A stretch of 64,000 bases of DNA from Desulfobacterales bacterium (GTDB lineage Bacteria; Desulfobacterota; Desulfobacteria; Desulfobacterales; SURF-7), in NCBI GenBank assembly GCA_028277765.1, contig JANQFQ010000051.1, forward strand, positions 115,849-179,848. Direction: 5' to 3'. Shown here one piece after another: positions 1 to 64,000 of the stretch. The translations under genes were made by a program, and so were the position numbers. Below the pieces are notes generated by a model. The model worked only from the letters and a program-made list of their open reading frames with translations. It was not told the origin of the DNA and did not search any database. Numbering within the stretch: the stretch's first letter is position 1; each line of letters opens with the position of its first letter.

Positions 1-186
1 AATTGATCATTACATTAATATCAAACAGATCAGCCCCAATGCTGCCAGGCATTTTATGAAAAAACTCTTTATGAAAAATCATCACAAAGGCAAAAACGGG
101 CATCCTTTAAAAATGAGAGGCAAACATAACCGGATGCGCGATTGATGCAGCAGGGACTCTTTCCCCTGCTTATATTCTCCCCCGAA

Positions 187-226
187 TAAAGGGCGCGGCC
201 GTTCGGCACGCCCTTTATTATTTTTA
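187..226 (+). terminator. Rho-independent terminator-like hairpin (aaagggcgcggccg..cggcacgcccttt) followed by a T-run
   Basis: GC-rich inverted repeat followed by ttattatttttacc on the + strand. The gene it terminates would lie upstream of the window. Confidence 0.45.
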
Positions 227-359
227 CCACAAGGACACGAAGGGGTACGAAGAATAAAAACAGTTTTATTGGTTATATTGGTTTTATCCTCACTAAAAAC
301 CAGCGAGATCTCCGTTTTACTACGACCAGCCATCTAGGATCTAGCATCCAGGATCTAGT

Positions 360-1181
360 TTATACCCCAAAAAAATAAACAACCATCAACAAAACATATA
401 TCAATGCTGTAGAAATATATAAAGCTAATGTAAACGGAAAGAGGATTTTTGGCATAATGGTTTCGATTAAAAGTGTTCCTATTTTATCACGAGCTGTTTC
501 AATCATAGCAACCATCTTTGATTCCTCATCTCCTGACATCTCCTGGATCGCTTTGACATCTTCCTTAAAAGCCTGATCCAGTTTTTCAACATCCTGTTTG
601 CCAGGCGTTAGCTTATCTATTAAGCTACTGAACACCGTGATAAAAGAAAACATGCTTTTTTCCACAAGCCATGCTACGGGCTTTCCTAGCAGTTTGATTT
701 TTTCAGAGATAATCTTTTCAAGGGAAGGGATAATGACGACAAAGACAACGCCCCTAATGATGTCCGTTACAGGGGGAATCTGTTTTAAATTCATCTTCTT
801 TAAATCTTTTATAATATCAACCGCAATGTCCAGTGCAATATTTAAAGCAGACTGAATATCACCAATAAGTTTATGCCCGGTACGCCTAATTGCCAGCGAT
901 GTGCTTATAAACGGGAAACCAACATTTCCAATAATAAACATCAGCACTGCTACCATTAAACTGATATGACCGGCCTTGGCCATAATCAGGAGAATTGTGT
1001 TGATAAAGAGAAAAACATAAATAAACGCTTTCACGAAAATCGGTATGACTGAAAGAGGATTGATAATAAAGAGACTCACATCCACAATAGTGCTGATTAA
1101 TTCAGGTCTACGGTATTTGTCAAAATCTATCCCTGTTTTCTGAATAATCTCTCTCCCGATCTTTTCAGCTTTTTTACTCAT
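360..1181 (-). CDS. Polytopic membrane protein (possibly AI-2E/PerM-like transporter family)
   Basis: 273-aa ORF with several hydrophobic helices and a central soluble segment. Family assignment is by overall resemblance only. Confidence 0.45.
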   Translation of the reverse strand: MSKKAEKIGREIIQKTGIDFDKYRRPELISTIVDVSLFIINPLSVIPIFVKAFIYVFLFINTILLIMAKAGHISLMVAVLMFIIGNVGFPFISTSLAIRRTGHKLIGDIQSALNIALDIAVDIIKDLKKMNLKQIPPVTDIIRGVVFVVIIPSLEKIISEKIKLLGKPVAWLVEKSMFSFITVFSSLIDKLTPGKQDVEKLDQAFKEDVKAIQEMSGDEESKMVAMIETARDKIGTLLIETIMPKILFPFTLALYISTALIYVLLMVVYFFGV

Positions 1182-1262
1182 ATCCTCTATCTGTTTAATT
1201 GTTAGTTGTTTTTATTAATTAGTATTATTAATTTCATTCGTGTCATTCGTGGCTAATATTTT

Positions 1263-2306
1263 TTAGTCTTTAACCTCAGACCCCAGAAATTCCATAATGA
1301 GTCTGTTGAACTCTTTCGGTTTTTCCATGTTCGGTGCATGCGCTGTTTCTTCTATTATCTCAACCCGCGCGTTATTATCCAGAATTTTTTTTAGCTTAAA
1401 AGCGATATCAGGAGGGAACAGGGTATCATGGCGCCCCCAGACAATTAGAGTTTCATGGGGAACATGAATATTCGACTTAAATTCTTTAAATACATCCTCG
1501 CCCATATGCTCAAGAAGTTTTTTCTTCTCTTCAGAATGGCTGGCAAACATTTTTTTGTATACATCTTTTTTACACAGCCAGATTCCAAAGCGGTTTACAA
1601 GTGGTGTTTTATAATATGCGATATTCATAAGACGGGGAAGGTCTTTTGGCGTATCTGGTACAAATATTTCTGCTGATGATTTTGCACCGAACATATCGAG
1701 GATCTTCTGTTCATCTTCTTTTGTGGCGACAGTTCCCGGGCTATCCACGATAACCAGTTTTAAAACACGTTCAGGAAAATCGGTCGCGATTTTTAGGGAA
1801 ATCATTCCTCCGTATGAGATGCCCATTAAATGAAATTTCTTTATCCCAAGACGATCCATGAGCTGAATAATTGTCTTTGCCTGGAAGTCGATGGAGTATT
1901 CATCTTTCTTTGAAGTGCTCGCGCCAAAATATACCAGGTCTGGGGTCACCAGATAATAGTCTTTTGGAAACGAATCCATCTGTTCATACCAGTTAAACAT
2001 GGCATCACCGCCAAAACCATGCACCATAACAAAAGGGATGCCGCTACCGCCGTGCCAGCAGTTGATGTCTCCGTTCTCAAGGCTGATAATCTCTTCTTTC
2101 AGACCAGCATGCCTGAATTTCCGGCCAAGCTGTCCCTTGCGGTAGTTGTAAAAACTGCATGACGAAAGAAACGCAACGGAAGTCAATGCCAAAACCAGCC
2201 TAAACAATTGTTTTCTTATTCCTGGTATTTTATAGACACAACAGGACTGAGTGTTTTGGCTTTGCCAAGCGGTCTTCTGACAGTTCATTAATCTTTTAGT
2301 TTTCAA
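1263..2306 (-). CDS. Alpha/beta-fold hydrolase, probable lipoprotein
   Basis: HGFGG oxyanion motif and GISYGG nucleophile elbow (GxSxG). N-terminal signal with lipobox-like LSSCS. Confidence 0.7.
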   Translation of the reverse strand: MKTKRLMNCQKTAWQSQNTQSCCVYKIPGIRKQLFRLVLALTSVAFLSSCSFYNYRKGQLGRKFRHAGLKEEIISLENGDINCWHGGSGIPFVMVHGFGGDAMFNWYEQMDSFPKDYYLVTPDLVYFGASTSKKDEYSIDFQAKTIIQLMDRLGIKKFHLMGISYGGMISLKIATDFPERVLKLVIVDSPGTVATKEDEQKILDMFGAKSSAEIFVPDTPKDLPRLMNIAYYKTPLVNRFGIWLCKKDVYKKMFASHSEEKKKLLEHMGEDVFKEFKSNIHVPHETLIVWGRHDTLFPPDIAFKLKKILDNNARVEIIEETAHAPNMEKPKEFNRLIMEFLGSEVKD

Positions 2307-2360
2307 ATCTTTACACCTTATACCTTTCTCCCTATACCTCTTATATCCAGCATCTGCTCT

Positions 2361-4097
2361 TTATACCTTACTCTTTTTCTTCGGATCTGCGGAAATCTTC
2401 CCTTCCTGAGGAATATACCATGGTGAGGGGTACCACCAGTTTCCTGGCTCTACCATGCCGTCCTCTATCAAGATATGCATCAGGTTGTAAGGAATAGCCA
2501 TGAGGCACAGGCCACCGGGATGCCCGGACGTCTGGTGTGCGTGGTAAAGGTTGTCAATGGGACTCCTGTAACGTTCAAGCCCTTTACACGGCCGGTTTCC
2601 CCAAAGCTGGTCCTCGCAGTGACGGCTCCCTGCCCATGTACCGCCAATAAGCCCGGTATTACGCAGTTCGATCTCCCTTCCTGTGGCATACCAGTGGTGG
2701 ATAATATTCTCATCATTTAGCCCGTCAAACACATTTGAAAAGCACTGTTCAGCGTATTGTTTAAGTTCATCCCTATATTTGTCCGGTGCATCTTCCCCTT
2801 CCACGTGGTAATCCGGAGAGGTCAGGGCCATCTCAAAGGGAGTTGAAATATACCCTTTTGATGTTGGGTAATTGCTTTGAGAGTGTGTTGGATCAAATGT
2901 CTGGGCAGACATCTGAAACCACATTTTGTATTTTGGATCAAGGGTAGGTTTTCCTTTGAATCCATCCACATCTGCCACATCCGCGTAATACATCTCCCGG
3001 CTGTCACAGGGGTAAACCCCTCCAATCTGGTAGGTGCCAAGGTTATTCTTGTCCAGGTATTTTTTGTATAACGGCTTATAGGTAAGCGGTTTTTTGGTAT
3101 GAAAAGTCGAAACATAGAGTGTCTGGTTCTTCAGGCTGATATCTTTTACATCACGGATAAAGCCGGGATCAAGGTGCTTTGGCCCGACCATTTTCAAAAA
3201 TGCCTGGTGAACGTCGCATGCAGCAATAACCGCATTGTTCGCATGTATTGTCCTTCCTCCCATGGCAGCGGTTTCTCTTAACCGGACACCCACAGCACGT
3301 CCGTCATCAATCAGTATTTCATCAACCGGGCAGTTGGTCCGGACAACTGCACCATTATGAACAGCACACCGGTGTATGGCATGAAAATAAGCATGCAGAC
3401 CGCCCCTGGGCGCGCTTATTTTGCCTGTATTCGGAAGCGTGAGAAGCTGAACGCACGTAATCGCAGGTATCGCAACCCCTTCCCAGTGGGCAGCTGCCCC
3501 TGAAGCCCAGGCCGCGTAAGCCATGCATGTTTTAAACACCTCTGTTTCACAGTGCTCGTCCAGAACATCAAACATGGTCATTTCACGAAGTTCGTGCGTC
3601 CACAGATCTGGCTGGAACTGTTTGTACACCTGCATATAAGGGACATTATCGTCCGTAATCTCAACTTCAGGAGGATGCGGAGGGCACCAGAATGTAGCTC
3701 GCTGAAGCTCTCTTGTGAACATGGGCTGGCCAAGCATTCCCCCGAGCTTGCCCCATCCCATTGCATCCTGGTCGCTTATTCTTACGTAACCCTTTGTGGT
3801 CATCAGGCCCGTTCCAGCAGCGCCTGCAATATCAACAGGATTCCAGTTCATTCGAAAACCGTATTTCCAGAGTTCAAGCTGATCAAATCCTGGAGCAGAT
3901 GAAGCATACATGAGGATGGCATGGGGATAGATACGCACGCCCGGAATAGGCTCCTGTGTTTCACACGCGCCCCCGCATTCTGTCCTTTCTTCAAGCACGC
4001 AAACACTTACATCACTTTTGGCCAGATACGCGGCAGTTGCCATCCCGTTCGGACCGCCTCCGACAATGACAAAGTCATACCGTTCGTCCTTGCTCAT
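2361..4097 (-). CDS. FAD/NAD(P)-dependent oxidoreductase, phytoene-desaturase (CrtI)-like family
   Basis: N-terminal DFVIVGGGPNGMATAAYLAK Rossmann dinucleotide motif; 578 aa. Confidence 0.7.
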   Translation of the reverse strand: MSKDERYDFVIVGGGPNGMATAAYLAKSDVSVCVLEERTECGGACETQEPIPGVRIYPHAILMYASSAPGFDQLELWKYGFRMNWNPVDIAGAAGTGLMTTKGYVRISDQDAMGWGKLGGMLGQPMFTRELQRATFWCPPHPPEVEITDDNVPYMQVYKQFQPDLWTHELREMTMFDVLDEHCETEVFKTCMAYAAWASGAAAHWEGVAIPAITCVQLLTLPNTGKISAPRGGLHAYFHAIHRCAVHNGAVVRTNCPVDEILIDDGRAVGVRLRETAAMGGRTIHANNAVIAACDVHQAFLKMVGPKHLDPGFIRDVKDISLKNQTLYVSTFHTKKPLTYKPLYKKYLDKNNLGTYQIGGVYPCDSREMYYADVADVDGFKGKPTLDPKYKMWFQMSAQTFDPTHSQSNYPTSKGYISTPFEMALTSPDYHVEGEDAPDKYRDELKQYAEQCFSNVFDGLNDENIIHHWYATGREIELRNTGLIGGTWAGSRHCEDQLWGNRPCKGLERYRSPIDNLYHAHQTSGHPGGLCLMAIPYNLMHILIEDGMVEPGNWWYPSPWYIPQEGKISADPKKKSKV

Positions 4098-4361
4098 ATT
4101 CCCTCCTTATGAAATCTTATCTTTTGACGTGATCCTGAAGAATTTATAATACACAAAATAGTGCAGATTTACCATATTTTTTCATTATTGCTTAGAAATT
4201 AAGGTTACCCATTAATAAGCTTTATTTCAAACTGTTATTATCATTCCGATTTTCATACTGCTTTTAAAATCGAGGAATTTATGATATGTAACAACCATTA
4301 ATATGTGTGAAAGTGATAAAATATTGGTCAAAGTCCACTTTCATTCTAACTGGAGGAGCTT

Positions 4362-4748
4362 ATGAAAATATCATCAATAACTTTTTTTTGCCTTTTATTC
4401 ATTAGCATACCAATAGCTGCTCAAGAAAGCCTTGAATCAAAGTATTCAAAAGAAAAAATTCAAGAACTTTCACCAGAGGGAGTGACTATCATAGAAATTA
4501 AGATTTACGATAATGAAATTACAATCTCTTTTACAGCGAAAAACAATAAACAAGTGGCTGACTTTATGAGAAAATTATCTATGTCTTCATTAGGCGATCC
4601 AAATTTGAGATCAATTAGGAAAAAAAGGATGCCAATGGTTCTTCCTATGTTGAGGCGAAGCTCAAAATCAAAGCAAACCCTGATAAGAATTAGTGGAATC
4701 AATCAATTGATCCTGTCATTGATGCATAAAAAAAACGTTTCCAAATAA
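4362..4748 (+). CDS. Small secreted hypothetical protein
   Basis: ORF with N-terminal signal-like hydrophobic segment (FFCLLFISIPIAAQ). No recognisable domain. Confidence 0.3.
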   Translation: MKISSITFFCLLFISIPIAAQESLESKYSKEKIQELSPEGVTIIEIKIYDNEITISFTAKNNKQVADFMRKLSMSSLGDPNLRSIRKKRMPMVLPMLRRSSKSKQTLIRISGINQLILSLMHKKNVSK

Positions 4749-5240
4749 TCAATTAGGATTCTAATAAAATTATGAGCGAAGAATTAAAAACAATTGATAT
4801 AAAAAAATAGCTGCAGAGAGTTATTACTTTTGACAGCCAAAATATTAATAAAATAAAAGATGCATTAATAAAAGCAATTAACATTATCGGATTTAAAACC
4901 AAAAAAATTGATGACTTAGAAAAATCGGTTAAAATTGAAGCTGTTTATGGCTCACGAATTGTTGCATTTTTAATAGGTTTAATTCCTATTGTGGGGATTC
5001 ATTTCATCATCCCGGAGTTTTGGTTTCTCTGGCATGAAATATGGAACATCGGGATAATGGCACTATTCATTTCTTTTGCCAGTCTGGTAGTGCTTTTATA
5101 CACTGTTGAAGAATTTGGATTTACGATTAGTTTGATGATAATTTTAGTGTCTCGAATCGTATTTGGATTGATCGGCAATAAAGCCTATTACACACAACAC
5201 GGTCGTTTGTTCAAACGATAGATTGAGGACTGAATACCTT

Positions 5241-6683
5241 TTATTTTTTTCTCACAAATATAAAATCCCCGCCCCTATGACCTGCAAATCTTATGTCTGA
5301 ATATTGAGGTGTCTGAAGTGAATTGATCATGACTGGACGACGGATCTTGCTGAAAAGTATGGTTCCGTCCATGATATTTGCATTCTCCTCAAGTGCGTCA
5401 AGAAATGCCTTTGCGAAAACTGAATGTTTATCTCCCCCACTATCGAGCACAGGTTCCATGCCGCCTGAGGTTAAAACAGTACGCGCACGTTTTTGAGCTA
5501 TCCGGGATATATAGTCCGGGCTTTTAAGTCTAATATCAATACCGCGTGTCAACGTGCCTGAGTAGCAGCTATCAGCAACGATCATAACATGCTTTGCTTT
5601 CAACGCTTTTAATTTGTCGGTAATATCAGCATTAGAGATCCAGTCCGCTGTTGTTGTCTTCTGTGCTTCTATTGGCAGCCAGTAACCCCGTTCAGCATCT
5701 TCATCATAATATCCATGCCCAGCATAATATATCAGCAAATTATCATGAGGCTTTAATGTCGACCGCAAATTATCTAATGCAGAAAGTATGCTCTGCCGGG
5801 TTCCATTTAACATAAGCTTAACGTTAAAACCATACAGTTCACGCAATATGTCTGCAACCGCTTTTGCATCTTCTGCAGCGGTTTTAAGCTTAATAATATT
5901 TTTATAATCATTATTGCCGATAATTAATGCATGATAATTGCCAAAATCAATATTATCCAGGTCTGGTATTTTATAGCTGGCAGAAGGTTTTCTGTTCGGG
6001 GGCTCCTTCTTCACAGCTAAAGCTTGAATGGATTGCATTGTTTTATGCTTGTGAGCATAAAACACTTTTTTTGCATCCATACTGATATCTTGTAAAATAT
6101 CATCAAGCGAGTTGGAAATCTCTGCTTCAACAAGCTTTACTGCATGATCGCCCGAAAATTTTGTGATCAATGGAATAGTTACCGGAGATACGAGGAATAG
6201 TGTGAACCCTGTACAAAAACCGAGCATGATGCTTGATTCCGGATCACGATAATTCACAATGCGTCTACTGGAATATTGTTTGATCAATTCATTGGTATCA
6301 GCATCGTAAAACAGAAGGTCCATTTCCATCAGTATATCTATTCTACCGGATGAATGATGCTTTGGCACAACAATATAATCGAATTTGCCGGGTGTTGAGA
6401 TCTCTGAGGTTCGCTCTACTTGCTTAAAAATACTGTTGAGAGAAATATTAAGGGCCTTCAGGAGGTTTTCTTTTATATCAATTGTATTGTTGCTGCTCAA
6501 TCCCCCGGGGAATATAACTGGCTTTATTGGGACATTATCTTTTATAGCTATTGAAAGGTTGACTTGTGACAGGTGCGTAACTTGTGATTGATAGAAATCC
6601 TGATTTAGTGAACCATGATACCTGCAGGAATATAACAATAAGCAACATAATAATATAATAATGCTGAACAGATGTTTCTTCAT
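5241..6683 (-). CDS. Caspase-family (peptidase C14) protein, lipoprotein
   Basis: Catalytic His/Cys dyad context LIYYAGHGYY ... IVADSCYSG typical of the caspase/metacaspase fold. N-terminal LLYSCRY lipobox. C-terminal extension of unknown function. Confidence 0.75.
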   Translation of the reverse strand: MKKHLFSIIILLCCLLLYSCRYHGSLNQDFYQSQVTHLSQVNLSIAIKDNVPIKPVIFPGGLSSNNTIDIKENLLKALNISLNSIFKQVERTSEISTPGKFDYIVVPKHHSSGRIDILMEMDLLFYDADTNELIKQYSSRRIVNYRDPESSIMLGFCTGFTLFLVSPVTIPLITKFSGDHAVKLVEAEISNSLDDILQDISMDAKKVFYAHKHKTMQSIQALAVKKEPPNRKPSASYKIPDLDNIDFGNYHALIIGNNDYKNIIKLKTAAEDAKAVADILRELYGFNVKLMLNGTRQSILSALDNLRSTLKPHDNLLIYYAGHGYYDEDAERGYWLPIEAQKTTTADWISNADITDKLKALKAKHVMIVADSCYSGTLTRGIDIRLKSPDYISRIAQKRARTVLTSGGMEPVLDSGGDKHSVFAKAFLDALEENANIMDGTILFSKIRRPVMINSLQTPQYSDIRFAGHRGGDFIFVRKK

Positions 6684-6704
6684 TGAATGCCCTAAGATAT
6701 TTTA

Positions 6705-7019
6705 TCAGTCTGAAATCGTTTTATTCACATTTGGTATGGTTTCAGGTTTCCCCTTTTCCATGTACTTGCTATCTCCATCCCGGGCCGTAACGTTTTCATA
6801 AACACCATCATCTCTTTTAACAAGTTTTGTAAAACCGAGATCACGGAGTTCACTGTTGGTTTTCGGCGTACTGATTCCTACTAGGGAAATCAGTTTTTTG
6901 ACGGGTTCACCGCATTCAGGGCATTTTTCCAATACATCGTCGTTCATCGGCTGGGTAACTTCAAACATGCTTCCCAGGGAGCAGGCCTCACCAACATGTT
7001 CATATTCGTAAACTGGCAT
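6705..7019 (-). CDS. FmdB-family zinc-ribbon protein
   Basis: MPVYEYEH..C..C...CPECG signature of FmdB/regulatory zinc ribbon. Start chosen at the internal MPVYEY rather than the ORF-track start. Confidence 0.65.
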   Translation of the reverse strand: MPVYEYEHVGEACSLGSMFEVTQPMNDDVLEKCPECGEPVKKLISLVGISTPKTNSELRDLGFTKLVKRDDGVYENVTARDGDSKYMEKGKPETIPNVNKTISD

Positions 7020-7422
7020 ATTTTTTTTCCTTAGATTATACTTATATCTTAATGCATAGCGAAAACTTGTCAAGGGATAAGAGGGAGGGCGCATTACTCA
7101 TAAATTTATTTTTGGTGAATAAAAGAATTTTTTGTTTTAAAATAAAGCATTAAACGTGCATATTGATGTACCAGGGATTAATTCGTGCCAATTAGTGTCA
7201 TTCGTGGTAAAATGTCTGTGCCTGCCCTGTTAAATGCTGCTTCGCAACCCCTTTAGGGATTTAACCGGGTAAATCTGTGTGAGGTTGCTTGTGGGCTATA
7301 GTTTTTACGACGGCCCATGGCAAATATTTGTTTGCTGTTTCTATTGGACTTTAGATATAATTTTGAATATATTTAATATATATTGTTAAACATTATATTC
7401 TAACTGAAAAAGGATATGATCA

Positions 7423-7848
7423 ATGCTTAACACAATTGAAAGTGTCATCATCGTTGTCTTACTTTTTCTAATTTTCTTTTTCTTAAGGGAAAAAACCAGT
7501 GTAGAGGATAAACAACTCAAGGAAAGATTTGAAAAAAACCTTAATGAAAGAGATGAGTTAGAAAAACTTCTGGAAATTGAAAATGAGTTGAAAGAAAAAA
7601 AATCAAATACAGTGGAATACTTTAATGATTCCTTACACAGGGATATTGCCGTGGGAATCAGACAGGAGGTTTGGTACAAATATAAAGGAGAGTGTTCCAA
7701 ATGCAGTAATATTGAAGATATCCTATACGATCATATCATCCCTATACCTATGGGCGGAACAAATAATGCTGATAATATTGAATTGATCTGCGGAAATTGT
7801 TACAGAAAAAAGCATGATATCCCAGAAAGCGAAGAGCAAAAGGCGTAG
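7423..7848 (+). CDS. HNH endonuclease with N-terminal transmembrane helix and coiled-coil
   Basis: C-terminal CSKCS...DHIIP...N..N..LICGNCYRKKH HNH motif. N-terminal hydrophobic helix then a charged ELK-rich segment. Confidence 0.7.
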   Translation: MLNTIESVIIVVLLFLIFFFLREKTSVEDKQLKERFEKNLNERDELEKLLEIENELKEKKSNTVEYFNDSLHRDIAVGIRQEVWYKYKGECSKCSNIEDILYDHIIPIPMGGTNNADNIELICGNCYRKKHDIPESEEQKA

Positions 7849-8149
7849 GGCAGAGAGCTAAAGCAAAGGATTTAAACAGTTTTATTAGTTTTATGTTGGT
7901 TGAATTCGTTTGATTGGTTAACATCATAATTAAAATCAATCTGACAAATGAAACTTACAAAACAAATATAACTGTTTTTTTTTCTTCGTTCCCCTATGGT
8001 GAAATTATTATTTTACAACTTTTTTACAATTGTTTTACCGGCAAATGACAACTCTTTTTTTAAATGCGGTTATACTCAAGCTGAAAATCAGGTATGCCGA
8101 AAAAAATGAAGATCGGCACAAAAAACCGCAATAAAAAAGGAGGGATAGG

Positions 8150-9541
8150 ATGAAACAGATGATTAACAGAACAGCGATCGTAACAAAAAAAATGCTGGTG
8201 TTTATGGTTACCGTGTTACTACTGGTCAGCATGCCGCTTTCCGCGTGCTCCGCAGGAAAAAAGGATACAAGGGTAGGGTGCCGGGTGGAGATTGACAGGA
8301 CGGTAATTCCTGCTGACACCCCCCAGAAAGCGATCGTCAAGATTACCCTTGAAGCGCCCCAGCCCCCTGAAAAAACAGAACGGCCGGCTGTAAATCTCGC
8401 CATTGTCCTTGATAAGTCAGGATCCATGTCCGGCCAGAAGATTGAAAAAGCAAAGGAAGCGGCCATTGAAGCACTCCGCCGTCTCAGCCCCCAGGACATA
8501 TTCTCGCTAGTGGTTTATGACCAGAGCGTGCAGACGATCGTCCCCGCGCAGAACGCAATAAATATCGTGAAGATTGAAAGTCGTATCAGACAGATCGGTT
8601 CCGGCGGCAGCACTGCCCTTTTCGGCGGGGTGAGCCAGGGGGCTGCTGAGGTTCGAAAAAACACTGAGAAAAATTATGTACACCGAATCATCCTTTTGTC
8701 TGACGGCCTGGCCAATGTGGGCCCGAGTTCACCTGAAGACTTGGGACGCCTTGGCGCGGCCCTTATCAAGGAGGGAATCTCTGTCTCCACCGTTGGTGTT
8801 GGCACCGATTATAATGAAGACCTTATGGCCCGCCTGTCGCAAAACAGCGACGGCAATATCTATTTTGTTGAATCAAGCGTTGACCTTCCGCGAATCTTCA
8901 CGGCAGAGCTGGGAGATGTCCTGAATGTTGTCGCACAAAAAGTACATGTAACCATTGAATGCCCGGATGGCGTTAAACCGGTCACCATCATTGGTCGGGA
9001 TGGAAGAATAAAAGGAAACATGGTTGAGCTGTCGTTAAACCAGCTTTACGGCGGCCAGGAAAAGTATGCTCTTGTGGAAGTTGAAGTGCCGGCAGGAAAA
9101 AGCGGAAACAGTATTGAGATCGCCCGGGCCAGTGTCTCCTATGACAATCCATTCACAAAAAAGCAGGAGACATCAACCGGTCGGACAATAGCCCAATTCA
9201 GCCATGACAGGAAAAAGGTTAAAGCATCGGGAAATATCGATGTACAAAAAGAAATGGTGTTAAATAGAAAAGCACTTGCCCAGGATAAAGCGATTGAACT
9301 TACTGACCAGGGAAAACAAGATGAAGCAGCTCAGGTTCTCAGGGACAATGCTTATTCTATGGAACAGTTTGGAGCATCAAATAGCTTACCACAGTTTGTT
9401 GATGAGGCTCGTGAACTGAACAGACAGGCGGAAGTAATTGAAAAAGAAGGGATGAGCAAAAAGAACCGTAAAAAATTTAGAAATGAAGCATACGAAATGA
9501 AACAGCAGCAGCCTTCAAGCTCGGTTCATGAAAAACAATAA
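8150..9541 (+). CDS. von Willebrand factor A (vWA) domain lipoprotein
   Basis: MIDAS motif LAIVLDKSGSMSG. Signal peptide with LSAC lipobox. Long C-terminal coiled/charged tail. Confidence 0.8.
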   Translation: MKQMINRTAIVTKKMLVFMVTVLLLVSMPLSACSAGKKDTRVGCRVEIDRTVIPADTPQKAIVKITLEAPQPPEKTERPAVNLAIVLDKSGSMSGQKIEKAKEAAIEALRRLSPQDIFSLVVYDQSVQTIVPAQNAINIVKIESRIRQIGSGGSTALFGGVSQGAAEVRKNTEKNYVHRIILLSDGLANVGPSSPEDLGRLGAALIKEGISVSTVGVGTDYNEDLMARLSQNSDGNIYFVESSVDLPRIFTAELGDVLNVVAQKVHVTIECPDGVKPVTIIGRDGRIKGNMVELSLNQLYGGQEKYALVEVEVPAGKSGNSIEIARASVSYDNPFTKKQETSTGRTIAQFSHDRKKVKASGNIDVQKEMVLNRKALAQDKAIELTDQGKQDEAAQVLRDNAYSMEQFGASNSLPQFVDEARELNRQAEVIEKEGMSKKNRKKFRNEAYEMKQQQPSSSVHEKQ

Positions 9542-9678
9542 ATGCCGTACGGGCCGCTGAAAAGCGGCCCGTCTTCCGCTCAGCCGGTCATAGAAAACAG
9601 GTTGTTAACATTTTACACAACAAGGGTATAAGTTTTGTTAAACTCCGGTTATAAAGGGACAAGATTCAACTTAGCTTT

Positions 9679-11349
9679 ATGACAAAAAGATCCATCATAT
9701 TTTACTGGCTCCTTCTCCTGATACCGACAGCCGTTATCGGTATATCCGCTTTTTACATGCTTTGCCATGAGCAGGAGAGAATCAACAGCATGGAAATATC
9801 CGCGGCAGAAGACAAGGCAAATGCCATTGCTTCATCCCTGGTATTAACCGTTGAAAACGCGCAGACAGGTCTCTCAGACTCCCTTCACAACATACCTGAA
9901 AAGCAGCGCATAGACATTCTTGCTGAGTGGGAAAGAACAGATCCCCTGGTAAGGAACGTATTTGTCTGGCATGAGGAAACAGGTCTTGAATATCCTGTGG
10001 CGGGAAGTATCACTCGCGAAGAAGAGCGGTTTCTTAAACGGTTTAACGCCCTGTTCACCAGCAGGATTCCCTGGCAGATGCCGGCAATGGAAAATCCAAG
10101 GGAATATTCTGAAAAAACAAAAGACAAAACTGATATCCTGGATTACCGGAAAAGCATAAGCAACCTTCAAAACCTTACCCAGAGAAGTTCTTCACAGGAC
10201 AATTCAGACGGAAACTGGCAGGGGGACATAATAACTAAGAGCGGATGGATTCCATGGTTTGATGAGAACCGTCTTTACATGCTAGGATGGGTTCAAAAAA
10301 GCCCAGGAAGCCATGTCTATGGTATTGAGCTGGAAATCATGACCCTTCTTTCAAGGATCATATCTGTTTTTCCTCCTTCAGATCCGGACGGCATTGTTTA
10401 TGTCTTATTGGACGGAAACGGGAAAATACTTCACCAGGCAGGCAAAGCGCTGATCCCTGCCGGCAGAGAACCGGAATATTTAGTTTCACTGGCACCGGCC
10501 CTGCCCCACTGGCAGATCGGGGTGTATATGCTGCACGGCCGGGCCGGTCAGTCTGGACGGGGTTTTATTATTCTCTCCTCACTCCTTCTGGTCATATTCC
10601 TTGCAGCGATTATCCTCGGCGGCTATCTCCTCACATGGCATGCCCAGCAAAACATAAAAGACGCAAGTCAGAAGACCTCCTTTGTTTCAAGTGTTTCCCA
10701 TGAGCTTAAGACTCCGCTCACAAGCATCCGGATGTACGCGGAACTCTTAAAAGAAAAAAGGGTAAAGGATCCTGACAAGAAGAGCCATTACCTCCAGGTG
10801 ATTGTTGATGAAAGCCGACGATTAACTAGACTTGTAAACAATGTGCTCGATTTCAGCAGGCTTGAGCAAGGGAGAAAAAAATATCATTTGGAACACCTGA
10901 ACCTGGTAGCACATATCCGTGGTATTATGAAAGACCACCTGGTCCGTTTTAAAGAGGCCGGTATGGTCTATGATGACAGGATGCCGGATCAGGATATTTA
11001 CGTGGAAATCGACCGGGATGCCATTGACCAGGTTGTGCTTAACCTGGCAGACAACGCCATAAAGTATGCTTCTGAAGGAAAAGAGTTTACCCTTGATCTG
11101 AAAACCAGCAACAGCTTTTGCCAATTAATGGTCATGGACAGGGGGCCGGGAATACCAGCTGAGCATTGGAGTAAAATTTTTAACAAGTTCCATCGTGTAG
11201 ACGATTCCCTGGTTTCATCCAAGCCCGGATCAGGTCTCGGCCTTAGCATCGCCCAGAGAATTATGGCCGATCTTGGCGGGGAGATTCGGTATGAACCGAG
11301 GGACGGCGGGGGAAGCTGTTTTGTGGTTGAAATTCCATTACAGGCATAA
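9679..11349 (+). CDS. Sensor histidine kinase (periplasmic sensor + HisKA + HATPase_c)
   Basis: Two TM segments. H-box SHELKTPLTSIRMYAELL. G-boxes DRGPGIP and GSGLGLSIAQ. Confidence 0.85.
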   Translation: MTKRSIIFYWLLLLIPTAVIGISAFYMLCHEQERINSMEISAAEDKANAIASSLVLTVENAQTGLSDSLHNIPEKQRIDILAEWERTDPLVRNVFVWHEETGLEYPVAGSITREEERFLKRFNALFTSRIPWQMPAMENPREYSEKTKDKTDILDYRKSISNLQNLTQRSSSQDNSDGNWQGDIITKSGWIPWFDENRLYMLGWVQKSPGSHVYGIELEIMTLLSRIISVFPPSDPDGIVYVLLDGNGKILHQAGKALIPAGREPEYLVSLAPALPHWQIGVYMLHGRAGQSGRGFIILSSLLLVIFLAAIILGGYLLTWHAQQNIKDASQKTSFVSSVSHELKTPLTSIRMYAELLKEKRVKDPDKKSHYLQVIVDESRRLTRLVNNVLDFSRLEQGRKKYHLEHLNLVAHIRGIMKDHLVRFKEAGMVYDDRMPDQDIYVEIDRDAIDQVVLNLADNAIKYASEGKEFTLDLKTSNSFCQLMVMDRGPGIPAEHWSKIFNKFHRVDDSLVSSKPGSGLGLSIAQRIMADLGGEIRYEPRDGGGSCFVVEIPLQA

Positions 11350-11363
11350 ACAAAGGTGTAATT

Positions 11364-12080
11364 ATGGAAAACATTCACATTCTCATTGCAGAAGACGATC
11401 CAAATATCCGTACCGGTCTTGTTGACACCCTTGAAAGTGAAGGATACACGGTCACGCCGGCTGAAGACGGTAAACAGGCAATGGCGTTATTTAATAAAAA
11501 CGATTTCAGCCTGATTATCCTGGATATTATGATGCCTGAAAAGAGCGGCTATGATGTATGCAGAGAAATTCGGCAAACAAATGAAGAAGTCCCGGTTATT
11601 ATGCTGACAGCTAAAGGAGAAGAGATTGACAAGGTGGTCGGCCTTCAGCTGGGCGCTGATGATTATATTACAAAACCGTTTGGTGTGCATGAACTCCTTG
11701 CCCGGATATCAGCAGTGTTGAGACGGTCAAACCGCTCATCAGCAAAAACAGATGAGTCAGGACCAGACAAATTCTCTTTTGGCAATTCTGAGGTTGATGC
11801 CCTACAATACAGGATGAAGAAAGGGGAAGAAACCTTTGATTTGTCATCAAAGGAATTGGAACTTCTTCGTTTTTTTTATCAGCATCCCGGTGAGGTCTTA
11901 AGCCGGGACCAGCTTTTAAATGCTGTCTGGGGAATCAATTATTTCGGTACCACACGGACCCTTGACCAGCACATTGCCCAGCTTCGAAAAAAAATAGAAG
12001 CAGATCCTGCCAATCCGAACATAATCACAACTGTTCATGGAGTAGGGTACCGATACGAATCCCCCCCCCATATGTCATAA
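11364..12080 (+). CDS. OmpR-family response regulator (receiver + winged-helix)
   Basis: ILIAEDDPNIR...LDIMMP receiver. C-terminal LSSKELELLRFF...GVGYRY winged helix. Immediately downstream of the kinase. Confidence 0.85.
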   Translation: MENIHILIAEDDPNIRTGLVDTLESEGYTVTPAEDGKQAMALFNKNDFSLIILDIMMPEKSGYDVCREIRQTNEEVPVIMLTAKGEEIDKVVGLQLGADDYITKPFGVHELLARISAVLRRSNRSSAKTDESGPDKFSFGNSEVDALQYRMKKGEETFDLSSKELELLRFFYQHPGEVLSRDQLLNAVWGINYFGTTRTLDQHIAQLRKKIEADPANPNIITTVHGVGYRYESPPHMS

Positions 12081-12096
12081 AAATTTTTCTTGGGCT

Positions 12097-12815
12097 AATC
12101 TTGTGCCCATGTCGATTTAATTAATATTGTTGTTTGATTGCGAAAATGGGCGAATACAAGATTCGCCCCTGCAATTAATCTCACCATCATCGAGACAAAT
12201 CAGAATTATGAAACATCCGGATTTATGAATAAAAAAACAGAGCCTTTAAGACTCTGTATCTTTTTGCCAATTATCCAAGCGAAGCATGGAGGAAAGGATC
12301 TGTGTATAAGGAGGTATATCAAGCACGCTGGAACTGCCGTAGAACGAATTCACCCCTCCCCCATGCTTACGCCTATACGTCCGGTTGAGCCGTATGCCAT
12401 TAGGCATCCGTGTCGCGCGGACTTAGAACTCTCCCGGTACTGGCTAGCACTAGCTCATAGTACAATTCCGTTGGTTTGATATGTCCAGCTCGTAGTACAT
12501 ATCAAGGGTAGCCTGAATTAAACCCGTTTATAACTCAAAAAGGGAAAGCTCTTTTATTTAGTCTTTAGAATAACACATGTTGTATGTCAAGTAAAAAATG
12601 ACACAATATATAGTAGATGATCATTTGTTATGAATACGTACTAGATACTGCCGGGATTCATATAAAGACCCTGAGCCCAGCTTAATCCAAGGAACGCGCA
12701 GTAAGCCCAGACTGTATCGCGTTCTACCCCCTTCCGGTTGCATCCTCGTAGAGGCGAATCTTGTATTCGCCCATTTTTGCAATCAAATAACATTATCTGT
12801 TAAATCGACATGGGC
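12097..12815. mobile_element. Non-coding element of about 720 bp bounded by ~65-bp near-perfect terminal inverted repeats (MITE-like). Internal sequence shows long-range complementarity.
   Basis: 12097-12160 (cccatgtcgatttaattaatattgttgtttgattgcgaaaatgggcgaatacaagattcgcccc) is the reverse complement of 12752-12815. No credible ORF inside. Confidence 0.5.
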
Positions 12816-13214
12816 GTATAAGATTCGCCTCTACGATAAATGAATATGTTTACAGTTCACATAAACAGCCATGTTCGTGAGATCACAACAAAGCATGAAA
12901 TACTTACAATTTTATTCAAAAATCCTTCGATCCCCCTTTACAAAAGGGGGAAGTTATATTCCCCTCTTTTTCAAAGAGGGGCTGGGGGAGATTTTTCATT
13001 AAGTTAACATATTGTCTCCCTGGCAGGATAGGATATAATCCGCATATCATACAAATCCTTTGGTAGTGGCGATCCTTGTGTTCGCCCGATTTGTTCAATT
13101 GCAAATTTTCCTGGCTGGGTTATTGTTTGACACCTAACAGTTTTCCCGTTATAACTTTCTTTAGGCTATAAAACCGATAAACAATTGACATTTCAGATAA
13201 ATATAAGCGATACG

Positions 13215-13844
13215 ATGAAAAAACTACTGATAAAATACGGTCAGATACTTGAAAAAAAAGAGCTGGTATGGGGGCATAGCGGCAATATTAGCATTAAAAA
13301 CAGTTCAGATACTTTTTTTATTTCCGCTGGTGGAACAAACCTTGGGGACTTAAAGGAAGAAGATATCATCTCCTGTAAGATTGACAATGATTCTATAACC
13401 AGTAAAAGACGGCCTTCCATGGAAACAGGACTTCACCGCAGGATATATGCTACATGCCAGGATGCAAAAGGAGTGATTCATTCGCAACCCTTTTTTTCAA
13501 CCCTTATGGCCTGTTCTGACCGCGATATCCAGACAGACGTGCTTCCTGAAGCGATGGCCTATCTGGGTAAGGTTGAGAAAATACCTTATCTCCATGCTGG
13601 CAGCAAAGAACTCGCAGATGCTGTTGCGGAACGGGCAGTTGAGAGCACTGCTCTGCTCCTTGAGAATCATGGAGTTGTTTGCTGGGGAAAGTCTATGGAT
13701 GAGGCATTATTAAAAACACAAACACTGGAGTTTTTGTGCCGGCTGCTTACAGTTTCAACGGGCAGCGGCATTAAGATGAAAAACCTGGGTGATGCTGTTA
13801 TGAAGGATTTTATAGCTCATCTTAAGCAACTTGGTATTACATAA
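13215..13844 (+). CDS. Class II aldolase/adducin-family protein
   Basis: Fuculose-phosphate-aldolase-like N-terminus (WGHSGNIS...ISAGGT) and overall length. Confidence 0.65.
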   Translation: MKKLLIKYGQILEKKELVWGHSGNISIKNSSDTFFISAGGTNLGDLKEEDIISCKIDNDSITSKRRPSMETGLHRRIYATCQDAKGVIHSQPFFSTLMACSDRDIQTDVLPEAMAYLGKVEKIPYLHAGSKELADAVAERAVESTALLLENHGVVCWGKSMDEALLKTQTLEFLCRLLTVSTGSGIKMKNLGDAVMKDFIAHLKQLGIT

Positions 13845-13862
13845 CAGGTATAGCCAGATAAT

Positions 13863-15443
13863 ATGGAAAGTATCACAAAAGACGATCCTGCCTGGTTGAA
13901 AAAACATCTTATACTTATTTTAACAGTCCTTCTTTCCCTTGTTTTTATCTTGAAAATAGCTCTGGTCGGTAAAGGCGCTTTTTCTGGAATTGATGAATTC
14001 AGATACATTAACGGCTCCATTCGTGCGATTGAATACCTGTCAGCAGGTCAATTTAATGAATTTGCGACTTCATTATTTAGTACACATGGACGCCCGGGAG
14101 ATGTATTGGTCCGGCTCATACCTGCTGCTATTCAGTATGCCGCGCATTTTGTTTTTGGATGGAATTTGGAAAGCCGTGAATCATTAATCATACCGCAAAT
14201 ATTTAACACGCTTATATCGCTTCTATTGATAATCCTTTTTTATAAAGTCTGCTTGCGGATATTTAGCAATAACCGCGTTATCTCTCTTTCTGCTTCTGTT
14301 TTCTTCGCGCTGCTTATTAACAATAATATTTATATCCGGCATATTTTTCCTTATGACCTGTCAATGGTCTGTTTTCTTGCCGCCTTGTTAATAAGCTTAA
14401 GAGAAGAATCAATAAACAACCGCAAGTACAATGCTTTTATTATAGCGGGAATCTGCACGGGGCTGGGCTTCGCGATTTATCCCGGATATTATGTTTTTAC
14501 TGCGATCATTTTTGGCAGTTTCTTTTATACTCTTTTGCACTCATTTTCAAAAAGAGCATTAATGAATACCGCTATCTTTTTTGGGGCAGTACTTCTGATG
14601 CAGTTTTTTTTCGTGGCCTCGGGGTGGCTCTGCGGTGTCAGTTACATCGGAGAATTAAAGAATCTGACCGGGACTATAAACATGGGAACATATGAAGAGG
14701 GCTTTGCTTTTATCATTAAATACCTGGTCCAGGTGGAATCTATTTCCGGAATGATATTAATACTCTTTAATGTCATTTTTTTCGCTATGCTATTATACAA
14801 ACTGCTCCAGCAAAAAAACATTCGTGTTATTACTAAATTAGAATTCTTGTTTATAATCGCCCTTGCTGGCTATCTGTACCATGCGGTTAATTCTGTTTTC
14901 TTTCAAAAGACAGTTTTTTACGGGCGAATCCTTCATATGTATTTCCCTATTATGGTACTGGCCTTGTTTTCAACAATTGCAACATTCCGCCCAGCAGGGA
15001 TTAGAAACTTCTGCCTGTCTGCTTCTTTAATCGCGGTAGTGATCGCATTTATTTCTTTTTATGTTTCATACCTTGAGCTTGCCTATCCACGGGATGTCCT
15101 TTATCAGCACAATGTCGATACTGCAAAAATTCCTTCAGACAATATTGTGCATGAAAGATATACCCTGTTTTTTAAACCACTCCAGCCAAAGTGGCATATG
15201 TATTCTGGCTACACAGGAAAAGAGGACCCGACAAAATGGATATTTGTTAATTTCAGTATCTGCTACGGTCCCATAAAATTAAGAAATAATGAATATGAGC
15301 CAGCACCTGATATGAAGCGGATCTTCAGCGGCATGCACTCTCAGTCATTTCCCGCATATATGTTTGAAGGGCTTCTTGCTGAAGAGAGAAAAGAATTAAG
15401 AGAAAACCCGATTATTATTTCGATATATGAAAAACAGCAATAA
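13863..15443 (+). CDS. Polytopic membrane protein, GT-C (ArnT/PMT-like) glycosyltransferase-like
   Basis: At least 10 hydrophobic helices with an N-terminal DE/FRY-containing loop. Assignment by architecture only. Confidence 0.45.
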   Translation: MESITKDDPAWLKKHLILILTVLLSLVFILKIALVGKGAFSGIDEFRYINGSIRAIEYLSAGQFNEFATSLFSTHGRPGDVLVRLIPAAIQYAAHFVFGWNLESRESLIIPQIFNTLISLLLIILFYKVCLRIFSNNRVISLSASVFFALLINNNIYIRHIFPYDLSMVCFLAALLISLREESINNRKYNAFIIAGICTGLGFAIYPGYYVFTAIIFGSFFYTLLHSFSKRALMNTAIFFGAVLLMQFFFVASGWLCGVSYIGELKNLTGTINMGTYEEGFAFIIKYLVQVESISGMILILFNVIFFAMLLYKLLQQKNIRVITKLEFLFIIALAGYLYHAVNSVFFQKTVFYGRILHMYFPIMVLALFSTIATFRPAGIRNFCLSASLIAVVIAFISFYVSYLELAYPRDVLYQHNVDTAKIPSDNIVHERYTLFFKPLQPKWHMYSGYTGKEDPTKWIFVNFSICYGPIKLRNNEYEPAPDMKRIFSGMHSQSFPAYMFEGLLAEERKELRENPIIISIYEKQQ

Positions 15444-16594
15444 TGTTTATGAAACGGAAATCAATTAAAATAATAACGAATATTGGAATCACTGCCGCAA
15501 GCTTTGTATTAACATATGCGATTATTATTGCTGGCGTGAAACAGTATGCAAAGCATCTTAATATTAAGAGCCCGCCTTTCCGTTATGAAAACAGTTTAGA
15601 TTTGTGGGACCCAGATCCCCTGACCGGTTATATTAACAAGCCAGGTTTTTCAGGATACAGTTTTGGTAATGTCTCTGTCCGAACAAACAGTCTTGGTTTC
15701 CGGGGTATCAAGCCTGTGGCGGTTTCCAGGGCAGATAACGTTTCCCGCATAATAGGTATTGGTGATTCAGTGATGTGGGGTGTTGGGGTTAACCTTGAGG
15801 ATTCTTTTTTAGGAAGCCTCAGCAAAAAGCTGAACAAAGACGCTCCATTTGAAGTAATAAATGCCGGCGTCATCGGTTATTCTACATACCAGGAAATGAT
15901 GTTTCTTGAGAAATTCGCTTTACCCCTTAAACCTGATATCGTTCTGGTCAATTACTGTAGTAACGATTTTTTACCATCTGAAGATCCATTTAAAAACGCA
16001 AGGTCACTTTTTATTGAATACTTTAGAGACCTTTTAAGCCGCCAGGATATAACATTTACCCAGGACGAGAAATTATACATTGAAAAGCACATTGATATTT
16101 TCGGTAACGCTGAACATGTCTGGCTTTCTCTACAGAAATTATGGGACTCTCAGCCGGAACTGTTTTACCTGAAAATGAAAATATTTCTCAAAATGCCGAT
16201 TGAGCGAATGGTAAAGCGATGCCAAAACGAAAATGTAAGATTGATCTATTTATTTATACCCCCTTCAGATCTCCGTGATCAGTATAAAAAGAACACAGAT
16301 CAATTGAAGAAAGTCCTGCTTGAAAATGGAGCTGAGTTTATTGACGTGCAGTCGGTTCTTGTGCCCGATAAGGAATTGTTGGCAGAAAAAAGATTTAGAA
16401 GTAGACCTATATTAAAACACCTTCGCCCCAAGGAACTGACAGATGTTATAAAAATGATTATGATCCGCCGTGTTCACCAAAGAGACATGTTTATTGATTC
16501 CTGTCATCCAACTATAAAAGGCAACAAAATCATCGCAGAGCATATTTATCAATATCTCACCAGGACAGCACCAGAAAACGCAAAGCAAAGTTAA
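15443..16594 (+). CDS. SGNH/GDSL-family hydrolase with N-terminal membrane anchor
   Basis: Block I GIGDSVMWG and block V DSCHPT(x)G motifs. Confidence 0.65.
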   Translation: MFMKRKSIKIITNIGITAASFVLTYAIIIAGVKQYAKHLNIKSPPFRYENSLDLWDPDPLTGYINKPGFSGYSFGNVSVRTNSLGFRGIKPVAVSRADNVSRIIGIGDSVMWGVGVNLEDSFLGSLSKKLNKDAPFEVINAGVIGYSTYQEMMFLEKFALPLKPDIVLVNYCSNDFLPSEDPFKNARSLFIEYFRDLLSRQDITFTQDEKLYIEKHIDIFGNAEHVWLSLQKLWDSQPELFYLKMKIFLKMPIERMVKRCQNENVRLIYLFIPPSDLRDQYKKNTDQLKKVLLENGAEFIDVQSVLVPDKELLAEKRFRSRPILKHLRPKELTDVIKMIMIRRVHQRDMFIDSCHPTIKGNKIIAEHIYQYLTRTAPENAKQS

Positions 16595-16598
16595 CTTT

Positions 16599-17021
16599 TT
16601 ACTCCTCAGATTGAACAGGCTTCCTCATCTTTTTAATTCTGCTCCGATGACGTTTATTCTCCAGAATCCTTTTTTTTGAAGCAGCCGAGCGTTTTGTCTT
16701 TTTCCGGACTTTGGGTTCTTTTGACGCCTCTTTGATTAGTTCAACCAAGCGGTCGATGGCATCTTCACGGTTTTGGGCCTGCGACCGAAACCGTTCCGCC
16801 CTGATGATAAGAATACCTTCATCTGTTATTCTTCTCCCTGCCAAAGAGACTAGCCGTTCACGGACATCATCAGGCAATGAAGGAGAGCCCTGAACGTCAA
16901 AGCGCAACTGTACGGCTGTGGAAACCTTATTTACGTTCTGCCCCCCTGGACCGGACGCACGCATAAAGTCCATTTTGATTTCACTCTCTTCAAGAGATAT
17001 ATCTGAGCTTATCCATATCAT
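16599..17021 (-). CDS. arfB: Alternative ribosome-rescue factor ArfB (peptidyl-tRNA hydrolase, GGQ)
   Basis: GPGGQNVNKVSTAVQLRF GGQ motif plus basic C-terminal tail; 140 aa. Confidence 0.8.
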   Translation of the reverse strand: MIWISSDISLEESEIKMDFMRASGPGGQNVNKVSTAVQLRFDVQGSPSLPDDVRERLVSLAGRRITDEGILIIRAERFRSQAQNREDAIDRLVELIKEASKEPKVRKKTKRSAASKKRILENKRHRSRIKKMRKPVQSEE

Positions 17022-17407
17022 TTTGTCACTTTATTAACTTAAATCATCCAATTCAACCTGTTATTTACCATGGGTATAAAAAAAACCTCTGACTTAAAAC
17101 CCTCATTTGTTGAAAAACAAATAGTCTGTTTCATGATAACCTCCTTCCGTCTTTGCAAATAATATCTGAACAAAGCGATACATCTACTTAAAGCACTTTT
17201 CTCTAAAGTAATGTTGGGTTTCGCCTCGTCACCATTCATATCACACAAACACATAAATCGGAGATTGGGTTACGTTTTTCAATCCAACAAAAAATTTCGG
17301 CTCTACCCAACCGACTACTCCCACCACGGCCTCCCGCAAGCACAAGAGGTTCTTCGCCTTTAGGACGCTGAATCCTGTCTTCATCAACTTTAGGCACTTC
17401 TTTTTTA

Positions 17408-17490
17408 TGGTGGCCGGAGCGGGAGTTGAACCCGCACGCTTTCGCACAGAGGTCTGAGCTCTGCGTGTCTGCCTGTTCCACCATCCGGCC
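17408..17490 (-). tRNA. tRNA-Leu (anticodon CAG), class II long variable arm
   Basis: Hand fold: acceptor GGCCGGA/TCCGGCC, loop cuCAGac, long variable hairpin, T-arm GCGGG-TTCAACT-CCCGC, CCA encoded. Confidence 0.8.
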
Positions 17491-17503
17491 TTATCTTTAT
17501 CAT

Positions 17504-17592
17504 CTGGTGCGTCGGGATGGACTTGAACCATCAGAGCTACTATAGCACCGGATTTACAGTCCGACCCGCTACCAGTTACGGTTTACCGACGC
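17504..17592 (-). tRNA. tRNA-Tyr (GTA), long variable arm
   Basis: Anticodon loop cuGUAaa, variable hairpin, T-loop TTCAAGT, CCA encoded. Confidence 0.75.
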
Positions 17593-17743
17593 ACAATACT
17601 TAAAAATCCAAAGAACGAAATCCGAACAAATCAGAAATTCAAATGTTCAAATGATCAAAACCCTCATACAAATTAAAAAACTTATAATTAAAAAAATAGC
17701 TGCTCTAAAATATTAAACCATAAAGTTTTGAATTTAATATTTT

Positions 17744-17796
17744 GGTCATTCGTATTTGTTTCGGATTTCGTGCTTCGGATTTCGAATTTTTTCTAT
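17744..17796. repeat. 48-bp repeat copy C (reverse orientation) of the AAATCCGAAGCACGAAATTCGAAATCCGAAAC...ATGACC family
   Basis: Reverse complement matches 19749-19795 and 36327-36372. Forms an inverted pair with the 19749 copy around a 16-tRNA block. Confidence 0.6.
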
Positions 17797-17863
17797 CATA
17801 ATCTAGTCCCCTTTCTAAGATAACTAAAGTTGAATATCCTGAACCATTATGTAAGCTGACGAT

Positions 17864-17937
17864 GGTGGCCCCTGTGAGAATCGAACTCACTTCATGAGAA
17901 TGAAAGTCTCATATCTTAACCAGTAGACGAAGGGGCC
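17864..17937 (-). tRNA. tRNA-Glu (TTC)
   Basis: Acceptor GGCCCCT, conserved CCTTCGTCTA, loop cuUUCau, CCA encoded. Confidence 0.75.
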
Positions 17938-18046
17938 ATACCAGTATTACTTAATTTAATCTCATATGTGCCGAAGATACATAAGCTAATAAGGACTTAA
18001 AATTGTCAGCATACCACAACTTTAGGCACTTAAGGCACTGTTTTTA

Positions 18047-18124
18047 TGGTAGGGGAGCCGGGATTCGAACCCGGAAATTACACTGGGCTTAAACCAGCAG
18101 CATGTGCCGTTCTGCTACTCCCCC
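18047..18124 (-). tRNA. Atypical tRNA, Leu-type anticodon TAA but class-I-like (7-nt variable loop, G13.A22 mismatch)
   Basis: Canonical T-arm CCGGG-TTCGAAT-CCCGG and acceptor. Best anticodon fold gives loop uuUAAgc. No long variable arm. Confidence 0.5.
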
Positions 18125-18135
18125 ATGCTTTTACC

Positions 18136-18212
18136 TGGAGAGCCTGGTGGGACTCGAACCCACATAAAACGATGTTGCAAACCGTCCCCTAACCAATTCG
18201 GGTCACAGGCTC
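18136..18212 (-). tRNA. tRNA-Cys (GCA)
   Basis: Loop uuGCAac, acceptor GAGCCUG/CAGGCUC, CCA encoded. Confidence 0.7.
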
Positions 18213-18291
18213 TGGTGCGGGCACCCGGAGTCGAACCGGGAAAACACATCGGGTTTGAGCCGACGGCATATGCCTATTCTGCCATGCCCGC
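18213..18291 (-). tRNA. Atypical tRNA, anticodon CAA (Leu-type) with short variable loop and 3-bp D-stem
   Basis: Acceptor GCGGGCA/UGCCCGC, loop cuCAAac, T-arm CCCGG-TTCGACT-CCGGG. Resembles the 18047 copy. Confidence 0.5.
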
Positions 18292-18292
18292 A

Positions 18293-18371
18293 TGGTGCCG
18301 GTGGTGGGAGTCGAACCCACAGATTTCACGGGATCTTAACCCGCAGCATATTCCAGTTCTGCTACACCGGC
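18293..18371 (-). tRNA. Atypical tRNA paralogous to 18047..18124 (anticodon loop uuaagau; AAG or shifted)
   Basis: Acceptor GCCGGUG/CACCGGC, D-arm GCAG-aacuggaauau-GCUGC, T-arm GUGGG-TTCGACT-CCCAC. Anticodon assignment uncertain. Confidence 0.45.
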
Positions 18372-18380
18372 TCTTTTTTA

Positions 18381-18457
18381 TGGCGCCCTGTACGGGATTT
18401 GAACCCGTGATACCAGATCGACAATCTAGCGTGATCGCCTGACTTCACTAACAGGGC
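18381..18457 (-). tRNA. tRNA-Asp (GTC)
   Basis: Loop uuGUCga, acceptor GCCCUGU/ACAGGGC, CCA encoded. Confidence 0.75.
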
Positions 18458-18467
18458 ATATTTCTCA

Positions 18468-18543
18468 TGGCAGGGGCGGAAGGATTCGAACCTTCAATTT
18501 ACGGCGTCAAAGGCCGCTGTGTTGCCAGTTTCACCACACCCCT
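18468..18543 (-). tRNA. tRNA-Gln (TTG)
   Basis: Loop cuUUGac, T-arm GAAGG-TTCGAAT-CCTTC, CCA encoded. Confidence 0.7.
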
Positions 18544-18656
18544 TTTTAAAAGCAGTTATAAGTTACAAGTGCCTTAAGTTAATGTATCGCTTCGCTCTGT
18601 CATCTTTAAACATACAAATTGTTAGAATTCATTCACTTAAGGCACTGCCTTTTACC

Positions 18657-18731
18657 TGGAGCGAGTAACCGGAATCGAACCGGTGTTTCAAGCTTGGAAG
18701 GCTTGCACTCTACCTGTTGAGTTATACTCGC
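18657..18731 (-). tRNA. tRNA-Gly (TCC)
   Basis: Loop cuUCCaa, acceptor GCGAGUA/UACUCGC. Confidence 0.75.
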
Positions 18732-18732
18732 T

Positions 18733-18806
18733 TGGAGCGAATGGCGGGAATTGAACCCGCGTTTCAACCATGGCAAGGTTGTGTTCTCCCCCTGAACTAC
18801 ATTCGC
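18733..18806 (-). tRNA. tRNA-Gly (GCC)
   Basis: Loop uuGCCau, acceptor GCGAAUG/CAUUCGC. Confidence 0.75.
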
Positions 18807-18807
18807 A

Positions 18808-18884
18808 TGGTGGAACGGATTGGAATTGAACCAATGACGCTTAGGGCTTCAACCTAACGCTCTACCAGCTTGAGCTACCGTTCC
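18808..18884 (-). tRNA. tRNA-Phe (GAA)
   Basis: Loop uuGAAgc, canonical D-arm AGCUCAAGCUGGUAGAGC. Confidence 0.8.
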
Positions 18885-18920
18885 ACAATCTTATATTTTT
18901 ACCATTGGCATAAGTTTCGT

Positions 18921-18955
18921 TTGAATAGTAAACTACACTATTCAACTCAGCTTTA
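18921..18955. promoter_or_regulatory. Palindrome TTGAATAGT-N7-ACTATTCAA followed by CTCAGCTTTAT, copy 1 of 2 (abuts the tRNA-Val 3' end)
   Basis: 9-bp perfect inverted repeat. The same ~35-bp sequence recurs at 33384-33419 directly in front of the rtcR start codon. Confidence 0.5.
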
Positions 18956-19032
18956 TGGTAGGACGAGCGGGATTCGAACCCGCATCCTTCTGCTTGTAAG
19001 GCAGATGCTCATCGCAATTGAGCTATCGTCCT
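18956..19032 (-). tRNA. tRNA-Val (TAC)
   Basis: Loop cuUACaa, T-arm GCGGG-TTCGAAT-CCCGC, CCA encoded. Confidence 0.75.
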
Positions 19033-19075
19033 GTGTTTTACTTTTATCTCCTTCATCATTGTATTACTCTAAAAA

Positions 19076-19181
19076 ATGGCCTGCCATACGTAGCTCGTTG
19101 CTATTTTGCCCTTAGCCCTCCTTCGCTAAAGCTATGGAGGGCACCATCCTTCTTCATCGCTCTGCTCTGAGCGAAGGATGG
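19076..19181. repeat. tRNA-array structured repeat (TASR) copy a: three-hairpin ~105-bp element abutting the tRNA 3' CCA
   Basis: Consensus ATGGCCAGCCAT...GCCCTCC-gtcgctaaagctat-GGAGGGC...CCATCCTTC-n-GAAGGATGG. Six copies at 19076, 20751, 20961, 21420, 21581 and 21822. Confidence 0.65.
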
Positions 19182-19258
19182 TGGAGGCACCGGTAGGATT
19201 TGAACCCACAACCAACTGCTTACAAGGCAGCTGCTCTTGTCCGTTGAGCTATGGTGCC
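19182..19258 (-). tRNA. tRNA-Thr (TGT)
   Basis: Loop cuUGUaa; CCA encoded and followed by a second CCA belonging to the repeat. Confidence 0.7.
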
Positions 19259-19297
19259 TTTCTTCTTTTTTATCTTTTACCCATCCAATTTTTCTTT

Positions 19298-19369
19298 TGG
19301 CACACCGGTAAGGAATCGAACCCTAGCCTACTGGTTTGGAGCCAGCCTGGTCACCATGACCTCCGGTGC
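19298..19369 (-). tRNA. tRNA-Trp-like (CCA) with aberrant D-arm (3-nt D-loop)
   Basis: Loop cuCCAaa, acceptor GCACCGG/CCGGUGU with G.U pairs, T-arm UAGGG-TTCGATT-CCUUA. D-arm collapses to GGUCA-ugg-UGACC. Confidence 0.5.
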
Positions 19370-19475
19370 GCATTTCATTACTTCTTTCCTGATGTTGTGC
19401 CTATAAAATGGCAGCGCTGAAAGCGCACCACAACTTAAGGCACTTGTAACTTATAACTTAAGCCACTTTATTATC

Positions 19476-19550
19476 TGGTCGGAGAGGAGGGACTTGAACC
19501 CCCAACTACGTGGCCCCAAACCACGCCGTCTCCCAATTGACTCACTCTCC
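19476..19550 (-). tRNA. tRNA-Pro (TGG)
   Basis: Starts CGGAGAG, loop uuUGGgg, CCA encoded. Confidence 0.7.
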
Positions 19551-19589
19551 GATTTTTCTATGAACATAAAATATGCTCCTGTTTATACA

Positions 19590-19667
19590 TGGGGTGTCGG
19601 AGGGGATTCGAACCCCCAACTACCTGAGCCACAATCAGGCGCTCTCCCCGTTGAGTCTACCGACACC
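19590..19667 (-). tRNA. tRNA-His (GTG) with genomically encoded G-1
   Basis: Loop uuGUGgc; extra 5' G opposite discriminator C; CCA encoded. Confidence 0.8.
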
Positions 19668-19748
19668 ATAAAAATGACAATACGCTTTCTTTTTTAGTTT
19701 CTAAGAAGTCACTCCTTTGCGTTAAAATATCTTGCTACCATTCTTGTT

Positions 19749-19795
19749 TAAAATCCGAAGCACGAAATTCGAAATCCGAAACAATATCAAATGAC
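19749..19795. repeat. 48-bp repeat copy A (forward) AAATCCGAAGCACGAAATTCGAAATCCGAAACAATATCAAATGACC
   Basis: Near-identical to 36327-36372 and reverse-complementary to 17744-17796. Confidence 0.6.
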
Positions 19796-19962
19796 CGAAA
19801 TACAAATTTCCGAAACACAAAAACATTTTGTTTTATAAAATCCAATGTTTTGAAAGTTTTAAAATTCGATATTCGGATTTAAAATTATCGTCATTAACTG
19901 TTCCCATAAATTACCTGCTAAATACCTTTCCTTATAAACGAGACTTTTTACAGTTTTGGTTT

Positions 19963-20038
19963 TGGCTGTGAGGGTCGGATTCGAACCGACGATTTCCTGA
20001 TTAACAGTCAGGCTCCTTGCCAGCTAGGATACCTCACA
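19963..20038 (-). tRNA. tRNA-Asn (GTT)
   Basis: Loop cuGUUaa, D-arm UCCU-agcuggca-AGGA, CCA encoded. Confidence 0.7.
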
Positions 20039-20122
20039 GCATGTTATCCTTTACAGCATTGCCCCAGCCCGCTGCCGCGATGTGTTCATCGCGGCAGCTT
20101 GATACTTTGAGCAATATACGGC

Positions 20123-20629
20123 TTAATAGATGCCTGCTTTTACAAGCAGATCATAAACGCCGATACTGTCGAGATGCTTCTTAATGAACTCCATAACTGT
20201 CGGCTGATAAGGCACAAAGTTTCTCTTATTAAAAAACATCTTTGCTTCCCTTAGGGTCCTGTCACCTTTTTTGTTATTGCAATCCACGCAGGAAGTTACA
20301 GTGTTTTCAAAAGTATTCTTACCTCCTCGTGACTGCGGAAAAACATGATCAATGTTCAGATTTTTTTTGGTTCCGCAGTAAACACATTTGAATACATCCC
20401 GAACCATCACGTTTTTTTTGGACCATGCCACAGCCTTTCGATAAATCTGTCTGACCAGATAAATCAGACGGAGAATCAACGGCACAACAATCTCTTCTGT
20501 TGCGGTTCTTACAATCATTTCAGAATACTTCTCCACGGTCACCTTTCCCTTGGCAACCAGCTTTAAAGCCCGTCGCACGGAAATGCTGTTAATGTAAGAA
20601 TAGTCCTGGTTTAAAAGTATTACTCTCAT
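20123..20629 (-). CDS. HNH endonuclease embedded in the tRNA array
   Basis: CVYCGTKKNLNIDHVFPQSRGG...N..VTSCVDCNNKKG HNH/zinc-finger motif; 168 aa. Confidence 0.75.
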   Translation of the reverse strand: MRVILLNQDYSYINSISVRRALKLVAKGKVTVEKYSEMIVRTATEEIVVPLILRLIYLVRQIYRKAVAWSKKNVMVRDVFKCVYCGTKKNLNIDHVFPQSRGGKNTFENTVTSCVDCNNKKGDRTLREAKMFFNKRNFVPYQPTVMEFIKKHLDSIGVYDLLVKAGIY

Positions 20630-20642
20630 GATCCACCGCCTT

Positions 20643-20717
20643 TGGCGCGCCTGGCAGGAATCGAACCCGCATATCAGAGCTTAGAAGGCTCCTGCTATTC
20701 CGTTTAGCTACAGGCGC
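20643..20717 (-). tRNA. tRNA-Arg (TCT)
   Basis: Loop cuUCUaa, acceptor GCGCCUG/CAGGCGC, CCA encoded. Confidence 0.75.
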
Positions 20718-20750
20718 TTGCCCATTATAACCTGCTTCTCCTTTCATTCT

Positions 20751-20855
20751 TAATGGTTTGCCCTCCGTAGCTCGATGTCTTTGATCCTTTTGCCCTCCGC
20801 CGCTAAAGCTATGGAGGGCACCATCCTTCTTCATCGCTCTGCTCTGAGCGAAGGA
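20751..20855. repeat. TASR repeat copy b
   Basis: Near-identical to copy a (..gccctccgccgctaaagctatggagggcaccatccttcttcatcgctctgctctgagcgaaggatgg). Confidence 0.65.
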
Positions 20856-20931
20856 TGGTGGAGGCGACAGGAATCGAACCCGCACGATACTGGATGCAAA
20901 CCAGCTGCTCTCCCTATTGAGCTACGCCCCC
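20856..20931 (-). tRNA. tRNA-Ala (TGC)
   Basis: Loop uuUGCau, and G3.U70 Ala identity pair present in acceptor GGGGGCG/CGCCUCC. Confidence 0.75.
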
Positions 20932-20960
20932 ATTTTCATTTCACTTAATCCTATCAATTT

Positions 20961-21037
20961 TAATGGCCTGCCATCCGTAGCTCGTTGCTATTGAGCCCTT
21001 AGCCCTCCTTCTTCGTCGCTTTACTCCGAGCGAAGGA
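20961..21037. repeat. TASR repeat copy c (middle hairpin deleted)
   Basis: atggcctgccatccgtagctcgttgc...ccctccttcttcgtcgctttactccgagcgaaggatgg. Confidence 0.6.
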
Positions 21038-21115
21038 TGGTGAGTGTGGAGGGACTCGAACCCTCAACTTACAGATTAAAAGCCTGTTACGCTGATCCAG
21101 TTGCGTCACACACTC
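21038..21115 (-). tRNA. tRNA-Lys (TTT)
   Basis: Loop cuUUUaa, acceptor GAGUGUG/CACACUC, CCA encoded. Confidence 0.7.
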
Positions 21116-21148
21116 ACATGTTAAACATCCTTTCCTCTATTTGTTTTC

Positions 21149-21224
21149 TGGTAGCGGCGGCCGGATTTGAACCGGCGCTGCACTGGATATGAACCAGTTG
21201 CTCTGCCTATTGAGCTACGCCGCA
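21149..21224 (-). tRNA. tRNA-Met/Ile2 type (CAT) with U1.U72 terminal mismatch
   Basis: Loop uuCAUau, T-arm GCCGG-TTCAAAT-CCGGC. The 1-72 mismatch is initiator-like but the anticodon stem lacks the three G-C pairs. Confidence 0.6.
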
Positions 21225-21231
21225 ACAAAAT

Positions 21232-21306
21232 TGGTAGCGATACCTGGAATCGAACCAGGGTTGCTCGATTATCGGTCGAGTGTTCTGCCTGCTGAACTAT
21301 ATCGCC
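21232..21306 (-). tRNA. tRNA-Ile (GAT), unusual C33
   Basis: Loop ccGAUaa, acceptor GGCGAUA/UAUCGCU, CCA encoded. Confidence 0.65.
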
Positions 21307-21319
21307 CCGATTTATATTC

Positions 21320-21398
21320 TGGCACCCCCGGGAAGATTCGAACTCCCGCAAACCCGGCTTCGAAGGCCGGCGCTCTGGATCCGCTGAGCTACGGGGGC
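21320..21398 (-). tRNA. tRNA-Arg (TCG)
   Basis: Loop cuUCGaa, acceptor GCCCCCG/CGGGGGU, CCA encoded. Confidence 0.6.
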
Positions 21399-21419
21399 AT
21401 ATGTCATCAAAACTTTCTT

Positions 21420-21493
21420 TAATTTCTTTGCCCTCCGTTGCTAAAGCTATGGAGGGCACCATCCTTCTCTGTCGCGCTGCTCCGAGCGAAGGA
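21420..21493. repeat. TASR repeat copy d (5' part missing)
   Basis: ..gccctccgttgctaaagctatggagggcaccatccttctctgtcgcgctgctccgagcgaaggatgg. Confidence 0.6.
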
Positions 21494-21569
21494 TGGTGGA
21501 CCCGGAAGGCATCGAACCTCCATAATACCGGTTATGAGCCGGCTGCTCTGCCGATTAAGCTACGGGTCC
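21494..21569 (-). tRNA. tRNA-Met (CAT), elongator-type
   Basis: Loop cuCAUaa, acceptor GGACCCG/CGGGUCC fully paired, CCA encoded. Confidence 0.7.
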
Positions 21570-21580
21570 AATTGCTTCTC

Positions 21581-21690
21581 ACGCCATATGGCCAGCCATC
21601 CGTAGCTCGTTGCCATTGAGCCCTTAGCCCTCCGCCGTTAAAGCTATGGAGGGCACCATCCTTCTCCGTCGTATTGCTCCGAGCGAAGGA
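21581..21690. repeat. TASR repeat copy e
   Basis: atggccagccatccgtagctcgttgccattgagcccttagccctccgccgttaaagctatggagggcaccatccttctccgtcgtattgctccgagcgaaggatgg. Confidence 0.65.
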
Positions 21691-21773
21691 TGGTGAGAGG
21701 GGGATTCGAACCCCCAAGGCTGTTACGCCCCACAGTTTAGCAGTCTGCTGCCATACCGTTCGGCCATCTCACC
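21691..21773 (-). tRNA. tRNA-Ser (GCT), class II, CCA not encoded
   Basis: Acceptor GGUGAGA/UCUCACC, loop cuGCUaa, long variable arm, T-arm GGGGG-TTCGAAT-CCCCC. Confidence 0.65.
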
Positions 21774-21821
21774 ATGTTTTCAATTTCGGTCTATGTATTA
21801 CCGTTTGCATTACCTCCTTTT

Positions 21822-21926
21822 TTATGGCCAGCCATCCGTAGCTCGGTGCATTTGATCCTTTTGCCCTCCGTCGCTAAAGCTATGGACGGCGCCATCCTTC
21901 TTCGTCGACTTACTCCGAGCGAAGGA
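21822..21926. repeat. TASR repeat copy f
   Basis: ttatggccagccatccgtagctcggtgc...gccctccgtcgctaaagctatggacggcgccatccttcttcgtcgacttactccgagcgaaggatgg. Confidence 0.65.
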
Positions 21927-22019
21927 TGGCGGAGGGACAGAGACTCGAACTCTGACGCGCCTTTTCAGGCGTTACTGGTTTTCAAGACCAGGCCCCGCCC
22001 CGCTGGGGTCAACCCCTCC
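21927..22019 (-). tRNA. tRNA-Ser (TGA), class II, 93 nt with irregular D-arm
   Basis: Anticodon arm CUGGU-cuUGAaa-ACCAG and T-arm CAGAG-TTCGAGT-CUCUG closely match enterobacterial tRNA-Ser(UGA). Long variable hairpin. TGA anticodon, not TCA, so not tRNA-Sec. Confidence 0.65.
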
Positions 22020-22230
22020 GAATGTCTATCCCGAATTTCGGGCGCAATTCACCTGTGAAAGTTTTTAAACATTTTTGTAAAAACTTTCTGTTTCGAACAG
22101 TACTATTGGCGTCTGACCCTGAATAAAAGCCCGGATTTTTCTGTAGCATTCAAGCTGTTTAAAAATCCGGTGATCGGTCAATTAACGGGATTTTCCGTTA
22201 TTTAGCGCATTCTATTTTCCTGTTCATATA

Positions 22231-22310
22231 ATCTTCTTCAAAAAAAAACCCTTTCAGTATGCCTTGGGCAACCGAAAGGGTTTATAAAAAGCATACTGAT
22301 CGTAGTAATC
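22231..22310. ncRNA. Candidate structured RNA motif, copy 1 (pseudoknot-capable: CCCTTTC..AGTATGC..GAAAGGG..GCATACT plus CTGA..TCAG hairpin)
   Basis: Interleaved complementarity, conserved in a second copy at 22551-22640 with a compensatory T>C / A>G change in the second helix. No ORF. Confidence 0.4.
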
Positions 22311-22550
22311 AGGTCATATGTTCCTCCGTATCTATAATTGCACTGGAAAAATTTAAATTGGCACAGAGCAATGAGGACATACTCCTGCGTTTAGTATTAC
22401 TGCCCGGGTAATACCATAGGTCGCTCTTGGGTATATATTGTTTTAATTGCTGCATTTTTTCCTTTACCTTGTTTGTAATCGAAACTGTTTTTTCAATTAA
22501 ATCCCCATTGGGCAGGTTTGGAACCCGCCCCTACATTAATCTAAATATTT

Positions 22551-22640
22551 GTTCAACCAATTAAAAAGCCCCTTTCAGCATGCTGCCGAAAGGGGCTGTA
22601 AAATTCATGCTGAAATTTAGTATCAGTTCATGGGCCCCTC
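22551..22640. ncRNA. Candidate structured RNA motif, copy 2
   Basis: GCCCCTTTCAGCATGCTG..CCGAAAGGGGCTGTAAAATTCATGCTGAAATTTAGTATCAG aligns with copy 1 and keeps all three pairings. Confidence 0.4.
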
Positions 22641-22894
22641 CCGGCGTGATATTCTGACATATGCCAGATGAATACCGTTATAAAACGGATTCAAGAGGGT
22701 GGCTTCGGATAGGCTAAAATCCAAAAGCCTTTTAATTTGTTTTAAACATAGTAACCAAATCATTTTTAAATTCCTTAGTAATTTTTAACCTAATTATACA
22801 CTCTCTTTCGCGCGAAGTCAACAGCCGATTTTTATCATTCTTGATTTAAAATCTCCTGAGAAGCCTATAAAACCTGTATTTCTTTTACAAATAA

Positions 22895-23413
22895 TCATAA
22901 TGAAATTTTTAGGCCAAACTTTTCTTTTATTGTCAGCAACGCTTCTGCATTCCCTTTTGCATCATCTACAGGATAATGCGTATGTTTGGTTTTCCTTAGA
23001 TGTTTAAAATTCTTAAACATATCTTTTACAATACCTTTATATAAAGATCCTAAGTTCGTTGAACTAAATCCAAAGGGATTCTTTCCTGTAAAATGATGAA
23101 AATACCAGTTAATAAATTGCCAATCAAAACCATTGTTATCAGAGATAAACATTGGCTGGCTTTTAGAGTGCGTTTTAATCCAGCTAGCAAAATTCATCAT
23201 GACCTCTTTTGGTTCATCAAACGCCAGTACTTCCTCCCGGCTAAAGCCACTCACTGCCAGTGCTTCAGGAATCCAGTTTTCTGAAATCGGCCGCATTTGC
23301 CCGTAAAAAGTTTTTTCAAGGCCCGGTTTTACGATAACCGCCCCAAAGCTGATCATCGAATAATCGTCAGGTATGGGACCATCAGATTCTATATCTACCA
23401 TTATATAACTCAT
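22895..23413 (-). CDS. DEDDh-family 3'-5' exonuclease (DnaQ/RNase T-like), single domain
   Basis: Exo I MVDIESDG, Exo II FISDNNGFDW, Exo III HxxxxD as HTHYPVDDA; 172 aa. Confidence 0.75.
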   Translation of the reverse strand: MSYIMVDIESDGPIPDDYSMISFGAVIVKPGLEKTFYGQMRPISENWIPEALAVSGFSREEVLAFDEPKEVMMNFASWIKTHSKSQPMFISDNNGFDWQFINWYFHHFTGKNPFGFSSTNLGSLYKGIVKDMFKNFKHLRKTKHTHYPVDDAKGNAEALLTIKEKFGLKISL

Positions 23414-23427
23414 TTATAACCTCCAGA

Positions 23428-23511
23428 GGAGATGGTGGGCACAGCCCACCCTACAAATCAACCGATCTATAGCTTTAACAAAACGTAGGGCGGGCTGTGC
23501 CCACCATCTCC
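23428..23511. repeat. Long perfect palindrome R1, copy 1 (27-bp arms GGAGATGGTGGGCACAGCCCACCCTAC, ~30-nt loop)
   Basis: Intercistronic between the exonuclease and HEAT genes. Second copy at 28213-28293. Confidence 0.7.
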
Positions 23512-23512
23512 T

Positions 23513-25165
23513 TTAAACCTTTTCCAGGTTAAATCTTATGCTTTTCACAATCCAGTCATCAATATATTTCCCAAATTTCAACAATGCATTTTCTATTCGC
23601 TTTTTCTGGTCCTGAGTCGGTTTTGTAAAGCTTCTATTAAACCCTGGCGGCCATTTTTCCAAATACATTACGGCTCTTTCTTTTACTATTGCATCAGCTG
23701 ATACAGCACCTTCAATCAAATAAGAAACACTGTCCCATTTTGAAAGATGCCTGATCACAAAAAGAATATTAAGCTTACTGTACTGTTTGTCAGTATTCTT
23801 AAATGCTCTCCAAAGCTCATCTGCATCATATATGTATTTTAACGTACTTAAAATCATTGCTGCTTCCCGTGAAATACCCGGGGTGTCTTCAACGATTTTT
23901 CGGGAAAAAAGCTCCGCATATTCTTTGGGGCTTAATTTGCCCACAGCACGAATCGCGGCTTTTCTAATTTTCGCAAGTCGATGTGTAACAGCACCAACAA
24001 TTAAATCCGCATCATCACTTTTGCCTGTTTCACCTAAACCGCAAATAGCCCCCTGCAGTTTTTCTTTTTTTTCCTGTTTAATGAATTTGCGATAAATTTC
24101 AGCAAAATCTATTTCTTTCTTTTTGGCCAGATAAAATCTGGCAAACTCCCTGATCGATTTATGAGAATCGAGCAGGGAGTCATACAGTTTATCTTCTGCC
24201 TGATCAGGAAACCTTTCAATTATGACCGATAATGCCTCTCTGCGCACAGGCATAAAGCTGTTTGAGAGCATTTTTTTAAGGCACTTTGAAATATAAATTT
24301 CATCATAAAGCGCTCTAATTTTTCGAGCACATTTTATCCTGATAACACAATCATGATCTGCCAGCCCAATGTCCAGGGCTTCATTTTCTATACCTGTATT
24401 AACATTAAGAACCAATTGAAAACAGCTCCTCCTTGCTTTCAGGTCGATTAAAAACAAGCCGTTTTTCAAAGCATCATATGAATGCTCACTGGTTAATAAA
24501 GCGGTTATTTTTTCAACCGTCTCTTTATGATCATGTCGCCTGCAGTCTAAAAGACTGTTGATAATAGCCATGTTTGACACAAAATGTTCTATATAATCCT
24601 CGTCAATTCGGCTCTTAATGCTCCTTAAAGCTATTTTATGAATTTCCCTCACCCAGTCATTTAACCTGATGAGAATAAACGGCAATTCCTTTCCAGATTT
24701 TATTTTTCTAAGTTTCTTTAGTGCTGATTCACGTATATATCCATTACTGTGAAATGTTGTTAATGCAAGAACGGCAAAAGATTCATCGTTTTTCCCTTTA
24801 AAATGCCCCACATCTGCAGGGACCAAATTCCATTGCCCATAACTGCTCATCGTGTAATACGGTGATCTTTCACGCACTTGCAAATCAAGCCAACCCAGCT
24901 CAGACACTGGAATCATTTTTAAAAGTGTTTCAAGGACACTTGATGCAGCTGTCGCAACATCCAGATGTTTTGAATATGCAAAAGGCAAAATATCCGGGAT
25001 TACCGCCGGTTCCATGCGAGAGCCGATTTGGATGATATGGTCGGCAATCCTGCTTGAATCTTCAAAAAGTTTATTAAGCTGTCCCCCAGAATCATATAAT
25101 TCATTTATCAAGCTCCTGGTCACTTCAGAAACTTTGCGTGAAAATGTATGGGTACTCTGTTTCAT
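23513..25165 (-). CDS. HEAT/armadillo-repeat protein
   Basis: Repeated amphipathic helix pairs (..VRREALSVIIE.., ..AKIRKAAIRAVGKL..) over 550 aa. All-alpha by composition. Confidence 0.55.
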   Translation of the reverse strand: MKQSTHTFSRKVSEVTRSLINELYDSGGQLNKLFEDSSRIADHIIQIGSRMEPAVIPDILPFAYSKHLDVATAASSVLETLLKMIPVSELGWLDLQVRERSPYYTMSSYGQWNLVPADVGHFKGKNDESFAVLALTTFHSNGYIRESALKKLRKIKSGKELPFILIRLNDWVREIHKIALRSIKSRIDEDYIEHFVSNMAIINSLLDCRRHDHKETVEKITALLTSEHSYDALKNGLFLIDLKARRSCFQLVLNVNTGIENEALDIGLADHDCVIRIKCARKIRALYDEIYISKCLKKMLSNSFMPVRREALSVIIERFPDQAEDKLYDSLLDSHKSIREFARFYLAKKKEIDFAEIYRKFIKQEKKEKLQGAICGLGETGKSDDADLIVGAVTHRLAKIRKAAIRAVGKLSPKEYAELFSRKIVEDTPGISREAAMILSTLKYIYDADELWRAFKNTDKQYSKLNILFVIRHLSKWDSVSYLIEGAVSADAIVKERAVMYLEKWPPGFNRSFTKPTQDQKKRIENALLKFGKYIDDWIVKSIRFNLEKV

Positions 25166-25179
25166 TTTTTTAATTTCGC

Positions 25180-25250
25180 ATAAGTAGGTTAGGTTGAGCC
25201 GGTTTGCCCATGTTGGGTTAAAAACCGAAACCCAACCTACAAAAATTTAG
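25180..25250. repeat. R2 hairpin element, copy 1 (GTAGGTTG..GTTGGGTT-loop-AACCCAACCTAC)
   Basis: Second copy at 28362-28428; both intercistronic in the minus-strand operon. Confidence 0.55.
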
Positions 25251-25282
25251 CGTTCAATCCTTTGCAATCCCATAGACCACAG

Positions 25283-27145
25283 TTAACAATGCTTAATCAA
25301 ATCAATAATCGTGGTTTTATCAAGCATCTCTGGTGACAAGTCAATGTGATCACCGTCAGGTTTTTCAGCAACCACGGTTGCCCCTGCTATACTCAACATT
25401 TCTCTAAAATCTAGAGAATTCACCATACTGCCAACCAAATATTTTCTTGCATACTTTGATTGCTCGTTCTTTGCAGATGTAATGGAATTACCAATGCTGA
25501 CGTTTGCAAAGTACACCCGGTTCTCTCCATCAATATTTACGATCAATCCTAAGATGTTCTGCTTTTTAGTAATATTTATATTAGCACTCGCAATAAGATT
25601 GTTCACATCGATCATATAATTTTTTTTAAACTTATTTGGTTTTTCATGTGCAGCCATAATCTTGCACTCGACTTCATCACCTTTTTGGAAATTATAGTAA
25701 TTCACCATTAATATCCTTGCTTCCTGGTATCCCTTTTTGATGTAAAAAAGCTCAGATGCTCCTCGCGGTGCAGGCGCGTCCGTAATATCCCCGGAGAACA
25801 GAACACTTCGGTCATCTGACCGATAAGCCTCATCCCATCCTATCTTGCCGGATTCACCAATAACAGATAAGTCCAAATCTACCTGCTTATTGGTATTTGT
25901 CCAATGAATACCCACAATCAAATCTTCCGGCACTGAGATATAACTGCCTGTTGGGAGATTTCCGGTAAACTGCTTTTCCGTTGCTGGTAAAGCATAATAA
26001 ACGTTTGATGGAATATAAAACGTCTTTTGATTAACATTCTTCTGGATATCACCGACTATTGAAGTAACAACTATATCCAGCGCTTCCCGGGTCGTTTCAT
26101 TAAGGCATTCATGCCACTCAAATTCTGTTGCCCAGCCGCGGCCGTTTCGAATTTTGTAAACAATTGATCCTTCAGGTTGAAGACGATGCTTGAGGGCATA
26201 TGCCAGGCGAATTTTCCGAAAGATACTTGCTTTTTCAATCCTTTCTCCTAATTCATCCAAATTTAATGTTCCGTATTTTATTTGAGACGTTATGCTGTTC
26301 AAATAATCTTCCGGTAATGGAACGTGTAATTTGTCTGCTTTTTTCCGTAATTGATTAAAAAATGTCTTATTTTGCGAAATAGACTTCATGGCTAAAAATA
26401 ATGGTTTAAACCGAAAGAAAATAGAAGCCAGATCGTCTGGCGCATCTTTAATCAACATATCCAGGAATTTTCCATTTGCTTCCTTTATCTTCTCGATCAA
26501 ATAATCACTTTTTATAATTAATGATTCGTCTGTCAGCTTGCTAATCAAATGACGCAAAAACTCAACCGGATCAGAAGGCACAAGGCCATAAAGGTCATAA
26601 AGCAATGCCTTCAGCTCTCGATTGCCTATCTCATGGGCAAAATCACTGTCATAGTTATTGGCTTTTACAATGGTCATAATATCGTCCAATGTTTCTTGCG
26701 CAAGAGCGATTCCTGACCCTAAGTTTATAATTCTGTCAAGGATCTCCTGTGCATCCATCGCCTTAATAATAATTAACGGGACGCTGTCTTTAATAACAGG
26801 CAGTTCCAAAACCTCACTTGGAATATAAACCGCATCTTCCCGATAAATACCAAGCTCCTTGTATCCATACGTGGTTATGTAATGAATGATTTGCTGAATC
26901 ACTAAAGATTCCATTGAAGCATTCTGGACGACTTCCCAGGACTTATGAAAGGCAGCATTTGCTTTTTCACCGGAAATACCTACAACACTTTCAATAACAT
27001 CCAGCAAATCATTATTCGGCCATATGGCTTCATCAAGCAGATAACCGTTTTTAATTGTCCGCTCAAGAACAGACTGAGGTATATTTTTTTTGTTTTTGTT
27101 CTTAACTTGAATAGCATTAAACAATCTCAATGTTGCAGTTTTCAT
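25283..27145 (-). CDS. Large hypothetical protein (620 aa; N-terminal alpha-helical ~350 aa, C-terminal beta-rich domain)
   Basis: Long ORF with AAGGAGA 9 nt upstream of the ATG. No motif I can name; no MIDAS/vWA motif and no TROVE hallmark seen by eye. Confidence 0.6.
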   Translation of the reverse strand: MKTATLRLFNAIQVKNKNKKNIPQSVLERTIKNGYLLDEAIWPNNDLLDVIESVVGISGEKANAAFHKSWEVVQNASMESLVIQQIIHYITTYGYKELGIYREDAVYIPSEVLELPVIKDSVPLIIIKAMDAQEILDRIINLGSGIALAQETLDDIMTIVKANNYDSDFAHEIGNRELKALLYDLYGLVPSDPVEFLRHLISKLTDESLIIKSDYLIEKIKEANGKFLDMLIKDAPDDLASIFFRFKPLFLAMKSISQNKTFFNQLRKKADKLHVPLPEDYLNSITSQIKYGTLNLDELGERIEKASIFRKIRLAYALKHRLQPEGSIVYKIRNGRGWATEFEWHECLNETTREALDIVVTSIVGDIQKNVNQKTFYIPSNVYYALPATEKQFTGNLPTGSYISVPEDLIVGIHWTNTNKQVDLDLSVIGESGKIGWDEAYRSDDRSVLFSGDITDAPAPRGASELFYIKKGYQEARILMVNYYNFQKGDEVECKIMAAHEKPNKFKKNYMIDVNNLIASANINITKKQNILGLIVNIDGENRVYFANVSIGNSITSAKNEQSKYARKYLVGSMVNSLDFREMLSIAGATVVAEKPDGDHIDLSPEMLDKTTIIDLIKHC

Positions 27146-27163
27146 CGTAATCTCCTTTTAAAT

Positions 27164-27217
27164 GGGGCGAGAGGTAATTTAACTTATCGAGTTTTTTTTA
27201 AGGAACCTCTTGTGCCC
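27164..27217 (-). ncRNA. Hairpin module C (GGGC-ACA-AGAGG-U .. A-CCUCU-C-GCCC with A-rich loop)
   Basis: Same architecture as modules at 27345 and 28306, with compensatory base changes (GGGAG/CUCCU versus AGAGG/CCUCU). Confidence 0.55.
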
Positions 27218-27227
27218 TTCAATATGT

Positions 27228-27340
27228 CGGGGAAGGCAGGAATCGAACCTGCGACCGCCGGGTCCAAGATTTCAGGAACCCCCTGTGCCATAAAGCGGAG
27301 AGTAAAAAATCCCGGTGCTCTACCGCTGAGCTACTTCCCC
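27228..27340 (-). ncRNA. tRNA-like RNA (Y-RNA / YrlA-like tRNA mimic): intact acceptor, D-arm and T-arm, anticodon loop replaced by a 48-nt insertion
   Basis: GGGGAAG-UA-GCUC-AGCGGUAGA-GCAC-C-CCGGG-[48 nt incl. GGCACAGGGGGUUCC]-CCCGG-CGGUC-GCAGG-UUCGAUU-CCUGC-CUUCCCC. No CCA encoded. Sits in the rtcB operon flanked by hairpin modules. Confidence 0.6.
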
Positions 27341-27344
27341 ATAT

Positions 27345-27390
27345 GGGCGAGGAGTATTTTTCAAGGGTTTTTTAAGGAACTCCCTGTGCC
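27345..27390 (-). ncRNA. Hairpin module A (GGGC-ACA-GGGAG-U .. A-CUCCU-C-GCCC)
   Basis: Immediately 5' of the tRNA-like element in RNA sense; near-identical copy at 28306-28352. Confidence 0.55.
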
Positions 27391-27424
27391 CAAATGTTTC
27401 ATCTTTTTACAAATTAATATATTA

Positions 27425-27802
27425 TTAATATTTATTTGTTTTTAAAAATTTTTCTGCCTTTTTGACAAACAAATTACATCTTTTGGTTTTTTTCGCCACA
27501 TTAATAAATTTAGTGTATTTCTCTTCTGCTTTATTAAACCGCCCTGCTGTTTCATGGGATAAAGCTTCCCAAAAAATAGCCTCGTAAAGCATGGGAGATA
27601 ATTTCCATGCTTTTCGACTTGCGAAAATTGCCCTATCAATATCCCCTTCATTAAACCGGTTAAAATATTGAATCGTAGCATCAGCCACAGCAAGCAAAAC
27701 AAGCGGATCATCCTGATCCTTTTTATACTTTTCTAAAATTTCATCCATTTGCGCTTTTATCACTTCTCTGTTTTCGTCTACAGGATACACACCGAATTGC
27801 AC
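27425..27802 (-). CDS. Hypothetical protein (125 aa)
   Basis: ORF only; weak. Confidence 0.3.
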
Positions 27803-28184
27803 TGGAATGAAAATTAAATTTCAAGGTTTCATACCAGTATTTCTGCTCTTTGGCAGAAAAAACAAATAATTGGTTGCACTGAACACATTCCCTTTCAATA
27901 TCAACATAAAAATATTTTGGTGTATGGCACATATGGCAGAACATCTGCTCTCGAATATTGCCAGCCACCGCATTTTTAGGAAGTTTCGGTTTATAATCCG
28001 GATCATAACCCCATGTTTTATTTTTTTTGCCATTGAAACCAATGGTTGTTTTTTCAATCATTGGAATCTCACCAAATAATGGATGAGAAACAAATCGTCT
28101 ATTGTCAGCCAAAGATTTCTTATACTTTCTTTTCTTTAACTTCTTCTTTTCTTTCTTTGAATATGCTGATCGTCGAACACGCAT
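27741..28184 (-). CDS. Basic zinc-ribbon protein (CHMCH..CVQC..CVSC), 147 aa
   Basis: Lys/Arg-rich N-terminus, three Cys pairs; ORF only. Confidence 0.4.
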
Positions 28185-28212
28185 TTTATTCTAATCCTTA
28201 ACCGTTCAAAGG

Positions 28213-28293
28213 ATATGGTGGGCACAGCCCACCCTACAAATCAATCGATCTGTAGCTTTGATAAACCGTAGGGTGGGCTGTGCCCACCATCTC
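28213..28293. repeat. Long perfect palindrome R1, copy 2
   Basis: ATGGTGGGCACAGCCCACCCTAC ... GTAGGGTGGGCTGTGCCCACCAT. Confidence 0.7.
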
Positions 28294-28305
28294 ACTTCCC
28301 AATAT

Positions 28306-28352
28306 GGGCGAGGAGTAATTTTCAAGGTTTTTTAAAGGAACTCCCTGTGCCC
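28306..28352 (-). ncRNA. Hairpin module A' (third copy)
   Basis: gggcgaggagtaattttcaaggttttttaaaggaactccctgtgccc on the + strand, about 125 bp upstream (RNA sense) of the rtcB start region. Confidence 0.55.
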
Positions 28353-28361
28353 AATTATTCA

Positions 28362-28428
28362 GCTTTAAGTAGGTTGCCTGCTTGCCCATGTTGGGTTGAA
28401 AACCGTAACCCAACCTACAAATTAGCGT
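28362..28428. repeat. R2 hairpin element, copy 2
   Basis: taggttgcctgcttgcccatgttgggttgaaaaccgtaacccaacctacaa. Confidence 0.55.
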
Positions 28429-28477
28429 TTGTAAAACAAGATGGGATAAAGGCGAAACCCAACACTTTTGGATTATA

Positions 28478-29683
28478 TCAACCTTTTACCACCCCTAACG
28501 GTCTCAGTTTAACAAGCGGCTTAATCAGATCCAGTTCTGCTTCAATGACCGCGTCAATATCTTTATACGCCTGTGGTGCTTCGCTGAGATCGACCATCCC
28601 TTTTGTTTTACCTCTTTTTACTTTGCTCCACCGGTCATACACGATCCCTTCCATGGCCTTGTCGCATTCTTCAGGCGTTAATGCCCGTGTTGCCTGCATC
28701 CTTCCCATGACACGGCCTGCGCCGTGAGAACAGGACATAAAGGATTCAATGTTTCCGAGCCCTTTCACAATATATGACGATGTCCCCATGGAACCTGGAA
28801 TAATCCCGGTTTCATCCTGTTTGGCTGATGTAGCGCCTTTTCTGTGGACCCAGACATTTTTGCCAAAATGATTTTCCAGAGCAGCATAATTATGGTGTAT
28901 ATTCACCTGGTTTCCAAATTCAGCATCCTTATAAACTGATGTAAAAGCGTCTATAAATCTGTCCATAATTCGCTGCCTGTTCTCTCTTGCATATGCAAGG
29001 GCGAAATTCATATCTTTGATATAATCCTGGCCCTCCTGTGTGTTTACCGGTAAAAACGCTAGGTCCTTGTTCGGGATATTCGAATGGAACTTCCGGTTTA
29101 ACTCAAGGGCACGGTCATTATAAAACCTTGCAATCATATTGCCCAGGTGTCTTGACCCGGAATGGATCATCAGCCACACATGGTTATCATCACCTGCCTG
29201 GATTTCAATAAAATGATTGCCGCCACCCAGGGTTCCCAGATTTCTGCAGGCAAGATCCCTTACATGGGCAGAAAACCATTTTCTGTCACTATATGAATCA
29301 ATATCGTCTTCAAACCCTTCCCATGTCTGTTCTTTTTTATGTGCCTTGCCTTCGCCGCATGGAACCGTTTTCTTAATCATGTTGACAACTTCCCTGAGCT
29401 GTTCTCTGGTGGTATTTTCAACTTCGATACTTGTCCTCACAGCCCCCATCCCACAGCCGATATCCACACCAACAGCATTTGGAATCACCGTATTTGTGCA
29501 GGCAATCACACCGCCAATCGGCATCCCATACCCCTGATGACAGTCCGGCATCAGCGCCACATGGCGAAACACAGCCGGGTGCTGTGCTAAATCCGCAGCC
29601 TGATCCATTGCCCCATCTTCAATATCTTTACACCATGATTTGACCGGTACTCTAAAATTATCTTCCTGTTTTATCCATTCCAT
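28478..29683 (-). CDS. rtcB: RNA-splicing ligase RtcB (3'-phosphate/5'-OH RNA ligase)
   Basis: GTLGGGNHFIEIQ, HSGSRHLG and other RtcB blocks; 401 aa. Confidence 0.9.
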   Translation of the reverse strand: MEWIKQEDNFRVPVKSWCKDIEDGAMDQAADLAQHPAVFRHVALMPDCHQGYGMPIGGVIACTNTVIPNAVGVDIGCGMGAVRTSIEVENTTREQLREVVNMIKKTVPCGEGKAHKKEQTWEGFEDDIDSYSDRKWFSAHVRDLACRNLGTLGGGNHFIEIQAGDDNHVWLMIHSGSRHLGNMIARFYNDRALELNRKFHSNIPNKDLAFLPVNTQEGQDYIKDMNFALAYARENRQRIMDRFIDAFTSVYKDAEFGNQVNIHHNYAALENHFGKNVWVHRKGATSAKQDETGIIPGSMGTSSYIVKGLGNIESFMSCSHGAGRVMGRMQATRALTPEECDKAMEGIVYDRWSKVKRGKTKGMVDLSEAPQAYKDIDAVIEAELDLIKPLVKLRPLGVVKG

Positions 29684-29698
29684 AATAACACCTCTTTT

Positions 29699-30127
29699 TC
29701 ACTGCCATTGTTTTAACGCGAAATATGGTCCTAATCCAATGCTCTGCTCATGGGTAAAGGCCATAGTCCATTCCATATCTTCAGGAAAAACATAATAATC
29801 ACCAAAAGCTGATAGATCATGAAGCGTTTTAGAACAGCATTTGTATCCCAGGTTATCGTCTTTCTCAGAGAGTACATAATATTCTTTTGATGATACATTC
29901 TTATATAATTCAATAGCTCTTGCCCCAAGCTTGTGAATGGCGAAGTCGAAACTGAATGTATGCCAGTTATAATCGCCATAAATCCACTTTCCTTTTTTTT
30001 CCTTGATGATCTTTGAAAATGTTTCTCGCCATTTTTGCTGTAATTTCCAAGTTTCTTTTTTTGTAAGCTGGAAATATTGTATTGAATGTTCTTCAAAAAA
30101 TGTTTCTAGCATTTTCTTTAATTTCAA
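29699..30127 (-). CDS. Hypothetical protein (142 aa) inserted between rtcA and rtcB
   Basis: ORF with upstream spacing consistent with the operon. No recognisable domain. Confidence 0.45.
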   Translation of the reverse strand: MKLKKMLETFFEEHSIQYFQLTKKETWKLQQKWRETFSKIIKEKKGKWIYGDYNWHTFSFDFAIHKLGARAIELYKNVSSKEYYVLSEKDDNLGYKCCSKTLHDLSAFGDYYVFPEDMEWTMAFTHEQSIGLGPYFALKQWQ

Positions 30128-30338
30128 ATAATTGAATTTTTCACCTCTTAATATCTACAACCTGTTTTATCCTGTCAATTTTGTCTTTTTGCCATATTAA
30201 AAAAGACAGAATTTCATAAAGCACTTTCTTTAAAACCCGATCACGACCACGACCACCGCTCCGCTGATCACGACCACGAATTATAATGGCAGAGCGAAGC
30301 GATACATCAACTTTAGGCACTTATAACTTTAGTGCACT

Positions 30339-31358
30339 TTAGGCACTTTTTATGTCAATCTCCCACTCATTCTGCCCATATTCTTGCATATCAATGTCAA
30401 CATCCAGAAACTCTTTAATAATATCAATATTCGTCCTTGTATGTTTTGTCGGTGAAAGCGTTCTGAATTTACCTCCACCGGCCATGGCCATTGGAATCAG
30501 TAACTGATCCGCAAGATATCTGCCCACTGGCACATCATATGCCAGATATTCCCGTACAGATTTTGCTGTCCGGTTTGCCACCTTTTCCGCTGAAACGCCT
30601 CTTTCACCAAATCCCGTGAAAACCTCTGTAATATATTCACTTTCAATCTCTATTGTCAGAATATTCCCCGGGCCCTGAGAGTTTTCAACTTCAACCGTTC
30701 TTAATTCTTCCCTGTTCCATTCCAGCTTTTCCTTGATCACTTTAATCTCCCTGTGCGCGATCTTCACCGGCAGGTTTGCCACAACCGCGCTGGCGATTTT
30801 CCTGACAGTTTTTCCGCGATCCAGAAGATCAATACTATTAAGCTTTGTAGGATTAATCGTCACCTTAAATCTGCCTCCGCCTGCTGGATAAAAGCCCGGC
30901 TTTTCAAGCACAGCATCAACCCTTGGCCCCATCCGCTTAATCACCGGCAGAAAAGCTTTTTCAAGAAAGTCAAAAGGCGGAGCATATGGATTATGCGTTC
31001 CCCCTTCCAGAACAATCTCTGAAGGACCATCTGCAACTATTAGCGCCGGTAAAATAGTTTGAAAAACCAGGGTGCAGCTTCCGGCAGAGCCGATGGCAAA
31101 ATGATAATTGCCCGGTTTGATGGTTTCAGGCTCAAATGTAAACGCCTGTGAACCGATCCGGTTTCCCTGGATAGCAGCCTTGCCGATCTCTGCCGCGGCA
31201 TTTACCGCAGTAAGATGCTGACGCATCAGTCCCGGCTTTTTTCGCCCAGCCCGGATATTGCTTATTGTAAACGGCTTTCCTGTTACCAACGAAAGCGCAA
31301 GGGACGTTCTTAGAATCTGACCGCCGCCTTCACCATATGAACCGTCAATTAAAATCAT
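30339..31358 (-). CDS. rtcA: RNA 3'-terminal phosphate cyclase RtcA
   Basis: MILIDGSYGEGGGQILRTSLALSLVTGKPF..RQHLTAV N-terminal signature; 339 aa. Confidence 0.9.
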   Translation of the reverse strand: MILIDGSYGEGGGQILRTSLALSLVTGKPFTISNIRAGRKKPGLMRQHLTAVNAAAEIGKAAIQGNRIGSQAFTFEPETIKPGNYHFAIGSAGSCTLVFQTILPALIVADGPSEIVLEGGTHNPYAPPFDFLEKAFLPVIKRMGPRVDAVLEKPGFYPAGGGRFKVTINPTKLNSIDLLDRGKTVRKIASAVVANLPVKIAHREIKVIKEKLEWNREELRTVEVENSQGPGNILTIEIESEYITEVFTGFGERGVSAEKVANRTAKSVREYLAYDVPVGRYLADQLLIPMAMAGGGKFRTLSPTKHTRTNIDIIKEFLDVDIDMQEYGQNEWEIDIKSA

Positions 31359-31447
31359 TAGTATTTCCTTTTTAAAATTTGTTCAGATACAGAAACGATT
31401 ATGATGGGATGCTCCACCTTTTAGCAGAACATCCCATCAGTTAAAGG

Positions 31448-32554
31448 TTATAATAAATTAACAACCCTGTCAGCAAGTCCCTTTTCACCCAGCACAACAT
31501 TGAGCTTTGAATTTCCTGCAACTTTCTCAAGAACATCCAGCTCTCGCAGGCGCATAAGTGTTGGGTTGTTGTCCAGGAGTTTAGCTGTATTGGCCTGGCT
31601 ACGCATAGCAGCTGTCTCTTCTCTACGCGTAATCAGGTTGGCATCTGCTGCTTTCTGGGCCTCGATGACTTTATTCATGAGGTCCTTCATATCTCCTGGC
31701 AGAATCACGTCCCTGATACCAAGTGCCAGCACATCAATACCGAATTCAGCTACTCGCTCCTTTATCGTATCTTCCAGATCTTTTGCCACTCTCTCTTTGT
31801 CGCTCAGGAGTGTATCCAGATCAAATGTTCCAATAACAGCCCGTAACGCCAGCTGTGCTTCACGGTATACAGCGTTTTTGCTGTCATCCACAACAGACAC
31901 GGACTTAAGCGCGTCCACAACCTTGTAAGTAATCACGGCATTCATTCGCAGTGTCACCTTGTCAGAGGTCATGATCTCCTGGCCGGATACATCCATTACC
32001 GTCTCACGCATATCAACATGATAAAATTTTACTTTTCCCATATTTCTCCAGAACATGTACTGGCCTGGTCCGAAAGTATCTACATGTACACCGTCTTTAA
32101 AGTAAACACCTGCAAAACCCTGCTCAACATTAGAAATGTTCAGTGCATGTTCTACGCCACTGGATTTCGCGATGATGTTAAGGTCCTTGTGATTAAATCG
32201 CACATCTCTCGCATCCACAACTTCAACTTTTACATTGCGAAATTTTGTCCAAAGTGCGTATAAACCTGGATCCAGAACCATTTCAAACCGTCCGTCAATC
32301 CAGACCAGTCCCCGCTGGTGATCCTTAAGGTCAAGGACTTCCGCGTGACCTTTCAAAGCGCCTGACTTTACAATCATGTCAAGGTCTTCATGCATAAACC
32401 AGGCATCCCGCTGGGAAACAACGGCTACCTTGACATTGCATAAAGGATCGACGAACCAGTGACGCCCTTTTCCTAAAAGGCCTTTGAATTCACGATCCCG
32501 AAAGTATAATCCTTTTTCATAAGAACGAATTTTTTTAGTTTTGATTAAGAACAT
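31448..32554 (-). CDS. SPFH/band-7 (stomatin/flotillin-like) domain protein
   Basis: PHB-domain region plus C-terminal coiled-coil (..EAQKAADANLITRREETAAMRSQANTAKLL..); 368 aa. Confidence 0.75.
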   Translation of the reverse strand: MFLIKTKKIRSYEKGLYFRDREFKGLLGKGRHWFVDPLCNVKVAVVSQRDAWFMHEDLDMIVKSGALKGHAEVLDLKDHQRGLVWIDGRFEMVLDPGLYALWTKFRNVKVEVVDARDVRFNHKDLNIIAKSSGVEHALNISNVEQGFAGVYFKDGVHVDTFGPGQYMFWRNMGKVKFYHVDMRETVMDVSGQEIMTSDKVTLRMNAVITYKVVDALKSVSVVDDSKNAVYREAQLALRAVIGTFDLDTLLSDKERVAKDLEDTIKERVAEFGIDVLALGIRDVILPGDMKDLMNKVIEAQKAADANLITRREETAAMRSQANTAKLLDNNPTLMRLRELDVLEKVAGNSKLNVVLGEKGLADRVVNLL

Positions 32555-32837
32555 TTTCCTCTCCTTTCCCCTGAATTACTTTTCGGGACACTGTTATTAA
32601 TACGCCGGGTGAAATAAACCGTTGGGAAGTAAGCTGAAACCCTTCCACACTTAACATGCGGAGCACTATTTGAGCTTCCTGGTCCTTCAGGCTGTCTGGC
32701 ATTTTATCTAAACAATTGCAAAACCCTTCTAGCCTGGGTTTAGTAAACAGAATTGATATCATGCCTCTAACCTGAAATCCCATGTGAAGCGGTATCCACG
32801 CGCTGCATGGCATGTTGCCAAGTGCTGTCTTTTCCAA
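32535..32837 (-). CDS. Doubtful small ORF upstream of the SPFH gene (TTG start; could be NfeD-like or non-coding)
   Basis: ORF-track start is TTG; first ATG is at codon 9. No SD. Position is analogous to NfeD partners of SPFH genes. Confidence 0.2.
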   Translation of the reverse strand: MEKTALGNMPCSAWIPLHMGFQVRGMISILFTKPRLEGFCNCLDKMPDSLKDQEAQIVLRMLSVEGFQLTSQRFISPGVLITVSRKVIQGKGEENVLNQN

Positions 32838-33011
32838 ACATCAGCTTTTGCCGCCGCCTGATGACGTCCATCATACTGACTGGATATGTTTTCAGGCCAT
32901 CCGGTCCCGGCTGCGTGTCCGGATAAAACCGGCTGGATAACCGCTCACTCCCCTCGGGCCTTTTTAGGAGATCGTTTTCAGCGATCTAAGAGGGTTTTCA
33001 TCCCTTTGGCT

Positions 33012-33085
33012 TGGAGCAGGAATCGAACCTGCAACGCCCGTGTTATAAGCACGGTGCTCTACCAATTGAGCTATCCTCTTCTGAT
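33012..33085 (-). ncRNA. tRNA-like leader RNA: canonical D-arm, anticodon arm (loop cuUAUaa) and T-arm, but the 3' acceptor strand is interrupted by a ~22-nt insertion
   Basis: AAGAGGA-UA-GCUC-AAUUGGUAGA-GCAC-CGUGC-uuauaac-ACGGG-CGUU-GCAGG-UUCGAUU-CCUGC-UCC[aagccaaagggaugaaaaccc]UCUU. Lies between the sigma54 promoter and the first operon ORF. Confidence 0.55.
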
Positions 33086-33201
33086 ATCTGACCATCATTG
33101 ATCCCATGTTCGGTACACACAGCATTGACCGCATTGCTGAATGAAGTGCGCCGCTGGCCCGGCGGATATCAGTTTGTTAAAGAACAATTGCCGTGTAATA
33201 G

Positions 33202-33216
33202 AGCAATGGATGTGCC
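33202..33216 (-). promoter_or_regulatory. Sigma54 (RpoN) -24/-12 promoter, TGGCAC-N5-TTGC, reading into the rtc operon
   Basis: + strand gcaatggatgtgcca; reverse complement is TGGCACATCCATTGC, a perfect GG-N10-GC consensus. Divergent from rtcR, as in E. coli rtcBA. Confidence 0.75.
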
Positions 33217-33383
33217 ATCCATGACAAAAAGTGTGCGATTGCTATTTAATGGTTTGATTTTATATAAAATATTTTTTTTGACATGCGGATTTGTCTCTTG
33301 ACCTGGAAAAAGATTTTGGCTATAATTTTATAAAATATTATAAATTTATAGAAAATATTATATCAAAATGGTATAGGTTTCAT

Positions 33384-33419
33384 TTGAATAACAAACGACA
33401 CTATTCAACTCAGCTTTAT
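33384..33419 (+). promoter_or_regulatory. Palindrome TTGAATAAC-N7-ACTATTCAA plus CTCAGCTTTAT abutting the rtcR ATG (copy 2)
   Basis: Same 35-bp sequence as 18921-18955 (one arm mismatch). Confidence 0.5.
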
Positions 33420-35021
33420 ATGAAAAAAAAAGTTGTCATAGGGCTTCTTGGCCCGACTTTAGACATAGGAAAACGCTCAAAACGATGGGAACGATGGCGT
33501 CCCACGGTTGCCTTGTGCCAGCATGAGGATTTACTGGTAAGCCGTTTTGATTTGTTGTATCAAAAAAAGTTCAAGTCTCTCCAGGACCGTGTGGTCAAGG
33601 ATATTAAGCACATTTCACCAGAAACAGAAGTTATCTCACATGAAATTGACCTCCATGATCCTTGGGATTTTGAGGAGGTTTACGCAGCCCTACATGACTT
33701 CACAAAAGCCTATACATTTAATCAGGACAATGAAGACTACCTGGTACACATAACTACCGGGACACACGTTGCTCAGATATGCCTCTACTTGCTTACTGAA
33801 TCAAACTATCTTCCTGCCAGACTGGTCCAGACAAGTCCTTCCTCAGGAAAAAACAAGGACAATGATGTTAGCGGCGAATACCGGATCATCGATCTTGACC
33901 TGTCCAAGTACGACAGGATCGCCATGCGGTTCAGGCAGGAAATGGATGATGATATTACCTTTTTAAAATCCGGCATCGAGACACGCAACAAAGCGTTTAA
34001 TGTGTTGATTGAACGGATTGAACAAGTTGCCATGAACTCGGTTGATCCGGTTTTGCTCACAGGGCCCACCGGTGCCGGGAAATCAAATCTTGCGAGACGT
34101 ATTTATGAGCTTAAAAAAACACGGCGCCAGCTTAAAGGTGCTTTCATAGAGGTGAATTGCGCCACTCTCCGTGGCGATGCTGCCATGTCAGCCTTGTTTG
34201 GACATAAAAAAGGCGCGTTTACCGGGGCAACCCAGGACAGAAATGGACTTTTGCGGGCAGCAGACAAGGGTATGCTTTTCCTGGATGAAGTTGGCGAACT
34301 CGGTCTTGATGAGCAATCCATGCTTCTTCGCGCTATTGAAGAAAAGCGGTTTCTTCCAGTAGGTTCGGACAATGAGACGGAATCAGACTTTCAGCTCATT
34401 TGCGGTACAAACCGCGATCTTCATATTGACGTGACGAACGGCCGTTTCAGGGAAGACCTTCTTTCTCGCATAAATCTATGGACTTTTCATATGCCGGGCC
34501 TTACGCAAAGACCGGAAGATATTGAACCGAACCTGAGATACGAACTCGATCGGTTTGCGGAGAGGAACAATACACATGTTACCTTTAATAAAGAGGCTAG
34601 AAAAAAATTCCTTACTTTTGCGACATCGCCTGTTGCATTATGGTCAGCCAATTTCAGGGATCTGAACGGTGCCATAACCCGCATGGCAACCCTAGCGCCG
34701 GGAGGCCGGATCACTAAAGAGGTTGTGCAGGAAGAGATATCTAGGTTGAAAGTCTTGTGGCATACAGCTGAAACAGATAGCCGTCATACACTTTTAAATG
34801 AGGTGATCGGTTCTGAAAAAGTAAAGGAGCTTGATCTCTTTGAGAAAAATCAGCTACTTGAGGTTTTGCTAGTATGTAGGGAATCAAAAAACATATCAGA
34901 TGCCGGCCGCAAACTATTTGCCGTGTCACGAGAGAACAAAAAGAAGACCAATGATTCAGACCGCCTTCGGAAATACCTGTCGCGTTATAATATAAGTTGG
35001 GAAGATCTTACGAAACCGTAA
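33420..35021 (+). CDS. rtcR: Sigma54-dependent transcriptional regulator RtcR (CARF-like N-domain + AAA+ + HTH)
   Basis: 533 aa, colinear with E. coli RtcR along the whole length: WRPT..CQ, HITTGTHVAQIC, LLTGPTGAGKS, GAFTGA, FREDL..RINLWTF, DADRLRKYL. Start set at MKKKVVIGLLG rather than the longer ORF. Confidence 0.92.
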   Translation: MKKKVVIGLLGPTLDIGKRSKRWERWRPTVALCQHEDLLVSRFDLLYQKKFKSLQDRVVKDIKHISPETEVISHEIDLHDPWDFEEVYAALHDFTKAYTFNQDNEDYLVHITTGTHVAQICLYLLTESNYLPARLVQTSPSSGKNKDNDVSGEYRIIDLDLSKYDRIAMRFRQEMDDDITFLKSGIETRNKAFNVLIERIEQVAMNSVDPVLLTGPTGAGKSNLARRIYELKKTRRQLKGAFIEVNCATLRGDAAMSALFGHKKGAFTGATQDRNGLLRAADKGMLFLDEVGELGLDEQSMLLRAIEEKRFLPVGSDNETESDFQLICGTNRDLHIDVTNGRFREDLLSRINLWTFHMPGLTQRPEDIEPNLRYELDRFAERNNTHVTFNKEARKKFLTFATSPVALWSANFRDLNGAITRMATLAPGGRITKEVVQEEISRLKVLWHTAETDSRHTLLNEVIGSEKVKELDLFEKNQLLEVLLVCRESKNISDAGRKLFAVSRENKKKTNDSDRLRKYLSRYNISWEDLTKP

Positions 35022-35447
35022 CTATTTTACCTTAGAAAAAATTCCAATATAAGGCCCTTTTTTTATGCGGAAAACAATCAGGGCGAGCTTGAGCGTTTCA
35101 CACACAGGCAGCATGACCTTCCAGTAAATATCAGGCCTATTGAAAAGGGAGATGGTAATGATGACAAAGGGAACATACCAGAAAATCTCCAGCCGATTAC
35201 CAATCCTGAATATATTGCAGAACATGAAAAAAGATACCCCAAGATATAATGGTATCAGATAGATGCTGGTCCCTGGAAAAAAATAACGGAAACCCAAACT
35301 GACAAAGATCAGCAAAACGATTAACAAAAGATCGATCAAGTTAAACCGGAAACCAGGTGATCGTTGTATCTTAAATGTAAGCCACTTCATCCAGGAGGTT
35401 CCCTTCTTTGTTAAAGGTGAGGGTTGTTCTACAGAACTTGCCGCCAA
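35022..35447 (-). CDS. Small membrane protein (hypothetical)
   Basis: Two or three hydrophobic helices; overlaps the next gene, so the start is uncertain. Confidence 0.35.
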   Translation of the reverse strand: MAASSVEQPSPLTKKGTSWMKWLTFKIQRSPGFRFNLIDLLLIVLLIFVSLGFRYFFPGTSIYLIPLYLGVSFFMFCNIFRIGNRLEIFWYVPFVIITISLFNRPDIYWKVMLPVCETLKLALIVFRIKKGPYIGIFSKVK

Positions 35448-36252
35448 AATTTCTTACCGCAAGGTCCTGCGCGATAATCGTTGTCTCGTCCGATACCTCA
35501 ACAACATTTGTAATCATTAGGAATTTTGCAATGGAATGCATTTCATTAAAAACAACACTTTTTTCAGCCATTTTTAGGTGCCTTTCCAACGGCAGATCGA
35601 ACGTTTGCCTATCGCTTATCTTTTTATTCAACGCATTATACAGATATGTTTTTGCTGAATTATTGTTAACCTCAAGGATGTAAAACACAAAAGGATTAAG
35701 GCTGCTGGGGATAGCTTCCCGGCATTTCAGTTTATTGATTACATGAATATGGAGGATCTTTTTTATAAAAAAATAAAAAAAAAGCAGAATAAAATACACA
35801 AAACCCACGATTTTATATTGCCAAAAAAACAGAGCAGCACAGGCTGATCCGGTCATCAGCCATGCTGTAACATCTATAAAAAAGACCGCGTTAAGACTGT
35901 ATCGCTTTGATACCACCGGCCAGAACACGGCAATGCCGAATGTATTAAAAAGATCAAGAACCGAATGGAGCCAAAGCCCTCCCAGGGCAGCAAAGAAAAT
36001 AACCGGGCTGAAGTCAAAAAGGTAAAACAGAGGAAGGGAGACCAGAAAAGCTAACAAAGGAGAAAACAAAAAAGCATGCGTTGGACCCTGATGGTTTTTC
36101 AAATAAAACCGCTTGCCAAAAACCATCAGGAAAACATCAAGGTCTGGAAGAACGCTTGCGGCAAGAAAAGACGCGCCCGCGAGTTCATGACCGGAATAGG
36201 CGAGCACGCTGAACCCGATACCTCCTATAGCTGTATGGTGAACAATGTCCAT
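35371..36252 (-). CDS. Membrane-bound metal-dependent hydrolase (YdjM-like) with C-terminal extra domain
   Basis: HHTAIGG...PDLD...HQGPTHAF motif set typical of YdjM/DUF457 family. Confidence 0.55.
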   Translation of the reverse strand: MDIVHHTAIGGIGFSVLAYSGHELAGASFLAASVLPDLDVFLMVFGKRFYLKNHQGPTHAFLFSPLLAFLVSLPLFYLFDFSPVIFFAALGGLWLHSVLDLFNTFGIAVFWPVVSKRYSLNAVFFIDVTAWLMTGSACAALFFWQYKIVGFVYFILLFFYFFIKKILHIHVINKLKCREAIPSSLNPFVFYILEVNNNSAKTYLYNALNKKISDRQTFDLPLERHLKMAEKSVVFNEMHSIAKFLMITNVVEVSDETTIIAQDLAVRNFGGKFCRTTLTFNKEGNLLDEVAYI

Positions 36253-36326
36253 AATTTGTCCAGACCAGCACTTGATTTTACATACAATGTAAATTCTAAT
36301 CGTGTTTTATTTGTTTCGACAATTAT

Positions 36327-36372
36327 AAATCCGAAGCACGAAATTCGAAATCCGAAACAATATCAAATGACC
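36327..36372. repeat. 48-bp repeat copy B (forward) of the AAATCCGAAGCACGAAATTCGAAATCCGAAAC family
   Basis: Identical over ~46 bp to 19749-19795. Confidence 0.6.
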
Positions 36373-36665
36373 AAAATTCAAAAATTCAAACTCCATTTTA
36401 ATTGGTTTTAGTTGTTATAGCCAGCGTGATGGCTTAACATCTTTATTTAAGGCAATTGCATCAATAGAGCAAATATAATTTGACCTTACAATGTATGTTA
36501 AATAAAGTATTTACAAGAACAGATGTATCGGTCCGCTCTGGCACTTTTTTATATAACTTGGAAGAACACCTTAACTTAAGGCACTTGTAACTTATAACTT
36601 AAGGCGCTTATTTTATTTGACAAATTAAATCTGATGATATCTGACACCGTATCTAAAAACCTAGC

Positions 36666-38636
36666 GTGGGTCAGGACACATATAATATGTTCTATTTTGT
36701 CATCGTTTTCAGTCTGATTTTTTTTGAAAAAAGGTCATATCCTTTTTTTCATTCTCTACTCCTCAGTCTGCTGGCTTTTCCCGCGGTCTATTATCTATTT
36801 TCGTTAGCCGGTGTTCCTGTTGTCAGCCACATTGTTTTAGATGTCATTGCGGCATTACTTCTGGCAGGTTATATTATCTGTCGCACATATCAGTTCGCTG
36901 TAAAAATGAAATCAGAATGGAAAGAACATCTCCCTGATCTTCTGATACCTGCGTTGTCTGTAGGTCTTATTGCTTTCCTACTGAAAAACACTTTTATCCT
37001 TCCTGTGTATGATCCTGTTACAGTTCCCTCGTTAGCAAAAATTATTTTTAACGCCGGTACCATCCCGGAGACACTCTCCCCATACAGTGACGATCCGTTT
37101 ACCTATCCTCCCGGGTATCCGGTTTTTATATCAATTTTTTATACTTTCAACAGTCCTCTTTTTGTTCTTATGGTGTTTAAGTGGATTAACATTCTTGTGC
37201 TCTCTCTAACACCCGCGGTCTGGGCGTATTATTTTCGTAAAGTATATAAATTTGATTTTATTAAAAGCTATCTTGTTTTAATTGCTTTTTATTATGGATT
37301 TTATTTTTTTGACAGAACACTGATTCTATCAGTGATATACGCAGGCAGGAATGCTATGCTTTTCTGCGCTTTTTTGTTCCCCGCTGTTTTTTTTGCCATG
37401 CTCCATGATCGAGAAACATGGGTTGATGATATCATACTAACGTTCGCGGTTCTCGGGGGCATACTAATTCATTTTTCATTTATTTTCATGTTTTCAGGTT
37501 TGCTATTTACGCACCTTACCTTGCATTATAGGAATTATACAAAAAACGATATTTTACAATGCGTATATCCTTATAAGAATTATACAAAAACTGATCTTTT
37601 GAAATGTGTATATCCGTTTATTATTGCCTGTATCCTTTTTGTCCCGCTATTTCTTTCGTTCCATAACAGCCAGAATCCGCATCAACATGTAACCCAGGAT
37701 CCCAACATGCAGGCGCATTCATACTCTTTTCTCAAGTCATGTTCAAATTTATGCCGCCACCTGTTTACGACAGATAATGAAATATTTTGGAACTTTAAAG
37801 GCGTAGGTGTTGAATGGAAGCATAAAAAGATATTGGTGCTCGTCTTTTTTCTTGTCCCCTTCTTTTTTGCGCTCATAAGCCGTCGTAAAACGAAAGACCC
37901 TCCAGAAGTGAGCACTGAGAGGCAATATATACATAATAACATATTTATTGCTGTTTTGATCTTTGCCATGATGATACTGATTTGTGTTTTTTGGGCAAGC
38001 GGTATTATCCCGAAAACCGGGCTTAATCCAGACATTGTGAGATGGTTTGCATACAATTTTTATACGCTTTTGTTTGCGGTTTTTTTTATTTTTCTATGCA
38101 GCCTGATTTCAATGCTGAAAAACAGGATGCTGAAAAAGTTTTTCACCGGCAGCATTATTATCGTAATACCCTTTTTATTTTTTTTATGCTGTAACGATTT
38201 TAATAAGCTGTATAAAAGTGTTACTCGATCAAGAATCACTTATAACGAAATGAAAGACTTGCGAAATATGCTTACCAGCCTTATAAGCGATCGTGACTGT
38301 AGTCTTATTACTGAAAGCTCGTTGATCTGGTGGAACGAAAAAAAAGCGATTCATAAATATAGACCACTTGAATATTATGCAGTCCTTTCCGATTTAAAAA
38401 TATTAAATGGCTCTTGGATATCAACACCCATTCAAGGAAGCAGAGAGGTTGAGGGATTGCCGTCTGAACAGTTTTATAAAGATTCTTCTGTTGAAAATTT
38501 CTATTATGTCGGCAGCAAAGAAACCATGCAAAAATATCTGGCACAAGTTAAGAGCATCAGGGTAATGCACATAGGGGATATGGGTTGGAAAAAAATTGAT
38601 GGACAATATATTTTTAAGCTGATGTATACTCTTTAA
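36666..38636 (+). CDS. Large polytopic membrane protein (656 aa) with internal tandem repeat YRNYTKNDILQCVYP / YKNYTKTDLLKCVYP
   Basis: More than 12 hydrophobic helices plus a C-terminal soluble domain; GT-C/YfhO-like architecture only. Confidence 0.55.
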   Translation: MGQDTYNMFYFVIVFSLIFFEKRSYPFFHSLLLSLLAFPAVYYLFSLAGVPVVSHIVLDVIAALLLAGYIICRTYQFAVKMKSEWKEHLPDLLIPALSVGLIAFLLKNTFILPVYDPVTVPSLAKIIFNAGTIPETLSPYSDDPFTYPPGYPVFISIFYTFNSPLFVLMVFKWINILVLSLTPAVWAYYFRKVYKFDFIKSYLVLIAFYYGFYFFDRTLILSVIYAGRNAMLFCAFLFPAVFFAMLHDRETWVDDIILTFAVLGGILIHFSFIFMFSGLLFTHLTLHYRNYTKNDILQCVYPYKNYTKTDLLKCVYPFIIACILFVPLFLSFHNSQNPHQHVTQDPNMQAHSYSFLKSCSNLCRHLFTTDNEIFWNFKGVGVEWKHKKILVLVFFLVPFFFALISRRKTKDPPEVSTERQYIHNNIFIAVLIFAMMILICVFWASGIIPKTGLNPDIVRWFAYNFYTLLFAVFFIFLCSLISMLKNRMLKKFFTGSIIIVIPFLFFLCCNDFNKLYKSVTRSRITYNEMKDLRNMLTSLISDRDCSLITESSLIWWNEKKAIHKYRPLEYYAVLSDLKILNGSWISTPIQGSREVEGLPSEQFYKDSSVENFYYVGSKETMQKYLAQVKSIRVMHIGDMGWKKIDGQYIFKLMYTL

Positions 38637-38654
38637 CGCAAGTTCTTCTGATTT

Positions 38655-39650
38655 TTAATGTTTAAAATGTTCATCCCCAACGTAGATTAGTTTGGCGCCT
38701 TCATTTTCAAATTTAAAGTCCATTTCCTTTAAGGGAATCATTGCTTTTCGCAATTTTTCCTGTTTTTCTTCTTCACAGTAAAAAAGTAAAAAACCGCTTC
38801 CACCAGCACCGAGGAGTTTTCCACCGGTCGCGCCATTTTTCAGTGCGGTATTATACACATCATTGATTTTTTTATCCCCGATTTTTGAACTAAGACGCTG
38901 TTTCAGCTGCCAGTTTTGATGAAGTATTTTTCCAAACTCATCAAGTCTGCCGCTATATAGAACATCACGTAGTTCAAACACTAGTCCAGTCATTTCTTTT
39001 ACTATATCAATATTCAGACCGGCCTTCATGTTTTTTTTCTGCTCAATGAGTATCTCTGATGCGTTTTCACGTTTGCCAAGATAAAACATCATCAAATTAT
39101 TCTGCAGTTTTTTGTAAATATTCTTTTTCAGGTGTATCGGCTCCACCTGCACCGATCCATCCACATCAAAAGAGAATTTGTTCATCCCTCCAAATGCTGC
39201 TGCATACTGGTCCTGTTTTCCCACTGGTTCTTTTAGTTGGTTTATCTCAAGATCACAAGCTTCTTCAGCCAGCTGTTTTTTGCTTACAAACTCTCCCTTT
39301 ATGGTATGGAGATTGAGTAAAAGCCCCACAGTAAACGAAGAAGAAGAACCAAGACCTGTTCCAGCCGCCACGTCAGCATTCGAGCTGATTTCAAGTGCCC
39401 CGGAAATATTGAAGTTCTGTAGTGCCCGCTTAAGAATCGGATGCTTCATCTCTTCCAGGTCTTTAACAATTTCAGTTCTTGAATATTTTGCGACAATCTT
39501 ATCTTCATCGTAAAATCGATGGGATGAAATATACATAAACTTGTTGATAGTTGTATTTAATACAGCGCCGGGTGCCACAGTATAATAAGAATCGATGTCT
39601 GATCCGCCTCCGACAAAACTAATTCTAAATGGTGTTCTTGTAATAATCAT
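38655..39650 (-). CDS. GHMP-family sugar kinase (D-glycero-D-manno-heptose 7-phosphate kinase HddA-like)
   Basis: N-terminal TRTPFRISFVGGGSD and GHMP ATP-loop GLGSSSS; 331 aa. Confidence 0.7.
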   Translation of the reverse strand: MIITRTPFRISFVGGGSDIDSYYTVAPGAVLNTTINKFMYISSHRFYDEDKIVAKYSRTEIVKDLEEMKHPILKRALQNFNISGALEISSNADVAAGTGLGSSSSFTVGLLLNLHTIKGEFVSKKQLAEEACDLEINQLKEPVGKQDQYAAAFGGMNKFSFDVDGSVQVEPIHLKKNIYKKLQNNLMMFYLGKRENASEILIEQKKNMKAGLNIDIVKEMTGLVFELRDVLYSGRLDEFGKILHQNWQLKQRLSSKIGDKKINDVYNTALKNGATGGKLLGAGGSGFLLFYCEEEKQEKLRKAMIPLKEMDFKFENEGAKLIYVGDEHFKH

Positions 39651-39718
39651 ATTTGTCCTGAGATCGCGCTTTTCTCTGAGTTCTCTGCGAACTCTGTGAG
39701 AGATAATCTTTTAACTCT

Positions 39719-41017
39719 TTAATCCTTCAAATCGTATTTAAGAACAACATCCACTGCCTCGGCCAATGAATCACAAAAAAAGTCCGGCTCTATCCTGATG
39801 TCTTTACAGCCATAGCCGGTTTTTACACCAATGGTAATTAAACCGGCTTTCTTACCGCATTCAATATCCCGTTCTGTATCACCGACCATAAAAGAGCCGT
39901 TGAGTTCAATGTTTAACTCCTTTTCGGCTTTTTTTATCATGCCGGCTTTTGGCTTTCTGCAGTCGCAGTCAACTTTATACTCAGGCCTTTCTCCTGCGTG
40001 TCCTTTATCCGGGTGATGAGGACAGAAATAGATCGCGTCCAGTTTTGCACGTTCTCTTCCCAGCAGTGTCTCCATTTTTTTATGTATCTCGGCAAGATCA
40101 TCCAGAGAGCACATATTCCTGGCTATGACGGACTGGTTTGTAATCACCACCGCAAGATAACCGGCTTTGTTTATTCTTTTTATCGCATTTCCCGTATTGG
40201 TAAGCAACTCAAACTCTTCCGGCCTGACTAAAAAATGCACCTCCTTGTTGATAACACCGTCCCTATCAAGAAAGACAGCCTTACTTTTATTTTCAATATT
40301 ACATTCTTTTATCCTGCCACTATTGTAATCATCAATAACCTCTTTGAGCCGTTCTGGAGAGCCGACATCCTTTAAATACTCATGGGTTACATAGCCGAAC
40401 ATTTTAATTTTGCTGTACAGGCCCGGGAAAATATCTTTGCCAAAATCCGCTTTTTTACCCTTTTCAATATAGTTACAAACTTTCGGCGTCATCACATACA
40501 GCGCAGCGTTCACAAGATTTTTATAATAAAGATTATCATTATGGGGTTTTGAATGAAACTGGACAATCCTATTTTCAGAACTGATTTCAACAAGGTCACT
40601 GTCAAAGGGGTGATCATTGGGATGAAGAACCAGCGTGCAATCACTTTGGTTTTTTTTATGAAAATCGACCAGCCGGTTAAGGTCCATGTTTACCATCACA
40701 TCACCATAAAGGACCAGAAAATCTTCGGTTAACCGGTTTTCTATCTCCTTTATGCCGCCTGTGGTTCCGAGCGGTTTTTTTTCTTTAAAAAAAGTAATAT
40801 TTACACCAAACCGACTGCCGTCATCAAAGTGATCTTCGATCTTTTCAGAAAGATGGCCAATAATCAGAATAATATCCGTAATGCCGTATTTCTTTAAAAG
40901 ATTAATCTGGTGTTCCAAAAGAGGGATACTCCCCACGTTGACCATTGGCTTGGGAATATCTATCGCCGCCTTTCCCAGCCTTGTCCCTTTCCCCCCTGCC
41001 AGTATAACAGCTTTCAT
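39719..41017 (-). CDS. Bifunctional sugar-1-phosphate nucleotidyltransferase (HddC-like) fused to HAD heptose-bisphosphate phosphatase (GmhB-like)
   Basis: MKAVILAGGKGTRLG nucleotidyltransferase N-terminus; C-terminal FLDRDGVIN and GDTERD HAD motifs. Confidence 0.7.
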   Translation of the reverse strand: MKAVILAGGKGTRLGKAAIDIPKPMVNVGSIPLLEHQINLLKKYGITDIILIIGHLSEKIEDHFDDGSRFGVNITFFKEKKPLGTTGGIKEIENRLTEDFLVLYGDVMVNMDLNRLVDFHKKNQSDCTLVLHPNDHPFDSDLVEISSENRIVQFHSKPHNDNLYYKNLVNAALYVMTPKVCNYIEKGKKADFGKDIFPGLYSKIKMFGYVTHEYLKDVGSPERLKEVIDDYNSGRIKECNIENKSKAVFLDRDGVINKEVHFLVRPEEFELLTNTGNAIKRINKAGYLAVVITNQSVIARNMCSLDDLAEIHKKMETLLGRERAKLDAIYFCPHHPDKGHAGERPEYKVDCDCRKPKAGMIKKAEKELNIELNGSFMVGDTERDIECGKKAGLITIGVKTGYGCKDIRIEPDFFCDSLAEAVDVVLKYDLKD

Positions 41018-41970
41018 TTTGCTTTTTTCCTGTTTTCAAGTTCCGCGCGTACAGCCAGCCGAATTGCTTCATCAGAACTTCTCTTGGCTGTCCATCCCAG
41101 TCTGTTTATCTTTGAAAGGTTGTATTCAAACCTGGGGACATCGCCGGGCCATCCCCTGGAGCTGCCGGTAAAAACATACTCAACATCCTTGAGGCCCAGT
41201 TCATTCACGACAATGTCAGCTATTGTCTTTACTTTTGTTCGATTATCAACGCCAAGGTTAAAATAGTTAATCTGTTCCTGTGCATTTTTCCATGTAAACA
41301 TCATGGCGTCCACCACGTCCTTGACATACAGATACGGTTTTTCCTGCTGGCCATCTCCTAAAATGGTCAGCTTTGATGGAGTCTTTTTCAGTTTTTTTAA
41401 AAAATCGAAAATTACCCCATGAGTCATTCGTTCACCAACAACATTCGGGAATCTGAATATCCAGGCTTTTGCGTTATCTAAGGTGTGGCTAAAAGCTGCA
41501 ATATACGCTTCAGAGCTGAGTTTGGCAGCGCCGTAAAAAGATATTGGTTCAAGCGGTCCTGTCTCTTCGCCCAATTTTCCAGGAAGATCGCCGTATACGG
41601 CAGAACTTGACGCAAAAAGAATATTATTTACATTGTTGGATGTCATGCATTTCAGGAGACTGAACGTGGTCATAAAGGTTTTATTAAAATCAACCATAAC
41701 ATCAGCGGTTCCTTCAGGTATGTCTGAATTCGCGGCCAGGTGGAATACATGCTCAAAAAAATATTTCTTAAATATCTGATCAAGGGATGACGTGTCACAG
41801 ATATCTGTTTTTATGAATTGAAATCCAGGATTGTCTTTGTGATGCAGTATGTTTTCCTCTTTGCCAAGGCTGAGATCGTCTGCGCAGACAACATGATGAC
41901 CTTCATTTATTAAGGCGTCTATTAAGTGGCTGCCAATGAAACCTGCACCGCCTGTTACCAGGATGTTCAT
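41014..41970 (-). CDS. NAD-dependent epimerase/dehydratase (SDR extended family)
   Basis: MNILVTGGAGFIGSHL Rossmann motif, YxxxK context. Confidence 0.8.
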   Translation of the reverse strand: MNILVTGGAGFIGSHLIDALINEGHHVVCADDLSLGKEENILHHKDNPGFQFIKTDICDTSSLDQIFKKYFFEHVFHLAANSDIPEGTADVMVDFNKTFMTTFSLLKCMTSNNVNNILFASSSAVYGDLPGKLGEETGPLEPISFYGAAKLSSEAYIAAFSHTLDNAKAWIFRFPNVVGERMTHGVIFDFLKKLKKTPSKLTILGDGQQEKPYLYVKDVVDAMMFTWKNAQEQINYFNLGVDNRTKVKTIADIVVNELGLKDVEYVFTGSSRGWPGDVPRFEYNLSKINRLGWTAKRSSDEAIRLAVRAELENRKKAK

Positions 41971-41979
41971 CTCACTATC

Positions 41980-42678
41980 CTATAATTGGTTTTTCTTGAA
42001 ATTCAGGCTGAACTTATATTTAAAAATGCACCTTAAATACGCTTTCCCGCTCCGCCACTTGTTCAGGGTGATATCACCTATCCTATTATTATAAGGGATA
42101 TCTATCTCCATACACCTGAAGCCTTGCATGTGTGACCGGATAATAATTTCACACGGGAAGGAATAATTCGTTTCCCATTGTATTGTATCATTAACTGTCC
42201 GTTTCATACAGAACATACCGGTGGAAACATCATGTACACTTATTTTATAAAAAAGTCTCACTAAAAAAGCAAATGAGCGGTTTGCTATTTGGTTTGAAAT
42301 CGGCATGTTCTTTTTTAACATACTGTTCATCCGGCAGCATGAAACAAGATCGTAACCTTCGTCGGCGCAAAGGGATACCAGTCGTGGTATATAACTCATA
42401 GGATATGTGTTATCGCAATCGGCTGTAATAATGATATCACCGAGCGCTTCACTTATCGCTGTTCTTAAAGCCAGGCCATGCCCCCTTGGCTCCTGTCTAA
42501 TCACGCGGGCCCCCATGGATTCGGCGATCTCAGAAGTCCTGTCTTTGCTACTATCTACTATAACGATTTCTGCATCGAGCTCTTTTGTGAAACGCCTGAT
42601 GTCATCTATCATGATGCTGATCGCTTCTTCTTCATTATAGCTGGGCATAACTATCGATATTTTTTTCGTGTCTGGCAT
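41980..42678 (-). CDS. Family 2 glycosyltransferase (DPM-synthase-like)
   Basis: KISIVMPSYNEE, DSSKD and DCDN GT2 blocks. Start trimmed to the internal Met to avoid overlap with the methyltransferase. Confidence 0.7.
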   Translation of the reverse strand: MPDTKKISIVMPSYNEEEAISIMIDDIRRFTKELDAEIVIVDSSKDRTSEIAESMGARVIRQEPRGHGLALRTAISEALGDIIITADCDNTYPMSYIPRLVSLCADEGYDLVSCCRMNSMLKKNMPISNQIANRSFAFLVRLFYKISVHDVSTGMFCMKRTVNDTIQWETNYSFPCEIIIRSHMQGFRCMEIDIPYNNRIGDITLNKWRSGKAYLRCIFKYKFSLNFKKNQL

Positions 42679-42679
42679 A

Positions 42680-43639
42680 TTATGCTTTTTCACCCTTTTT
42701 TCGACATACAATGCAGTTAATGCCGGCCCAATAGGGGATGTTGATATTGTCAATAAGCAATAGACGCGATACTTTCCCCATTATTACAGATATCAGCCTG
42801 TTAAGGACCTGGAGTCGATAAGTTAAGTAACCAAGCCGGAGACTCTGAAAATGGGAGACTGTTTTTTCCACTGAAAATCCTTCGGAAACAATCATTCTTT
42901 TAAGTGTTCCCTGATTAAAATAGTAAAGATGTACAGACATGAGATAGACCCATTTTCTGCCCATTAAACGAGCGACCCAAGAATCAATATCCGGATATGT
43001 GATTATCATATAGCCTCCGGGTCTTAACAGGGAGAAGCAGCTTTGAATATTTTTTTTTGGATCAACTGCATGCTCAATAACATCCCACAACGTTATGACA
43101 TCAAAAGATTGTTCAGGATAATCCTGATCAAGCAATGTGCCGCAATCAATTTTTATATTATAATTTTTTTCTCCCTGTTCGCAAAACCAAGTGTTTGGTT
43201 CACACCCAAACACCTCCCATCCCTGGTGTTGGGCCACGCGTAGAAAAGTACCGTCCGCTGTACCCACATCCAGGAGTTTTCCTTTCCCTGGGATTAGCTG
43301 GGTTACCATTTTTAAAGCCCGAATGAATCCTGCCTCCCGTTCTGGGTTCTGTTTAACAAATTGTTCCTTATAACCGCGTATGCCCGCAGTTTTATATTCG
43401 TTCAAATAAAAATCATCAAAAAATCTCGGGGAAAGGTAAATCAGTCCGCATTCCTCACATTTTACAACACGATCAAACAGTTCATCTCCGCCTTTCTCCC
43501 TAAAGTTTCGTTTAACACCTTCAAAAGATTCATCGGCTGTATATCTGCTCGCATATATAACAATCTGTTTATGGGATCCGCACAGATTACACGGAACATC
43601 CTGTTGATAATCTCTAGTTTTAGCGTAATGATCAATCAA
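42680..43639 (-). CDS. Class I SAM-dependent methyltransferase with N-terminal Cys4 zinc ribbon
   Basis: CNLCGS..CEECG then LLDVGTADGTF SAM motif I. Confidence 0.7.
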   Translation of the reverse strand: MIDHYAKTRDYQQDVPCNLCGSHKQIVIYASRYTADESFEGVKRNFREKGGDELFDRVVKCEECGLIYLSPRFFDDFYLNEYKTAGIRGYKEQFVKQNPEREAGFIRALKMVTQLIPGKGKLLDVGTADGTFLRVAQHQGWEVFGCEPNTWFCEQGEKNYNIKIDCGTLLDQDYPEQSFDVITLWDVIEHAVDPKKNIQSCFSLLRPGGYMIITYPDIDSWVARLMGRKWVYLMSVHLYYFNQGTLKRMIVSEGFSVEKTVSHFQSLRLGYLTYRLQVLNRLISVIMGKVSRLLLIDNINIPYWAGINCIVCRKKGEKA

Positions 43640-43648
43640 TCATCACCC

Positions 43649-44347
43649 CTACATCTCATCAGGATTAAAGCCCAGCTTAAACCTGTAATTAAAGATACAC
43701 TTTAAAACCGCTTTTCCGCTTTTCCACTTCTGCAGCGTTACATTGCCGGTTCTGTGATAATACGGTATATCAATCTCCCGGCAGTGAAAACCAGCCTGGT
43801 TTGCCTGTATAATTAATTCAATCGGAACCGAAAGCCGGGTTTCAAGATGTATCGTTTGATTCACTTTTCGTGAAAAACAGAACATGCCTGTGGTCACATC
43901 ATGTGTTTTAATGCCGTAAAGAAGTCGTATGAGCATGGCAAACAATCGGTTCGCCAGCCTGTTTGAAAATGGCATTTGATCTTTCAGCTCCGGTGTCATC
44001 CTGTTACAGGAGATAAAATCACATTCTCCATTACCAACCATGTCAGCCAGGGCTGGTATGTATTCCATTGGATAGGTGTTGTCGCAATCTGTTGTAACAA
44101 TAATATCATGGTCCGTCGCATCAAGCCCCGCCCTCAGGGCGGCACCATGTCCCTGTTTTTCCACCGGCATGACAATAGCACCCATATCCTTTGCGATATC
44201 CGGTGTTTTATCCGTGCTGCTGTCAACAACAATAATATCGGTCTGAAGTGAATCTGTGAGGGTATTAATTTTAGAAATCATGCCAGCGATCGATTCCTCT
44301 TCATCGAGGCTAGGCATAACGACTGCCAGTTTTAACAGGCTGCTCAT
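43649..44347 (-). CDS. Family 2 glycosyltransferase (paralog of 41980..42678)
   Basis: LAVVMPSLDEEE, DSSTD, DCDN. Confidence 0.75.
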   Translation of the reverse strand: MSSLLKLAVVMPSLDEEESIAGMISKINTLTDSLQTDIIVVDSSTDKTPDIAKDMGAIVMPVEKQGHGAALRAGLDATDHDIIVTTDCDNTYPMEYIPALADMVGNGECDFISCNRMTPELKDQMPFSNRLANRLFAMLIRLLYGIKTHDVTTGMFCFSRKVNQTIHLETRLSVPIELIIQANQAGFHCREIDIPYYHRTGNVTLQKWKSGKAVLKCIFNYRFKLGFNPDEM

Positions 44348-44348
44348 T

Positions 44349-45665
44349 TTATTCCCTGTTCAACTTTTCCGCAAGAACACGGCTGTGTTCAAACACCGCG
44401 TCCATGTTCAGATACTCAAATTCAGCAAACCTTCCGCAGGAGTGTATTCCGATTCTAGACAAATATGCCAGTATGGTATCGGTGTTTTTCCTGTGATCAA
44501 GATCATAGATCACATAGGCGTATTTAACAAATTTTATTTGTGTATCCAGAATATTCCTTTTCTTTAGTAGGTCAAGTCTATCAAGGTCCTCAAGCACCCT
44601 CTGAAGTATGTCATCGTCATTTTCACAGGCAAGTCGGCTATCAGATCTGCATGTAACTTCAGCAAGTATGATCGAACTTCCATCTTTTGGCGAATAGTTG
44701 TCTCCCAGAAAATTTACTTTTGAAAGACGATGAAAAATCACATCCTTGTTAGCGGAATATACGGCAAAGTTATTGCCGATGCTGTCTTCTTTTGCGTGTA
44801 CGGCTACAATATAGATCGAGTTATACTGGAGGCGGTTTAACGTTTCTAGGATGTTATCAGGAGCATCAATATAGTTAAAGAGTTCATGCAGGGGCATGCA
44901 GTTTACCAGGGAGGTCCCTTTAAAACGGCCTTTGTCTGTTTCAACAACCCATCTTCTTTTTTTAGAAGCTATCTTCTCAATGTTAACATAGCTGATAACT
45001 TTCGCCTTGTTAGAACATTTCTCCATAAGCTCTGTTATCAGTCGCTCTATTCCTCCCTCTTGAGGATAGTGAAAATGAAGCTGGTGCTGATACCCTTCGG
45101 TCTCAATACCTTTCGCGGAATTAATAACATCTTCAGCCGGTGGCCGGGGTATTCTTTCAACCATCTGAAGGTCCATTAACGAAGGATCATATTTCCATAT
45201 TTTTTTATTGTAGGGCGCCAGGTATAGATCGGTTATGCCACTTCCAAAAGTTTTTAAAAAAAACTGGTACATATTTTCTGCTTTAGATTCAGCGTTTTCA
45301 TTTTCTAAAAAACTATTCAGACAATGGTCTCTTTCATGTTCATCAAGTGATGACAAGTCATTTTCAAAAGGATATTTCATCATCCGTCCCTGGTGAAGTA
45401 TTTTATTCGATCTTCTAATAAGGCTGGTTTTGATTAAGGCTGTAATTTCAGAAAGGGTATTCCTGTTTTTTGAAAACAGAACATGAGGCCCCATATCGCA
45501 CATGATGCCGTTGAATTTAAAACTTCTGCATAAACCACCGGGGGCCTCTTCTTTTTCAAGTATAGTTGATGGGCCATTTAAATAATTCGCAAGAGTAAGT
45601 CCCGCAAGGCCACCGCCTAGTATAATTGTACCCATATCATCTTTTTTATGTGCCGAGTCCCACAA
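44349..45665 (-). CDS. FAD-dependent oxidoreductase (amine-oxidase / UDP-galactopyranose-mutase-like fold)
   Basis: IILGGGLAGLTLA dinucleotide motif; 438 aa. Confidence 0.6.
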   Translation of the reverse strand: MWDSAHKKDDMGTIILGGGLAGLTLANYLNGPSTILEKEEAPGGLCRSFKFNGIMCDMGPHVLFSKNRNTLSEITALIKTSLIRRSNKILHQGRMMKYPFENDLSSLDEHERDHCLNSFLENENAESKAENMYQFFLKTFGSGITDLYLAPYNKKIWKYDPSLMDLQMVERIPRPPAEDVINSAKGIETEGYQHQLHFHYPQEGGIERLITELMEKCSNKAKVISYVNIEKIASKKRRWVVETDKGRFKGTSLVNCMPLHELFNYIDAPDNILETLNRLQYNSIYIVAVHAKEDSIGNNFAVYSANKDVIFHRLSKVNFLGDNYSPKDGSSIILAEVTCRSDSRLACENDDDILQRVLEDLDRLDLLKKRNILDTQIKFVKYAYVIYDLDHRKNTDTILAYLSRIGIHSCGRFAEFEYLNMDAVFEHSRVLAEKLNRE

Positions 45666-46275
45666 ACGGATTAAACTGTTTCTCCTTTTTTATGGAGGTC
45701 TCTCCCATGTGGCCGGGAAAAACCCTTATATCATCACCTAGAATGAAAAGCTTGTTCTGGATGCTGTCTTTAAGTGTGTTAAAGCTGCCGCCCGGCAGAT
45801 CGGTCCGGCCCACAGAGCCTGAAAAAAGAGTGTCTCCAGCAAACACAACGCCATCAGCATAAAGAGAAATGCCTCCTGGGGAATGACCGGGTGTATGTAT
45901 TACCTTCAGGGTAATATTTCCTACCTTGATTTCATCATTGTCTTCTACAGTCCTGTCTGCAGGAGGTGAATCTTCCACATTAAGACCGAACATCATAGCA
46001 CCTGTTGAAAGCTCGGGCAGCATAAAAGCATCAAGCGTATGTATGATGATATCCGCGCCTGTTGCATCTTTCATCTTTTTATTGTCAGCAGTATGATCAA
46101 AATGGCCATGCGTGTTTATAATGTATTTCAATTCTAACCCCATTTCTTCAATAGTAGCCAGAATTCTGTCTGCTTCACCGCCTGGATCTATCACCGCGGC
46201 CTCTTTTGTGTCTTCACAGCCAATAATATAACAATTTGCTTGAAACGGTCCAACTGGGAGCATCTGAATAACCAA
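45646..46275 (-). CDS. MBL-fold metallo-hydrolase (glyoxalase II-like)
   Basis: THGHFDH zinc motif; 209 aa. Confidence 0.75.
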   Translation of the reverse strand: MVIQMLPVGPFQANCYIIGCEDTKEAAVIDPGGEADRILATIEEMGLELKYIINTHGHFDHTADNKKMKDATGADIIIHTLDAFMLPELSTGAMMFGLNVEDSPPADRTVEDNDEIKVGNITLKVIHTPGHSPGGISLYADGVVFAGDTLFSGSVGRTDLPGGSFNTLKDSIQNKLFILGDDIRVFPGHMGETSIKKEKQFNPFVGLGT

Positions 46276-46324
46276 GGTAAACCTCCTTATTGTGCTTTAC
46301 ATCCGTCAAAAATTAACATCGGTT

Positions 46325-46747
46325 TTAGCTTTCTTCTGAATCTGTTTCCATTTCTTTCCTTATAGAATCGAGAATGCCGTTTATGAATGACCCGGATTCC
46401 TCTGTACCGAACTTCTTACCTATCTCAATTGCCTCATTGATAGATACCTTTGAGGGAATATCATCGCAGTATATCATTTCATATACCGCTATCCGCATGG
46501 CATTCCTGTCCACCCCTGACATCCGGCTTATCTTCCAGTTGCTTGAGAATTTCTCAATAAGTGAATCGATTTCAGACAGTTTGTTTTTGACGCCCTCGAA
46601 AATCGTTTCAAAAAACGGACGGCTCTCTTCTGAAGGATTAAAGTTGGCGCAAAACCGTTTAAACCGTTCATCAGAACTGTTATCGCTCATGTCCATGTCA
46701 AACAGCGCCTGCATGGCAAGCACCCTTGACCGGTGACGACTCCCCAT
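46325..46747 (-). CDS. nusB: Transcription antitermination factor NusB
   Basis: RSRVLAMQALFDMD N-terminus, position after ribH. Confidence 0.85.
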   Translation of the reverse strand: MGSRHRSRVLAMQALFDMDMSDNSSDERFKRFCANFNPSEESRPFFETIFEGVKNKLSEIDSLIEKFSSNWKISRMSGVDRNAMRIAVYEMIYCDDIPSKVSINEAIEIGKKFGTEESGSFINGILDSIRKEMETDSEES

Positions 46748-46752
46748 AATCC

Positions 46753-47226
46753 TTACTTTTTACTTACTACATCAACAAGGTTCGCCATCTCAACTGCAGA
46801 TATGGCCGCGCTCCACCCCTTGTTTCCAGATTTTGTACCTGCGCGCTCGATCGCCTGTTCGATTGTGTCGGTTGTAATAACACCGAAAATCACGGGAACT
46901 GAGGCTTCAAGGCCGACCATGGCGACCCCTTTTGACACTTCAGCGCTGACATAATCAAAATGCGGTGTAGATCCCCGAATCACTGCCCCGAGACAGATGA
47001 TCGCGTCATATTTTCCTTTCTGCGCCATTTTTTGAGCGATAAGAGGAATTTCAAACGCGCCCGGGACCTTGGCAATATCAATGTCCCCGTCTTTTGCACC
47101 GCTTCGGACCAGGGCGTCAACAGCCCCGTCTTTCAGTTTTTCAGTAATAAAATCATTAAACCGGCTAACGATAATGGCAAACTTCTTCCCTTTTGCTGAC
47201 AGACTTGCTTCAAGAATTTTTGGCAT
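46753..47226 (-). CDS. ribH: 6,7-dimethyl-8-ribityllumazine synthase
   Basis: [22 protein letters not shown]. Confidence 0.9.
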
Positions 47227-47247
47227 ATAAATACCTCCCTTATCCCC

Positions 47248-48474
47248 CTAACTTTTATCGACTGATTCCTCTTCAATGTTCAGCAGATGTCCCATCTTCA
47301 GCTGTTTGCACTGCAAGTAGCACTTGTTGAATTCATTCGGTTCGATTTCTATGGGCACCTGCGCTACTATACTGAGGCCATAACCTTCCAGGCCGATCAT
47401 TTTTTTCGGATTGTTAGTTAAAAGCTTCATCTTCCTGACGCCAAGTTCCACTAAAATCTGGGCACCTATTCCGTAATCCCGCATGTCAGCTTTGAAGCCG
47501 AGTTCCTTGTTGGCCTCAACCGTATCAAATCCCTTGTCCTGAAGATCATACGCCTTAAGTTTGTTGACAAGGCCGATGCCCCTTCCTTCTTGCCTCAGGT
47601 ATAGGAGTACGCCGGCCCCCTCCTTGTCCATCATCTCCATGGCTTTGAACAGCTGATCTCCGCAGTCGCACCGCATGGAACCAAAAATATCGCCGGTCAT
47701 GCATTCTGAATGAACGCGCACAAGTACCGGTTTTTCAGGGTCGATCTCTCCCTTGACCAGAGCAATATGAAGAAGATCATCCAGTTCGTTTTCATAAGGG
47801 ATGATCTTGAAATCGCCTGCATGTGGCGTTGGGATAACCGTTTCAGCTGCCTTATGCACAAAGGATTCTGTTTGTGTACGGTATTGAACAAGGTCTGCTA
47901 TGGTGCAGATGCCGATGCCGTGTTCTTTACTGAATTTTTCAAGTGAAGGCATCCGGGCCATTGTGCCGTCATCATCCATTATTTCGCATATAACCCCGGA
48001 AGGTTTGAGGCCGGCAAGACGGGCAAGATCCACAGATCCTTCTGTCTGGCCGATGCGTACCATGACCCCGCCTTTTCGTGCCCTGAGTGGAAAAATATGG
48101 CCGGGCCGGCTAAGGTCTTCGGGCTTTGCGTCATCCTTCACAGCTGTAAGGATCGTTGTTGCCCTATCGGCGGCTGAAATGCCGGTGGTTACACCGTGCC
48201 TTGCTTCAATCGATACGGTAAATCCTGTTTCAAACGGCGATGTGTTTTTGTTAACCATCATCGGCAGGTTAAGGGAATCAAGCTTTTCCCCTGTCATGGA
48301 AAGGCAGATTAAACCTCGCCCGTATTTTGCCATGAAATTTATGGCTTCTGATGTTACCTTTTCCGCGGCCATGGTCAGGTCTCCCTCGTTTTCACGGTCT
48401 TCATCATCAACAAGGATGACCATCCTGCCGTTTTTAATCTCTTTAATCGCTTCTTCAATAGTAATGTGAGGCAT
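47248..48474 (-). CDS. ribBA: Bifunctional DHBP synthase / GTP cyclohydrolase II
   Basis: RENEGDL in DHBPS half; CDCG..Q cysteine cluster in GCHII half. Confidence 0.9.
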
Positions 48475-48578
48475 TTTGTTTCTTAACTCCTGTACTCCCT
48501 TTACATTCTGGTAAAGCTTTAATCTTAAAAATTGTCTTTATATGTTAAAATCAAAAAAATCTGTTTTATTATTATCAT

Positions 48579-49238
48579 TTATAGAAATCCTTTTTCAGCA
48601 AGAAACTTTTTATCGATGATGGATTCGCCAGCCCCTTCCTTGTCTGGATCTTCCATGCTTAAAAATTTCTCAACATATTTCCCGATCAGATCTGTTTCAA
48701 TATTAACGTGGTCTCCAATATTCTTAAATCCTATGGTTGTCAGTTTTGCGGTATGCGGTATTATACTTACCTCAAAGCTCTCTTTTCCACAGCTGTTTAT
48801 TGTCAGGCTTATGCCGTCAACCGCCACCGAGCCTTTCTGTATCATATAGCGCGAAAGCGATTCCGGAACGCTTATGGAAACAATGACCGCATTCCCTTTA
48901 TTCTCTTTGCTTTTTATAGTACCACGGCCATCTATATGCCCGGAAACAAGATGCCCGTCTAGCCTTCCGGAAAGCCTGAGCGCACGTTCCAGGTTAACGC
49001 GGTCTCCGGTTTTTGCTTGCCCGAGGGTTGTCTTTTCAAGTGTTTCAGGGGCCACATCCACGCTGAAATTTTTTCCGTCCAGTTTAACAGCCGTTAGGCA
49101 CGCACCGCTCACCGCAATACTGTCGCCGATTTTCGTGTCTTCAAGAAAAAAATCAGATCGCACGGCAATATGCTTTCCCTGTCCTGACGGCTGTATCCCG
49201 GTTATTGTACCGAGCCCTTCTATGATTCCTGTAAACAT
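48579..49238 (-). CDS. ribE: Riboflavin synthase alpha subunit
   Basis: MFTGIIEGLG, duplicated lumazine-binding repeats. Confidence 0.85.
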   Translation of the reverse strand: MFTGIIEGLGTITGIQPSGQGKHIAVRSDFFLEDTKIGDSIAVSGACLTAVKLDGKNFSVDVAPETLEKTTLGQAKTGDRVNLERALRLSGRLDGHLVSGHIDGRGTIKSKENKGNAVIVSISVPESLSRYMIQKGSVAVDGISLTINSCGKESFEVSIIPHTAKLTTIGFKNIGDHVNIETDLIGKYVEKFLSMEDPDKEGAGESIIDKKFLAEKGFL

Positions 49239-49261
49239 TTTCTCCTGATCTCAAGTTTCAA

Positions 49262-50356
49262 TCAGTTTAAATACCCCTCGATCATAATATCATCATCAAA
49301 CCTGCGGATACTGATCTCTTTTACTGGCATGCTCTGACTCATCAATTCCGGACCCCTGCCCCTGCAGATCGGCACCCCGTCGTCTCCGCCCAATATTTTC
49401 GGGCCGTAAAAAAAGAATACCTTGTCAATAATCTCCTGGGTAAGGGATGAAGCGATAACCCTGCTGCCCCCTTCAATAAGGAGGCTTGTAATGCCGGATT
49501 CTCCAAGAAAATCGATTAAGGCGTTTAAATCAATCCGACCGTCTTGACAAGAGATCTCAATAACTTTCGAGCCCTTTTTTTCTATAAGCTTCTTTTTTTT
49601 CTTCTGCGCCAGACCGCCCGTCACAACAATGGTCTCAGCCTCTGATTCAAGTGACAGCACCTTAGCGTCCGGATCAATAGAAAGCTCTGTGTCCAGAATA
49701 ATCCGGACAGGATCTCTTCCCTCAACATGCTCCAGACGGGTTGTCAAACTGGGATCATCTGTTTTAACCGTTCCGATCCCCACCATAATGGCGTCAGCCG
49801 CATGCCGCAATTCATGGACAAATAGTCTCGACTTCTCACCAGAAATCCACTTTGAATCACCTGTCCTTGTCGCTATGCGGCCGTCCAGGGTTGAAGCGCA
49901 TTTTAAAATAACAAACGGTTTTTTTGTTTTTATATACTTTACAAAACTTTCATTAAGTTTTGCGGCTTCTTCTCCGCAGATACCCAAGTCAACCTCAACC
50001 CCTTGGTTCTTCAGAAAGTTTATTCCACCGCCCTTAACATCAGGATTGGGATCTTCCATAGCGACCACAATCCTGCTGATACCCGCCTCAAGTATCTTTT
50101 TTGTGCATGGTCCTGTTCTGCCTGTGTGATTGCAGGGTTCCAAGGTAACATACATATCAGCACCTCGTGCTGTAATACCCGCGTCATTTATGGCATTGAC
50201 CTCGGCATGCGCTTCTCCAACGGCCTGGTGCCACCCCCTGCCGATTATTTTTTTGTTTTTTACAACAACAGCGCCGACCATCGGATTGGGCGATGTAAAT
50301 CCTTTTCCCCTTTCCGCGAGGGCCAGGGCGGTTTTCATGAAATAACCGTCGTTCAT
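49262..50356 (-). CDS. ribD: Bifunctional diaminohydroxyphosphoribosylaminopyrimidine deaminase / 5-amino-6-(5-phosphoribosylamino)uracil reductase
   Basis: HAEVNAI..PCxxC deaminase motif plus reductase half. Confidence 0.9.
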   Translation of the reverse strand: MNDGYFMKTALALAERGKGFTSPNPMVGAVVVKNKKIIGRGWHQAVGEAHAEVNAINDAGITARGADMYVTLEPCNHTGRTGPCTKKILEAGISRIVVAMEDPNPDVKGGGINFLKNQGVEVDLGICGEEAAKLNESFVKYIKTKKPFVILKCASTLDGRIATRTGDSKWISGEKSRLFVHELRHAADAIMVGIGTVKTDDPSLTTRLEHVEGRDPVRIILDTELSIDPDAKVLSLESEAETIVVTGGLAQKKKKKLIEKKGSKVIEISCQDGRIDLNALIDFLGESGITSLLIEGGSRVIASSLTQEIIDKVFFFYGPKILGGDDGVPICRGRGPELMSQSMPVKEISIRRFDDDIMIEGYLN

Positions 50357-50396
50357 ATAATACTACCGCTTAGCCATATGTTTAAACAACGAATGA

Positions 50397-50852
50397 TCAA
50401 TGTTTGGCCAAAAGGCTCTTAAGCTCTGAAACAAAATCATTGACATCCTTGAATTCTCTGTAAACTGAAGCAAACCTGACATATGCCACATCATCGAGAC
50501 CATGCAACTTGACCATAATTTTTTCTCCGATAACGCTTGCTGGAATCTCTTTTTCTCCTGTCTCCCTGAGATCACGTTCAATATCATCGATAAAATCTTC
50601 AATGATGTTCATACTTATTTTTCGCTTCTGACACGCCAGTTGCATGCCTGTTCTTACCTTGTCCCTGTTAAATTGCTCCCGGCGGCCATCTTTTTTTACA
50701 ATCATTACCGGAATTTCTTCAACATGTTCATACGTAGTAAAACGCCTGGTACAGTCAATACACTCCCTACGCCTCCTGATAACATTCCCATCCTTACCCA
50801 GCCTTGAATCAATAACCTTGTTGTTGGCTTCTCCGCAAAATGGACACTTCAT
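50397..50852 (-). CDS. nrdR: Transcriptional repressor NrdR
   Basis: MKCPFCG..VIDSR zinc ribbon plus ATP-cone. Confidence 0.9.
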
Positions 50853-51352
50853 GAATTTTCCCCCTGTGCGCTGTTATCAAGTTTAATTAGTTGAATATCC
50901 GTCTCGCTCAGCATCTTCTCGGAAAGGGAATCCGCATATCCCTCTTTATAAAAAATTTTACTGATACCCGCGTTGATGATCATTTTCGTGCATATGGAGC
51001 ATGGAAGGTTCGTGCAGTAAAGGGAGGCCCCATCTATGGAAATCCCGTAATGGGCTGCCTGAATAATCGCGTTCTGTTCGGCATGGATGCCCCTGCAGAG
51101 TTCATGCTTTTCACCAGAAGCCACGTTAAGCGTCTCTCTCAAGCAGCCAGCTTCTGCACAGTGACTTACACCAGAAGGGGCGCCGTTGTATCCAGTGGAA
51201 AGCACCCTTTTATCCTTAACAAGCACGGCCCCTACAACACGCCTGAGACAAGTGGACCGCATTGCAACAAGCTGGGTAATATCCATAAAATAAGTCTCCC
51301 ATGCAGGGCGTTCTCCTTGTTTAGACATTTTTATTACTCCCTCTGGTTTCAA
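50849..51352 (-). CDS. dCMP/cytidine deaminase (zinc-binding)
   Basis: [19 protein letters not shown] motif. Confidence 0.8.
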
Positions 51353-52587
51353 TATATTGGAAAAGCATCACAGATCTCTGATATTTCCGACCTGACACCG
51401 CTGATAACCCCTTCATCATCATGATTCTGCAGGACATTTATGATATGCCCTGCCACGATGTCCATTTCCGTCGTTCCCATCCCCCTGGATGTTACAGCAG
51501 GAGTGCCGATCCTTATACCGCTTGTAATAAACGGACTCCGGGTTTCAAAGGGTATGCTGTTTTTATTAACGGTAATCCCCGCTCTACCCAAGGCGGCTTC
51601 TGCGTCTTTACCAGTTATGCCGAGGTTCGTTAAATTCGCGAGCATCAGGTGATTATCTGTTCCACCGGAAACAAGGTCTATGCCTTCTGAAACAAGTTTT
51701 TCAGCAAGAGTCCGCGCGTTTTCAACAACCTGTCCTTGATATTTTCGGAAATCCTCTGTCTTTGCCTCCTTAAATGCCACCGCTTTTGCGGCAATAACAT
51801 GCATAAGCGGTCCGCCTTGTATTCCCGGAAAAATTTCACTGTTGAGTTTAGAGCTGAAGTCTGTTTTTGCCAGAATTAATCCACCCCGCGGTCCGCGAAG
51901 AGTTTTATGCGTGGTTGATGTCACAACATCCGCCAGTGGTACAGGAGACGGATGAACGCCAGCCGCAACCAGGCCGGCAATATGCGCCATGTCAACCATT
52001 AAATATGCTTCCACGGATTTGGCGATCTTTGAAAAAGCATCAAAATCGATTGTCCGTGGATATGCACTTGCCCCGGCAACAATCATTTTAGGCCGGTGTT
52101 TTTCTGCAATCGCTGCCATTTCATCATAGTCAATATATCCGGTCTCTTTTTTGATACCATAATGAACAAAATTAAATAATTTTCCAGAAAAACTGACCGG
52201 ACTTCCGTGAGAAAGATGCCCGCCGTGGGATAGATTCATTCCAAGAATTGTATCTCCTGGCTTAAGCAGCGCAAAATACACAGCCATATTTGCCTGGGAT
52301 CCTGAATGGGGCTGGACATTCGCGTAAGCCGCCCCGAACAGCTCTTTCGCCCTGTTTATCGCCAGTATTTCAGCCTCGTCCACATGTTCGCACCCGCCGT
52401 AATACCGCTTTTGAGGATATCCTTCAGCATACTTGTTCGTTAAAACGCTTCCCTGAACCGCCATGACAGCAGGCGTGGTAATGTTTTCTGATGCGATCAT
52501 CTCTAGATTGTTTTTCTGCCTTTCGGTCTCCCTGGAGATCGCTCCGGCTATTTCAGGATCAACATCTTTAAGAGTTCTTAAGTCCAA
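51349..52587 (-). CDS. glyA: Serine hydroxymethyltransferase
   Basis: Conserved SHMT blocks including [12 protein letters not shown] (PLP lysine). Confidence 0.92.
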
Positions 52588-52617
52588 AACACATCCGTTC
52601 CTTGTTTAAAAATTATT

Positions 52618-53073
52618 CTATACGGTTTCACCTAATCCGTTAAACTTGTCCAGTCTTGACTGGTGCCGGCCGCCCTCAAACTCAGTTTCAAGCCATACTT
52701 TAACCAGTTCCATGGCAAGGGTTTCCCCTATAACTCGCCCGCCAAGAACAAGGAGGTTTGAATCATTGTGCTGACGGCTCATGGCAACTGAAAATATATC
52801 GCTGCACAGGGCCGCCCTAACATTTGAAAACCTGTTCGCAACCATGGACATACCGAGTCCAGTGCCACAGAGGAGGATTCCTCTTTTGAATGTCCCATTT
52901 GAGACAGCTGAAGCGACCTTAATACCAAAGTCCGGATAATCAACCGATTCTTCTCCGGACGTTCCAGCGTCTTCAACCGTTATGCCCTGTTCTTCAAGAT
53001 ATTCTTTTACTTTTTCTTTCATGTCACAGGCCGCATGGTCGCAACCGATGATAACAGGTGTTTTTTCGGGCAT
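52618..53073 (-). CDS. rpiB: Ribose-5-phosphate isomerase B
   Basis: IIGCDHAA..LLCGTGLGMS motifs. Confidence 0.85.
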   Translation of the reverse strand: MPEKTPVIIGCDHAACDMKEKVKEYLEEQGITVEDAGTSGEESVDYPDFGIKVASAVSNGTFKRGILLCGTGLGMSMVANRFSNVRAALCSDIFSVAMSRQHNDSNLLVLGGRVIGETLAMELVKVWLETEFEGGRHQSRLDKFNGLGETV

Positions 53074-53291
53074 AATTTTTAGCTCCTTATATTCTCTTAT
53101 ATTTATACACTCTCTTGTTTAACACCATGATAATAATTATAACTTTTTAATATAAATATGAAATTCAATTACCGCAATAAAAAAAACCGCTTTTTTGCTT
53201 TTTTTAAAGGAAAAAGGCGGTTTTTTCGCTTTTTCAGCAGGAAACAGGTTAATACGGCATTATTATGGAAACATATTCAAATAGAAGATAA

Positions 53292-53341
53292 TAAAAAATC
53301 CCGTATTGCTTCGGCAGCACAGATGTCCGAAACGATACGGG
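53292..53341 (-). terminator. Rho-independent terminator downstream of fabF
   Basis: Minus-strand hairpin CCCGUAUCGUUUCGGACAUCUGUGCUGCCGAAGCAAUACGGG followed by a UUUUUU run. A second hairpin with T-tract lies at ~53185-53240. Confidence 0.75.
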
Positions 53342-53360
53342 AAGAAAAGAAACAAACAGA

Positions 53361-54611
53361 TTAAACAACAGAAGAATCAAATTTTTTAAATACCAAGCAC
53401 GCGTTTGTGCCGCCAAAGCCAAAGGAATTGCTCATAGCAACGTTGATATCCTTCTTCCTGGCAGTATGAGGAATATAATCAAGATCGCATTCTTCCCCGG
53501 GATTATCAAGGTTTATCGTCGGGGGCAGTATTCCATAATTAAGAGTCAGGGCTGTAAACACCGCCTCTATGCCGCCGGCCCCTCCAAGAAGGTGGCCTGT
53601 CATTGATTTTGTCGAACTGATTGCCAGTGAATACGCATGGTCTTTAAATACTGTTTTTATGGCTTGTGTCTCCAGGAGGTCATTAAGCGGTGTGGATGTT
53701 CCATGGGCATTTATATAATCGACCTTGTCACCAGTTATACCTGCATCATCAAGAGCGGCCCGCATACATCTTGAAGCCCCTTCACCTTCCGGGGACGGGG
53801 CTGCCATATGATACGCGTCTCCGCTCATTCCGTATCCGCAGACTTCCGCGTAGATATCCGCTCCTCTTTCAAGTGCCTGCTCAAGCTCTTCAAGAATAAG
53901 GATACCGCTGCCTTCTCCTACAACAAAACCATCCCTGTCCCTGTCAAAAGGCCTTGATGCTTTTTCAGGTTCATCATTCCTTGTGGATAGAGCCTTCATA
54001 GCGTTAAAGCCCGCAATACATGTAGGGCTTATAACAGATTCAACACCACCAGCTATCATGGCGTCAGCTCCGCCTCTTTGAATTATATTATAGGATTCCC
54101 CAACACCATGCGTACCCGCAGCACATGCTGTAGCCACTGAAGAATTCGGTCCTTTAGCGCCTAGAAAGATAGAAATCATACCTGCCGCCATGTTCCCGAT
54201 CATCATCGGTACAAGAAACGGGCTTACTTTCTTAGGTCCCCTTCTTTCAACAATTAAAGTAGAATCTTCAATCATTGAAAGACCACCCAGTCCGCATCCT
54301 GTGAAGACACCTGTACGTTCAGCGTTAGAGCTGTCAACGTTCAGTCTGGAATCTTCTAAAGCCATGCGTGCGGCAGCAACAGCGTAAGCAATAAACCGCT
54401 GCAGCCGCTTTGCCTCTTTTTTTGGAAGAAAATCACCGGCATGAAAACCTTTGACTTCTGCTGCTATCTTCGTGTCAAAGGCTGATGCGTCGAATCTGGT
54501 TATTTCCCCGATTCCTGATTTTCCATCACATAGAGCGGCCCATGACTCTTCAACACCGATCCCAAGCGGTGTAACCAGGCCGACACCGGTTATAACAACC
54601 CGTCTGTTCAA
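53361..54611 (-). CDS. fabF: Beta-ketoacyl-ACP synthase II
   Basis: Active-site context ATACAAGTH and KAS C-terminal GHLLGGAG. Confidence 0.9.
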   Translation of the reverse strand: MNRRVVITGVGLVTPLGIGVEESWAALCDGKSGIGEITRFDASAFDTKIAAEVKGFHAGDFLPKKEAKRLQRFIAYAVAAARMALEDSRLNVDSSNAERTGVFTGCGLGGLSMIEDSTLIVERRGPKKVSPFLVPMMIGNMAAGMISIFLGAKGPNSSVATACAAGTHGVGESYNIIQRGGADAMIAGGVESVISPTCIAGFNAMKALSTRNDEPEKASRPFDRDRDGFVVGEGSGILILEELEQALERGADIYAEVCGYGMSGDAYHMAAPSPEGEGASRCMRAALDDAGITGDKVDYINAHGTSTPLNDLLETQAIKTVFKDHAYSLAISSTKSMTGHLLGGAGGIEAVFTALTLNYGILPPTINLDNPGEECDLDYIPHTARKKDINVAMSNSFGFGGTNACLVFKKFDSSVV

Positions 54612-54658
54612 AGCCCCCCCTTTTTTTCTTTAAGCGATACATGTCAGCTTAAAAAGCG

Positions 54659-54895
54659 TTATGAATGTGAATCTACAAAATTTATCGCATCCTGAACGGT
54701 TACTATCTGTTCAGCTTCTTCATCAGGAATTTCTATATCAAACTCCTCTTCCATGGACATTATTAACTCAACCAGATCGAGGGAATCTGCTCCAAGATCA
54801 TCAACAAAAGATGCTTTAGGTACAACTTCTTCAATGTCAACACTCAGTTTTTCCGCAATAACCTTTGTAATTTTGTCTTGTACTGACATAAACAT
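54659..54895 (-). CDS. acpP: Acyl carrier protein
   Basis: [12 protein letters not shown] phosphopantetheine site; 78 aa. Confidence 0.9.
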
Positions 54896-54912
54896 TTTCT
54901 CCTTTTTTCCTG

Positions 54913-55659
54913 TTAAATAAACATCCCGCCGCTTACATGAATAACCTGACCCGTAAGATATGAAGCGCTGTCAGAGGCAAGAAAGGCCACAATTTCAGCC
55001 ACGTCCTCCGGCTGCCCTGCCTTGCCCAAAGGTATCTGGCTCAGCATGGCCTCCTTTGCTTTTTCCGGCAGGTCTGCCGTCATGTCTGATTCAATATATC
55101 CGGGAGCCACGGCATTAACGGTGATACCTCTTGCTGCAAGCTCGCGGGCAGCTGTTTTTGTTAACCCTATCAGCCCGGCTTTTGAAGCCACATAGTTTGC
55201 CTGGCCGGGATTTCCCATTACACCGACAACAGATGAAATATTAATAATGCAACCATTCCGCTGCTTCATCATCTGTTTGGCAGCTATTTTTGTACAGAGA
55301 AATGCTCCTTTTAAATTAATATCTAGGACCATGTCCCAGTCCTGTTCTTTCATGCGAACCAAAAGACCATCTTTAGTAATACCTGCGTTATTTACTAATA
55401 CATCTATACTTCCTGCTTCTTCGATAACTTTTTTAAAAAAGTCCGACATCTCCTCTTCAGAGGTGACACTGGCGCATGTACCTTTTGCTGCTCCACCGGC
55501 TTCAGCCACAAGACGTTCTGTTTCTGGAGCTTCTGGGTCCTCAGGATAAAAGTTGAAATATATGCGAGTGTCCGGCCCGGCCAGGGAAAGACAGATCGCC
55601 CGTCCAATACCCCTTGATCCTCCTGTGACCACAACATTTCGTTTGTTCTTATCCTCCAT
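54913..55659 (-). CDS. fabG: 3-oxoacyl-ACP reductase
   Basis: [15 protein letters not shown] and YxxxK SDR motifs. Confidence 0.9.
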
Positions 55660-55746
55660 TCCTGGTCTCCCTGGGTTTTAATTTTATTCGGTTTTAGTTT
55701 GAGCTGCTAACCGGCATGAATCCCGCCTATGAAGAGCTGACGGGAC

Positions 55747-55929
55747 TTATTCTTCTTCAGGTTCAATCACATCTCGCCCCTTGTAAGAACCGCAGCTTGG
55801 GCAGGCGCGGTGGGGTAGTTTTTCCTCTCCGCATTCCGGACATGTTGAAAGATTTGGCGCGGCTGTTTTTTTATGAGTCCGTCTTTTGTCCCGTTTTGAC
55901 TTTGATGTTTTTCTTTTTGGTACCGGCAT
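55747..55929 (-). CDS. rpmF: 50S ribosomal protein L32
   Basis: [21 protein letters not shown]; 60 aa. Confidence 0.85.
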
Positions 55930-56354
55930 TAGTAATCCTTAAACCATTTTATTTATTGTAAATTCTATCGTTTATATTACTTATAATTTTTGATATTTTT
56001 AGTAATTGATATTGATCCCAATGTCAAGTGTTTTTTAAAAATTCTCTTGTTTTTTATTCTTACTTGGGCGTATATATTTTTTTAAACATAAGCGCTGGTC
56101 CTAGAAAATGGCCTCAACTTTTTGTTTTAACAGCATTATTAGTTTTTATGCCTAGACAGCTTGCTTTGGGAGGAACGGAACGGGGAAAGGGATGTTGAGG
56201 CAGCCAGCTCCTGCGCCCTGAACCCGCGGAACCTGAAAAGTTTTTTTCAATTACTATTACTAACACAAACCGTTAGTAATTAAAGTTTTACACATTTACT
56301 ATTACTAATATAAATTATTAGTAATAACTAGTTTCAGTTAAAGGTTAAGTCATT

Positions 56355-57776
56355 ATGGATAAAATTATTACACGTTTTCCGCCCAGCCCGACAGGATATT
56401 TGCACATTGGAGGAGCGAGGACCGCTCTGTTTAACTGGCTTTACACCCGCAACATGAAAGGGAAATTTGTCTTAAGGATTGAAGATACAGATGCCGAGCG
56501 CTCAACTCAAGAATCAGTGGATGCAATTTTTGAAGCCTTAGAATGGCTCGGTATTGACTGGGATGAAGGTCCTTATTTTCAGTCCAAGCGCTACAATATC
56601 TATTCGGAATATGTCAGCAGGCTCATTGACTCAGGAAAGGCGTACTATTGCAAATGCAAACCAGATCGTCTTGAGGCCATGAGAAAGGAAGCCATGGCAT
56701 CTGGTGGCAAACCAAAATATGACGGTACATGCCGGGACAAAGGTTTTCTTAAAGAAGATGGCGCTGTTGTCCGTTTCAGGGCTCCGGAAAAGGGTACAAC
56801 CCTACTCGAAGATGTAATAAAAGGGAATATTGAGTTTAATAATTCAGAGCTTGATGATTTTATTGTTCAGAGGAGCAACGGCTCACCCACCTATAATCTG
56901 GCTGTGGTTGTTGACGATATTACCATGAATATTAATACAGTTCTGCGTGGCGATGATCATGTAAACAACACACCAAAACAGATTCAGCTTTACAATGCAC
57001 TGAAAAGTCCGGTTCCAGTTTTCGGGCACCTGCCGATGGTCTTGGGAAGTGACAAGTCACGCCTCAGTAAACGCCACGGGGCGATGTCTGTTACCGCATA
57101 CAGAGACATGGGATATCTTCCTGATGCCCTGTTGAATTACCTTGTCCGCCTTGGATGGTCTTTCGGCGACCAGGAGTTTTTTACAATAGATGAACTTATT
57201 GAAAAATTCACGCTGAAAAACGTGGGCCGTTCAGCGGGAATCTTTAACCCTGAAAAACTCCTGGCCCTTAACGCCGAACATATTAAGGTCGCTAACCCGG
57301 GCAAATTGGCAAAACACCTCATCCCTCATCTACACAAAAGGGAGATTAACGCAACAGAAGGACAACAGATTGAAAATATTATAAATACACTTAACGTTAG
57401 GAGCAAAACCCTGCTCGAAATGGCTGAGGGCTCTCTGTTTTACTATAATGAAACCGTGTTGTTTGAAGAAAAAGCAGCAAAAAAATTCCTAAAGGCCTCG
57501 GCGCTTGACCTCCTCATAGCACTGGCTGCGCATCTTGAACAGATAGACGATTTTACCGAGGAAAATCTGGAAACAGCATTTAAAAACCTGATGGCGGAAA
57601 CAGGCCTTAAGCTCGGTAAAATAGCACAGCCTGTCAGGGTGGCTCTTACTGGAAAAACCGTTAGCCCTGGTATATTTGAAATTATTGAGGTTCTGGGTAA
57701 AGAAGTTACCATTTCAAGAATTAATAAAGCCATAAACTTTATACAGGATAAAATCGCCAAAGAACAACCCTCTTAA
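56355..57776 (+). CDS. gltX: Glutamate--tRNA ligase
   Basis: HIGGARTALFNWL HIGH motif and KLSKRHG KMSKS motif. Confidence 0.9.
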   Translation: MDKIITRFPPSPTGYLHIGGARTALFNWLYTRNMKGKFVLRIEDTDAERSTQESVDAIFEALEWLGIDWDEGPYFQSKRYNIYSEYVSRLIDSGKAYYCKCKPDRLEAMRKEAMASGGKPKYDGTCRDKGFLKEDGAVVRFRAPEKGTTLLEDVIKGNIEFNNSELDDFIVQRSNGSPTYNLAVVVDDITMNINTVLRGDDHVNNTPKQIQLYNALKSPVPVFGHLPMVLGSDKSRLSKRHGAMSVTAYRDMGYLPDALLNYLVRLGWSFGDQEFFTIDELIEKFTLKNVGRSAGIFNPEKLLALNAEHIKVANPGKLAKHLIPHLHKREINATEGQQIENIINTLNVRSKTLLEMAEGSLFYYNETVLFEEKAAKKFLKASALDLLIALAAHLEQIDDFTEENLETAFKNLMAETGLKLGKIAQPVRVALTGKTVSPGIFEIIEVLGKEVTISRINKAINFIQDKIAKEQPS

Positions 57777-58087
57777 AATTTTATTTAGAAACTTAGTTTG
57801 TAATAACTAATCTGACACTGTTTGTACGGTCAAGTCTAGACTTTTACAGTTTAAATTAAGGATGCTGGATTCAAGCATGATGCATCCCATTGAGATGTTA
57901 TTTGCCATTCCTTGATTAAAAAAATCCTGCAAGTAGCGGAAAATAGTTGCTTGCGAAATATTTTTGGCTTAATATAACGTATCTATAATATAACCCATAA
58001 GGAACTGCAGAAAACCACAGGCACAGAAAAAAACAGATCGGGGACAGGCGTCTGTTGAAAAAAGTTGAATAAAAAAGGAACTTTTTT

Positions 58088-58417
58088 ATGGATTTTGATG
58101 AAGCGGGTAAAAGCCTGAGCCTGGAAAAAGATGAATACATAGAGCTGGTTGAATTTTTTTTCCCTGCAGCAGAAATAGACATCAATAAGCTGATGACCGC
58201 CAATGAAAAAGGGGATACTGAACTGGCTTCTGACGCAGCGCATTCTCTTAAAGGTGCTGCGGGCAATCTTGGCTTCATGGAGCTTTCTGACTTAGCTCGA
58301 AGCATAGAAGAAAGGGCCAGGAACGCCCAGGTAACAGGGCTTAGCTTAAAAATTAAGGAGCTTAAAGATAAAATCGCGATAATTGAAGAAGCGTTTGAAA
58401 AGCACAAAAACAGCTGA
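58088..58417 (+). CDS. Hpt (histidine phosphotransfer) domain protein
   Basis: HSLKGAAGNLG phospho-His motif; 109 aa. Preferred over the antisense ORF 57916..58407. Confidence 0.65.
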   Translation: MDFDEAGKSLSLEKDEYIELVEFFFPAAEIDINKLMTANEKGDTELASDAAHSLKGAAGNLGFMELSDLARSIEERARNAQVTGLSLKIKELKDKIAIIEEAFEKHKNS

Positions 58418-58624
58418 CACGTTTTTCTTCGGCTGTAATAAGCGGTTTATTTTAAGGCCACCTCAAAAATTGCCTTTTGGCCCGATTACGGCGTTATGCG
58501 AAAATTTTAATCCCCAAAATACTAAATGTATTCCTCCGGTTAAAATTGTTGCATGCCTTTTATTCGAATTAAAATCTAATTTTTAGAGGTACCCTTAAGT
58601 TTTCCGCATAAACAAAAAAAAGAT

Positions 58625-59758
58625 ATGGACTCAAACATGACTGTTGAAGAACGTTTTTGCATCTTGGCCGTTGATGATAACCCTTTAAACTTGAAGCTTA
58701 TCCAGACTGCCCTGTCAAAAGAAGGCTACAGGATAATAACCGCAAGTAATGGGCCTGATGCTAGAGAAATTGCTGCTGATGAAATTCCGGATCTAATACT
58801 GCTTGACATAAGAATGCCCGGGGAAGACGGTTTTGATGTTATTAAACAGTTGAAAAATGATTCCATAACCAATTCAATCCCGGTGATTTTTTTGTCTGGT
58901 GTCAGTGAAATTGACGCTAAGCTTACGGGGTTCGAACTGGGCGCTGTTGATTATATCATCAAACCTTTTCACCCACTGGAAGTTCTGGCAAGAGTTCAGC
59001 TGCATTTAAAACTTTCAATAGCGACAAATTCACTGATTTCAACCCAGGCAAATAAACTAAAGCAGATTACCAAAGTGCACACTTCAATGCTCACAACGCC
59101 TGAAATGCAGCCGGACGCCCATTTTGGTGTTTATTACTTGAGCCTGCAGGAGGCTGGGGGGGATTTTTATGATGTACTCCCTATTTCAAAAGATATCTAC
59201 GGTTACTTTGTGGCAGACCTCTCCGGTCACGACATCAGCACAGGCTTCCTGACCTCTTCACTTAAAGCGCTGCTCAGACAGAACTGTTCCCCGATATATC
59301 AACCACTGGAAAGCATAAAAATGATTAATGATGTGCTGGTGGAAATATTGCCCGAGGATAAATATCTTACAGTATGCTATTCCAGGCTTAACCGGAAAAC
59401 AAACCAGATGACAATTATTAACGCCGGACATCCTCCGGTCGCTTATGTCCCAGTAAAAGGAGATCCCAGGCTTATAGAAATGGATGGAGATATCATCGGC
59501 ATTTTCAAAGAGGTTCTTTTTGGTCAATATACACTTAAAGTTTCTCCGGGCGACCGCTTTTATATTTACTCAGATGGGCTTATTGAATCCCCAAAAGAAC
59601 GGCTGCTGTGGACTGCAGGAAAAGACAAAATACTCCCGGCCTGTGAGGAATTCAGGGATGTGCCCGTAACTGATGCACCTGAGAAAATTAAAACTTGTAT
59701 CTGTAATGGTAATGAAGAGCTCCAAGACGACATTGTTGTGCTGGGAATCCAAGTATAA
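58625..59758 (+). CDS. Response regulator receiver fused to PP2C/SpoIIE-type phosphatase (RsbU-like)
   Basis: ILAVDDNPLN..LLDIRMP receiver; C-terminal GDFYDV..SGHD..DGL PP2C motifs. Confidence 0.8.
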   Translation: MDSNMTVEERFCILAVDDNPLNLKLIQTALSKEGYRIITASNGPDAREIAADEIPDLILLDIRMPGEDGFDVIKQLKNDSITNSIPVIFLSGVSEIDAKLTGFELGAVDYIIKPFHPLEVLARVQLHLKLSIATNSLISTQANKLKQITKVHTSMLTTPEMQPDAHFGVYYLSLQEAGGDFYDVLPISKDIYGYFVADLSGHDISTGFLTSSLKALLRQNCSPIYQPLESIKMINDVLVEILPEDKYLTVCYSRLNRKTNQMTIINAGHPPVAYVPVKGDPRLIEMDGDIIGIFKEVLFGQYTLKVSPGDRFYIYSDGLIESPKERLLWTAGKDKILPACEEFRDVPVTDAPEKIKTCICNGNEELQDDIVVLGIQV

Positions 59759-59796
59759 GTATTAATTTCAGACGGGCAAAAGGTAAAGGTTTTTAA

Positions 59797-60309
59797 ATGT
59801 CTGAAGACGGCAGATTTGACATCACAAGAGAAAACAGCCAAATGATCATATTTTTCAGTTCCACAATGAAAAATGTTGACAGGGCTATCGATGCCACAAG
59901 AATTTTCCTCAAGGATGTGGGGTTGGAATCCGAGACCTTTGATGTCTCCCTTGTTCTCAGGGAAGGGCTTACAAATGCCGTACGGCATGGAAACCAGCTG
60001 GTCCAGGACAAAATTGTCCAGTATTCCATACAGATGCACGACAACCGGCTAATCGCTGAGATTGAAGATGAAGGGGATGGATTTAGCTGGAAAACCGTCA
60101 AAGACGAACTGATGGATATTTTTCTGTCTGAAAGCGACATCTGGGAAATTGACGAGCACGAAGCAGGAACAGAATGGAGGCCTGAAAACAAGCTGAATTT
60201 CGGGCCAAAAAGTGAACACGGAAGAGGATTGATTATCATGGACCAGTATTTTAACGAATGTTTATATAATGACAAGGGGAACAGGCTTATTCTTATAAAG
60301 GAATTATAA
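59797..60309 (+). CDS. RsbW-like anti-sigma factor / serine kinase (HATPase_c)
   Basis: EGLTNAVRHG N-box and GRGL G-box; 170 aa directly downstream of the PP2C gene. Confidence 0.7.
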   Translation: MSEDGRFDITRENSQMIIFFSSTMKNVDRAIDATRIFLKDVGLESETFDVSLVLREGLTNAVRHGNQLVQDKIVQYSIQMHDNRLIAEIEDEGDGFSWKTVKDELMDIFLSESDIWEIDEHEAGTEWRPENKLNFGPKSEHGRGLIIMDQYFNECLYNDKGNRLILIKEL

Positions 60310-60390
60310 ACAATCTTTACTAAATTAAATAGACTCATCTTAACTACAATTCTTCAAAACACTTTCAGTATTTTTTTGTAGCAGCACCTT

Positions 60391-61161
60391 ATGGGATATG
60401 TTTTTACTTTTCAGGATGCCAAGGCATACGACACCTGGTTTAAAAAAAGCCGCAACAGGTTTGCTGCAAACCTTGAAACCAGTCTTATGCTTAACCTGAT
60501 CAATCCAAACCGCGGGGAAACTATTCTTGATATTGGTTGTGGTACAGGATTTTCTCTTATCCCTTTTCTTGACAAGGGACTACAGGTCACGGGCCTCGAT
60601 CCTTCACCCTACATGATAGATCTGGCTGAAAAAAAAGTAAAAAACAGGGTGGACTTTTACCGGGGTTTTGCAGAAGATCTCCCTTTTGACGACAATTCTT
60701 TTAATTATGCTTCATTTTTTACAACACTCGAATTTGTCGAAAACCCCAGAAAGGCGATTGAAGAGGCCTGTAGGGTGGCAAAAGACTTGGTGTTCATCGG
60801 TGTACTGAACAGGTTTGCGATAAAAGCAATTCAACGAAGAATTAAGGGGATGTCTGGAAAGACAATCTATAACAAGGCTCGATTTTTCAGTGTCTGGGAG
60901 ATAAAAAGTCTCCTTTGTTCCATACTGGGTGATGTACCCATATCGTGGAGAACCGTTATACAGATCCCTTCCTCTCCTAACAAATTTCTTAATACCCTGG
61001 AATATTCTCCCTTTGTACAAAGAAGTCCTTTTGGGGCTTTTGCAGGGATAACCGCGGCACCTGTTCCCCGGTTTACAACGGATCCGCTTTCCCTTAAATA
61101 TCAGACAAAACCAGCTACAAGTGCCTCTTCTGGTTTTTCCGGAGCAATAAGGAGACAGTAA
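60391..61161 (+). CDS. Class I SAM-dependent methyltransferase
   Basis: ILDIGCGTGF motif I. Confidence 0.7.
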   Translation: MGYVFTFQDAKAYDTWFKKSRNRFAANLETSLMLNLINPNRGETILDIGCGTGFSLIPFLDKGLQVTGLDPSPYMIDLAEKKVKNRVDFYRGFAEDLPFDDNSFNYASFFTTLEFVENPRKAIEEACRVAKDLVFIGVLNRFAIKAIQRRIKGMSGKTIYNKARFFSVWEIKSLLCSILGDVPISWRTVIQIPSSPNKFLNTLEYSPFVQRSPFGAFAGITAAPVPRFTTDPLSLKYQTKPATSASSGFSGAIRRQ

Positions 61162-61163
61162 TA

Positions 61164-62192
61164 ATGGAAGCCTTTCTTTACAAAAAGCTTGATGGGCTTC
61201 AAGTGCAGTGCCATCTATGCTGTCACAGGTGTGTGATTAATGATGGCAGACGTGGAAAATGCGGAGTTCGTGAAAACAGGTCAGGCGTTCTGGAAACTCT
61301 TGTTTATAACAGACTTATCGCAAGGCATGTTGATCCGATCGAAAAAAAACCGCTGTTCCATGTCTCTCCGGGGAGTCTTTCTTATTCTATTGCCGCGCTT
61401 GGGTGCAATTTCAAGTGTCTTTTCTGCCAGAACGCGGATATTGCCCAGGAACTGGTAAAAAGTATGCCAGTAGATATAAAAGGCTTGACCGCGGGGAATC
61501 TCTGCTCACCAAGAGAGGTCGTGGAAGCCGCGGTCAAGAACAACTGCCGCAGTATAGCATATACATATACTGAACCAACTGTTTACTTTGAGTTCGCGTT
61601 TGAAACAGCAACGCTGGCAAAAGAAAAAAGGCTTAAAAATGTTTTTGTAACAAACGGCTTTATGACCCCCGAAGCCCTTGAGATGGTGGCACCGGTTCTT
61701 GATGCAGCCAATGTGGACTTAAAAGCGTTTAATGAGCATTTTTACAAAGATATTTGCGGTGCTGACCTTGAACATGTAAAAAAAACATTGAAAAAGATGA
61801 AATCCCTTGGTGTTTTTATTGAAGTCACGACCCTGCTTATCCCCGGACTAAATGATGAAAAAAAAGAGCTTGAGAATCTCGCACTTTTTTTAGCGGAAGA
61901 CATCGGCACAGAGACACCATGGCATATTAGTCGATTCCACCCGACATATAAACTGACTGACCGACCTTCGACTCCGGTTGAGAGTCTTGAGACAGCCCGT
62001 GACATAGGCATTGATGCAGGGCTTAAATATGTTTACATAGGAAATGTTCCTGGTGACAGCGGCGAAAACACGATCTGTTACAGTTGTGGCAGAACCCTTA
62101 TTGAGCGATGGGGGTTTACGGTAAGGGAAAATCTTGTTAAAAAGGGGGCGTGTTCTTTCTGTGGAGCAGTTATTCACGGGATAGACATGTAA
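61164..62192 (+). CDS. AmmeMemoRadiSam-system radical SAM enzyme
   Basis: N-terminal C..C..C cluster plus CNFKCLFCQN radical-SAM CxxxCxxC, matching the AMMECR1/MEMO1-associated radical SAM family. Confidence 0.75.
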   Translation: MEAFLYKKLDGLQVQCHLCCHRCVINDGRRGKCGVRENRSGVLETLVYNRLIARHVDPIEKKPLFHVSPGSLSYSIAALGCNFKCLFCQNADIAQELVKSMPVDIKGLTAGNLCSPREVVEAAVKNNCRSIAYTYTEPTVYFEFAFETATLAKEKRLKNVFVTNGFMTPEALEMVAPVLDAANVDLKAFNEHFYKDICGADLEHVKKTLKKMKSLGVFIEVTTLLIPGLNDEKKELENLALFLAEDIGTETPWHISRFHPTYKLTDRPSTPVESLETARDIGIDAGLKYVYIGNVPGDSGENTICYSCGRTLIERWGFTVRENLVKKGACSFCGAVIHGIDM

Positions 62193-62355
62193 AAACAATC
62201 TATTACAAACAGTATTTGATATTTTTAAGAAAGTTACTATTTTTATAAAAATCTTGTTTAAAATTGTTTTCAGGTATTGACACCTTGCGGTAATCAGTAT
62301 TAATATAAATACTTACATAAACACAATGGATATTATGCCTTAAAAGGTGATTTAA

Positions 62356-62835
62356 ATGGCATTAAAAAAAGTATTTATAACCTCTAACAACTTAGCAACA
62401 TTTGTATGTCCTGAATGTCAGAATTCTAGAACCAGAAATGTCGCCCAGTATAAAGATATTGAAACAGCGGTAAAAGTAAAATGCAAGTGTCCTTGCGGGC
62501 ACACCTATAATGTCCTGCTTGAAAGACGAAAAGATTTAAGAAAATCGATGGATCTTCCTGGAACATATTCTAGCCAAACCCAAGAGGGTGTGCGCGGAAC
62601 CATGGTCGTGAAAAATCTGTCCCGGTCTGGGATGAATTTGGAGATGAATATGAAGATGGCCTTTCAGATTGGTGAAAGGCTCAATATAGAATTTAACCTG
62701 GATGACAGCCAAAGGTCGCTTATTAGAAAAGAAGTTATCATAAGAAGTATAAGGGGTACAAACATTGGGGTTGAATTCACCACAAAAGACCATTACGACC
62801 AGTTGGGACCCTACCTGCTATATTCCTTCAACTAA
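62356..62835 (+). CDS. PilZ-domain protein with N-terminal zinc ribbon
   Basis: CPECQ..CKCPCGH ribbon; RRKDLRK (RxxxR) and N.SRSG (D/NxSxxG) c-di-GMP motifs. Confidence 0.55.
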   Translation: MALKKVFITSNNLATFVCPECQNSRTRNVAQYKDIETAVKVKCKCPCGHTYNVLLERRKDLRKSMDLPGTYSSQTQEGVRGTMVVKNLSRSGMNLEMNMKMAFQIGERLNIEFNLDDSQRSLIRKEVIIRSIRGTNIGVEFTTKDHYDQLGPYLLYSFN

Positions 62836-62940
62836 AAAATGTTAAATTTGTTTGGTTAGTCTTATTCGTTTCATTGGTTTTTAAAATGATTTTAACCAAT
62901 CCAACAAATTAAACCAACTAAAACCAATTAAACAAATTAT

Positions 62941-64000
62941 CTATTTTTTATCCAACCTTATCTTCACCGAATTCGCATGCGCATCAAGCCCTTCGATTCT
63001 GGCAAGATTGATGACATCTGTTGCTTCTTTTTGCATGGCATCTTTAGAATAATGGATCAGGCTTGTCTTTTTAACAAAATGATCAACTGATAGGGCTGAG
63101 GCGAAACGTGCTGTGCCTGCAGTTGGTAGGACATGATTTGGCCCGGCAATATAATCACCCACCGGTTCAGGCGTATAGTTCCCCATAAACACAGCACCTG
63201 CATTTTTTATCTGTCCCACAAGCTCAAACGGATCTCTTACCTGAAGTTCAAGGTGTTCCGGGGCCAGCCTGTTGGCAAGGGATACAGCCGAGTTGATATC
63301 CGGCACAACAAGAATGCCGCCAAACGCCGCAAGGGATTTTCTTGCTATATCCTGCCGGTCCAGATCCTCAAGCTGTTTTGTCACTGCTTCAGCTACACCT
63401 GAAGCCAGTTTTTTTGAATCGGTAATAAGTATGGATGACGCCATAATATCGTGTTCAGCTTGGGAAAGCAGGTCAGCAGCGGCAAAATCCGGATCAGCGG
63501 AATCGTCAGCAATAATAAGTATTTCGCTCGGGCCAGCGATCATATCGATCCCAACTGTTCCAGTGACAATTTTTTTAGCAATGGTTACATATATATTTCC
63601 AGGGCCGGCGATTACATTTACTTTCGGTATTGTCTGAGTACCGTATGCCATCGCTGCAATAGCCCAGGCGCTTCCGGCTTTATAAACAGCGTCCACTCCT
63701 GCCTTTTTTGCGGCAGCAAGAAGGTGCGGGTTGATACTCCCATTTTTTCGCGGAGGGGTTGTCATTATAACCTGTTTTACGCCTGCTATCTTCGCAGGAA
63801 TGCCGCCCATGAGCACAGAAGATACCAGCGGTGTTTCCCCGCCTTTGGCGCCTGGAACATATATACCCGCGGAATCAACAGGATTGACCATCTGTCCTAA
63901 AAAAACACCGGGTCTCTCGGTATTGATCCAGGACCTGGTCATTTGCTGACGGTGAAACGCTTCGATCTGGGAGGCTGCCCTGTTCAAAGCCCGCTTAAAA
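62941..64000 (-). CDS. hisD: Histidinol dehydrogenase (N-terminus beyond window end)
   Basis: HisD blocks GPGNIYV, SQAEHD, HLEL; ORF runs to the window edge. Confidence 0.85.
   Translation of the reverse strand, partial: FKRALNRAASQIEAFHRQQMTRSWINTERPGVFLGQMVNPVDSAGIYVPGAKGGETPLVSSVLMGGIPAKIAGVKQVIMTTPPRKNGSINPHLLAAAKKAGVDAVYKAGSAWAIAAMAYGTQTIPKVNVIAGPGNIYVTIAKKIVTGTVGIDMIAGPSEILIIADDSADPDFAAADLLSQAEHDIMASSILITDSKKLASGVAEAVTKQLEDLDRQDIARKSLAAFGGILVVPDINSAVSLANRLAPEHLELQVRDPFELVGQIKNAGAVFMGNYTPEPVGDYIAGPNHVLPTAGTARFASALSVDHFVKKTSLIHYSKDAMQKEATDVINLARIEGLDAHANSVKIRLDKK

Follow-up and report, generated by a model that had tools for sequence, protein, structure and literature searches.

A 27-gene tRNA array behind the rtc RNA-repair genes of a Desulfobacterales bacterium may be a reserve for translational stress

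Introduction

Why would a Desulfobacterales bacterium keep tRNA genes for all 20 amino acids packed together near genes of RNA repair, and when would these tRNAs be made? Long tRNA arrays (L-arrays, tRNA array units) are known to spread horizontally (PMC8421152, PMC4758250). The otherwise silent L-array of Anabaena can be induced with translation inhibitors and shares its regulation with rtcB and the HNH gene (PMC8421152, PMC10272220); 23 of its 26 tRNAs are aminoacylated in vivo, and the array helps survival (PMC8421152). [quoted passage not shown] Furthermore, RtcR responds to damaged tRNAs (PMC7790460, PMC10159003), and genes of translation stress are controlled by ribosome-mediated attenuators (PMC4191407, PMC10314930). 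Here, an array within a 64-kb stretch of DNA (the window) was analyzed together with related loci.

Results

The tRNA array is complete and structurally intact

ARAGORN detected exactly 27 tRNA genes on the minus strand within 4.6 kb (5.9 genes per kb), with 26 different anticodons and all 20 amino acids; this is the same set, anticodon by anticodon, as in the original prediction.

17408..22019, minus strand: tRNA array with HNH gene (ARAGORN; Rfam RF00005 / RF01852; encoded CCA)
17297..17314, minus strand: terminator-like hairpin and T run, from a consensus scan only, ~95 nt past the last tRNA (Leu-CAG)

The hairpin possibly marks the operon end. The order of transcription is Ser-UGA, Ser-GCU, Met, Arg-UCG, Ile-GAU, Met, Lys, Ala, Arg-UCU, the HNH gene, Asn, His, Pro, Trp, Thr, Val, Phe, Gly-GCC, Gly-UCC, Gln, Asp, Leu-AAG, Leu-CAA, Cys, Leu-UAA, Glu, Tyr and Leu-CAG. 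Failure of many candidates against covariance models, which would have spoken against the prediction, did not occur: 26 of the 27 genes scored 36-72 bits with the Rfam tRNA model RF00005 (threshold 29 bits), while Ser-UGA (21931-22019) scored 44.5 bits with the tRNA-Sec model RF01852 because of clan competition in Rfam. A Sec identity of this gene was rejected, as its anticodon loop CUUGAAA is that of Ser(UGA). CCA, predicted for most genes, is encoded by all 27 (the ARAGORN call of one gene runs 3 nt past it). Spacers of at most 14 nt separate the genes in 10 of 26 cases, among them spacers of 0, 1, 1 and 1 nt. Across orthologues 98.4% of the cloverleaf pair cells are paired and both sides have changed in 54 pairs; by this comparison the tRNA stems are kept by purifying selection. 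The array is thus real and structurally intact, and the window holds no further true tRNA gene (ARAGORN, Rfam).

Housekeeping tRNA-Leu of bacteria has a long variable arm. The three atypical Leu-anticodon genes that had been predicted were borne out as 78-79-nt cloverleaves with A73 and a variable loop of only 6-9 nt, lacking this arm.

18047..18124, minus strand: tRNA-Leu(UAA), 78 nt, class-I-like, A73 (ARAGORN; Rfam 49 bits)
18213..18291, minus strand: tRNA-Leu(CAA), 79 nt, class-I-like, A73 (ARAGORN; Rfam 47 bits)
18293..18371, minus strand: tRNA-Leu(AAG), 79 nt, class-I-like, A73 (ARAGORN; Rfam 50 bits)
21320..21398, minus strand: tRNA-Arg, anticodon UCG (orthologous alignment)

Orthologues of tRNA-Leu(AAG) in four related loci (L008, L009, L010, L022) are 84-94% identical with their stems kept, and the short-Leu family contains 13 covarying pairs. 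The anticodon of tRNA-Arg is UCG here versus ACG in 17 relatives (A34 to T); pair 31-39 has changed in compensation from A-U to C-G, and the Asp anticodon also differs at its orthologous position (GUC to AUC).

An HNH gene and host repeats lie within the array

The HNH endonuclease gene predicted inside the array was confirmed by Pfam.

20123..20629, minus strand: HNH nuclease gene (Pfam HNH_5 2e-15, HNH 1e-12)

It starts 14 nt past Arg-UCU and encodes a protein whose HNH core, at about residues 72-130, lies between a beta-rich N-terminal domain and a helical C-terminal part (AlphaFold pLDDT 88); solved structures, namely the Cas9/IscB HNH and the Gme nicking endonuclease 4h9d, match the core only. 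The protein is 83-89% identical in ~22 Desulfobacterales loci. Differences per codon position (1652/1185/6611) point to purifying selection, with synonymous sites close to saturation, and the G+C content of the gene (40%) is that of the host.

The dispersed repeats noticed before are real and fall into three families, one of which is a structured repeat of ~105 nt.

21823..21929, minus strand: repeat copy 1, beginning at the discriminator and CCA of Ser-UGA
21587-21700: copy after Ser-GCU
21442-21498: copy after Met, truncated
20963-21044: copy after Lys, internal deletion
20764-20860: copy after Ala
19076-19183: copy after Thr

This repeat (fold z-score -2.9) forms a first hairpin in which N73-CCA-UCCUUC pairs with GAAGGAUGG-N', with a compensatory change at N73. 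It had no Rfam match and was found neither in any related locus nor elsewhere in the window. Repeats of the host genome have colonised the array, and together with the near-saturated HNH sites they indicate that the locus is old in this lineage.

The array shares ancestry with plasmid and phage arrays

By sequence comparison the region belongs to the known, horizontally spread kind of long tRNA arrays. A search in relatives, plasmids and phages recovered the locus in relatives and HNH homologues in three further settings. Beside the characterised trn operon of Anabaena pCC7120delta the HNH gene is 32% identical to that of the window (E 5e-19) and lies 200 nt upstream of the operon's 24 tRNAs (ARAGORN); in Mycolicibacterium pTY66_01 it is 34% identical and stands mid-way in a 27-tRNA array. 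A tRNA lies within 2 kb in 38 of the 80 best IMG/VR relatives, and in 17 of these 80 the locus contains at least 10 tRNAs (0.36 tRNA per kb). Relatives with 53-58% identity lie on tRNA-rich, phage-like-looking contigs of 163 and 307 kb, the larger of which also encodes RtcB. Short tRNA-Leu genes of the tRNA-Leu(UAA) type recur in the Anabaena operon, pTY66_01 and phage clusters; the short type makes up 17 of 47 Leu genes across the compared array settings, and four of four in Anabaena. The array, the Anabaena trn operon, the mycobacterial plasmid arrays and the tRNA clusters of large phages share ancestry, as marked by their common HNH family and by short tRNA-Leu genes of class-I-like form. 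The array DNA itself matched plasmids and phages in single tRNAs only.

The array is linked to the rtc operon

The genes for ArfB and for the Rtc locus (RtcB, RtcA, RtcR) had been correctly identified, and the following features were assigned.

16599-17021: ArfB gene
22895..28184, minus strand: 5.3-kb insertion between rtcB and the array leader, window-specific
28478..29683, minus strand: rtcB, RNA 3'-phosphate ligase (Pfam RtcB 5e-113)
30339..31358, minus strand: rtcA, RNA 3'-phosphate cyclase (Pfam RTC 5e-81)
31448..32554, minus strand: SPFH/Band-7 protein, first gene of the rtc operon, conserved in relatives (Pfam Band_7 3e-32)
33013..33076, minus strand: tRNA-like element in the rtc operon leader (RF00005 52 bits, model positions 5-66)
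33203..33217, minus strand: sigma-54 promoter TGGCAC-N5-TTGC upstream of SPFH-rtcA-rtcB, read from sequence
33291..35021, plus strand: rtcR, sigma-54 activator with RtcR/CARF-type N-terminal domain (Pfam RtcR 2e-84, Sigma54_activat 1e-49)

The rtcR gene is divergent from the rtc operon, whose leader element lacks a full acceptor stem and CCA and is 88-89% conserved in four related loci (L002, L017, L018, L019).

In ~17 related loci rtcB, or what remains of it, is immediately followed by the array on the same strand. In 12 of them SPFH-rtcA-rtcB is followed by leader and array, and five are decayed, with remnants of rtcR, SPFH and rtcB and only 1-2 tRNAs. The predicted theme of tRNA damage and repair is therefore much tighter than claimed as far as Rtc is concerned; ArfB is beside the array in no relative, and its part in the theme may be a coincidence. 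Downstream of the array the flank varies, with ArfB in the window, RlaP genes and secG in L008, phosphatidylserine decarboxylase in L004 and a solute-binding protein in L001.

The backbone gene order is the same among relatives with 0-15 tRNAs at the locus, showing that the array is dispensable there; these relatives, with HNH proteins 83-89% identical to that of the window, must encode their tRNAs elsewhere. In L008 a normal class-II tRNA-Leu(GAG) lies outside the array beside secG-tpiA-gap. Such frequent loss shows that selection on the array is weak or that its use is conditional. HNH gene and leader outlast rtcB and nearly all tRNAs in the decayed loci, a persistence as compatible with a selfish HNH module as with a function for the host.

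Furthermore, rtcB and the array are 5.3 kb apart in the window, with unrelated genes in between. This insertion encodes a zf_Tbcl protein, a 125-aa protein, a 620-aa protein without family, a HEAT-repeat protein and a DEDD exonuclease, and includes a tRNA-like element (27228-27340); its proteins had no tblastn match in any related locus.

Two leader ORF/terminator units precede the array

22793..22821, minus strand: sigma-70-type promoter, extended -10 (TTGACT-17-TATAAT, TG before; 11 of 12 consensus positions)
22623..22763, minus strand: leader ORF 1, 46 codons, Shine-Dalgarno, ending RREGPMN-UGA
22606..22615, minus strand: unit 1 segment 2 (TTTCAGCATG), 7 nt past the leader ORF 1 stop
22563..22597, minus strand: intrinsic terminator 1, 14-bp stem and U tract
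22309..22455, minus strand: leader ORF 2, 48 codons, Shine-Dalgarno, ending TE[EG]HM[TFI]-UGA
22291..22299, minus strand: unit 2 segment 2 (TCAGTATGC), 9 nt past the stop, complementary to GCATACTGA of the terminator 2 3' arm
22240..22283, minus strand: intrinsic terminator 2, about 16-bp stem and U9

The promoter stands ahead of leader and array, and the strict pattern TTGACx-N17-(TG)TATrrT occurs 45-210 nt past the rtcB stop in 8 of 12 relatives. In total, 23 leader/terminator units were found across 13 loci, their leader ORFs being open throughout, with Shine-Dalgarno sequence, start and UGA stop. By nhmmer, unit 1 was detected in at least 15 relatives and unit 2 in 22 loci, both at no other site in the window. 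From the end of the last terminator to the first tRNA it is 1 nt (L025), 11 nt (L012) or 29 nt (L004). Among relatives leader ORF 1 ends R[RL]EGP-UGA. Leader ORF 2, which has 50 codons in relatives versus 48 in the window, is open in 10 of 10 distinct sequences (other frames contain 0-5 stops), while its differences per codon position (680/657/659) lack the bias seen in the HNH gene, indicating that translation itself is conserved and not the peptide.

Segment 2 of unit 1 can pair either with the ORF end (CATG..CTGA), in a hairpin predicted by RNAalifold, or with the 3' arm of terminator 1 (CATGCTGAAA), and is therefore a candidate antiterminator strand. Its complementarity to the terminator is preserved; comparing the window with L009, one pair has changed on both sides. 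For unit 2 RNAalifold predicted a hairpin and a long helix joining AGGAGUAUGUCCUC to the ORF end. Pairing of segment 2 with the terminator holds in 94% of cells (10 sequences) versus 23-42% when slid; covariation was absent in these 10 sequences, so that the invariant pairing draws no support from it. In equilibrium folding with simulated ribosome footprints the terminators were not destabilised (probability ~0.96-0.98), except for one relative's terminator at one position (0.29), and any switch would therefore have to be kinetic. Pairing of an antiterminator with the 3' rather than the 5' arm of a terminator is an unusual and kinetically unfavourable design.

Discussion

What is the array for? 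We favour, with modest confidence, the explanation that it is a long-resident chromosomal appendage of rtc, a normally terminated tRNA reserve that is released by read-through under translational stress and deployed with Rtc repair. The array forms one co-oriented operon, behind an SPFH-rtcA-rtcB operon that is controlled by RtcR and sigma-54. Transcription would enter at the conserved sigma-70 promoter just past rtcB, with read-through from the rtc promoter as a probable second source, and RNA polymerase would then meet two tandem units, each with a strong intrinsic terminator behind a translated leader ORF that stops at UGA, so that the accessory tRNAs would normally stay silent. Ribosomes stalling at the ends of the leader ORFs, owing to translational stress, damaged or depleted tRNAs or slow termination, may free the segment past the stop codon to pair with the terminator 3' arm and thus allow read-through. 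We infer that the induced tRNAs would enter translation, the array supplying replacements while RtcA and RtcB simultaneously repair broken tRNAs. The co-transcribed HNH protein might maintain the module or spread it by homing, or have a stress role of its own.

An unlikely alternative is a selfish relic: a phage-derived tRNA cluster that came in together with a homing HNH endonuclease, is now silenced by the terminators and lasts solely through propagation by the HNH gene or its resistance to loss, the tRNAs having no role for the host. The abundance of this HNH family in phage tRNA clusters, the stepwise loss of tRNAs in relatives down to 0-2, the decayed loci that retain HNH gene and leader, the strong terminators and the poor transcription of L-arrays elsewhere (PMC8421152) would all fit. 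However, compensatory changes keep the tRNA stems across loci in which HNH synonymous sites are nearly saturated, promoter, translated leader ORFs and terminators are conserved as a unit beyond the needs of silencing, linkage to rtc is retained in many lineages, and in Anabaena the homologous array can be induced and helps the cells survive (PMC8421152).

It is less probable still that the tRNAs mainly act as decoys absorbing tRNA-cleaving toxins or, once cleaved, as ligands that keep RtcR active. Chargeable tRNAs are a better fit to the 20-amino-acid set, encoded CCA, A73 in the Leu genes and intact identity-bearing stems, and the Anabaena array tRNAs are aminoacylated (PMC8421152). Even so, the rtc operon to which the array is attached has an activator that senses damaged tRNAs (PMC7790460, PMC10159003) and a tRNA-like element in its leader; the Arg and Asp anticodons have changed at orthologous positions; and for Anabaena a sponge was proposed, as only array tRNAs were seen cleaved (PMC8421152).

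The original prediction of a mobile array or phage counter-defence set holds for the accessory L-array kind, given the HNH family and the 0-15 tRNAs of relatives, but an array that lies in a bacterial chromosome is in itself no counter-defence set of a phage. That array and neighbours are a moving island, carrying anti-defence functions for an active element or prophage, is improbable: despite the horizontal spread of L-arrays (PMC8421152, PMC4758250), the changing downstream flank and the adjoining window-specific insertion with defence-like proteins, the window bears no mark of a prophage or mobile element. Among the ORFs examined none proved to be an integrase, a transposase or a phage structural gene, housekeeping genes (e.g. 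ribBA, glyA, fabF) flank the locus, the upstream partner rtc is constant among relatives, HNH G+C matches the host, repeats found host-wide have colonised the array, and plasmid or phage DNA matches are limited to single tRNAs. Least credible is a core operon holding the main or sole tRNA genes of the organism, for although the repertoire is near-minimal for decoding, covers all 20 amino acids and is the only one in the 64 kb, close relatives have 0-15 tRNAs at this locus, L008 has a class-II tRNA-Leu outside it, the long variable arm is missing from three of the four Leu genes, the array stands behind two strong terminators, and only two CAU-anticodon genes face three needed functions (initiator, elongator Met, Ile2).

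Beyond the earlier reading, the analysis of the rtc-linked array adds the linkage in ~17 loci, dispensability despite selection on stems and HNH protein, and a promoter with two leader-ORF/terminator units. The position of the array behind the Rtc genes and the two conserved terminators suggest a reserve of tRNAs that may be switched on when translation is damaged.

A complete set of tRNA genes in a single orientation

The stretch between 17408 and 22019 had been predicted from the sequence to hold an array of 27 tRNA genes, and ARAGORN returned exactly the same list with the same anticodons. All 27 genes lie on the minus strand within 4612 nt (5.9 tRNAs per kb) and carry 26 different anticodons that cover the 20 amino acids. 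The Rfam tRNA model matched 26 of the 27 at 36-72 bits (threshold 29). Ser-UGA (21931-22019) scored 44.5 bits with the related tRNA-Sec model, whose hit hides that of the tRNA model through clan competition. The anticodon loop of this gene reads CUUGAAA and its identity is therefore Ser(UGA). CCA is encoded in all 27 genes, with one ARAGORN call running 3 nt past it. Spacers of 14 nt or less were found at 10 of 26 positions, and the gaps range from 0 to 296 nt overall, except for one of 604 nt that houses a nuclease gene. Orientation and spacing are compatible with co-transcription, as in the L-arrays, which are long, co-oriented, supernumerary and horizontally spread, often with an adjacent HNH homing-endonuclease gene (PMC8421152). 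In gene number and density the array also belongs to the tRNA array units, which comprise at least 20 tRNA genes at no fewer than 2 per kb (PMC4758250).

Related loci, designated L001, L002 and so on, were retrieved by searches with the HNH protein. About 22 of them, from Desulfobacterales genomes and from marine-sediment and worm-symbiont metagenomes, encode HNH proteins 83-89% identical to that of the window, and their layout was read by tblastn with window proteins and by Pfam wherever the upstream sequence sufficed. When the tRNAs of the window and the related loci were aligned by family, 98.4% of the cloverleaf pair cells were standard pairs and both sides had changed in 54 of 363 cloverleaf pairs. 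Paired stems together with two-sided changes indicate that the array tRNAs are not decaying pseudogenes. Most families are 83-97% identical among the related loci. Anticodon differences were seen in two of them: tRNA-Arg (21320-21398, minus strand) has U34 (UCG) in the window and A34 (ACG) in 17 relatives, with a compensatory change of the 31-39 pair, and tRNA-Asp reads AUC in two relatives (L008, 2787-2864; L009, 5269-5346) and GUC elsewhere.

The embedded HNH gene is conserved and has homologues in other arrays

The HNH endonuclease gene placed inside the array by the original prediction was recovered as an ORF at 20123-20629 on the minus strand (Pfam HNH_5, 2e-15), which starts 14 nt past tRNA-Arg(UCU), with tRNA-Asn as the next gene. 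It encodes a beta-beta-alpha-Me nuclease that is a putative homing enzyme: the protein matches Pfam HNH/HNH_5, and D94, H95, N109, N118 and C82/C85/C114/C117 are invariant in the family alignment. In a structure search, the core of the AlphaFold model (pLDDT 88) resembled the HNH domains of Cas9 and IscB and the Geobacter nicking endonuclease 4h9d; outside this core the search gave nothing informative on the N-terminal beta-rich domain. Differences between loci numbered 1652, 1185 and 6611 at codon positions 1, 2 and 3, with 142 of 168 third positions variable, and the G+C content (40%) is in line with that of the host. Judged by this substitution pattern, the array module is old and selectively constrained. 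In one relative (L025) the HNH gene (1419-1922) contains an in-frame stop codon; seven called tRNAs and both leader units described below are present there.

On pCC7120delta (NC_003273), a linked homologue of the all8564 type lies 200 nt upstream of the trn operon of Anabaena (32% identity over residues 3-145, E 5e-19, tblastn), and the mid-array HNH protein of Mycolicibacterium pTY66_01 (27 tRNAs), also followed by tRNA-Asn, is 34% identical. Homologues further occur in large phages. Relatives with 53-58% identity are encoded on two contigs. One, phage-like and 163 kb long, has 24 tRNAs within 20 kb and also encodes an RNA ligase and PTH2; the other (L006), of 307 kb, encodes RtcB, RlaP, a CCA-adding enzyme and a multisubunit RNA polymerase. 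Of the best 80 IMG/VR relatives, 38 lie no more than 2 kb from a tRNA, and in 17 the locus contains at least 10 tRNAs. The density is 0.36 tRNA per kb; one 448-kb contig also encodes RtcB. The homologue on Acaryochloris pREB6 adjoins metG with no tRNA within 7 kb, so the HNH family is not always linked to arrays. RlaP-family nucleotidyltransferases are associated with RNA ligases; their genes were found directly downstream of the array in the relative L008 (4537-6283) and near the HNH/tRNA region of the 307-kb phage-like contig (15971-17032).

A probably accessory array, joined to an rtc operon in related genomes

It had been noted that an Rtc RNA-repair locus lies beside the array, and this tie is kept in the relatives. 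The window encodes an RtcR with its N-terminal and sigma-54 AAA+ domains, a sigma-54 promoter, and rtcA and rtcB. Features of this region are:

33291-35021, plus strand: rtcR (Pfam)
33217-33203, minus strand: sigma-54 promoter TGGCAC-N5-TTGC of SPFH-rtcA-rtcB, read from the sequence
33013-33076, minus strand: tRNA-like element in the rtc leader (Rfam tRNA, 52 bits, model positions 5-66)
22895-28184, minus strand: window-only block of 5.3 kb between rtcB and the leader, without a match in any relative (tblastn)
27228-27340, minus strand: second tRNA-like gene (60 bits)

In the relatives, the co-oriented order is SPFH, rtcA, rtcB, leader and tRNAs-HNH-tRNAs, with rtcR divergent in front. The full order from rtc through leader to array was found in 12 loci (L002, L004, L009, L011, L012, L017, L018, L019, L022, L023, L024 and L025), of which L002, L018 and L019 are near-identical to one another. 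Five decayed loci (L001 and L013-L016) contain remnants of rtcR, SPFH and rtcB, with one or two tRNAs (Met, Arg) beside an intact HNH gene. Counting L020, the decayed group carries 0-2 tRNAs and has retained leader units and an intact HNH gene. Proximity to RNA-processing and translation genes, rtcB among them, is a described property of L-arrays (PMC8421152). ArfB, encoded on the other flank, had been suggested to share a theme of tRNA damage and repair with the array; it had no tblastn match in any related locus and was discarded as a member of the conserved module.

The backbone order in the relatives is Ser, Met, Arg, Ile, Met, Lys, Arg, HNH, Asn, His, Pro, Trp, Thr, Phe, Gly, Gly, Gln, Asp, Leu, ..., Tyr, Leu. 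Between 0 and 15 tRNAs were called at the locus, the 27 of the window being the fullest version seen, and L009 contains recognisable remnants of Ser genes. Decoding in relatives with 0-2 tRNAs at the locus must use tRNA genes elsewhere, and L008 has a normal 86-nt class-II tRNA-Leu(GAG) outside the array, beside secG-tpiA-gap. These comparisons are a strong argument for an accessory rather than a core array in this lineage, as had been proposed.

The further proposal of a mobile or phage-type array held in part. The array is of the tRNA array unit and L-array kind with an HNH gene common in phages, and its HNH family and short Leu genes are shared by several phyla and phages. The window flanks are ordinary chromosomal sequence (two-component regulators, ribBA, glyA, fabF and sugar-nucleotide genes), and no phage genes occur among the neighbours examined (rtc genes, ArfB, two-component regulators, ribBA, glyA, fabF). 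The suggested look for the array in related strains, plasmids or phages gave the same locus in related genomes and HNH homologues in plasmid and phage arrays. At the DNA level, comparison of the whole array with plasmids and phages gave single-tRNA matches and no shared array. Within Desulfobacterales, the locus looks old and vertically kept.

The tRNA-like element at 33013-33076 has an incomplete acceptor stem and no CCA. Its place is within the SPFH-rtcA-rtcB leader of about 650 nt, some 125 nt past the sigma-54 promoter, and it is 88-89% conserved in L002, L017, L018 and L019. It is reminiscent of the tRNA-like Y RNAs of Salmonella rsr-yrlBA-rtcBA, here without a Ro gene. The 22895-28184 block encodes a zf_Tbcl protein, a 125-aa protein, a 620-aa protein with no Pfam family and a weak partial match to the RING_SCO0854 model, a HEAT-repeat protein (PADLOC HEAT-ARM_XIII, 2e-9) and a DEDD exonuclease (PADLOC 'Effector exonuclease', 7e-40), and may be a defence-type cassette. 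The tRNA-like gene at 27228-27340, absent from all relatives, has perfect acceptor, D and T arms, a 44-nt insert in place of the anticodon loop and no CCA; the motif GGCACAgGgaGTTCCTtAA is present in the insert and on both flanks of the gene.

A promoter and two tandem leader/terminator units precede the array

Between the last upstream gene and the first tRNA gene of the window, the following elements were located:

22821-22793, minus strand: promoter TTGACT-17-TATAAT with TG extension (11 of 12 consensus positions)
22597-22563, minus strand: strong intrinsic terminator 1, U8-9 tract
22283-22240, minus strand: strong intrinsic terminator 2, U8-9 tract

The promoter recurs in the relatives 45-210 nt past the rtcB stop. 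Each of the two units (unit 1 and unit 2) consists of a Shine-Dalgarno sequence, a start codon and an ORF of 46-50 codons ending in UGA, followed by a segment of 9-10 nt and an intrinsic terminator. The segment lies 7-12 nt past the leader stop and reads TTTCAGCATG in unit 1 and TCAGTATGC in unit 2. A pattern search detected 23 such units in 13 loci, all ending in UGA, and a profile search recovered unit 2 from 22 loci, decayed ones among them, with no other match in the 64-kb window. The distance from the end of the last terminator to the first tRNA is 1, 11 and 29 nt in L025, L012 and L004, respectively, and all transcription of these arrays must therefore cross the terminators. In the window, no promoter-like site was found between terminator 2 and the first tRNA (22020-22240, minus strand).

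The leader ORFs are open in every sequence, with stops in both other frames, and their substitutions show no codon-position bias (680/657/659). As far as these patterns tell, the leader ORFs are translated and the peptide is not what is conserved; only the C-termini recur (..R[RL]EGP in unit 1, ..TE[EG]HM-X in unit 2). Conserved small proteins or toxins were dismissed on the lack of codon-position bias, unlike in the HNH gene. Two-codon mini-ORFs (ATG-NNC-TGA behind GGAGG) were rejected as well, as long ORFs equipped with a Shine-Dalgarno sequence span the region in every relative; the third-position C of ATG-NNC-TGA is constant because it pairs with the segment just past the stop.

RNAalifold predicted for unit 2 a covarying hairpin within the ORF and a long helix in which AGGAGUAUGUCCUC pairs with the ORF end, and for unit 1 a hairpin in which the ORF end (CATG..CTGA) pairs with the downstream segment. 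In both units, this segment is also complementary to the 3' arm of the terminator: in unit 2, 94% of cells are paired versus 23-42% with the partner slid, with no covariation, and in unit 1 there is one two-sided change, between the window and L009. With a ribosome footprint placed at every codon, equilibrium folding kept the terminator dominant and gave no switch. The order of elements, a promoter followed by a translatable leader ORF and an intrinsic terminator ahead of genes that have no later promoter, is that of an attenuator, and we take a ribosome-dependent one as the most likely reading of the leaders, at slightly better than even odds. The prediction is graded rather than firm because folding revealed no switch and pairing with the 3' arm would be an unusual design.

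No T-box was matched in 17000-23500, even at E up to 1, and the leaders had no match to any other Rfam family. The 20-nt signature of the Anabaena TrcR box had no match. The 21-nt signature had one, at 22738-22758 (plus strand), which lies antisense within leader ORF 1 near the array promoter, is not conserved and is probably a coincidence (chance expectation 0.11 per window). Boxes of the Anabaena TrcR type are thus absent save for this single match.

Short-arm tRNA-Leu genes are shared with phage and plasmid arrays

Three Leu genes in the array had been called atypical. They proved to be genuine cloverleaves: Leu-UAA, Leu-CAA and Leu-AAG are 78-79 nt long, with A73, a 3-bp D stem, a large D loop and a variable loop of 6-9 nt, and their standard pairs are kept across the relatives, with 13 covarying pairs in the family. 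The variable arm of Leu-CAG (83 nt) is shortened too. In phage and plasmid clusters linked to the HNH family, 17 of 47 Leu genes are 74-79 nt long and devoid of the long variable arm, mostly with A73 and CCA (loci L029, L069, L087, L088, L096, L102 and L111); the Ser and Tyr genes of these arrays keep their long arms. The Anabaena trn operon has four Leu genes, all of the short type, and 23 of its 26 tRNAs are aminoacylated in vivo (PMC8421152). Short-arm tRNA-Leu thus appears to be a common mark of HNH-linked arrays in phages, plasmids and chromosomes that had not been recognised before. E. coli LeuRS depends on A73 and on tertiary features of the D and T loops and can dispense with the long arm, so charging of short Leu species is plausible.

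Repeat families within the array spacers

The dispersed repeats that had been noticed in the array were confirmed as three families:

21823-21929, 21587-21700, 21442-21498, 20963-21044, 20764-20860 and 19076-19183, minus strand: six copies of a 105-nt element
17186-19467, 30310-30347 and 36574-36608: AGTGCCTTAAGT repeat family
17604-17782, 19751-19772 and 36327-36348: AT-rich TCGGATTTCGTGCTTCGGATTT repeat family

Each copy of the 105-nt element starts exactly at the discriminator base and CCA of a tRNA (Ser, Ser, Met, Lys, Ala and Thr). In its first hairpin, N73-CCA-UCCUUC pairs with GAAGGAUGG-N', which sequesters N73-CCA, and a compensatory change is found where the discriminator is G instead of A. 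The element has no Rfam match and is absent from the rest of the window and from all relatives, which excludes it as a general trait of such arrays; it has the look of a small insertion element specific to the lineage, or of a processing signal for tRNA 3' ends. The AGTGCCTTAAGT repeat occurs 12 times (0.2 expected) and TCGGATTTCGTGCTTCGGATTT four times. Both also lie outside the array and are host-wide dispersed families that colonised its spacers.

Discussion

The locus comprises an intact, selectively maintained and dispensable tRNA operon with a co-transcribed HNH gene, which is always attached to an RtcR/sigma-54 rtc operon and preceded by a conserved promoter and two translated-leader/terminator units. 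The L-array class, its HNH partner and the functional tie to rtcB have been published already. What appears to be new is the constant physical fusion of the array with an RtcR-controlled rtc operon in Desulfobacterales, and likewise its gating by conserved leader-ORF/terminator units instead of a TrcR-type repressor. No published description of the rtc fusion, the leader gate or the short-Leu hallmark was found in the literature searched.

A close likeness is to the trn operon of Anabaena (Nostoc) sp. PCC 7120 (PMC8421152, PMC10272220), which is also a single co-oriented operon of about 25 tRNAs with short spacers, an adjacent co-oriented HNH gene of the same family (all8564), short class-I-like tRNA-Leu genes, a link to rtcB and to genes of translation and RNA processing, and what may be a similarly patchy distribution among genomes. 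The two differ in gene order and in the HNH gene, which is mid-array in the window and upstream of the array in Anabaena. Moreover, the window array is chromosomal and joined to the RtcR/sigma-54 rtc operon, whereas that of Anabaena is plasmid-borne with rtcB elsewhere, and leader ORFs with intrinsic terminators occupy the promoter region in place of the TrcR direct-repeat operators. The window array meets the formal definition of the tRNA array units of Acidithiobacillus and mycobacterial plasmids (PMC4758250, PMC5966550), and Mycolicibacterium pTY66_01 shares with it 27 tRNAs, a homologous mid-array HNH gene followed by tRNA-Asn and 78-nt Leu genes. However, these units are sited on plasmids or integrative conjugative elements, their remaining gene order differs, and no adjoining rtc operon or leader/terminator unit was reported or seen. 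Large-phage tRNA clusters (T4 SegB, PMC2330249; S-CRM01, GodonK and jumbo phages) also contain nuclease genes among the tRNAs, commonly of the HNH family, although T4 SegB is a GIY-YIG enzyme; some phage-like contigs encode RtcB, RNA ligase, a CCA-adding enzyme or peptidyl-tRNA hydrolase and have short tRNA-Leu. In contrast to these clusters, the window array has no phage genes around it and occupies a conserved bacterial chromosomal context.

The region upstream of the array resembles amino-acid leaders (PMC1183508) and the attenuators of bmrCD (PMC4191407) and msrD (PMC10314930) in the succession of promoter, Shine-Dalgarno leader ORF, terminator and genes, and in a stop-adjacent segment that can pair alternatively with the ORF end or the terminator. 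Unlike them, it has two tandem units, tRNAs as the regulated genes and a candidate antiterminator on the 3' arm, and its leader ORFs of about 45-50 codons contain no run of regulatory codons and are conserved in the last residues only (..REGP, ..TEEHM-X). The rtc operon shares with Salmonella and E. coli rsr-yrlBA-rtcBA (PMC7790460, PMC10159003) a divergent rtcR, a sigma-54 promoter, rtcA, rtcB and a tRNA-like RNA element, but lacks the Ro gene (rsr), begins with SPFH and has a tRNA array with its own promoter attached downstream.

RtcR is activated by damaged or nicked tRNAs (PMC7790460, PMC10159003). In Anabaena, the array is silent and is induced together with rtcB and the HNH gene by translation inhibitors, with improved survival (PMC8421152, PMC10272220), and leader-ORF attenuators turn on translation-stress genes upon ribosome stalling (PMC4191407, PMC10314930). 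The two terminators that separate the promoter from the array would fit a silent state here too. On this basis, we propose that the array would be a reserve tRNA set that is terminated during normal growth. With a ribosome held at the ORF end, the segment would become available as a competitor for the terminator arm, and ribosome stalling would in this way release transcription of the array. Repair by RtcA/RtcB and replacement from the array may then act together, and the HNH protein may maintain or spread the module.

The main rival explanation is a selfish, silenced relic, which would account for the frequent loss of tRNAs in the relatives and for the survival of HNH gene and leader in decayed loci. 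Against it stand the compensatory maintenance of the tRNA stems and the conservation of the regulatory unit.

The proposal of a reserve tRNA set can be taken further, in a form that we regard as possible but rather unlikely: rtc operon, both leader units and array might constitute a single 'tRNA damage response' that has two sensors, RtcR for nicked tRNAs and the tandem leader ORFs for ribosomes stalled at the end of translation. Both together would release a complete replacement set. The leader of unit 1 ends in Gly-Pro-UGA, which is a poorly terminating context. The replacement tRNAs might be shaped to escape tRNA-cleaving toxins, for example through the short-arm Leu species and the A34 to U change in tRNA-Arg, and the co-transcribed, strongly conserved HNH protein might have been recruited to a host role and no longer be merely a homing enzyme.

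To our knowledge, the Anabaena array is the only one that has been characterised; it is plasmid-borne and repressor-controlled, and its tie to RtcB is one of co-regulation only. Here, many lineages have an array of this kind physically joined to the Rtc repair operon and gated by conserved leader-ORF/terminator units. Should the proposed model be wrong, the locus would still be a well-documented further case of a known class. The short-arm Leu hallmark, which extends from phages through cyanobacteria to Desulfobacterales, bears on recognition by LeuRS and possibly on the evasion of tRNA-cleaving toxins. The locus addresses the question of what purpose bacterial tRNA arrays serve, and it provides a concrete, testable model in which damaged tRNAs would be jointly repaired and replaced, with ribosome stalling as the trigger.

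Follow-up and report, generated by a model that had tools for sequence, protein, structure and literature searches.

The tRNA array and the six copies of the repeat

What is the hairpin-forming repeat of about 105 bases that occurs in six copies in this window (the whole 64,000-nt stretch of DNA that was analysed), each copy on the 3′ CCA end of a tRNA gene? The copies belong to an array of 27 tRNA genes, of which 26 encode the CCA and six carry the repeat, leaving 21 without it. All six copies lie on the minus strand, which is the tRNA-sense strand, and they fall within 2.9 kb, in one orientation and one transcription unit, with only about 20-55 nt from a copy to the next tRNA. In the list below, the copies are given in plus-strand numbering, from the conserved CCAT (element 3′ end) to the CCA (element 5′ end).

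17408..22019, minus strand: host array of 27 tRNA genes, of the L-array type, between rtc operon genes and arfB
20123..20629, minus strand: HNH endonuclease gene, 168 aa, inside the array; context to the repeat only
19076..19181, minus strand: copy c1, full length, after tRNA-Thr (19182-19258), 135.6 bits
20753..20858, minus strand: copy c2, full length, after tRNA-Ala (20856-20931), 135 bits
20963..21040, minus strand: copy c3, with a 28-nt internal deletion, after tRNA-Lys (21038-21115), 83.9 bits
about 21425..21496, minus strand: copy c4, 3′ third missing, after tRNA-Met (21494-21569), 95.2 bits
21588..21693, minus strand: copy c5, full length, after tRNA-Ser(gct) (21691-21773, Rfam boundaries), 135.9 bits
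21824..21929, minus strand: copy c6, full length, after tRNA-Ser(tga) (21927-22019), 130.3 bits

The 17-mer CCATCCTTCGCTCNGAG occurs exactly six times against 0.35 expected even at up to 3 mismatches, which excludes chance, and a covariance model made from the six sequences and searched without filters returned just these six matches in the 64 kb (84-136 bits), with no seventh copy (next match E>0.1). The two results confirm the claim of an earlier, sequence-only reading that six copies of about 105 bp adjoin tRNA CCA ends. The three motifs by which that reading had described the repeat are present overall, with exceptions: c1 and c3 have ATGGCCTGCCAT in place of ATGGCCAGCCAT, which is degenerate in c2 and missing from c4; c3 has no GCCCTCC-n14-GGAGGGC, and c6 has GCCGTCC in it; and the 3′ arm of hairpin 1 is GAAGGAGGG in c3. 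It had also rightly seen deletions in two copies: the 28-nt loss in c3 fuses hairpins 1 and 2 and leaves the 3′ third intact, and c4 keeps hairpins 1 and 2 and has AT-rich sequence in place of the distal arm and GGCCAT tail. The distal arm of c2, GGAGGGC, could form a helix with the 5′ arm of hairpin 2, and the CCA-U 3′ end (GGCCAU or ACCAU) is invariant in five copies, c4 being without a 3′ end. As a whole, the earlier observation is thus partly confirmed.

The array is embedded in an RtcR-type rtc RNA-repair operon that encodes RtcB, RtcA, RtcR, ArfB and an RNase T-like exonuclease. It has the defining features of an L-array (PMC8421152), namely a same-strand operon of 27 tRNAs, a linked HNH gene and flanking RtcB, RtcA, RtcR and ArfB genes, and it resembles L-arrays such as the Anabaena trn operon in its single orientation, its HNH gene and its rtcB and translation-rescue neighbours (PMC8421152). 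HNH genes of this type accompany long tRNA arrays on cyanobacterial and mycobacterial plasmids (PMC8421152), and homologues of the HNH gene found here lie on Nostoc, Acaryochloris and Mycobacterium plasmids. However, the Anabaena array has spacers of 3-10 nt and no repeat, whereas the window array lies inside an RtcR-type rtc operon. The repeat is absent as well from the array-less rtc operon of a relative; its distribution is patchy.

The junction with the tRNA 3′ end

In the copies after tRNA-Ala, tRNA-Lys, tRNA-Met and tRNA-Ser(tga), the repeat opens with a CCA that is C74-C75-A76 of the tRNA itself (in c2, for example, 20856-20858 is C74-A76 of tRNA-Ala), so that each of the four junctions is exact. 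The junction of c1 is shifted by +3 nt: after the CCA of tRNA-Thr (19182-19184) comes another CCA, with which hairpin 1 begins, and the sequence carried here, GCC|TCCACCA, is identical to the end of tRNA-Ala. The junction of c5 is shifted by -3 nt: with the Rfam boundaries, the CCA of the repeat is C71-C72-A73 of tRNA-Ser(gct), and this tRNA gene therefore encodes no CCA. The earlier claim that each copy ends exactly at the CCA accordingly stands for four copies and fails for tRNA-Thr (+3) and tRNA-Ser(gct) (-3). Likewise, the CCACCA junction that it gave for every copy is found in three (Thr, Ala and Met), the others having TCACCA (Lys and Ser(gct)) or CCGCCA (Ser(tga)), a restriction that we attribute to the +3 and -3 shifts. 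These registers, the extra 3 nt after tRNA-Thr and the loss from tRNA-Ser(gct) of a CCA that 26 of the 27 array tRNAs encode, point to recombination of DNA, and the ancestral junction is best explained as an alanine-type acceptor end, TCCACCA.

Architecture, pairing and covariation

The unit consists of one word of about 11 nt, CC(A/C)TCC-NTN-GC, repeated in alternating orientation. Its 5′ arm A begins with the CCA of the tRNA and forms hairpin 1 with a perfect local complement, A′; hairpin 2, which has an 18-nt core, lies between A′ and a distal arm C that is a near-copy of A′; and a short tail, CAGG-CCAT(CC), can fold back on arm C as hairpin 3. Between genomes, A and A′ covary at 0.117 against 0.077 in shuffles (0 of 500 reach it; slid controls at most 0.087), and A and C at 0.197 against 0.083 (again 0 of 500; slid controls at most 0.051). 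Arms A and C agree at 17 of 19 positions in the relatives described below, with covariation at the positions that vary.

Hairpin 1 pairs with the N73-CCA of the tRNA, and two of its pairs show compensatory changes among the window copies: pair 3-42, at the discriminator, is A-U in the other copies and G73 with a unique C in c6, while pair 17-29 is A..U or G..C; U.G variants occur as well. These two changes argue that pairing with the tRNA end has been under selection. Hairpin 2 has conserved purine-purine mismatches on the sense strand; the A:C helix has them on the antisense strand and carries pyrimidine-pyrimidine mismatches on the sense strand. This opposite placement is compatible with the formation of hairpins on both strands of the DNA, and counting G.U against A.C revealed no strand bias.

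The window copies are mosaic, since 5′ types (A..U or G..C at pair 17-29) and linkers (TAAGGGC or AAAAGGAT) occur in all four combinations. They are 78-92% identical to one another, against 57-80% for their host tRNAs, and therefore were not inherited by simple duplication of a tRNA plus its spacer. The copies have terminal inverted repeats, 5′ CCATCCTTCGCTCGGAG against the inverted 3′ CCATCCGTAGCTCG(G/T)TG, and CCAT(CC) stands as a direct repeat at both element ends; this sequence is also part of hairpin 3, and neither an unambiguous target-site duplication nor a filled-versus-empty pair of orthologous sites was found.

Hairpin 1 leads into hairpin 2, and a T run past the element end occurs in c1 only. 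The intrinsic terminator that had been offered as one candidate is not supported, there being no U tract and a terminator scan finding no site at any copy.

Relatives at tRNA and tmRNA genes and their GIY-YIG gene

A pattern scan that used the stems only detected about 18 distinct full-length relatives in GC-rich metagenome contigs, and 16 of the 18 sit behind the 3′ end of a tRNA or tmRNA gene or behind a 3′ fragment of one. They start on the sense strand at the CCA of tRNA-Ala(ggc), tRNA-Val(tac) or tmRNA and are preceded by (T)CCACCA, and they lie behind solitary tRNA or tmRNA genes of the chromosome, among ordinary neighbours and without an integrase. The tRNA association is genuine and general, extending to the tRNA-Ala, tRNA-Val and tmRNA genes of other bacteria, and in the DNA searched the repeat is not a generic, tRNA-independent REP. 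In Rfam 15, which includes RtT RNA, self-cleaving ribozymes and tRNA-like RNAs, the six copies had no match at gathering score or at E up to 10, nor had the relatives in 6 loci.

In nine relatives, an intact or nearly intact ORF of 81-84 aa for a minimal, Slx1-like GIY-YIG domain (PF01541, E about 1e-10) lies directly downstream, so that the 3′ end of the element runs straight into it. The ORF is decayed in L037, L033b and L027, displaced tmRNA or tRNA-Ala 3′ fragments stand ahead of the element in L035, L037 and L032, and the element is in tandem in L028 and L033. Hairpins of the hairpin 1 type occur also 3′ of the ORF, so that the GIY-YIG gene is bracketed by inverted repeats. Intact and decayed ORFs, displaced fragments, tandem copies and bracketing hairpins together make up the kind of life cycle that selfish cassettes go through. 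No nuclease partner gene was seen in the 64 kb of the window, where the GIY-YIG proteins gave tblastn matches at E>0.3 only.

The hairpin 2 core, CCRTAGCTTTAGCGAAGG, with covarying outer stems, further occurs in 38 IMG/VR contigs that range from phage-like to giant-virus MAGs, with no recurring neighbour gene around it in these contigs; we read this spread as the distribution of a horizontally moving module. The link with a GIY-YIG gene and the wide spread of the core were beyond what the sequence-only reading could see.

A proposed mobile element at CCA ends

Based on these findings, we propose, with a confidence that is evenly balanced, that the six repeats belong, as non-autonomous copies without an ORF (MITE- or REP-like), to a family of hairpin-built, mobile or recombinogenic DNA elements that targets CCA ends. 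The family looks previously undescribed, and it looks mobile and tRNA-end-targeting because the relatives lie behind tRNA or tmRNA genes, often just before a tiny GIY-YIG gene. The occupation of non-homologous sites, six different tRNAs in the window and tRNA-Ala(ggc), tRNA-Val(tac) and tmRNA elsewhere, favours this proposal.

What was observed is the family, its association with its targets, the link to a GIY-YIG gene in relatives, covarying arms, mosaic copies and shifted registers; from these we infer mobility, a nuclease role, and the strand or molecule in which the hairpins act. First, single-stranded or cruciform hairpins could be the substrate recognised by a structure-specific nuclease, which in this genome would be supplied in trans. 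New junctions may then arise where tRNA ends recombine through their CCA/CCA microhomology, after which copies inside the array could swap segments by gene conversion. Owing to its sense-strand position inside the tRNA transcription unit, the element would also be transcribed as a 3′ trailer, in which hairpin 1 would sequester N73-CCA; such sequestration would have to suit tRNA maturation and may be selected on that account. Against mobility stand the two compensatory changes in hairpin 1 and the failure to find a partner gene in the window or an unambiguous target-site duplication. A cluster of one orientation in one transcription unit would equally suit a selected RNA function, and to our knowledge GIY-YIG nucleases hydrolyse DNA and are not known as transposases.

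The candidates that the earlier reading had put forward are on the whole partly supported. Recombination sites gain from the mosaic copies, the two CCA-CCA register shifts and the cassette-like relatives, but lack the features of an integron attC; and a co-transcribed structured RNA or 3′-processing element would accord with the covarying helices and the predicted pairing of hairpin 1 with N73-CCA.

Alternative explanations

The foremost alternative, which we regard as possible though less probable, is a functional structured 3′-trailer RNA that is co-transcribed with the tRNA and whose spread to several tRNAs was selected and not selfish. Hairpin 1 of this RNA would stack directly on the acceptor stem and sequester N73-CCA, thereby shielding the 3′ end from exonucleases or toxins, fixing where processing occurs or keeping the tRNA inactive before processing, and in the relatives the RNA would double as a 5′ leader or stabiliser of the GIY-YIG mRNA. 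Consistent with it, the element is found without exception on the tRNA-sense strand, beginning at CCA, in the relatives as in the window; the predicted precursor keeps an intact cloverleaf, with hairpin 1 starting at A73 without a gap; the copies have folding z-scores of -2.3 to -4.7; pairs 3-42 and 17-29 are compensatory, with U.G variants; and hairpins 1 and 2 come out independently in RNAalifold, with an apical loop that is either UUUA or CUUG, both of one loop class. The setting is an operon for RNA repair (RtcB, RtcA, RtcR, ArfB and the RNase T-like exonuclease), and a fusion with TrmH has prompted the suggestion that prokaryotic Slx1-like GIY-YIG domains take part in RNA metabolism (PMC1564403). 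However, the +3 and -3 shifts, one of which removes an encoded CCA, are unlike a precise processing signal; 21 of the 27 array tRNAs and the Anabaena L-array do without the element; and the truncated c3 and c4 persist. In addition, loops are conserved like stems across phyla of very different GC content, the hairpin 2 core occurs in viruses of bacteria and of eukaryotes, without common host RNA factors, the A:C helix carries pyrimidine-pyrimidine mismatches on the sense strand, and no Rfam family matches.

It is unlikely that the tRNA precursor gives rise to the repeat as a stable small RNA, in the manner of E. coli rtT RNA. The position and logic are the same, a repeat that abuts or includes a tRNA 3′ end in a tRNA operon: rtT derives from tyrT operon repeats (178 bp) that start with the tRNA-Tyr 3′ end, and like the element, those repeats begin at or with a tRNA 3′ end and are co-transcribed. 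Processing of rtT out of the tyrT transcript has been described (bioRxiv 10.1101/2024.07.17.603846), and from the invariant CCA-U end of the element, processing could leave a CCA 3′ end. Yet the element has no sequence or Rfam similarity to rtT even at E up to 10, its 3′ third has no stable consensus fold, either in the folding of copies or in RNAalifold, c4 is without a 3′ end, and in relatives the 3′ end runs directly into an ORF, whereas the rtT repeats stand behind one tRNA type in one operon.

Integron-like (attC-type) or other site-specific recombination sites that assemble and shuffle tRNA cassettes are very doubtful: although units made of a gene and an imperfect palindrome 3′ of it, in one orientation throughout, and the mosaic copies would fit them, the copy alignments hold no R″/R′ core sites (RYYYAAC, GTTRRRY) at either end, Pfam scans brought up no IntI, transposase, integrase or other recombinase among about 50 window ORFs, only 6 of the 27 tRNAs carry the element, and the relatives stand behind single chromosomal genes without an integrase. 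Least likely of all, and already disfavoured given the relatives, is purely local tandem duplication of tRNA-plus-spacer units followed by tRNA divergence, with neither function nor mobility, for which the clustering of five copies within 1.2 kb and the 71-78% identity among tRNA-Ala and two tRNA-Met genes speak, but against which stand elements far more alike than their tRNAs and their presence behind unrelated tRNA and tmRNA genes in other phyla.

Relation to known mobile elements

As a putative mobile element, the repeat resembles the REP/REPIN-RAYT system in its short imperfect palindromes made from one word in alternating orientation, in the occurrence of both orphan copies and copies that bracket a small nuclease gene (the GIY-YIG ORF of relatives), in a GTAG-containing head, here CCGTAGC, and in conserved mismatches inside the hairpins. 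However, RAYT is a Y1 (HUH) transposase, whereas the partner here is a minimal Slx1-like GIY-YIG domain: the gene flanked by hairpins in relatives encodes GIY-YIG, with no Y1_Tnp match. Moreover, REPs are scattered over the whole genome in extragenic space, with tens to hundreds of copies, but within the 64 kb and the contigs this element is tied to tRNA and tmRNA CCA ends, and its unit is about 105-120 nt with three hairpins.

Free-standing homing endonucleases offer a second comparison, as T4 segB is reportedly a GIY-YIG gene of this kind in a tRNA cluster. Relatives likewise have a GIY-YIG gene beside or within tRNA genes, and displaced 3′ fragments of the target gene lie next to some copies. 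In contrast, the 81-aa protein of relatives is without a DNA-binding domain, the window copies are ORF-less while nine relatives have the ORF, and the conserved structured leader is without a counterpart in seg genes.

With MITEs and PATEs, which derive from IS200/IS605, the element shares its small size, lack of an ORF, terminal inverted repeats and subterminal hairpins with conserved irregularities. PATEs insert 3′ of a fixed tetra- or pentanucleotide without duplicating it and have their subterminal hairpins on one strand; insertion of the element in one orientation directly 3′ of a short fixed sequence would be comparable, as CCA precedes every window copy, and (T)CCACCA the relatives. The hairpin 2 core also looks similar to what we take to be the end hairpin of IS608 (CCCCTAGCTTTTAGCTATGGGG). 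It differs in being without a known cognate transposase (no TnpA was found, the window has no cognate autonomous element with a transposase, and the ORF of relatives is GIY-YIG); the CCAT(CC) direct repeat at its two ends, which may simply belong to hairpin 3, gives no clear target-site duplication. The purine-purine mismatches lie on opposite strands in hairpin 2 and in the A:C helix, and a third, internal arm copy (A′) covaries as well.

Six copies of a hairpin element follow tRNA genes

ARAGORN and Rfam place the 27 tRNA genes of the array at 17408–22019, every one on the − strand, and a conserved element lies directly 3′ of six of them on the same strand, namely Thr-tgt, Ala-tgc, Lys-ttt, the second Met-cat, Ser-gct and Ser-tga (copies c1 to c6 in this order; alignments A1 and A2). 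The 17-mer CCATCCTTCGCTCNGAG occurs exactly six times in the window, against 0.35 expected even with ≤3 mismatches, and the other two conserved blocks occur five times each against 0 expected. The covariance model R1, built from the six copies and run unfiltered over the whole window, scored them at 84–136 bits and returned no further copy with E<0.1. Therefore, the six-copy, tRNA-abutting repeat proposed by the sequence-only reading is borne out by the tRNA calls, the exact 17-mer counts and the model scores. Full length is retained by c1, c2, c5 and c6, at 103–106 nt each; the deletions claimed for two copies are confirmed, c3 lacking 28 nt, which fuses hairpins 1 and 2, and c4 lacking its 3′ third.

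Parts of the element, tRNA-sense strand
Arm A: CCATCCTTCGCTCGGAG, followed by the loop
Arm A′: GAAGGATGG, 3′ of the loop, forming hairpin 1 with A
Hairpin 2: GCCCTCC-ATAGCTTTAGCGNN-GGAGGGC, with an 18-nt core
Linker: two types, between hairpin 2 and arm C
Arm C: CGAGCTACGGATGG
Tail: C(A/T)GGCCAT, after arm C

Folding is far better in every copy than in shuffled sequence, whichever strand is taken (sense-strand z −2.3 to −4.7), strong folding of both strands being expected of palindromes. In the predicted precursor of tRNA-Ala plus element the cloverleaf is retained and hairpin 1 begins at A73 with zero unpaired bases, and N73-CCA would therefore be buried. Two pairs show two-sided changes within the window, the discriminator with column 42 (A-U in most copies, G-C in c6) and pair 17-29 (A-U in c1 and c2, G-C in the remaining copies), and two U·G variants occur as well. 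All four combinations of the two 5′ types with the two linker types are present; the copies are thus mosaic, an indication that they have exchanged segments.

The element meets the tRNA end in three registers

CCA is encoded by 26 of the 27 tRNA genes. At Ala, Lys, Met and Ser(tga), the tRNA's own C74-C75-A76 are the first three bases of the element. At Thr, a second CCA follows that of the tRNA (+3 shift), and the ten bases GCCTCCACCA match the tRNA-Ala 3′ end exactly, as though an end of the alanine type had been attached behind GGTGCC. At Ser(gct), the perfect acceptor stem GGTGAGA/TCTCACC puts the element's CCA at positions 71–73 (−3 shift), and the gene therefore encodes no CCA. Thus the CCACCA junction, once ascribed to every copy, holds for three copies only. 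The shifts of +3 (Thr) and −3 (Ser(gct)) would be the expected product of recombination in alternative registers of CCA-CCA microhomology. The tRNA-Ser(gct) gene (21688–21774, −; discriminator A73) is the sole one of the 27 without an encoded CCA, and its ends are placed 1–3 nt apart by ARAGORN and Rfam; annotation pipelines would gain from knowing that one of the six tRNAs, Ser-gct, has its encoded CCA lost to the element.

Relatives lie behind tRNA-Ala and tmRNA

No Rfam family is matched by the repeat, and exact patterns that include the loop (hairpin-1 5′ arm plus loop) gave no relevant match in IMG/VR (4 chance matches in coding DNA, tRNAs absent), GTDB genomes (4 chance matches in high-GC MAGs) or JGI metagenomes (zero matches). 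BLAST searches of phages and plasmids with the array, one copy, or a relative plus its ORF returned tRNA matches only or none. The stem-only pattern CCATCCTTC-N18-24-GAAGGATGGNGCC retrieved 30 JGI contigs, about 20 of them with full-length R1 matches at 31–87 bits and about 10 with unrelated hairpins, a census that leans to conserved copies because pattern scans require exact stems. The contigs with relatives are GC-rich (57–73%).

Among 18 distinct full-length relatives, tRNA-Ala(ggc) lies directly 5′ of the element in five and tmRNA in eight (cut by the contig end and recognised by sequence in three of these); only a 3′ fragment of tRNA-Ala or tmRNA precedes the element in three (L037, L032 and L035), and the upstream tRNA is absent in two (L033b and L028b). 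Variants that have hairpin 1 alone are found behind tRNA-Val(tac) and a further tRNA-Ala. In all relatives the sequence 5′ of the element is (T)CCACCA, an acceptor end of alanine type that tRNA-Ala and tmRNA have in common, and Rfam reports only tRNA and tmRNA in six of their loci. The neighbours in L027 and L028 are ordinary chromosomal genes. No account of the element turned up in literature searched for tRNA-linked repeats, for GIY-YIG genes beside tRNAs and for the core string.

Arms A, A′ and C co-vary between genomes, and C is a near-copy of A′ (GC-TAC-GGATGG in C, GC-GAA-GGATGG in A′).

Arms in two relatives
L044: A GCCCGGAAC; A′ GTTCCGGGC; C GTTCCGGGC
L045: A GCTCCGCG; A′ CGCGGGAGC; C CGCGGAGC

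In the fixed-register alignment A4, the covariation score was 0.117 for A:A′ against 0.077±0.012 in shuffled alignments and 0.197 for A:C against 0.083±0.013, values reached by 0 of 500 shuffles in either case, with slid controls at most 0.087 and 0.051, respectively; because relatedness inflates such scores, they are taken as support for pairing or an inverted-repeat constraint and not as proof of RNA. Counts of G·U against A·C are balanced (6 vs 5 in A:A′, 8 vs 5 in A:C) and thus uninformative for strand assignment. Hairpin 2 has a 3×3 internal loop, R-N-A/G-N-A, with purine-purine mismatches on the sense strand and an apex alternating between UUUA and CUUG. The A:C helix has invariant U·C and C·U mismatches on the sense strand, which read as G·A and A·G on the antisense strand, the same motif as in hairpin 2; therefore the module appears to be present once per strand.

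A minimal GIY-YIG nuclease gene accompanies fuller copies

In nine relatives, an ORF of 81–84 aa starting MFYAYILQS lies 2–50 nt downstream of the element on the same strand. It matches Pfam GIY-YIG (PF01541) with E of about 1e-10, and a protein of this kind has been deposited under the name "Excinuclease ABC subunit C [Verrucomicrobia bacterium]". The ORF is a stand-alone minimal GIY-YIG domain, the architecture described for a prokaryotic Slx1-like group (PMC1564403), to which it would belong judging from architecture. A hairpin-1-type hairpin also occurs 3′ of the ORF, and the gene is therefore bracketed by inverted repeats. Decay is seen in L037 and L033b, where the ORFs are degraded, and in L027, which has a frameshift. 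L035 appears to have undergone serial insertion: its tmRNA is followed by a divergent GIY-YIG gene, then by a 3′ fragment of tmRNA and the element, with a second GIY-YIG gene last. The window holds no GIY-YIG gene; a candidate pseudogene at 22365–22460 was not significant (E 0.35–0.45).

The hairpin-2 core recurs in viral DNA

The core CCRTAGCTTTAGCGAAGG was found in 38 IMG/VR contigs, with outer stems that vary yet remain complementary (tccg/cgga, attatatt/aatata, gccct/agggg and others). Several of these contigs are giant-virus MAGs, in which the core comes after another hairpin that has the GTA/GAA internal loop as well. Around the core in the 38 contigs no protein family recurs as neighbour, nor is this GIY-YIG subfamily encoded adjacent to it, and the core string has no match in the searchable literature. 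In giant-virus-type and related IMG/VR contigs (L064, L067, L073, L074, L076, L080, L086, L090 and L094), AT-rich elements consist of two tandem hairpins, GGAAAAC-GTA-GAC...GTC-GAA-GTTTTCC followed by attatatt-CCGTAGCTTTAGCGAAGG-aatata, with the GTA/GAA internal loop in both; they look like a MITE-like family with the hairpin-2 core of the bacterial element.

What the repeats may be

The evidence best supports a view of the six repeats as ORF-less members of a family of hairpin-built elements that spreads horizontally and lodges at CCA ends, and whose fuller copies would be partnered by the minimal GIY-YIG nuclease. The analysis shows the family itself, its association with tRNA and tmRNA ends, the linked ORF and its decay, the mosaic copies, the shifted registers and the covariation; actual mobility, the role of the nuclease and the acting strand are what we infer here. 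REP/REPIN-RAYT systems and MITE/PATE elements come closest to such a family. A bolder form, which we consider possible but rather doubtful, is a novel class of mobile element that targets the universal CCA ends of tRNA and tmRNA, has an 18-nt-core hairpin module common to bacteria, phages and giant viruses, and owes its mobilisation or maintenance to a minimal, structure-specific Slx1-like GIY-YIG nuclease; within that form, element and nuclease would parallel the REP-RAYT pair, with GIY-YIG in the place of RAYT.

As the main rival, the element would be a selected 3′-trailer RNA that caps N73-CCA. The orientation of the copies, the discriminator covariation and the RNA-repair setting all speak for this, but it is a poor explanation for copies that are truncated or shifted in register and for a core that is found in viruses both of bacteria and of eukaryotes. 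The two are compatible. In the bolder form, the element once transcribed may additionally cap the tRNA 3′ end, which, if true, would tie it functionally in this genome to an Rtc RNA-repair operon with its own complete tRNA set. Of two further candidates in the sequence-only reading, a recombination site survives in part, in that the mosaic copies indicate exchange but the attC model fails on the alignment reading, and a terminator failed its specific test, a terminator scan. Simple duplication does not fit copies that are 78–92% identical when their host tRNAs are 57–80% identical, and the end of an integrase-borne island does not fit L027 and L028, where no integrase is found near the element. 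A disguised tRNA or tRNA-like RNA (T-loop absent, ARAGORN and Rfam silent, TAGC words merely mimicking tRNA 5′ ends), a known ribozyme releasing the tRNA (no Rfam match), a sigma-54 or sigma-70 promoter at the element's 3′ end (matches inconsistent among copies) and a small peptide ORF, MVPSIALATEG (Shine-Dalgarno-like sequence abutting the ATG), were rejected.

If the mobile-element reading is true, integrase-borne islands would not be alone in targeting the 3′ ends of tRNA and tmRNA genes, since a tiny hairpin element would do so too. Stand-alone bacterial Slx1-like nucleases are a large family of obscure function, and an element whose sole associated gene is an 81-aa GIY-YIG domain would offer them a testable substrate. 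As a sequence common to the DNA of bacteria, phages and giant viruses, the 18-nt core would give a new marker of horizontal DNA traffic that is easy to search for. A helix that starts at the discriminator base and buries the CCA would raise the question of how such tRNA precursors mature, in a stress/repair operon whose other products include RtcB, RtcA, ArfB and an RNase T-like exonuclease.

The array lies in an rtc operon

The window is chromosomal (rib genes, nusB, glyA, fabF/G, gltX and hisD are present), and its best named relatives are Desulfobacterales-like.

Order of the rtc region
33291–35021, +: rtcR, facing the − strand operon
− strand operon, part 1: tRNA-like RNA, Band7 gene, RtcA, DUF4275, RtcB, zinc-finger (zf_Tbcl) protein
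− strand operon, part 2: second tRNA-like RNA (44-nt insert), 620-aa protein, HEAT-repeat protein
− strand operon, part 3: RNase T-like exonuclease, two terminators, tRNA array, ArfB

Within 16599–35021, an RNA-repair operon of the RtcR/sigma-54 type has the complete 27-tRNA L-array and four extra genes (zf_Tbcl, 620-aa, HEAT-repeat and RNase T-like exonuclease) inserted between its rtcB and arfB genes. This insert is missing in the relative L011, whose operon reads rtcR / tRNA-like RNA, Band7, RtcA, RtcB, two small ORFs, ArfB. Searches through flanking proteins did not recover this array in related genomes: it is absent from the relatives L010, L011 and L014, and the same-sample contigs with ArfB and the exonuclease (L009 and L013) break at the array edges. 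The HNH gene inside the array has homologues on Nostoc, Acaryochloris and Mycobacterium plasmids, with no tRNAs near those at L021 and L022. In this the array agrees with the published "L-array" type and its linkage to HNH and rtcB (PMC8421152). The Anabaena L-array has 3–10 nt spacers and lacks the repeat, so that L-arrays do not carry the repeat in general. Homologues of the HEAT-repeat protein (~36–38% identity) occur in L019 (8148–8741), beside a 6-tRNA mini-array without the repeat and Ro60 (TROVE) and RlaP genes, and in L015–L018, beside integrase and TIR-domain genes; a HEAT-repeat protein is encoded by the Anabaena delta plasmid as well. The RNase T/Rv2179c-like exonuclease (22895–23413, −; 172 aa) is 75–83% identical to proteins of Planctomycetes, Verrucomicrobia and Bacteroidetes, an unusually high conservation across phyla.

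Two tRNA-like RNAs accompany the operon. That at 27228–27340 (−), between the zf_Tbcl gene and the 620-aa ORF, scores 60.3 bits with the Rfam tRNA model and has all four arms, with a 44-nt insertion replacing the anticodon loop and no ARAGORN call; it may be either a YrlA-type, Y-RNA-like module or a tRNA that bears an intron and neighbours RtcB. The other, at 33013–33076 (−; 52.3 bits, model positions 5–66, anticodon loop CUUAUAA), sits in the interval from rtcR to the first gene of the operon and has a counterpart in the same place in L011 (2398–2462), and thus appears to be a conserved leader element of this rtc operon type.

Other repeats and signals occur in and around the array. The motif AACTTAAGGCACTT / AAGTGCCTTAAGTT has about six occurrences in the array and just past it, including a perfect 27-nt inverted pair 851 nt apart.

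Occurrences of the motif
17376–17399, 18008–18031 and 19422–19445, +
18554–18597 and 18627–18646, inverted

Clusters of the words TTCGGATTTCG / AAATCCGAA occupy the two long array gaps and the region upstream (17595–17800, 19747–19885 and ~22030–22200) and could be operator or promoter repeats, analogous to the direct repeats governing the Anabaena trn operon. Between the exonuclease gene and the array lie two strong terminator-like hairpins (22567–22597 and ~22240–22290, −), the first preceded by an 11/12 sigma-70-like promoter site (22821–22793, −), which suggests a short independent transcript and an array with its own promoter.

Upstream of a two-component system, three further genes may form a defence-like cluster.

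Genes of the putative cluster
7423–7848, +: second small HNH endonuclease ORF
5241–6683, −: caspase/CHAT-domain protein
8150–9541, +: vWA protein

Follow-up and report, generated by a model that had tools for sequence, protein, structure and literature searches.

Conserved tandem leader elements upstream of a long tRNA array in a Desulfobacterales bacterium as candidate ribosome-dependent transcription attenuators

The tRNA array and its leader region

The window analyzed here, a 64-kb stretch of DNA from a Desulfobacterales bacterium, harbors on its minus strand a consensus sigma-70 promoter, leader element 1, leader element 2, and 27 tRNA genes, in that order. Judged from its sequence, the tRNA cluster is a long tRNA array (L-array) in the sense of PMC8421152, where such arrays are described as tight clusters of up to 43 foreign tRNA genes that lie close to genes for RNA repair and translation. 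The protein encoded by the HNH endonuclease gene that interrupts the array is 83% to 88% identical within the arrays of 11 homologous loci, and the flanks of these contigs differ. The array, which these contigs share together with the HNH gene, is presumed to have been transferred horizontally. In L017 and L016, genes in the order SPFH-RtcA-RtcB immediately precede the promoter and both leaders. The main features of the locus are as follows.

17408..22019, minus strand: array of 27 tRNA genes in 4.6 kb, the presumed regulated target
20123-20629: HNH endonuclease gene interrupting the array
22020..22236, minus strand: third conserved leader segment, from terminator 2 to tRNA-Ser(UGA), with two hairpins
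22238..22499, minus strand: leader element 2 (T1 type), noncoding, about 260 nt
22562..22787, minus strand: leader element 1 (T2 type), noncoding, about 226 nt counted from the predicted start of transcription through the U-run
22793..22821, minus strand: predicted sigma-70 type promoter, TTGACT-17 nt-TATAAT (11 of 12 matches), feeding leader 1
28478-29683, minus strand: RtcB RNA ligase, context on the same strand as the array
30339-31358, minus strand: RtcA RNA 3'-phosphate cyclase, context on the same strand as the array
31448-32554: SPFH protein gene, neighbor of RtcA

A phage origin was considered and rejected. A similarity match to a 462-kb "uncultured phage" covered only the widespread exonuclease gene, and the window bears histidine kinase, lipase, sugar-nucleotide, and caspase genes and has its relatives among Desulfobacterales genomes; the DNA is treated here as bacterial. 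BLAST searches of the leader against plasmids and phages found nothing, scans of viral contigs with two motif patterns gave 0 and 3 matches (the 3 being unrelated terminators), and no relatives of the HEAT-repeat protein, another candidate marker, were found in viral or JGI contigs. The exonuclease gene was discarded as a synteny marker because it is nearly ubiquitous, with about 8,000 matches and differing neighbors; exact look-ups of the exonuclease and of both small ORFs of the leader found no record.

A sequence-only reading of the leader region had pointed to two repeated segments (22231-22310 and 22551-22640), each with two interleaving helices, and both lie where it had placed them. The pattern of helix 1, CCCTTTC-N5-25-GAAAGGG, occurs exactly twice in the 64 kb (22249-22280 and 22570-22594), with 0.00 matches expected from shuffled sequences (n = 100). 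A repeat scan of the window recovers helix 1 as inverted repeats I5 and I2 and helix 2 as I10 (22254-22265/22288-22299) and I13 (22573-22582/22606-22615), and the compensatory T>C/A>G change between the two copies of helix 2 is indeed present. The segments had been read on the plus strand, which is the wrong one. The functional strand is the minus strand, the same as that of the tRNA array, since U-runs flank the 3' side of both hairpins on the minus strand only, one terminator pair is G.U in 30 of 30 aligned copies (a plus-strand reading would make it an A.C mismatch), and the covariance model (CM) scores 89 bits on the minus strand versus 18 to 21 bits on the plus strand.

The homology between the segments, put at about 75 nt, is real but longer, consisting of a shared 3' module of about 85 to 92 nt inside a conserved element of about 230 to 260 nt. 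The module contains a Shine-Dalgarno (SD) site and a start-X-stop mini-ORF (together segment A), box B 9 nt past the stop codon, a U-rich linker, and a strong intrinsic terminator with box C in its loop and 3' arm. Helix 1 (CCCTTTC/GAAAGGG) is thus present merely as the base of a terminator stem of 14 to 17 bp, and helix 2 is the pairing of boxes B and C. The CTGA/TCAG hairpin, previously taken for the trailing part of the motif, sits upstream in the RNA and carries the mini-ORF, which had been missed. The anti-SD box of element 2 and segments A, B, and C are four similar or complementary segments, all based on AGUAUG/CAUAY. The parts of the two elements and of the third segment, all on the minus strand, are listed below.

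22642..22635, minus strand: element 1, SD site GGGAGGGG, read from the sequence
22631..22623, minus strand: element 1, candidate mini-ORF AUG-AAC-UGA, read from the sequence
22606..22615, minus strand: element 1, box B UUUCAGCAUG (I13), pairing with mini-ORF segment A or box C
22562..22597, minus strand: element 1, predicted intrinsic terminator, a 14-bp hairpin (22597..22567) and a U-run (22566..22562)
22582..22573, minus strand: element 1, box C CAUGCUGAAA, within the terminator hairpin
22369..22415, minus strand: element 2, upstream domain with hairpin P1 and the anti-SD box (RNAalifold)
22415..22393, minus strand: element 2, hairpin P1, GGUAUUAC-loop-GUAAUACU (RNAalifold)
22383..22369, minus strand: element 2, anti-SD box AGUAUGUCCUCAUUG (RNAalifold)
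22327..22323, minus strand: element 2, SD site GGAGG, read from the sequence
22317..22309, minus strand: element 2, candidate mini-ORF AUG-ACC-UGA, read from the sequence
22291..22299, minus strand: element 2, box B UCAGUAUGC (I10), the 3' strand of helix 2 when read on the plus strand
22240..22283, minus strand: element 2, predicted intrinsic terminator, a 17-bp bulged hairpin (22283..22246) followed by U9 (22248..22240)
22262..22254, minus strand: element 2, box C GCAUACUGA, within the terminator hairpin
22170..22131, minus strand: segment 3, hairpin CCGGAUUUUU/AAAAAUCCGG, one of inverted repeats I12 and I7 of the repeat scan
22088..22057, minus strand: segment 3, hairpin GAAAGUUUUU/AAAAACUUUC, one of I12 and I7

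Both hairpins with their U-runs are predicted intrinsic (Rho-independent) terminators. The terminator of element 1 has a folding energy of -22.7 kcal/mol and ranks in the top three of the minus-strand terminator-like sites in the 64-kb window, and the core of the element 2 terminator has -19.1 kcal/mol. Across 30 copies, the terminator helix is 99.7% paired (13 aligned pairs), with covariation at the basal pairs. A proposed role at the end of a minus-strand operon does not agree with their position, since the terminators sit within the leader. A Logan contig identical to the window ends exactly at hairpin 1.

In the alignment of element 2, RNAalifold finds that P1 pair 112-122 varies between AU (7), GC (3), and GU (2) and that pair 144-199 of the anti-SD:SD helix varies between UA (8), UG (2), and CG (2). 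The anti-SD box is also kept by L039, L034, and L053, whose second elements have diverged; testing its pairing with the SD site column by column was dropped for the divergent lineages, since the register of the helix is not the same in all of them.

Conservation and linkage to tRNA genes

The elements are conserved outside this genome. A CM search of the collected loci returned 43 matches, 37 of them distinct in sequence, from genomes of Desulfobacterales and from metagenomic contigs. The cultivable Desulfonema magnum is one carrier (L046 subtype). Chance pattern matches were excluded (L011, L013, L022, L023, L026, and L028 [rpoC coding sequence] and, in addition, L008, L015, L024, L036, L042, L050 to L052, L054, and L055). 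Element 1 aligns with 12 homologues (CM match at 22562-22645, 89.3 bits), and the 12 homologues of element 2 align without indels across the core (CM match at 22241-22331, 89.4 bits). The copies are mostly tandem and mostly located just upstream of tRNA arrays, with a same-strand tRNA downstream in about 20 loci, and divergent lineages again show a tandem pair preceded by a conserved consensus promoter. The promoter (TTGACT-N17-TATAAT or TATGAT) is kept at the equivalent position in 10 homologous loci (alignment A5), and equivalent consensus promoters are also found in L039, L053, and L049. Control of the tRNA array, one of the roles suggested for the motif, fits this anatomy of a promoter, two elements, and tRNA genes on one strand.

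The start-X-stop mini-ORF is found in 35 of the 37 distinct copies, 33 of which have a recognizable SD site 4 to 12 nt upstream; the canonical form is absent from L047 and L009. Its sense codon varies freely (ACC, AAC, ACU, UUC, AAG, ACG, or AGG) and is lacking altogether in L049 (AUG-UGA), whereas the SD site, start, and stop are conserved. The distance from the stop codon to box B is 9 nt in most copies (range, 7 to 11 nt), and the start, the stop, and this spacing persist across four subtypes with diverged flanks.

In eight loci (L038, L040, L053, L009, L034, L039, L027, and L031), only 1 to 24 nt separate the end of the module from the first tRNA gene. Since a gap of this size leaves no room for a promoter, these arrays must be transcribed through the terminators. 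In the window, 221 nt of conserved sequence lie between terminator 2 and the first tRNA gene. This third segment is kept in L012, L017, L018, L021, L037, and L016 and is absent where a tRNA gene abuts the terminator. No promoter-like site was found on the minus strand of segment 3 (22020..22236), and a scan together with inspection of alignment A9 gave no convincing promoter of the sigma-54 or sigma-70 type in the interval from terminator 2 to tRNA-Ser; these 221 nt may contain an unrecognized promoter.

A search of Rfam 15 with the window and seven loci brought only tRNAs to the gathering threshold, with no T-box, riboswitch, GOLLD, ROOL, or tmRNA, so the motif itself matched no family. The best subthreshold match in the region, to PyrG_leader (22 bits versus a cutoff of 65), was rejected as chance. 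The suggestion of a novel RNA motif is thus borne out by elements that are conserved, structured, noncoding, and absent from Rfam, and the alignments made here could serve as a new entry. No attenuator or leader in front of tRNA arrays was found described in the literature.

Alternative helices and a candidate attenuation mechanism

Boxes B and C are complementary in 94% of cells, compared with 31% to 51% in slid controls (30 copies), and one pair varies between CG (14), UG (11), and UA (5), so that helix 2 of the sequence-only reading is upheld across these copies. This helix shares 7 of its 10 columns with the 3' arm of the full terminator stem. Because of this overlap, B:C and the terminator are largely mutually exclusive, and B:C is a candidate antiterminator, a role that fits better than a static pseudoknot. 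In T2 copies, A:B is 96% paired, compared with 24% to 50% in slid controls, and the resulting hairpin holds the start and stop codons. The A:B hairpin is also predicted in the T1 subtype, T3 and T4 copies show no clear sign of it, and B:C complementarity is retained where A:B is lost. In addition, the SD region of element 1 can pair with the 5' arm of the terminator (-26.4 kcal/mol; -17 to -26 kcal/mol in 11 of 12 T2 copies), with 85% of cells paired versus 37% to 64% in slid controls.

Folding of prefix transcripts, before the 3' arm of the terminator exists, favors B:C in element 2 and SD:5'-arm pairing in element 1. For element 2, the minimum free energy (MFE) structure of the prefix ending at box C is a 12-bp B:C helix of -19.3 kcal/mol. 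At equilibrium with the ribosome footprint masked, the terminator is favored over the antiterminator in both element 2 (-23.1 versus -19.0 kcal/mol) and element 1 (-24.9 versus -15.0 kcal/mol). Both partners change at only 2 of the 10 pairs of B:C and 3 of the 13 of SD:arm, and shuffle controls were not decisive; with sequences as similar as these, there is little covariation to be seen. B:C engages the 3' arm of the terminator and not the 5' arm, which is kinetically less favorable than the arrangement in textbook attenuators.

As in attenuators governed by an upstream ORF (uORF), the conserved order places an intrinsic terminator between the promoter and the presumed target genes, and a short ORF with a ribosome-binding site lies inside the leader. 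The long tRNA array is probably controlled by two ribosome-dependent transcription attenuators in tandem, a reading to which we assign a probability of roughly 0.55. As switches, the leaders would most likely keep a backup set of tRNAs silent until translation is in trouble. The sigma-70 promoter (22821..22793) would fire into two consecutive conditional terminators. By default, both terminators would form, and the tRNA array would be nearly silent. Pairing of B with A would produce a hairpin enclosing the mini-ORF and act as an anti-antiterminator, and pairing of B with C would remove 7 nt from the 3' arm of the terminator and act as an antiterminator. In element 1, the SD region may additionally pair with the 5' arm of the terminator, and in element 2, the SD site may be held by the upstream anti-SD box. 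A ribosome on the mini-ORF, or one failing to load, would alter the possible helices and let RNA polymerase read into the tRNA genes, after which RNase P would remove the leader. The two candidate switches would respond with opposite signs, with a bound ribosome leading to termination through SD:5'-arm pairing and to read-through through B:C.

Other explanations of the same elements were weighed. Each might be an independent gene for a trans-acting small RNA (sRNA), with the proximity to tRNA arrays being mere colocalization. Each element ends at a strong predicted terminator, element 1 has its own consensus promoter, box B is single stranded and thus a possible seed in several MFE folds, and terminated leader transcripts can act in trans in other systems. 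This explanation is nevertheless unlikely, since element 2 begins only about 20 nt after the upstream U-run in most loci and has no promoter-like site, the array would be left without a promoter of its own in the eight loci where a tRNA gene follows the module within 1 to 24 nt, and a conserved SD-start-stop arrangement is not expected in a base-pairing sRNA. The terminators could also be ordinary leaky, unregulated terminators or insulators, with the B:C and A:B complementarities being by-products of hairpin duplication. The terminators win at equilibrium, A resembles C and B resembles the 5' arm of the terminator, as after an internal duplication, and the covariation statistics are weak. Against this stand about 230 to 260 nt of conserved upstream sequence with covarying helices, the retention of the mini-ORF start and stop and the 9-nt spacing across four subtypes, the persistence of B:C where A:B is lost, and the tandem layout in distant lineages, which together make unregulated terminators quite improbable.

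Simultaneous formation of helices 1 and 2 as an H-type pseudoknot was the original proposal, and such a fold could bind a ligand or protein as a riboswitch-like sensor or could modulate termination. The helices do interleave, and with the stem trimmed to CCCUUUC/GAAAGGG they do not overlap and both are conserved; moreover, B:C comes first in the prefix fold, which would allow the 3' arm to close helix 1 around it afterwards. However, the full stem, with its 13 pairs, takes up the 7 columns common with B:C, and the trimmed helices leave 0 nt between the 3' strands of helix 2 and helix 1, so that by geometry a 10-nt linker would have to cross both stacked helices. No conserved unpaired pocket nucleotides were identified and no Rfam riboswitch matched, and a static pseudoknot is considered very doubtful. 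The description of the 830-bp region as free of ORFs also needs qualification, since minus-strand ORFs of 46 amino acids (aa) (22623-22763, element 1) and 48 aa (22309-22455, element 2) exist. If they were real small-protein genes, each with its own terminator, the repeats would be their shared 3' ends. Both have AAGGA 5 to 9 nt before the ATG and end at a homologous TGA, and in every T1 homologue the frame stays open over 52 codons or more. Neither shows a coding signature. Codon position entropy is flat in the element 2 alignment (0.427/0.413/0.428), and synonymous and nonsynonymous counts are alike in the three frames; L018, L038, L021, and L035 lack the start codon, and L027 has TTG in its place. 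The 46-aa ORF is not conserved in the T2 homologues: its frame is displaced by a 1-nt indel, and L033 and L038 keep only 6 open codons. The sequences therefore lack the purifying selection on codons, conserved start, and conserved frame of a small-protein gene. There is no Pfam match and no such gene on record, and an apparent Y-to-C replacement coincides with the compensatory RNA pair. It is thus extremely improbable that these ORFs are genes.

Comparison with known systems

The leader of Bacillus subtilis vmlR contains a 3-codon uORF(MIN) within an anti-antiterminator hairpin that drives attenuation (PMC9226507). The elements described here resemble it as promoter-proximal leaders in which a very short ORF with an SD site lies within a predicted hairpin and a candidate alternative helix overlaps a predicted intrinsic terminator, and the identity of the peptide would be irrelevant in them too, as the sense codon varies. 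In contrast to vmlR, the ORF is two codons long or reduced to a bare start-stop, pairing of the candidate antiterminator involves the loop and 3' arm of the terminator, the units are tandem, the targets are tRNAs and not a protein, and the second candidate switch of element 1 uses the SD site itself. The two have no sequence or Rfam relationship. In the classical leader-peptide attenuators of trp, his, and pheA, the position of the ribosome decides the fold. These share with the present elements a relay of four similar or complementary segments and an upstream hairpin with a U-rich stretch as a possible pause site, but the present elements lack a series of regulatory codons. With a sense codon that is single and variable, or absent, they are unlikely to sense one particular amino acid or tRNA.

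Minigenes are known from other contexts. The bar minigenes of phage lambda sequester peptidyl-tRNA in Pth-deficient cells; to our knowledge, they have not been linked to a terminator/antiterminator pair. The enterohemorrhagic Escherichia coli (EHEC) LEE1 leader contains a two-codon minigene (PMC3262186). Both share with the elements an SD site, AUG, one sense codon, and a stop in a transcribed leader, and a relationship in sequence is not expected. GOLLD and ROOL are large structured RNAs of 580 to 800 nt, represented in Rfam, that lie beside tRNA genes on mobile elements, and they are comparable as conserved noncoding RNAs next to tRNA clusters in horizontally transferred DNA. Their Rfam models, however, gave no match here, and we know of no mini-ORF or terminator module in either of them.

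Long tRNA arrays move between genomes by horizontal transfer and tend to be silent, and the only control worked out is the protein repressor of Anabaena. The array of Anabaena sp. strain PCC 7120 (trn operon) is silent and induced by translational stress, with rtcB as a coregulated neighbor (PMC8421152), and the ribbon-helix-helix (RHH) repressor TrcR binds direct repeats overlapping the -10 box (PMC8421152, PMC10272220). Like that array, the present one comprises more than 20 tRNA genes near rtcB, here presumably transferred horizontally. A physiology of translation stress fits because RtcA and RtcB adjoin the leader, as rtcB adjoins the Anabaena arrays. Control in Anabaena is exerted at the promoter, and the two papers (PMC8421152, PMC10272220) mention no leader, terminator, or attenuation, whereas the present locus has an unobstructed consensus promoter, with RNA elements as its conserved features. 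Attenuation would thus be a second, independent solution for regulating long tRNA arrays beside cyanobacterial TrcR, and a self-contained RNA switch that moves together with the array, reading the state of translation through a two-codon ORF, would explain how the array can be regulated after transfer with no dedicated regulator in the recipient. Such a switch would also extend ribosome-dependent attenuation from antibiotic resistance and amino acid operons to tRNA genes, as the first attenuator known to control them. With its minimal ORF and a length of about 90 nt, it would be a compact, testable sensor with which to examine the control of RNA folding by ribosomes that initiate or terminate.

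Tentatively, and with somewhat less than even odds, the leaders with a start-X-stop or bare start-stop mini-ORF may form a family that directly gauges ribosome occupancy, with two units in series gating the tRNA array and a third subtype gating a ClpB-like ATPase, as one RNA-controlled translational-stress regulon in Desulfobacterota. A third subtype of the module precedes a gene for a ClpB-like ATPase with a release-factor-like domain, which is consistent with a general translation-stress leader.

Strand, anatomy and distribution of the leader

Flanking the leader region are tRNA-Ser(UGA) (21927-22019, minus) on one side and, on the other, an RNase T-like exonuclease gene (22895-23413, minus). 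The two aligned segments described in the sequence-only reading are present where it placed them, and the pattern CCCTTTC-N5-25-GAAAGGG has two exact matches in the 64-kb window, compared with 0.00 expected from 100 shuffles. Both proposed helices were recovered in both copies by a repeat scan (inverted repeats I5, I2, I10, and I13), and the T>C/A>G change between the copies is genuine. The motif is thus real, and its family has no entry in Rfam.

The minus strand carries all of the neighbouring genes and all 27 tRNA genes, and on this strand both copies finish in a long hairpin followed by a U-run. A whole-window scan placed the two hairpins within the top three minus-strand terminator-like sites (-22.7 and -19.1 kcal/mol). 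One terminator pair is G.U in 30/30 aligned copies, and many other pairs are also G.U, all of which would become A.C mismatches if read on the plus strand. A covariance model built from the alignment scored the window copies at 89 bits on the minus strand versus 18-21 bits at the same places on the plus strand. The U-runs, G.U pairs, and model scores together indicate that the RNA is the reverse complement of the motif as first read, and the plus-strand reading was not borne out.

Alignment of homologous loci (numbered L0xx, contigs or genome loci gathered for comparison) revealed a fixed order of features on a single strand. In the window, these features are as follows.

22821..22793, minus: consensus promoter TTGACT-17-TATAAT
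about 22787..22562, minus: element 1 (type T2), ~226 nt
22623-22763, minus: 46-aa ORF, AAGGA site before ATG, stopping at the homologous TGA
22597..22562, minus: copy-1 hairpin and U-run, AGCCCCUUUCGGCAGCAUGCUGAAAGGGGCU + U5
22561..22500, minus: short spacer
22499..22238, minus: element 2 (type T1), ~260 nt
22309-22455, minus: 48-aa ORF, AAGGA site before ATG, stopping at the homologous TGA
22283..22240, minus: copy-2 hairpin and U-run, AAACCCUUUCGG...CUGAAAGGGUUU + U9
22236..22020, minus: third conserved segment with two hairpins, found in some loci only
22019..17408, minus: tRNA array

Tandem elements behind a consensus promoter recur in divergent lineages (L039 and L034, and L053). In the window, the inter-element spacer (22500-22561, minus) exceeds that of every homologue by ~60 nt and holds a G+C-rich hairpin, GGGCGGGUU-CCAA-ACCUGCCC, at about 22531..22510. 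The two hairpins of the third segment (22020-22236, minus) are A/U rich and 10-11 bp long (22170..22131 and 22088..22057); the segment is kept in six loci and missing where the array begins directly after the terminator, and it may serve in processing, bind a protein, or hide a promoter.

The exact motif had no match in IMG/VR viral contigs or in phage and plasmid records. A scan of metagenome contigs yielded 35 loci, ~24 of them true homologues, and a scan of species-representative genomes gave matches in Desulfonema magnum, the Olavius 'Delta 1' symbiont, three Desulfobacterales or Desulfobacteraceae MAGs (two of which are true homologues), and one MAG labelled Cytophagales. Among the loci collected by these pattern scans, the covariance model found 43 copies representing 37 distinct sequences, and the motif is therefore conserved beyond its own genome. 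The window is bacterial, not viral, and its genes include those for a histidine kinase, a GDSL lipase, a sugar-nucleotidyl transferase, and a caspase-domain protein. A phage origin was rejected since a 462-kb 'uncultured phage' match spanned only the widespread exonuclease gene. In addition, a Logan contig identical to the window (L006, 7350-7684) stops precisely on the final base of the element 1 hairpin, which is probably an assembly-graph break at a near-palindrome and implies that such leaders may often be lost from short-read assemblies.

The 3' module and its mini-ORF

The 3' modules were aligned in 30 copies (alignment A7) and fall into four subtypes (T1 to T4). Each module begins with a purine-rich Shine-Dalgarno (SD) site (GGAGG, GGGAGGGG, or AAGGAG), followed by a mini-ORF consisting of a start codon, a single variable sense codon (ACC 12, UUC 8, AAG 5, ACG 4, and AAC, ACU, and AGG once each), and a stop codon (UGA or UAA). 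The mini-ORF of L049 has no sense codon (AUG-UGA), and the canonical mini-ORF is absent from L047 and L009. Box B, U(C/U)AG(U/C)(A/G)UG, follows the stop at a distance of 7-11 nt (9 nt in most copies); next come a U-rich linker and then the terminator, with box C, CAU(A/G)CUGAAA, in its loop and 3' arm. The start and stop codons are among the best-conserved positions of the stretch while the codon between them drifts, and the mini-ORF is kept in subtypes with a different surrounding hairpin. The toeprint of an initiating ribosome lies 16 nt downstream of the A of AUG (PMC9226507), compared with ~19 nt for the start of box B; with a ribosome on the mini-ORF, the mini-ORF segment (segment A) would therefore be fully covered and box B left exposed.

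The region had been described as holding no plausible CDS. The 46-aa and 48-aa minus-strand ORFs do exist, and the evidence speaks against their being coding. In 12 T1 homologues the codon positions are equally variable (entropy, 0.427/0.413/0.428), and the ratio of synonymous to nonsynonymous differences is identical across the three frames. The ORF start codon is missing or changed in five homologues, the T2 frame is shifted by a 1-nt indel, and L033 and L038 have just six open codons. A seeming Tyr-to-Cys replacement falls on a hairpin pair that changes in compensatory fashion from A-U to G-C. Neither ORF had a family match or a matching record, and both were rejected as protein genes on these grounds.

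Alternative helices and proposed attenuation

Helix 2 of the sequence-only reading corresponds to pairing of boxes B and C. It is conserved, with 94% of its 10 pairs formed across 30 copies compared with 31-51% when the partner was slid, and two of its pairs vary compatibly (CG14/UG11/UA5 at one and CG20/UG9/UA1 at the other). The terminator helix is 99.7% paired, with covariation at its base. Terminator columns 84-90 are 7 of the 10 3'-side columns of B:C, and the two structures are thus largely mutually exclusive. Segment A, CAU(A/G)...CUGA, can also pair with B. Element 1 copies show 96% pairing in this A:B helix, and both copies in the window are predicted to form it; it is not apparent in T3 or T4. 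Because the sequences are close relatives, covariation is sparse and the shuffle controls are nondecisive.

With the 5' arm of the terminator, the SD of element 1 can form a duplex of -26.4 kcal/mol in the window copy; 11 of 12 copies lie in the range -17 to -26. This duplex is as strong as the pairing of the terminator arms themselves and is 85% paired versus 37-64% when slid. Element 2 has an anti-SD box, AGUAUGUCCUC, that lies upstream and pairs with the SD and AUG, with UA/UG/CG variation, and a hairpin, GGUAUUACC/GGUAAUACG, shows AU/GC/GU variation; the box is retained in the second elements of L039, L034, and L053. For transcripts ending before the terminator 3' arm, the predicted fold was a 12-bp B:C helix in element 2 (-19.3 kcal/mol) and a 12-bp SD:5'-arm helix in element 1 (-27.9 kcal/mol in total); the minimum free energy structure of the full-length RNAs was the terminator. 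This predicted pattern would be typical of kinetically controlled switches.

Helices 1 and 2 had been read as an interleaved pseudoknot. Such a structure could exist as an intermediate, with the 3' arm closing on a B:C helix that has already formed, but it requires the terminator stem to be trimmed to 7 bp, leaves 0 nt between the 3' strands of the two helices, and makes a 10-nt linker span both, so that a static pseudoknot is very unlikely to be the functional form. With a complete, fully conserved stem and a U-run, a terminator/antiterminator reading is simpler. The T3 module (mini-ORF AUG-AAG-UAA) has no tRNAs after it in L010 (2429-5259), L025 (984-4082), and Desulfonema magnum (L046, 1-371). 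What follows it in L010 and L025 is a gene of the DIP1984/DUF6847 family and one for a 927-aa ClpA/ClpB-like double AAA+ ATPase. The C-terminal ~280 aa of this ATPase match the PCRF/RF2 N-terminal region, an unusual fusion that may be related to ribosome rescue. The same leader before another translation-related gene points to a general cis-regulatory module and away from a tRNA-processing signal. The ATPase gene of L010 is split into two ORFs, and in L046 the first downstream gene looks different (291 nt downstream examined).

A same-strand tRNA follows the 3' module in ~20 loci.

Gap between the 3' module end and the first tRNA
L038: 1 nt
L040, L053: 12 nt
L009: 14 nt
L034, L039: 20 nt
L027, L031: 24 nt
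L049: 83 nt
L032: 90 nt
L016: 121 nt
L047: 133 nt
L037: 177 nt
L012, L017: about 210 nt
Window: 221 nt

Gaps of 1-24 nt are too short for a promoter, which indicates that the arrays there are transcribed only by polymerases passing the terminators; in the window, a promoter inside the 221-nt third segment is possible. The suggestion of an RNA controlling the tRNA array agrees with the same-strand tRNAs downstream, and we put the probability that the motif is a cis-acting conditional terminator controlling the array at roughly 0.55. The best explanation of the motif is transcription attenuation that depends on ribosomes and acts on a horizontally transferred tRNA array, a new variant on known attenuation of this kind in a family new to Rfam. 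That the sensor is a ribosome on the mini-ORF is a more tentative proposal.

Under the attenuation model, a strong constitutive promoter would be followed by two consecutive ribosome-dependent attenuators that hold the array nearly silent by default, and changed ribosome occupancy of the mini-ORFs would cause read-through. Through B:C, a ribosome sitting or stalling on the mini-ORF would give read-through; through the SD:5'-arm helix of element 1, a lack of ribosome loading would do so. Either sign, as proposed, may be a way of sensing disturbed translation. Of the worked examples, the vmlR leader comes closest: there a three-codon uORF lies within an anti-antiterminator hairpin and a stalled ribosome lets the antiterminator form (PMC9226507). 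A long tRNA array of Anabaena is silent and is induced on impaired translation, and rtcB, which typically lies next to such arrays, is co-regulated with it (PMC8421152); this gives the attenuator proposal a physiological fit. Control of the Anabaena array acts through promoter repeats bound by the repressor TrcR (PMC10272220). Neither study mentions a leader, terminator, or attenuation, and a literature search found no paper on an attenuator before tRNA arrays.

Neighbourhood of the array

In L017 and L016, the promoter is immediately preceded by genes for RtcA, RtcB, and an SPFH protein; in the window, these genes sit a few kilobases upstream of it. A 655-nt gap (29684-30338) separates rtcA from rtcB in the window and contains an apparent insertion; the two genes overlap in L017. 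An HNH endonuclease gene (20123-20629, minus) inside the tRNA array occurs at the same position in 11 loci with 83-88% protein identity, which suggests a stable passenger or mobility factor of the array.

Two Rfam tRNA matches on the minus strand of the window were not called by ARAGORN. One (27228-27340, 113 nt, 60 bits), between the gene for a RING-domain-like 620-aa protein and rtcB, may be intron-containing or otherwise interrupted, and the other (33013-33076, 52 bits), just past the SPFH gene, is truncated (model positions 5-66). Two 131-nt matches in the related array of L009 (2389-2519 and 2592-2722) are far above normal tRNA length and may carry introns or insertions. The tRNA-Ser(UGA) at the head of the array in the window looks truncated or degenerate in L018 (about 3560-3700) and L021 (about 1900-1955), and the array head appears to be evolutionarily unstable, with the leaders kept.
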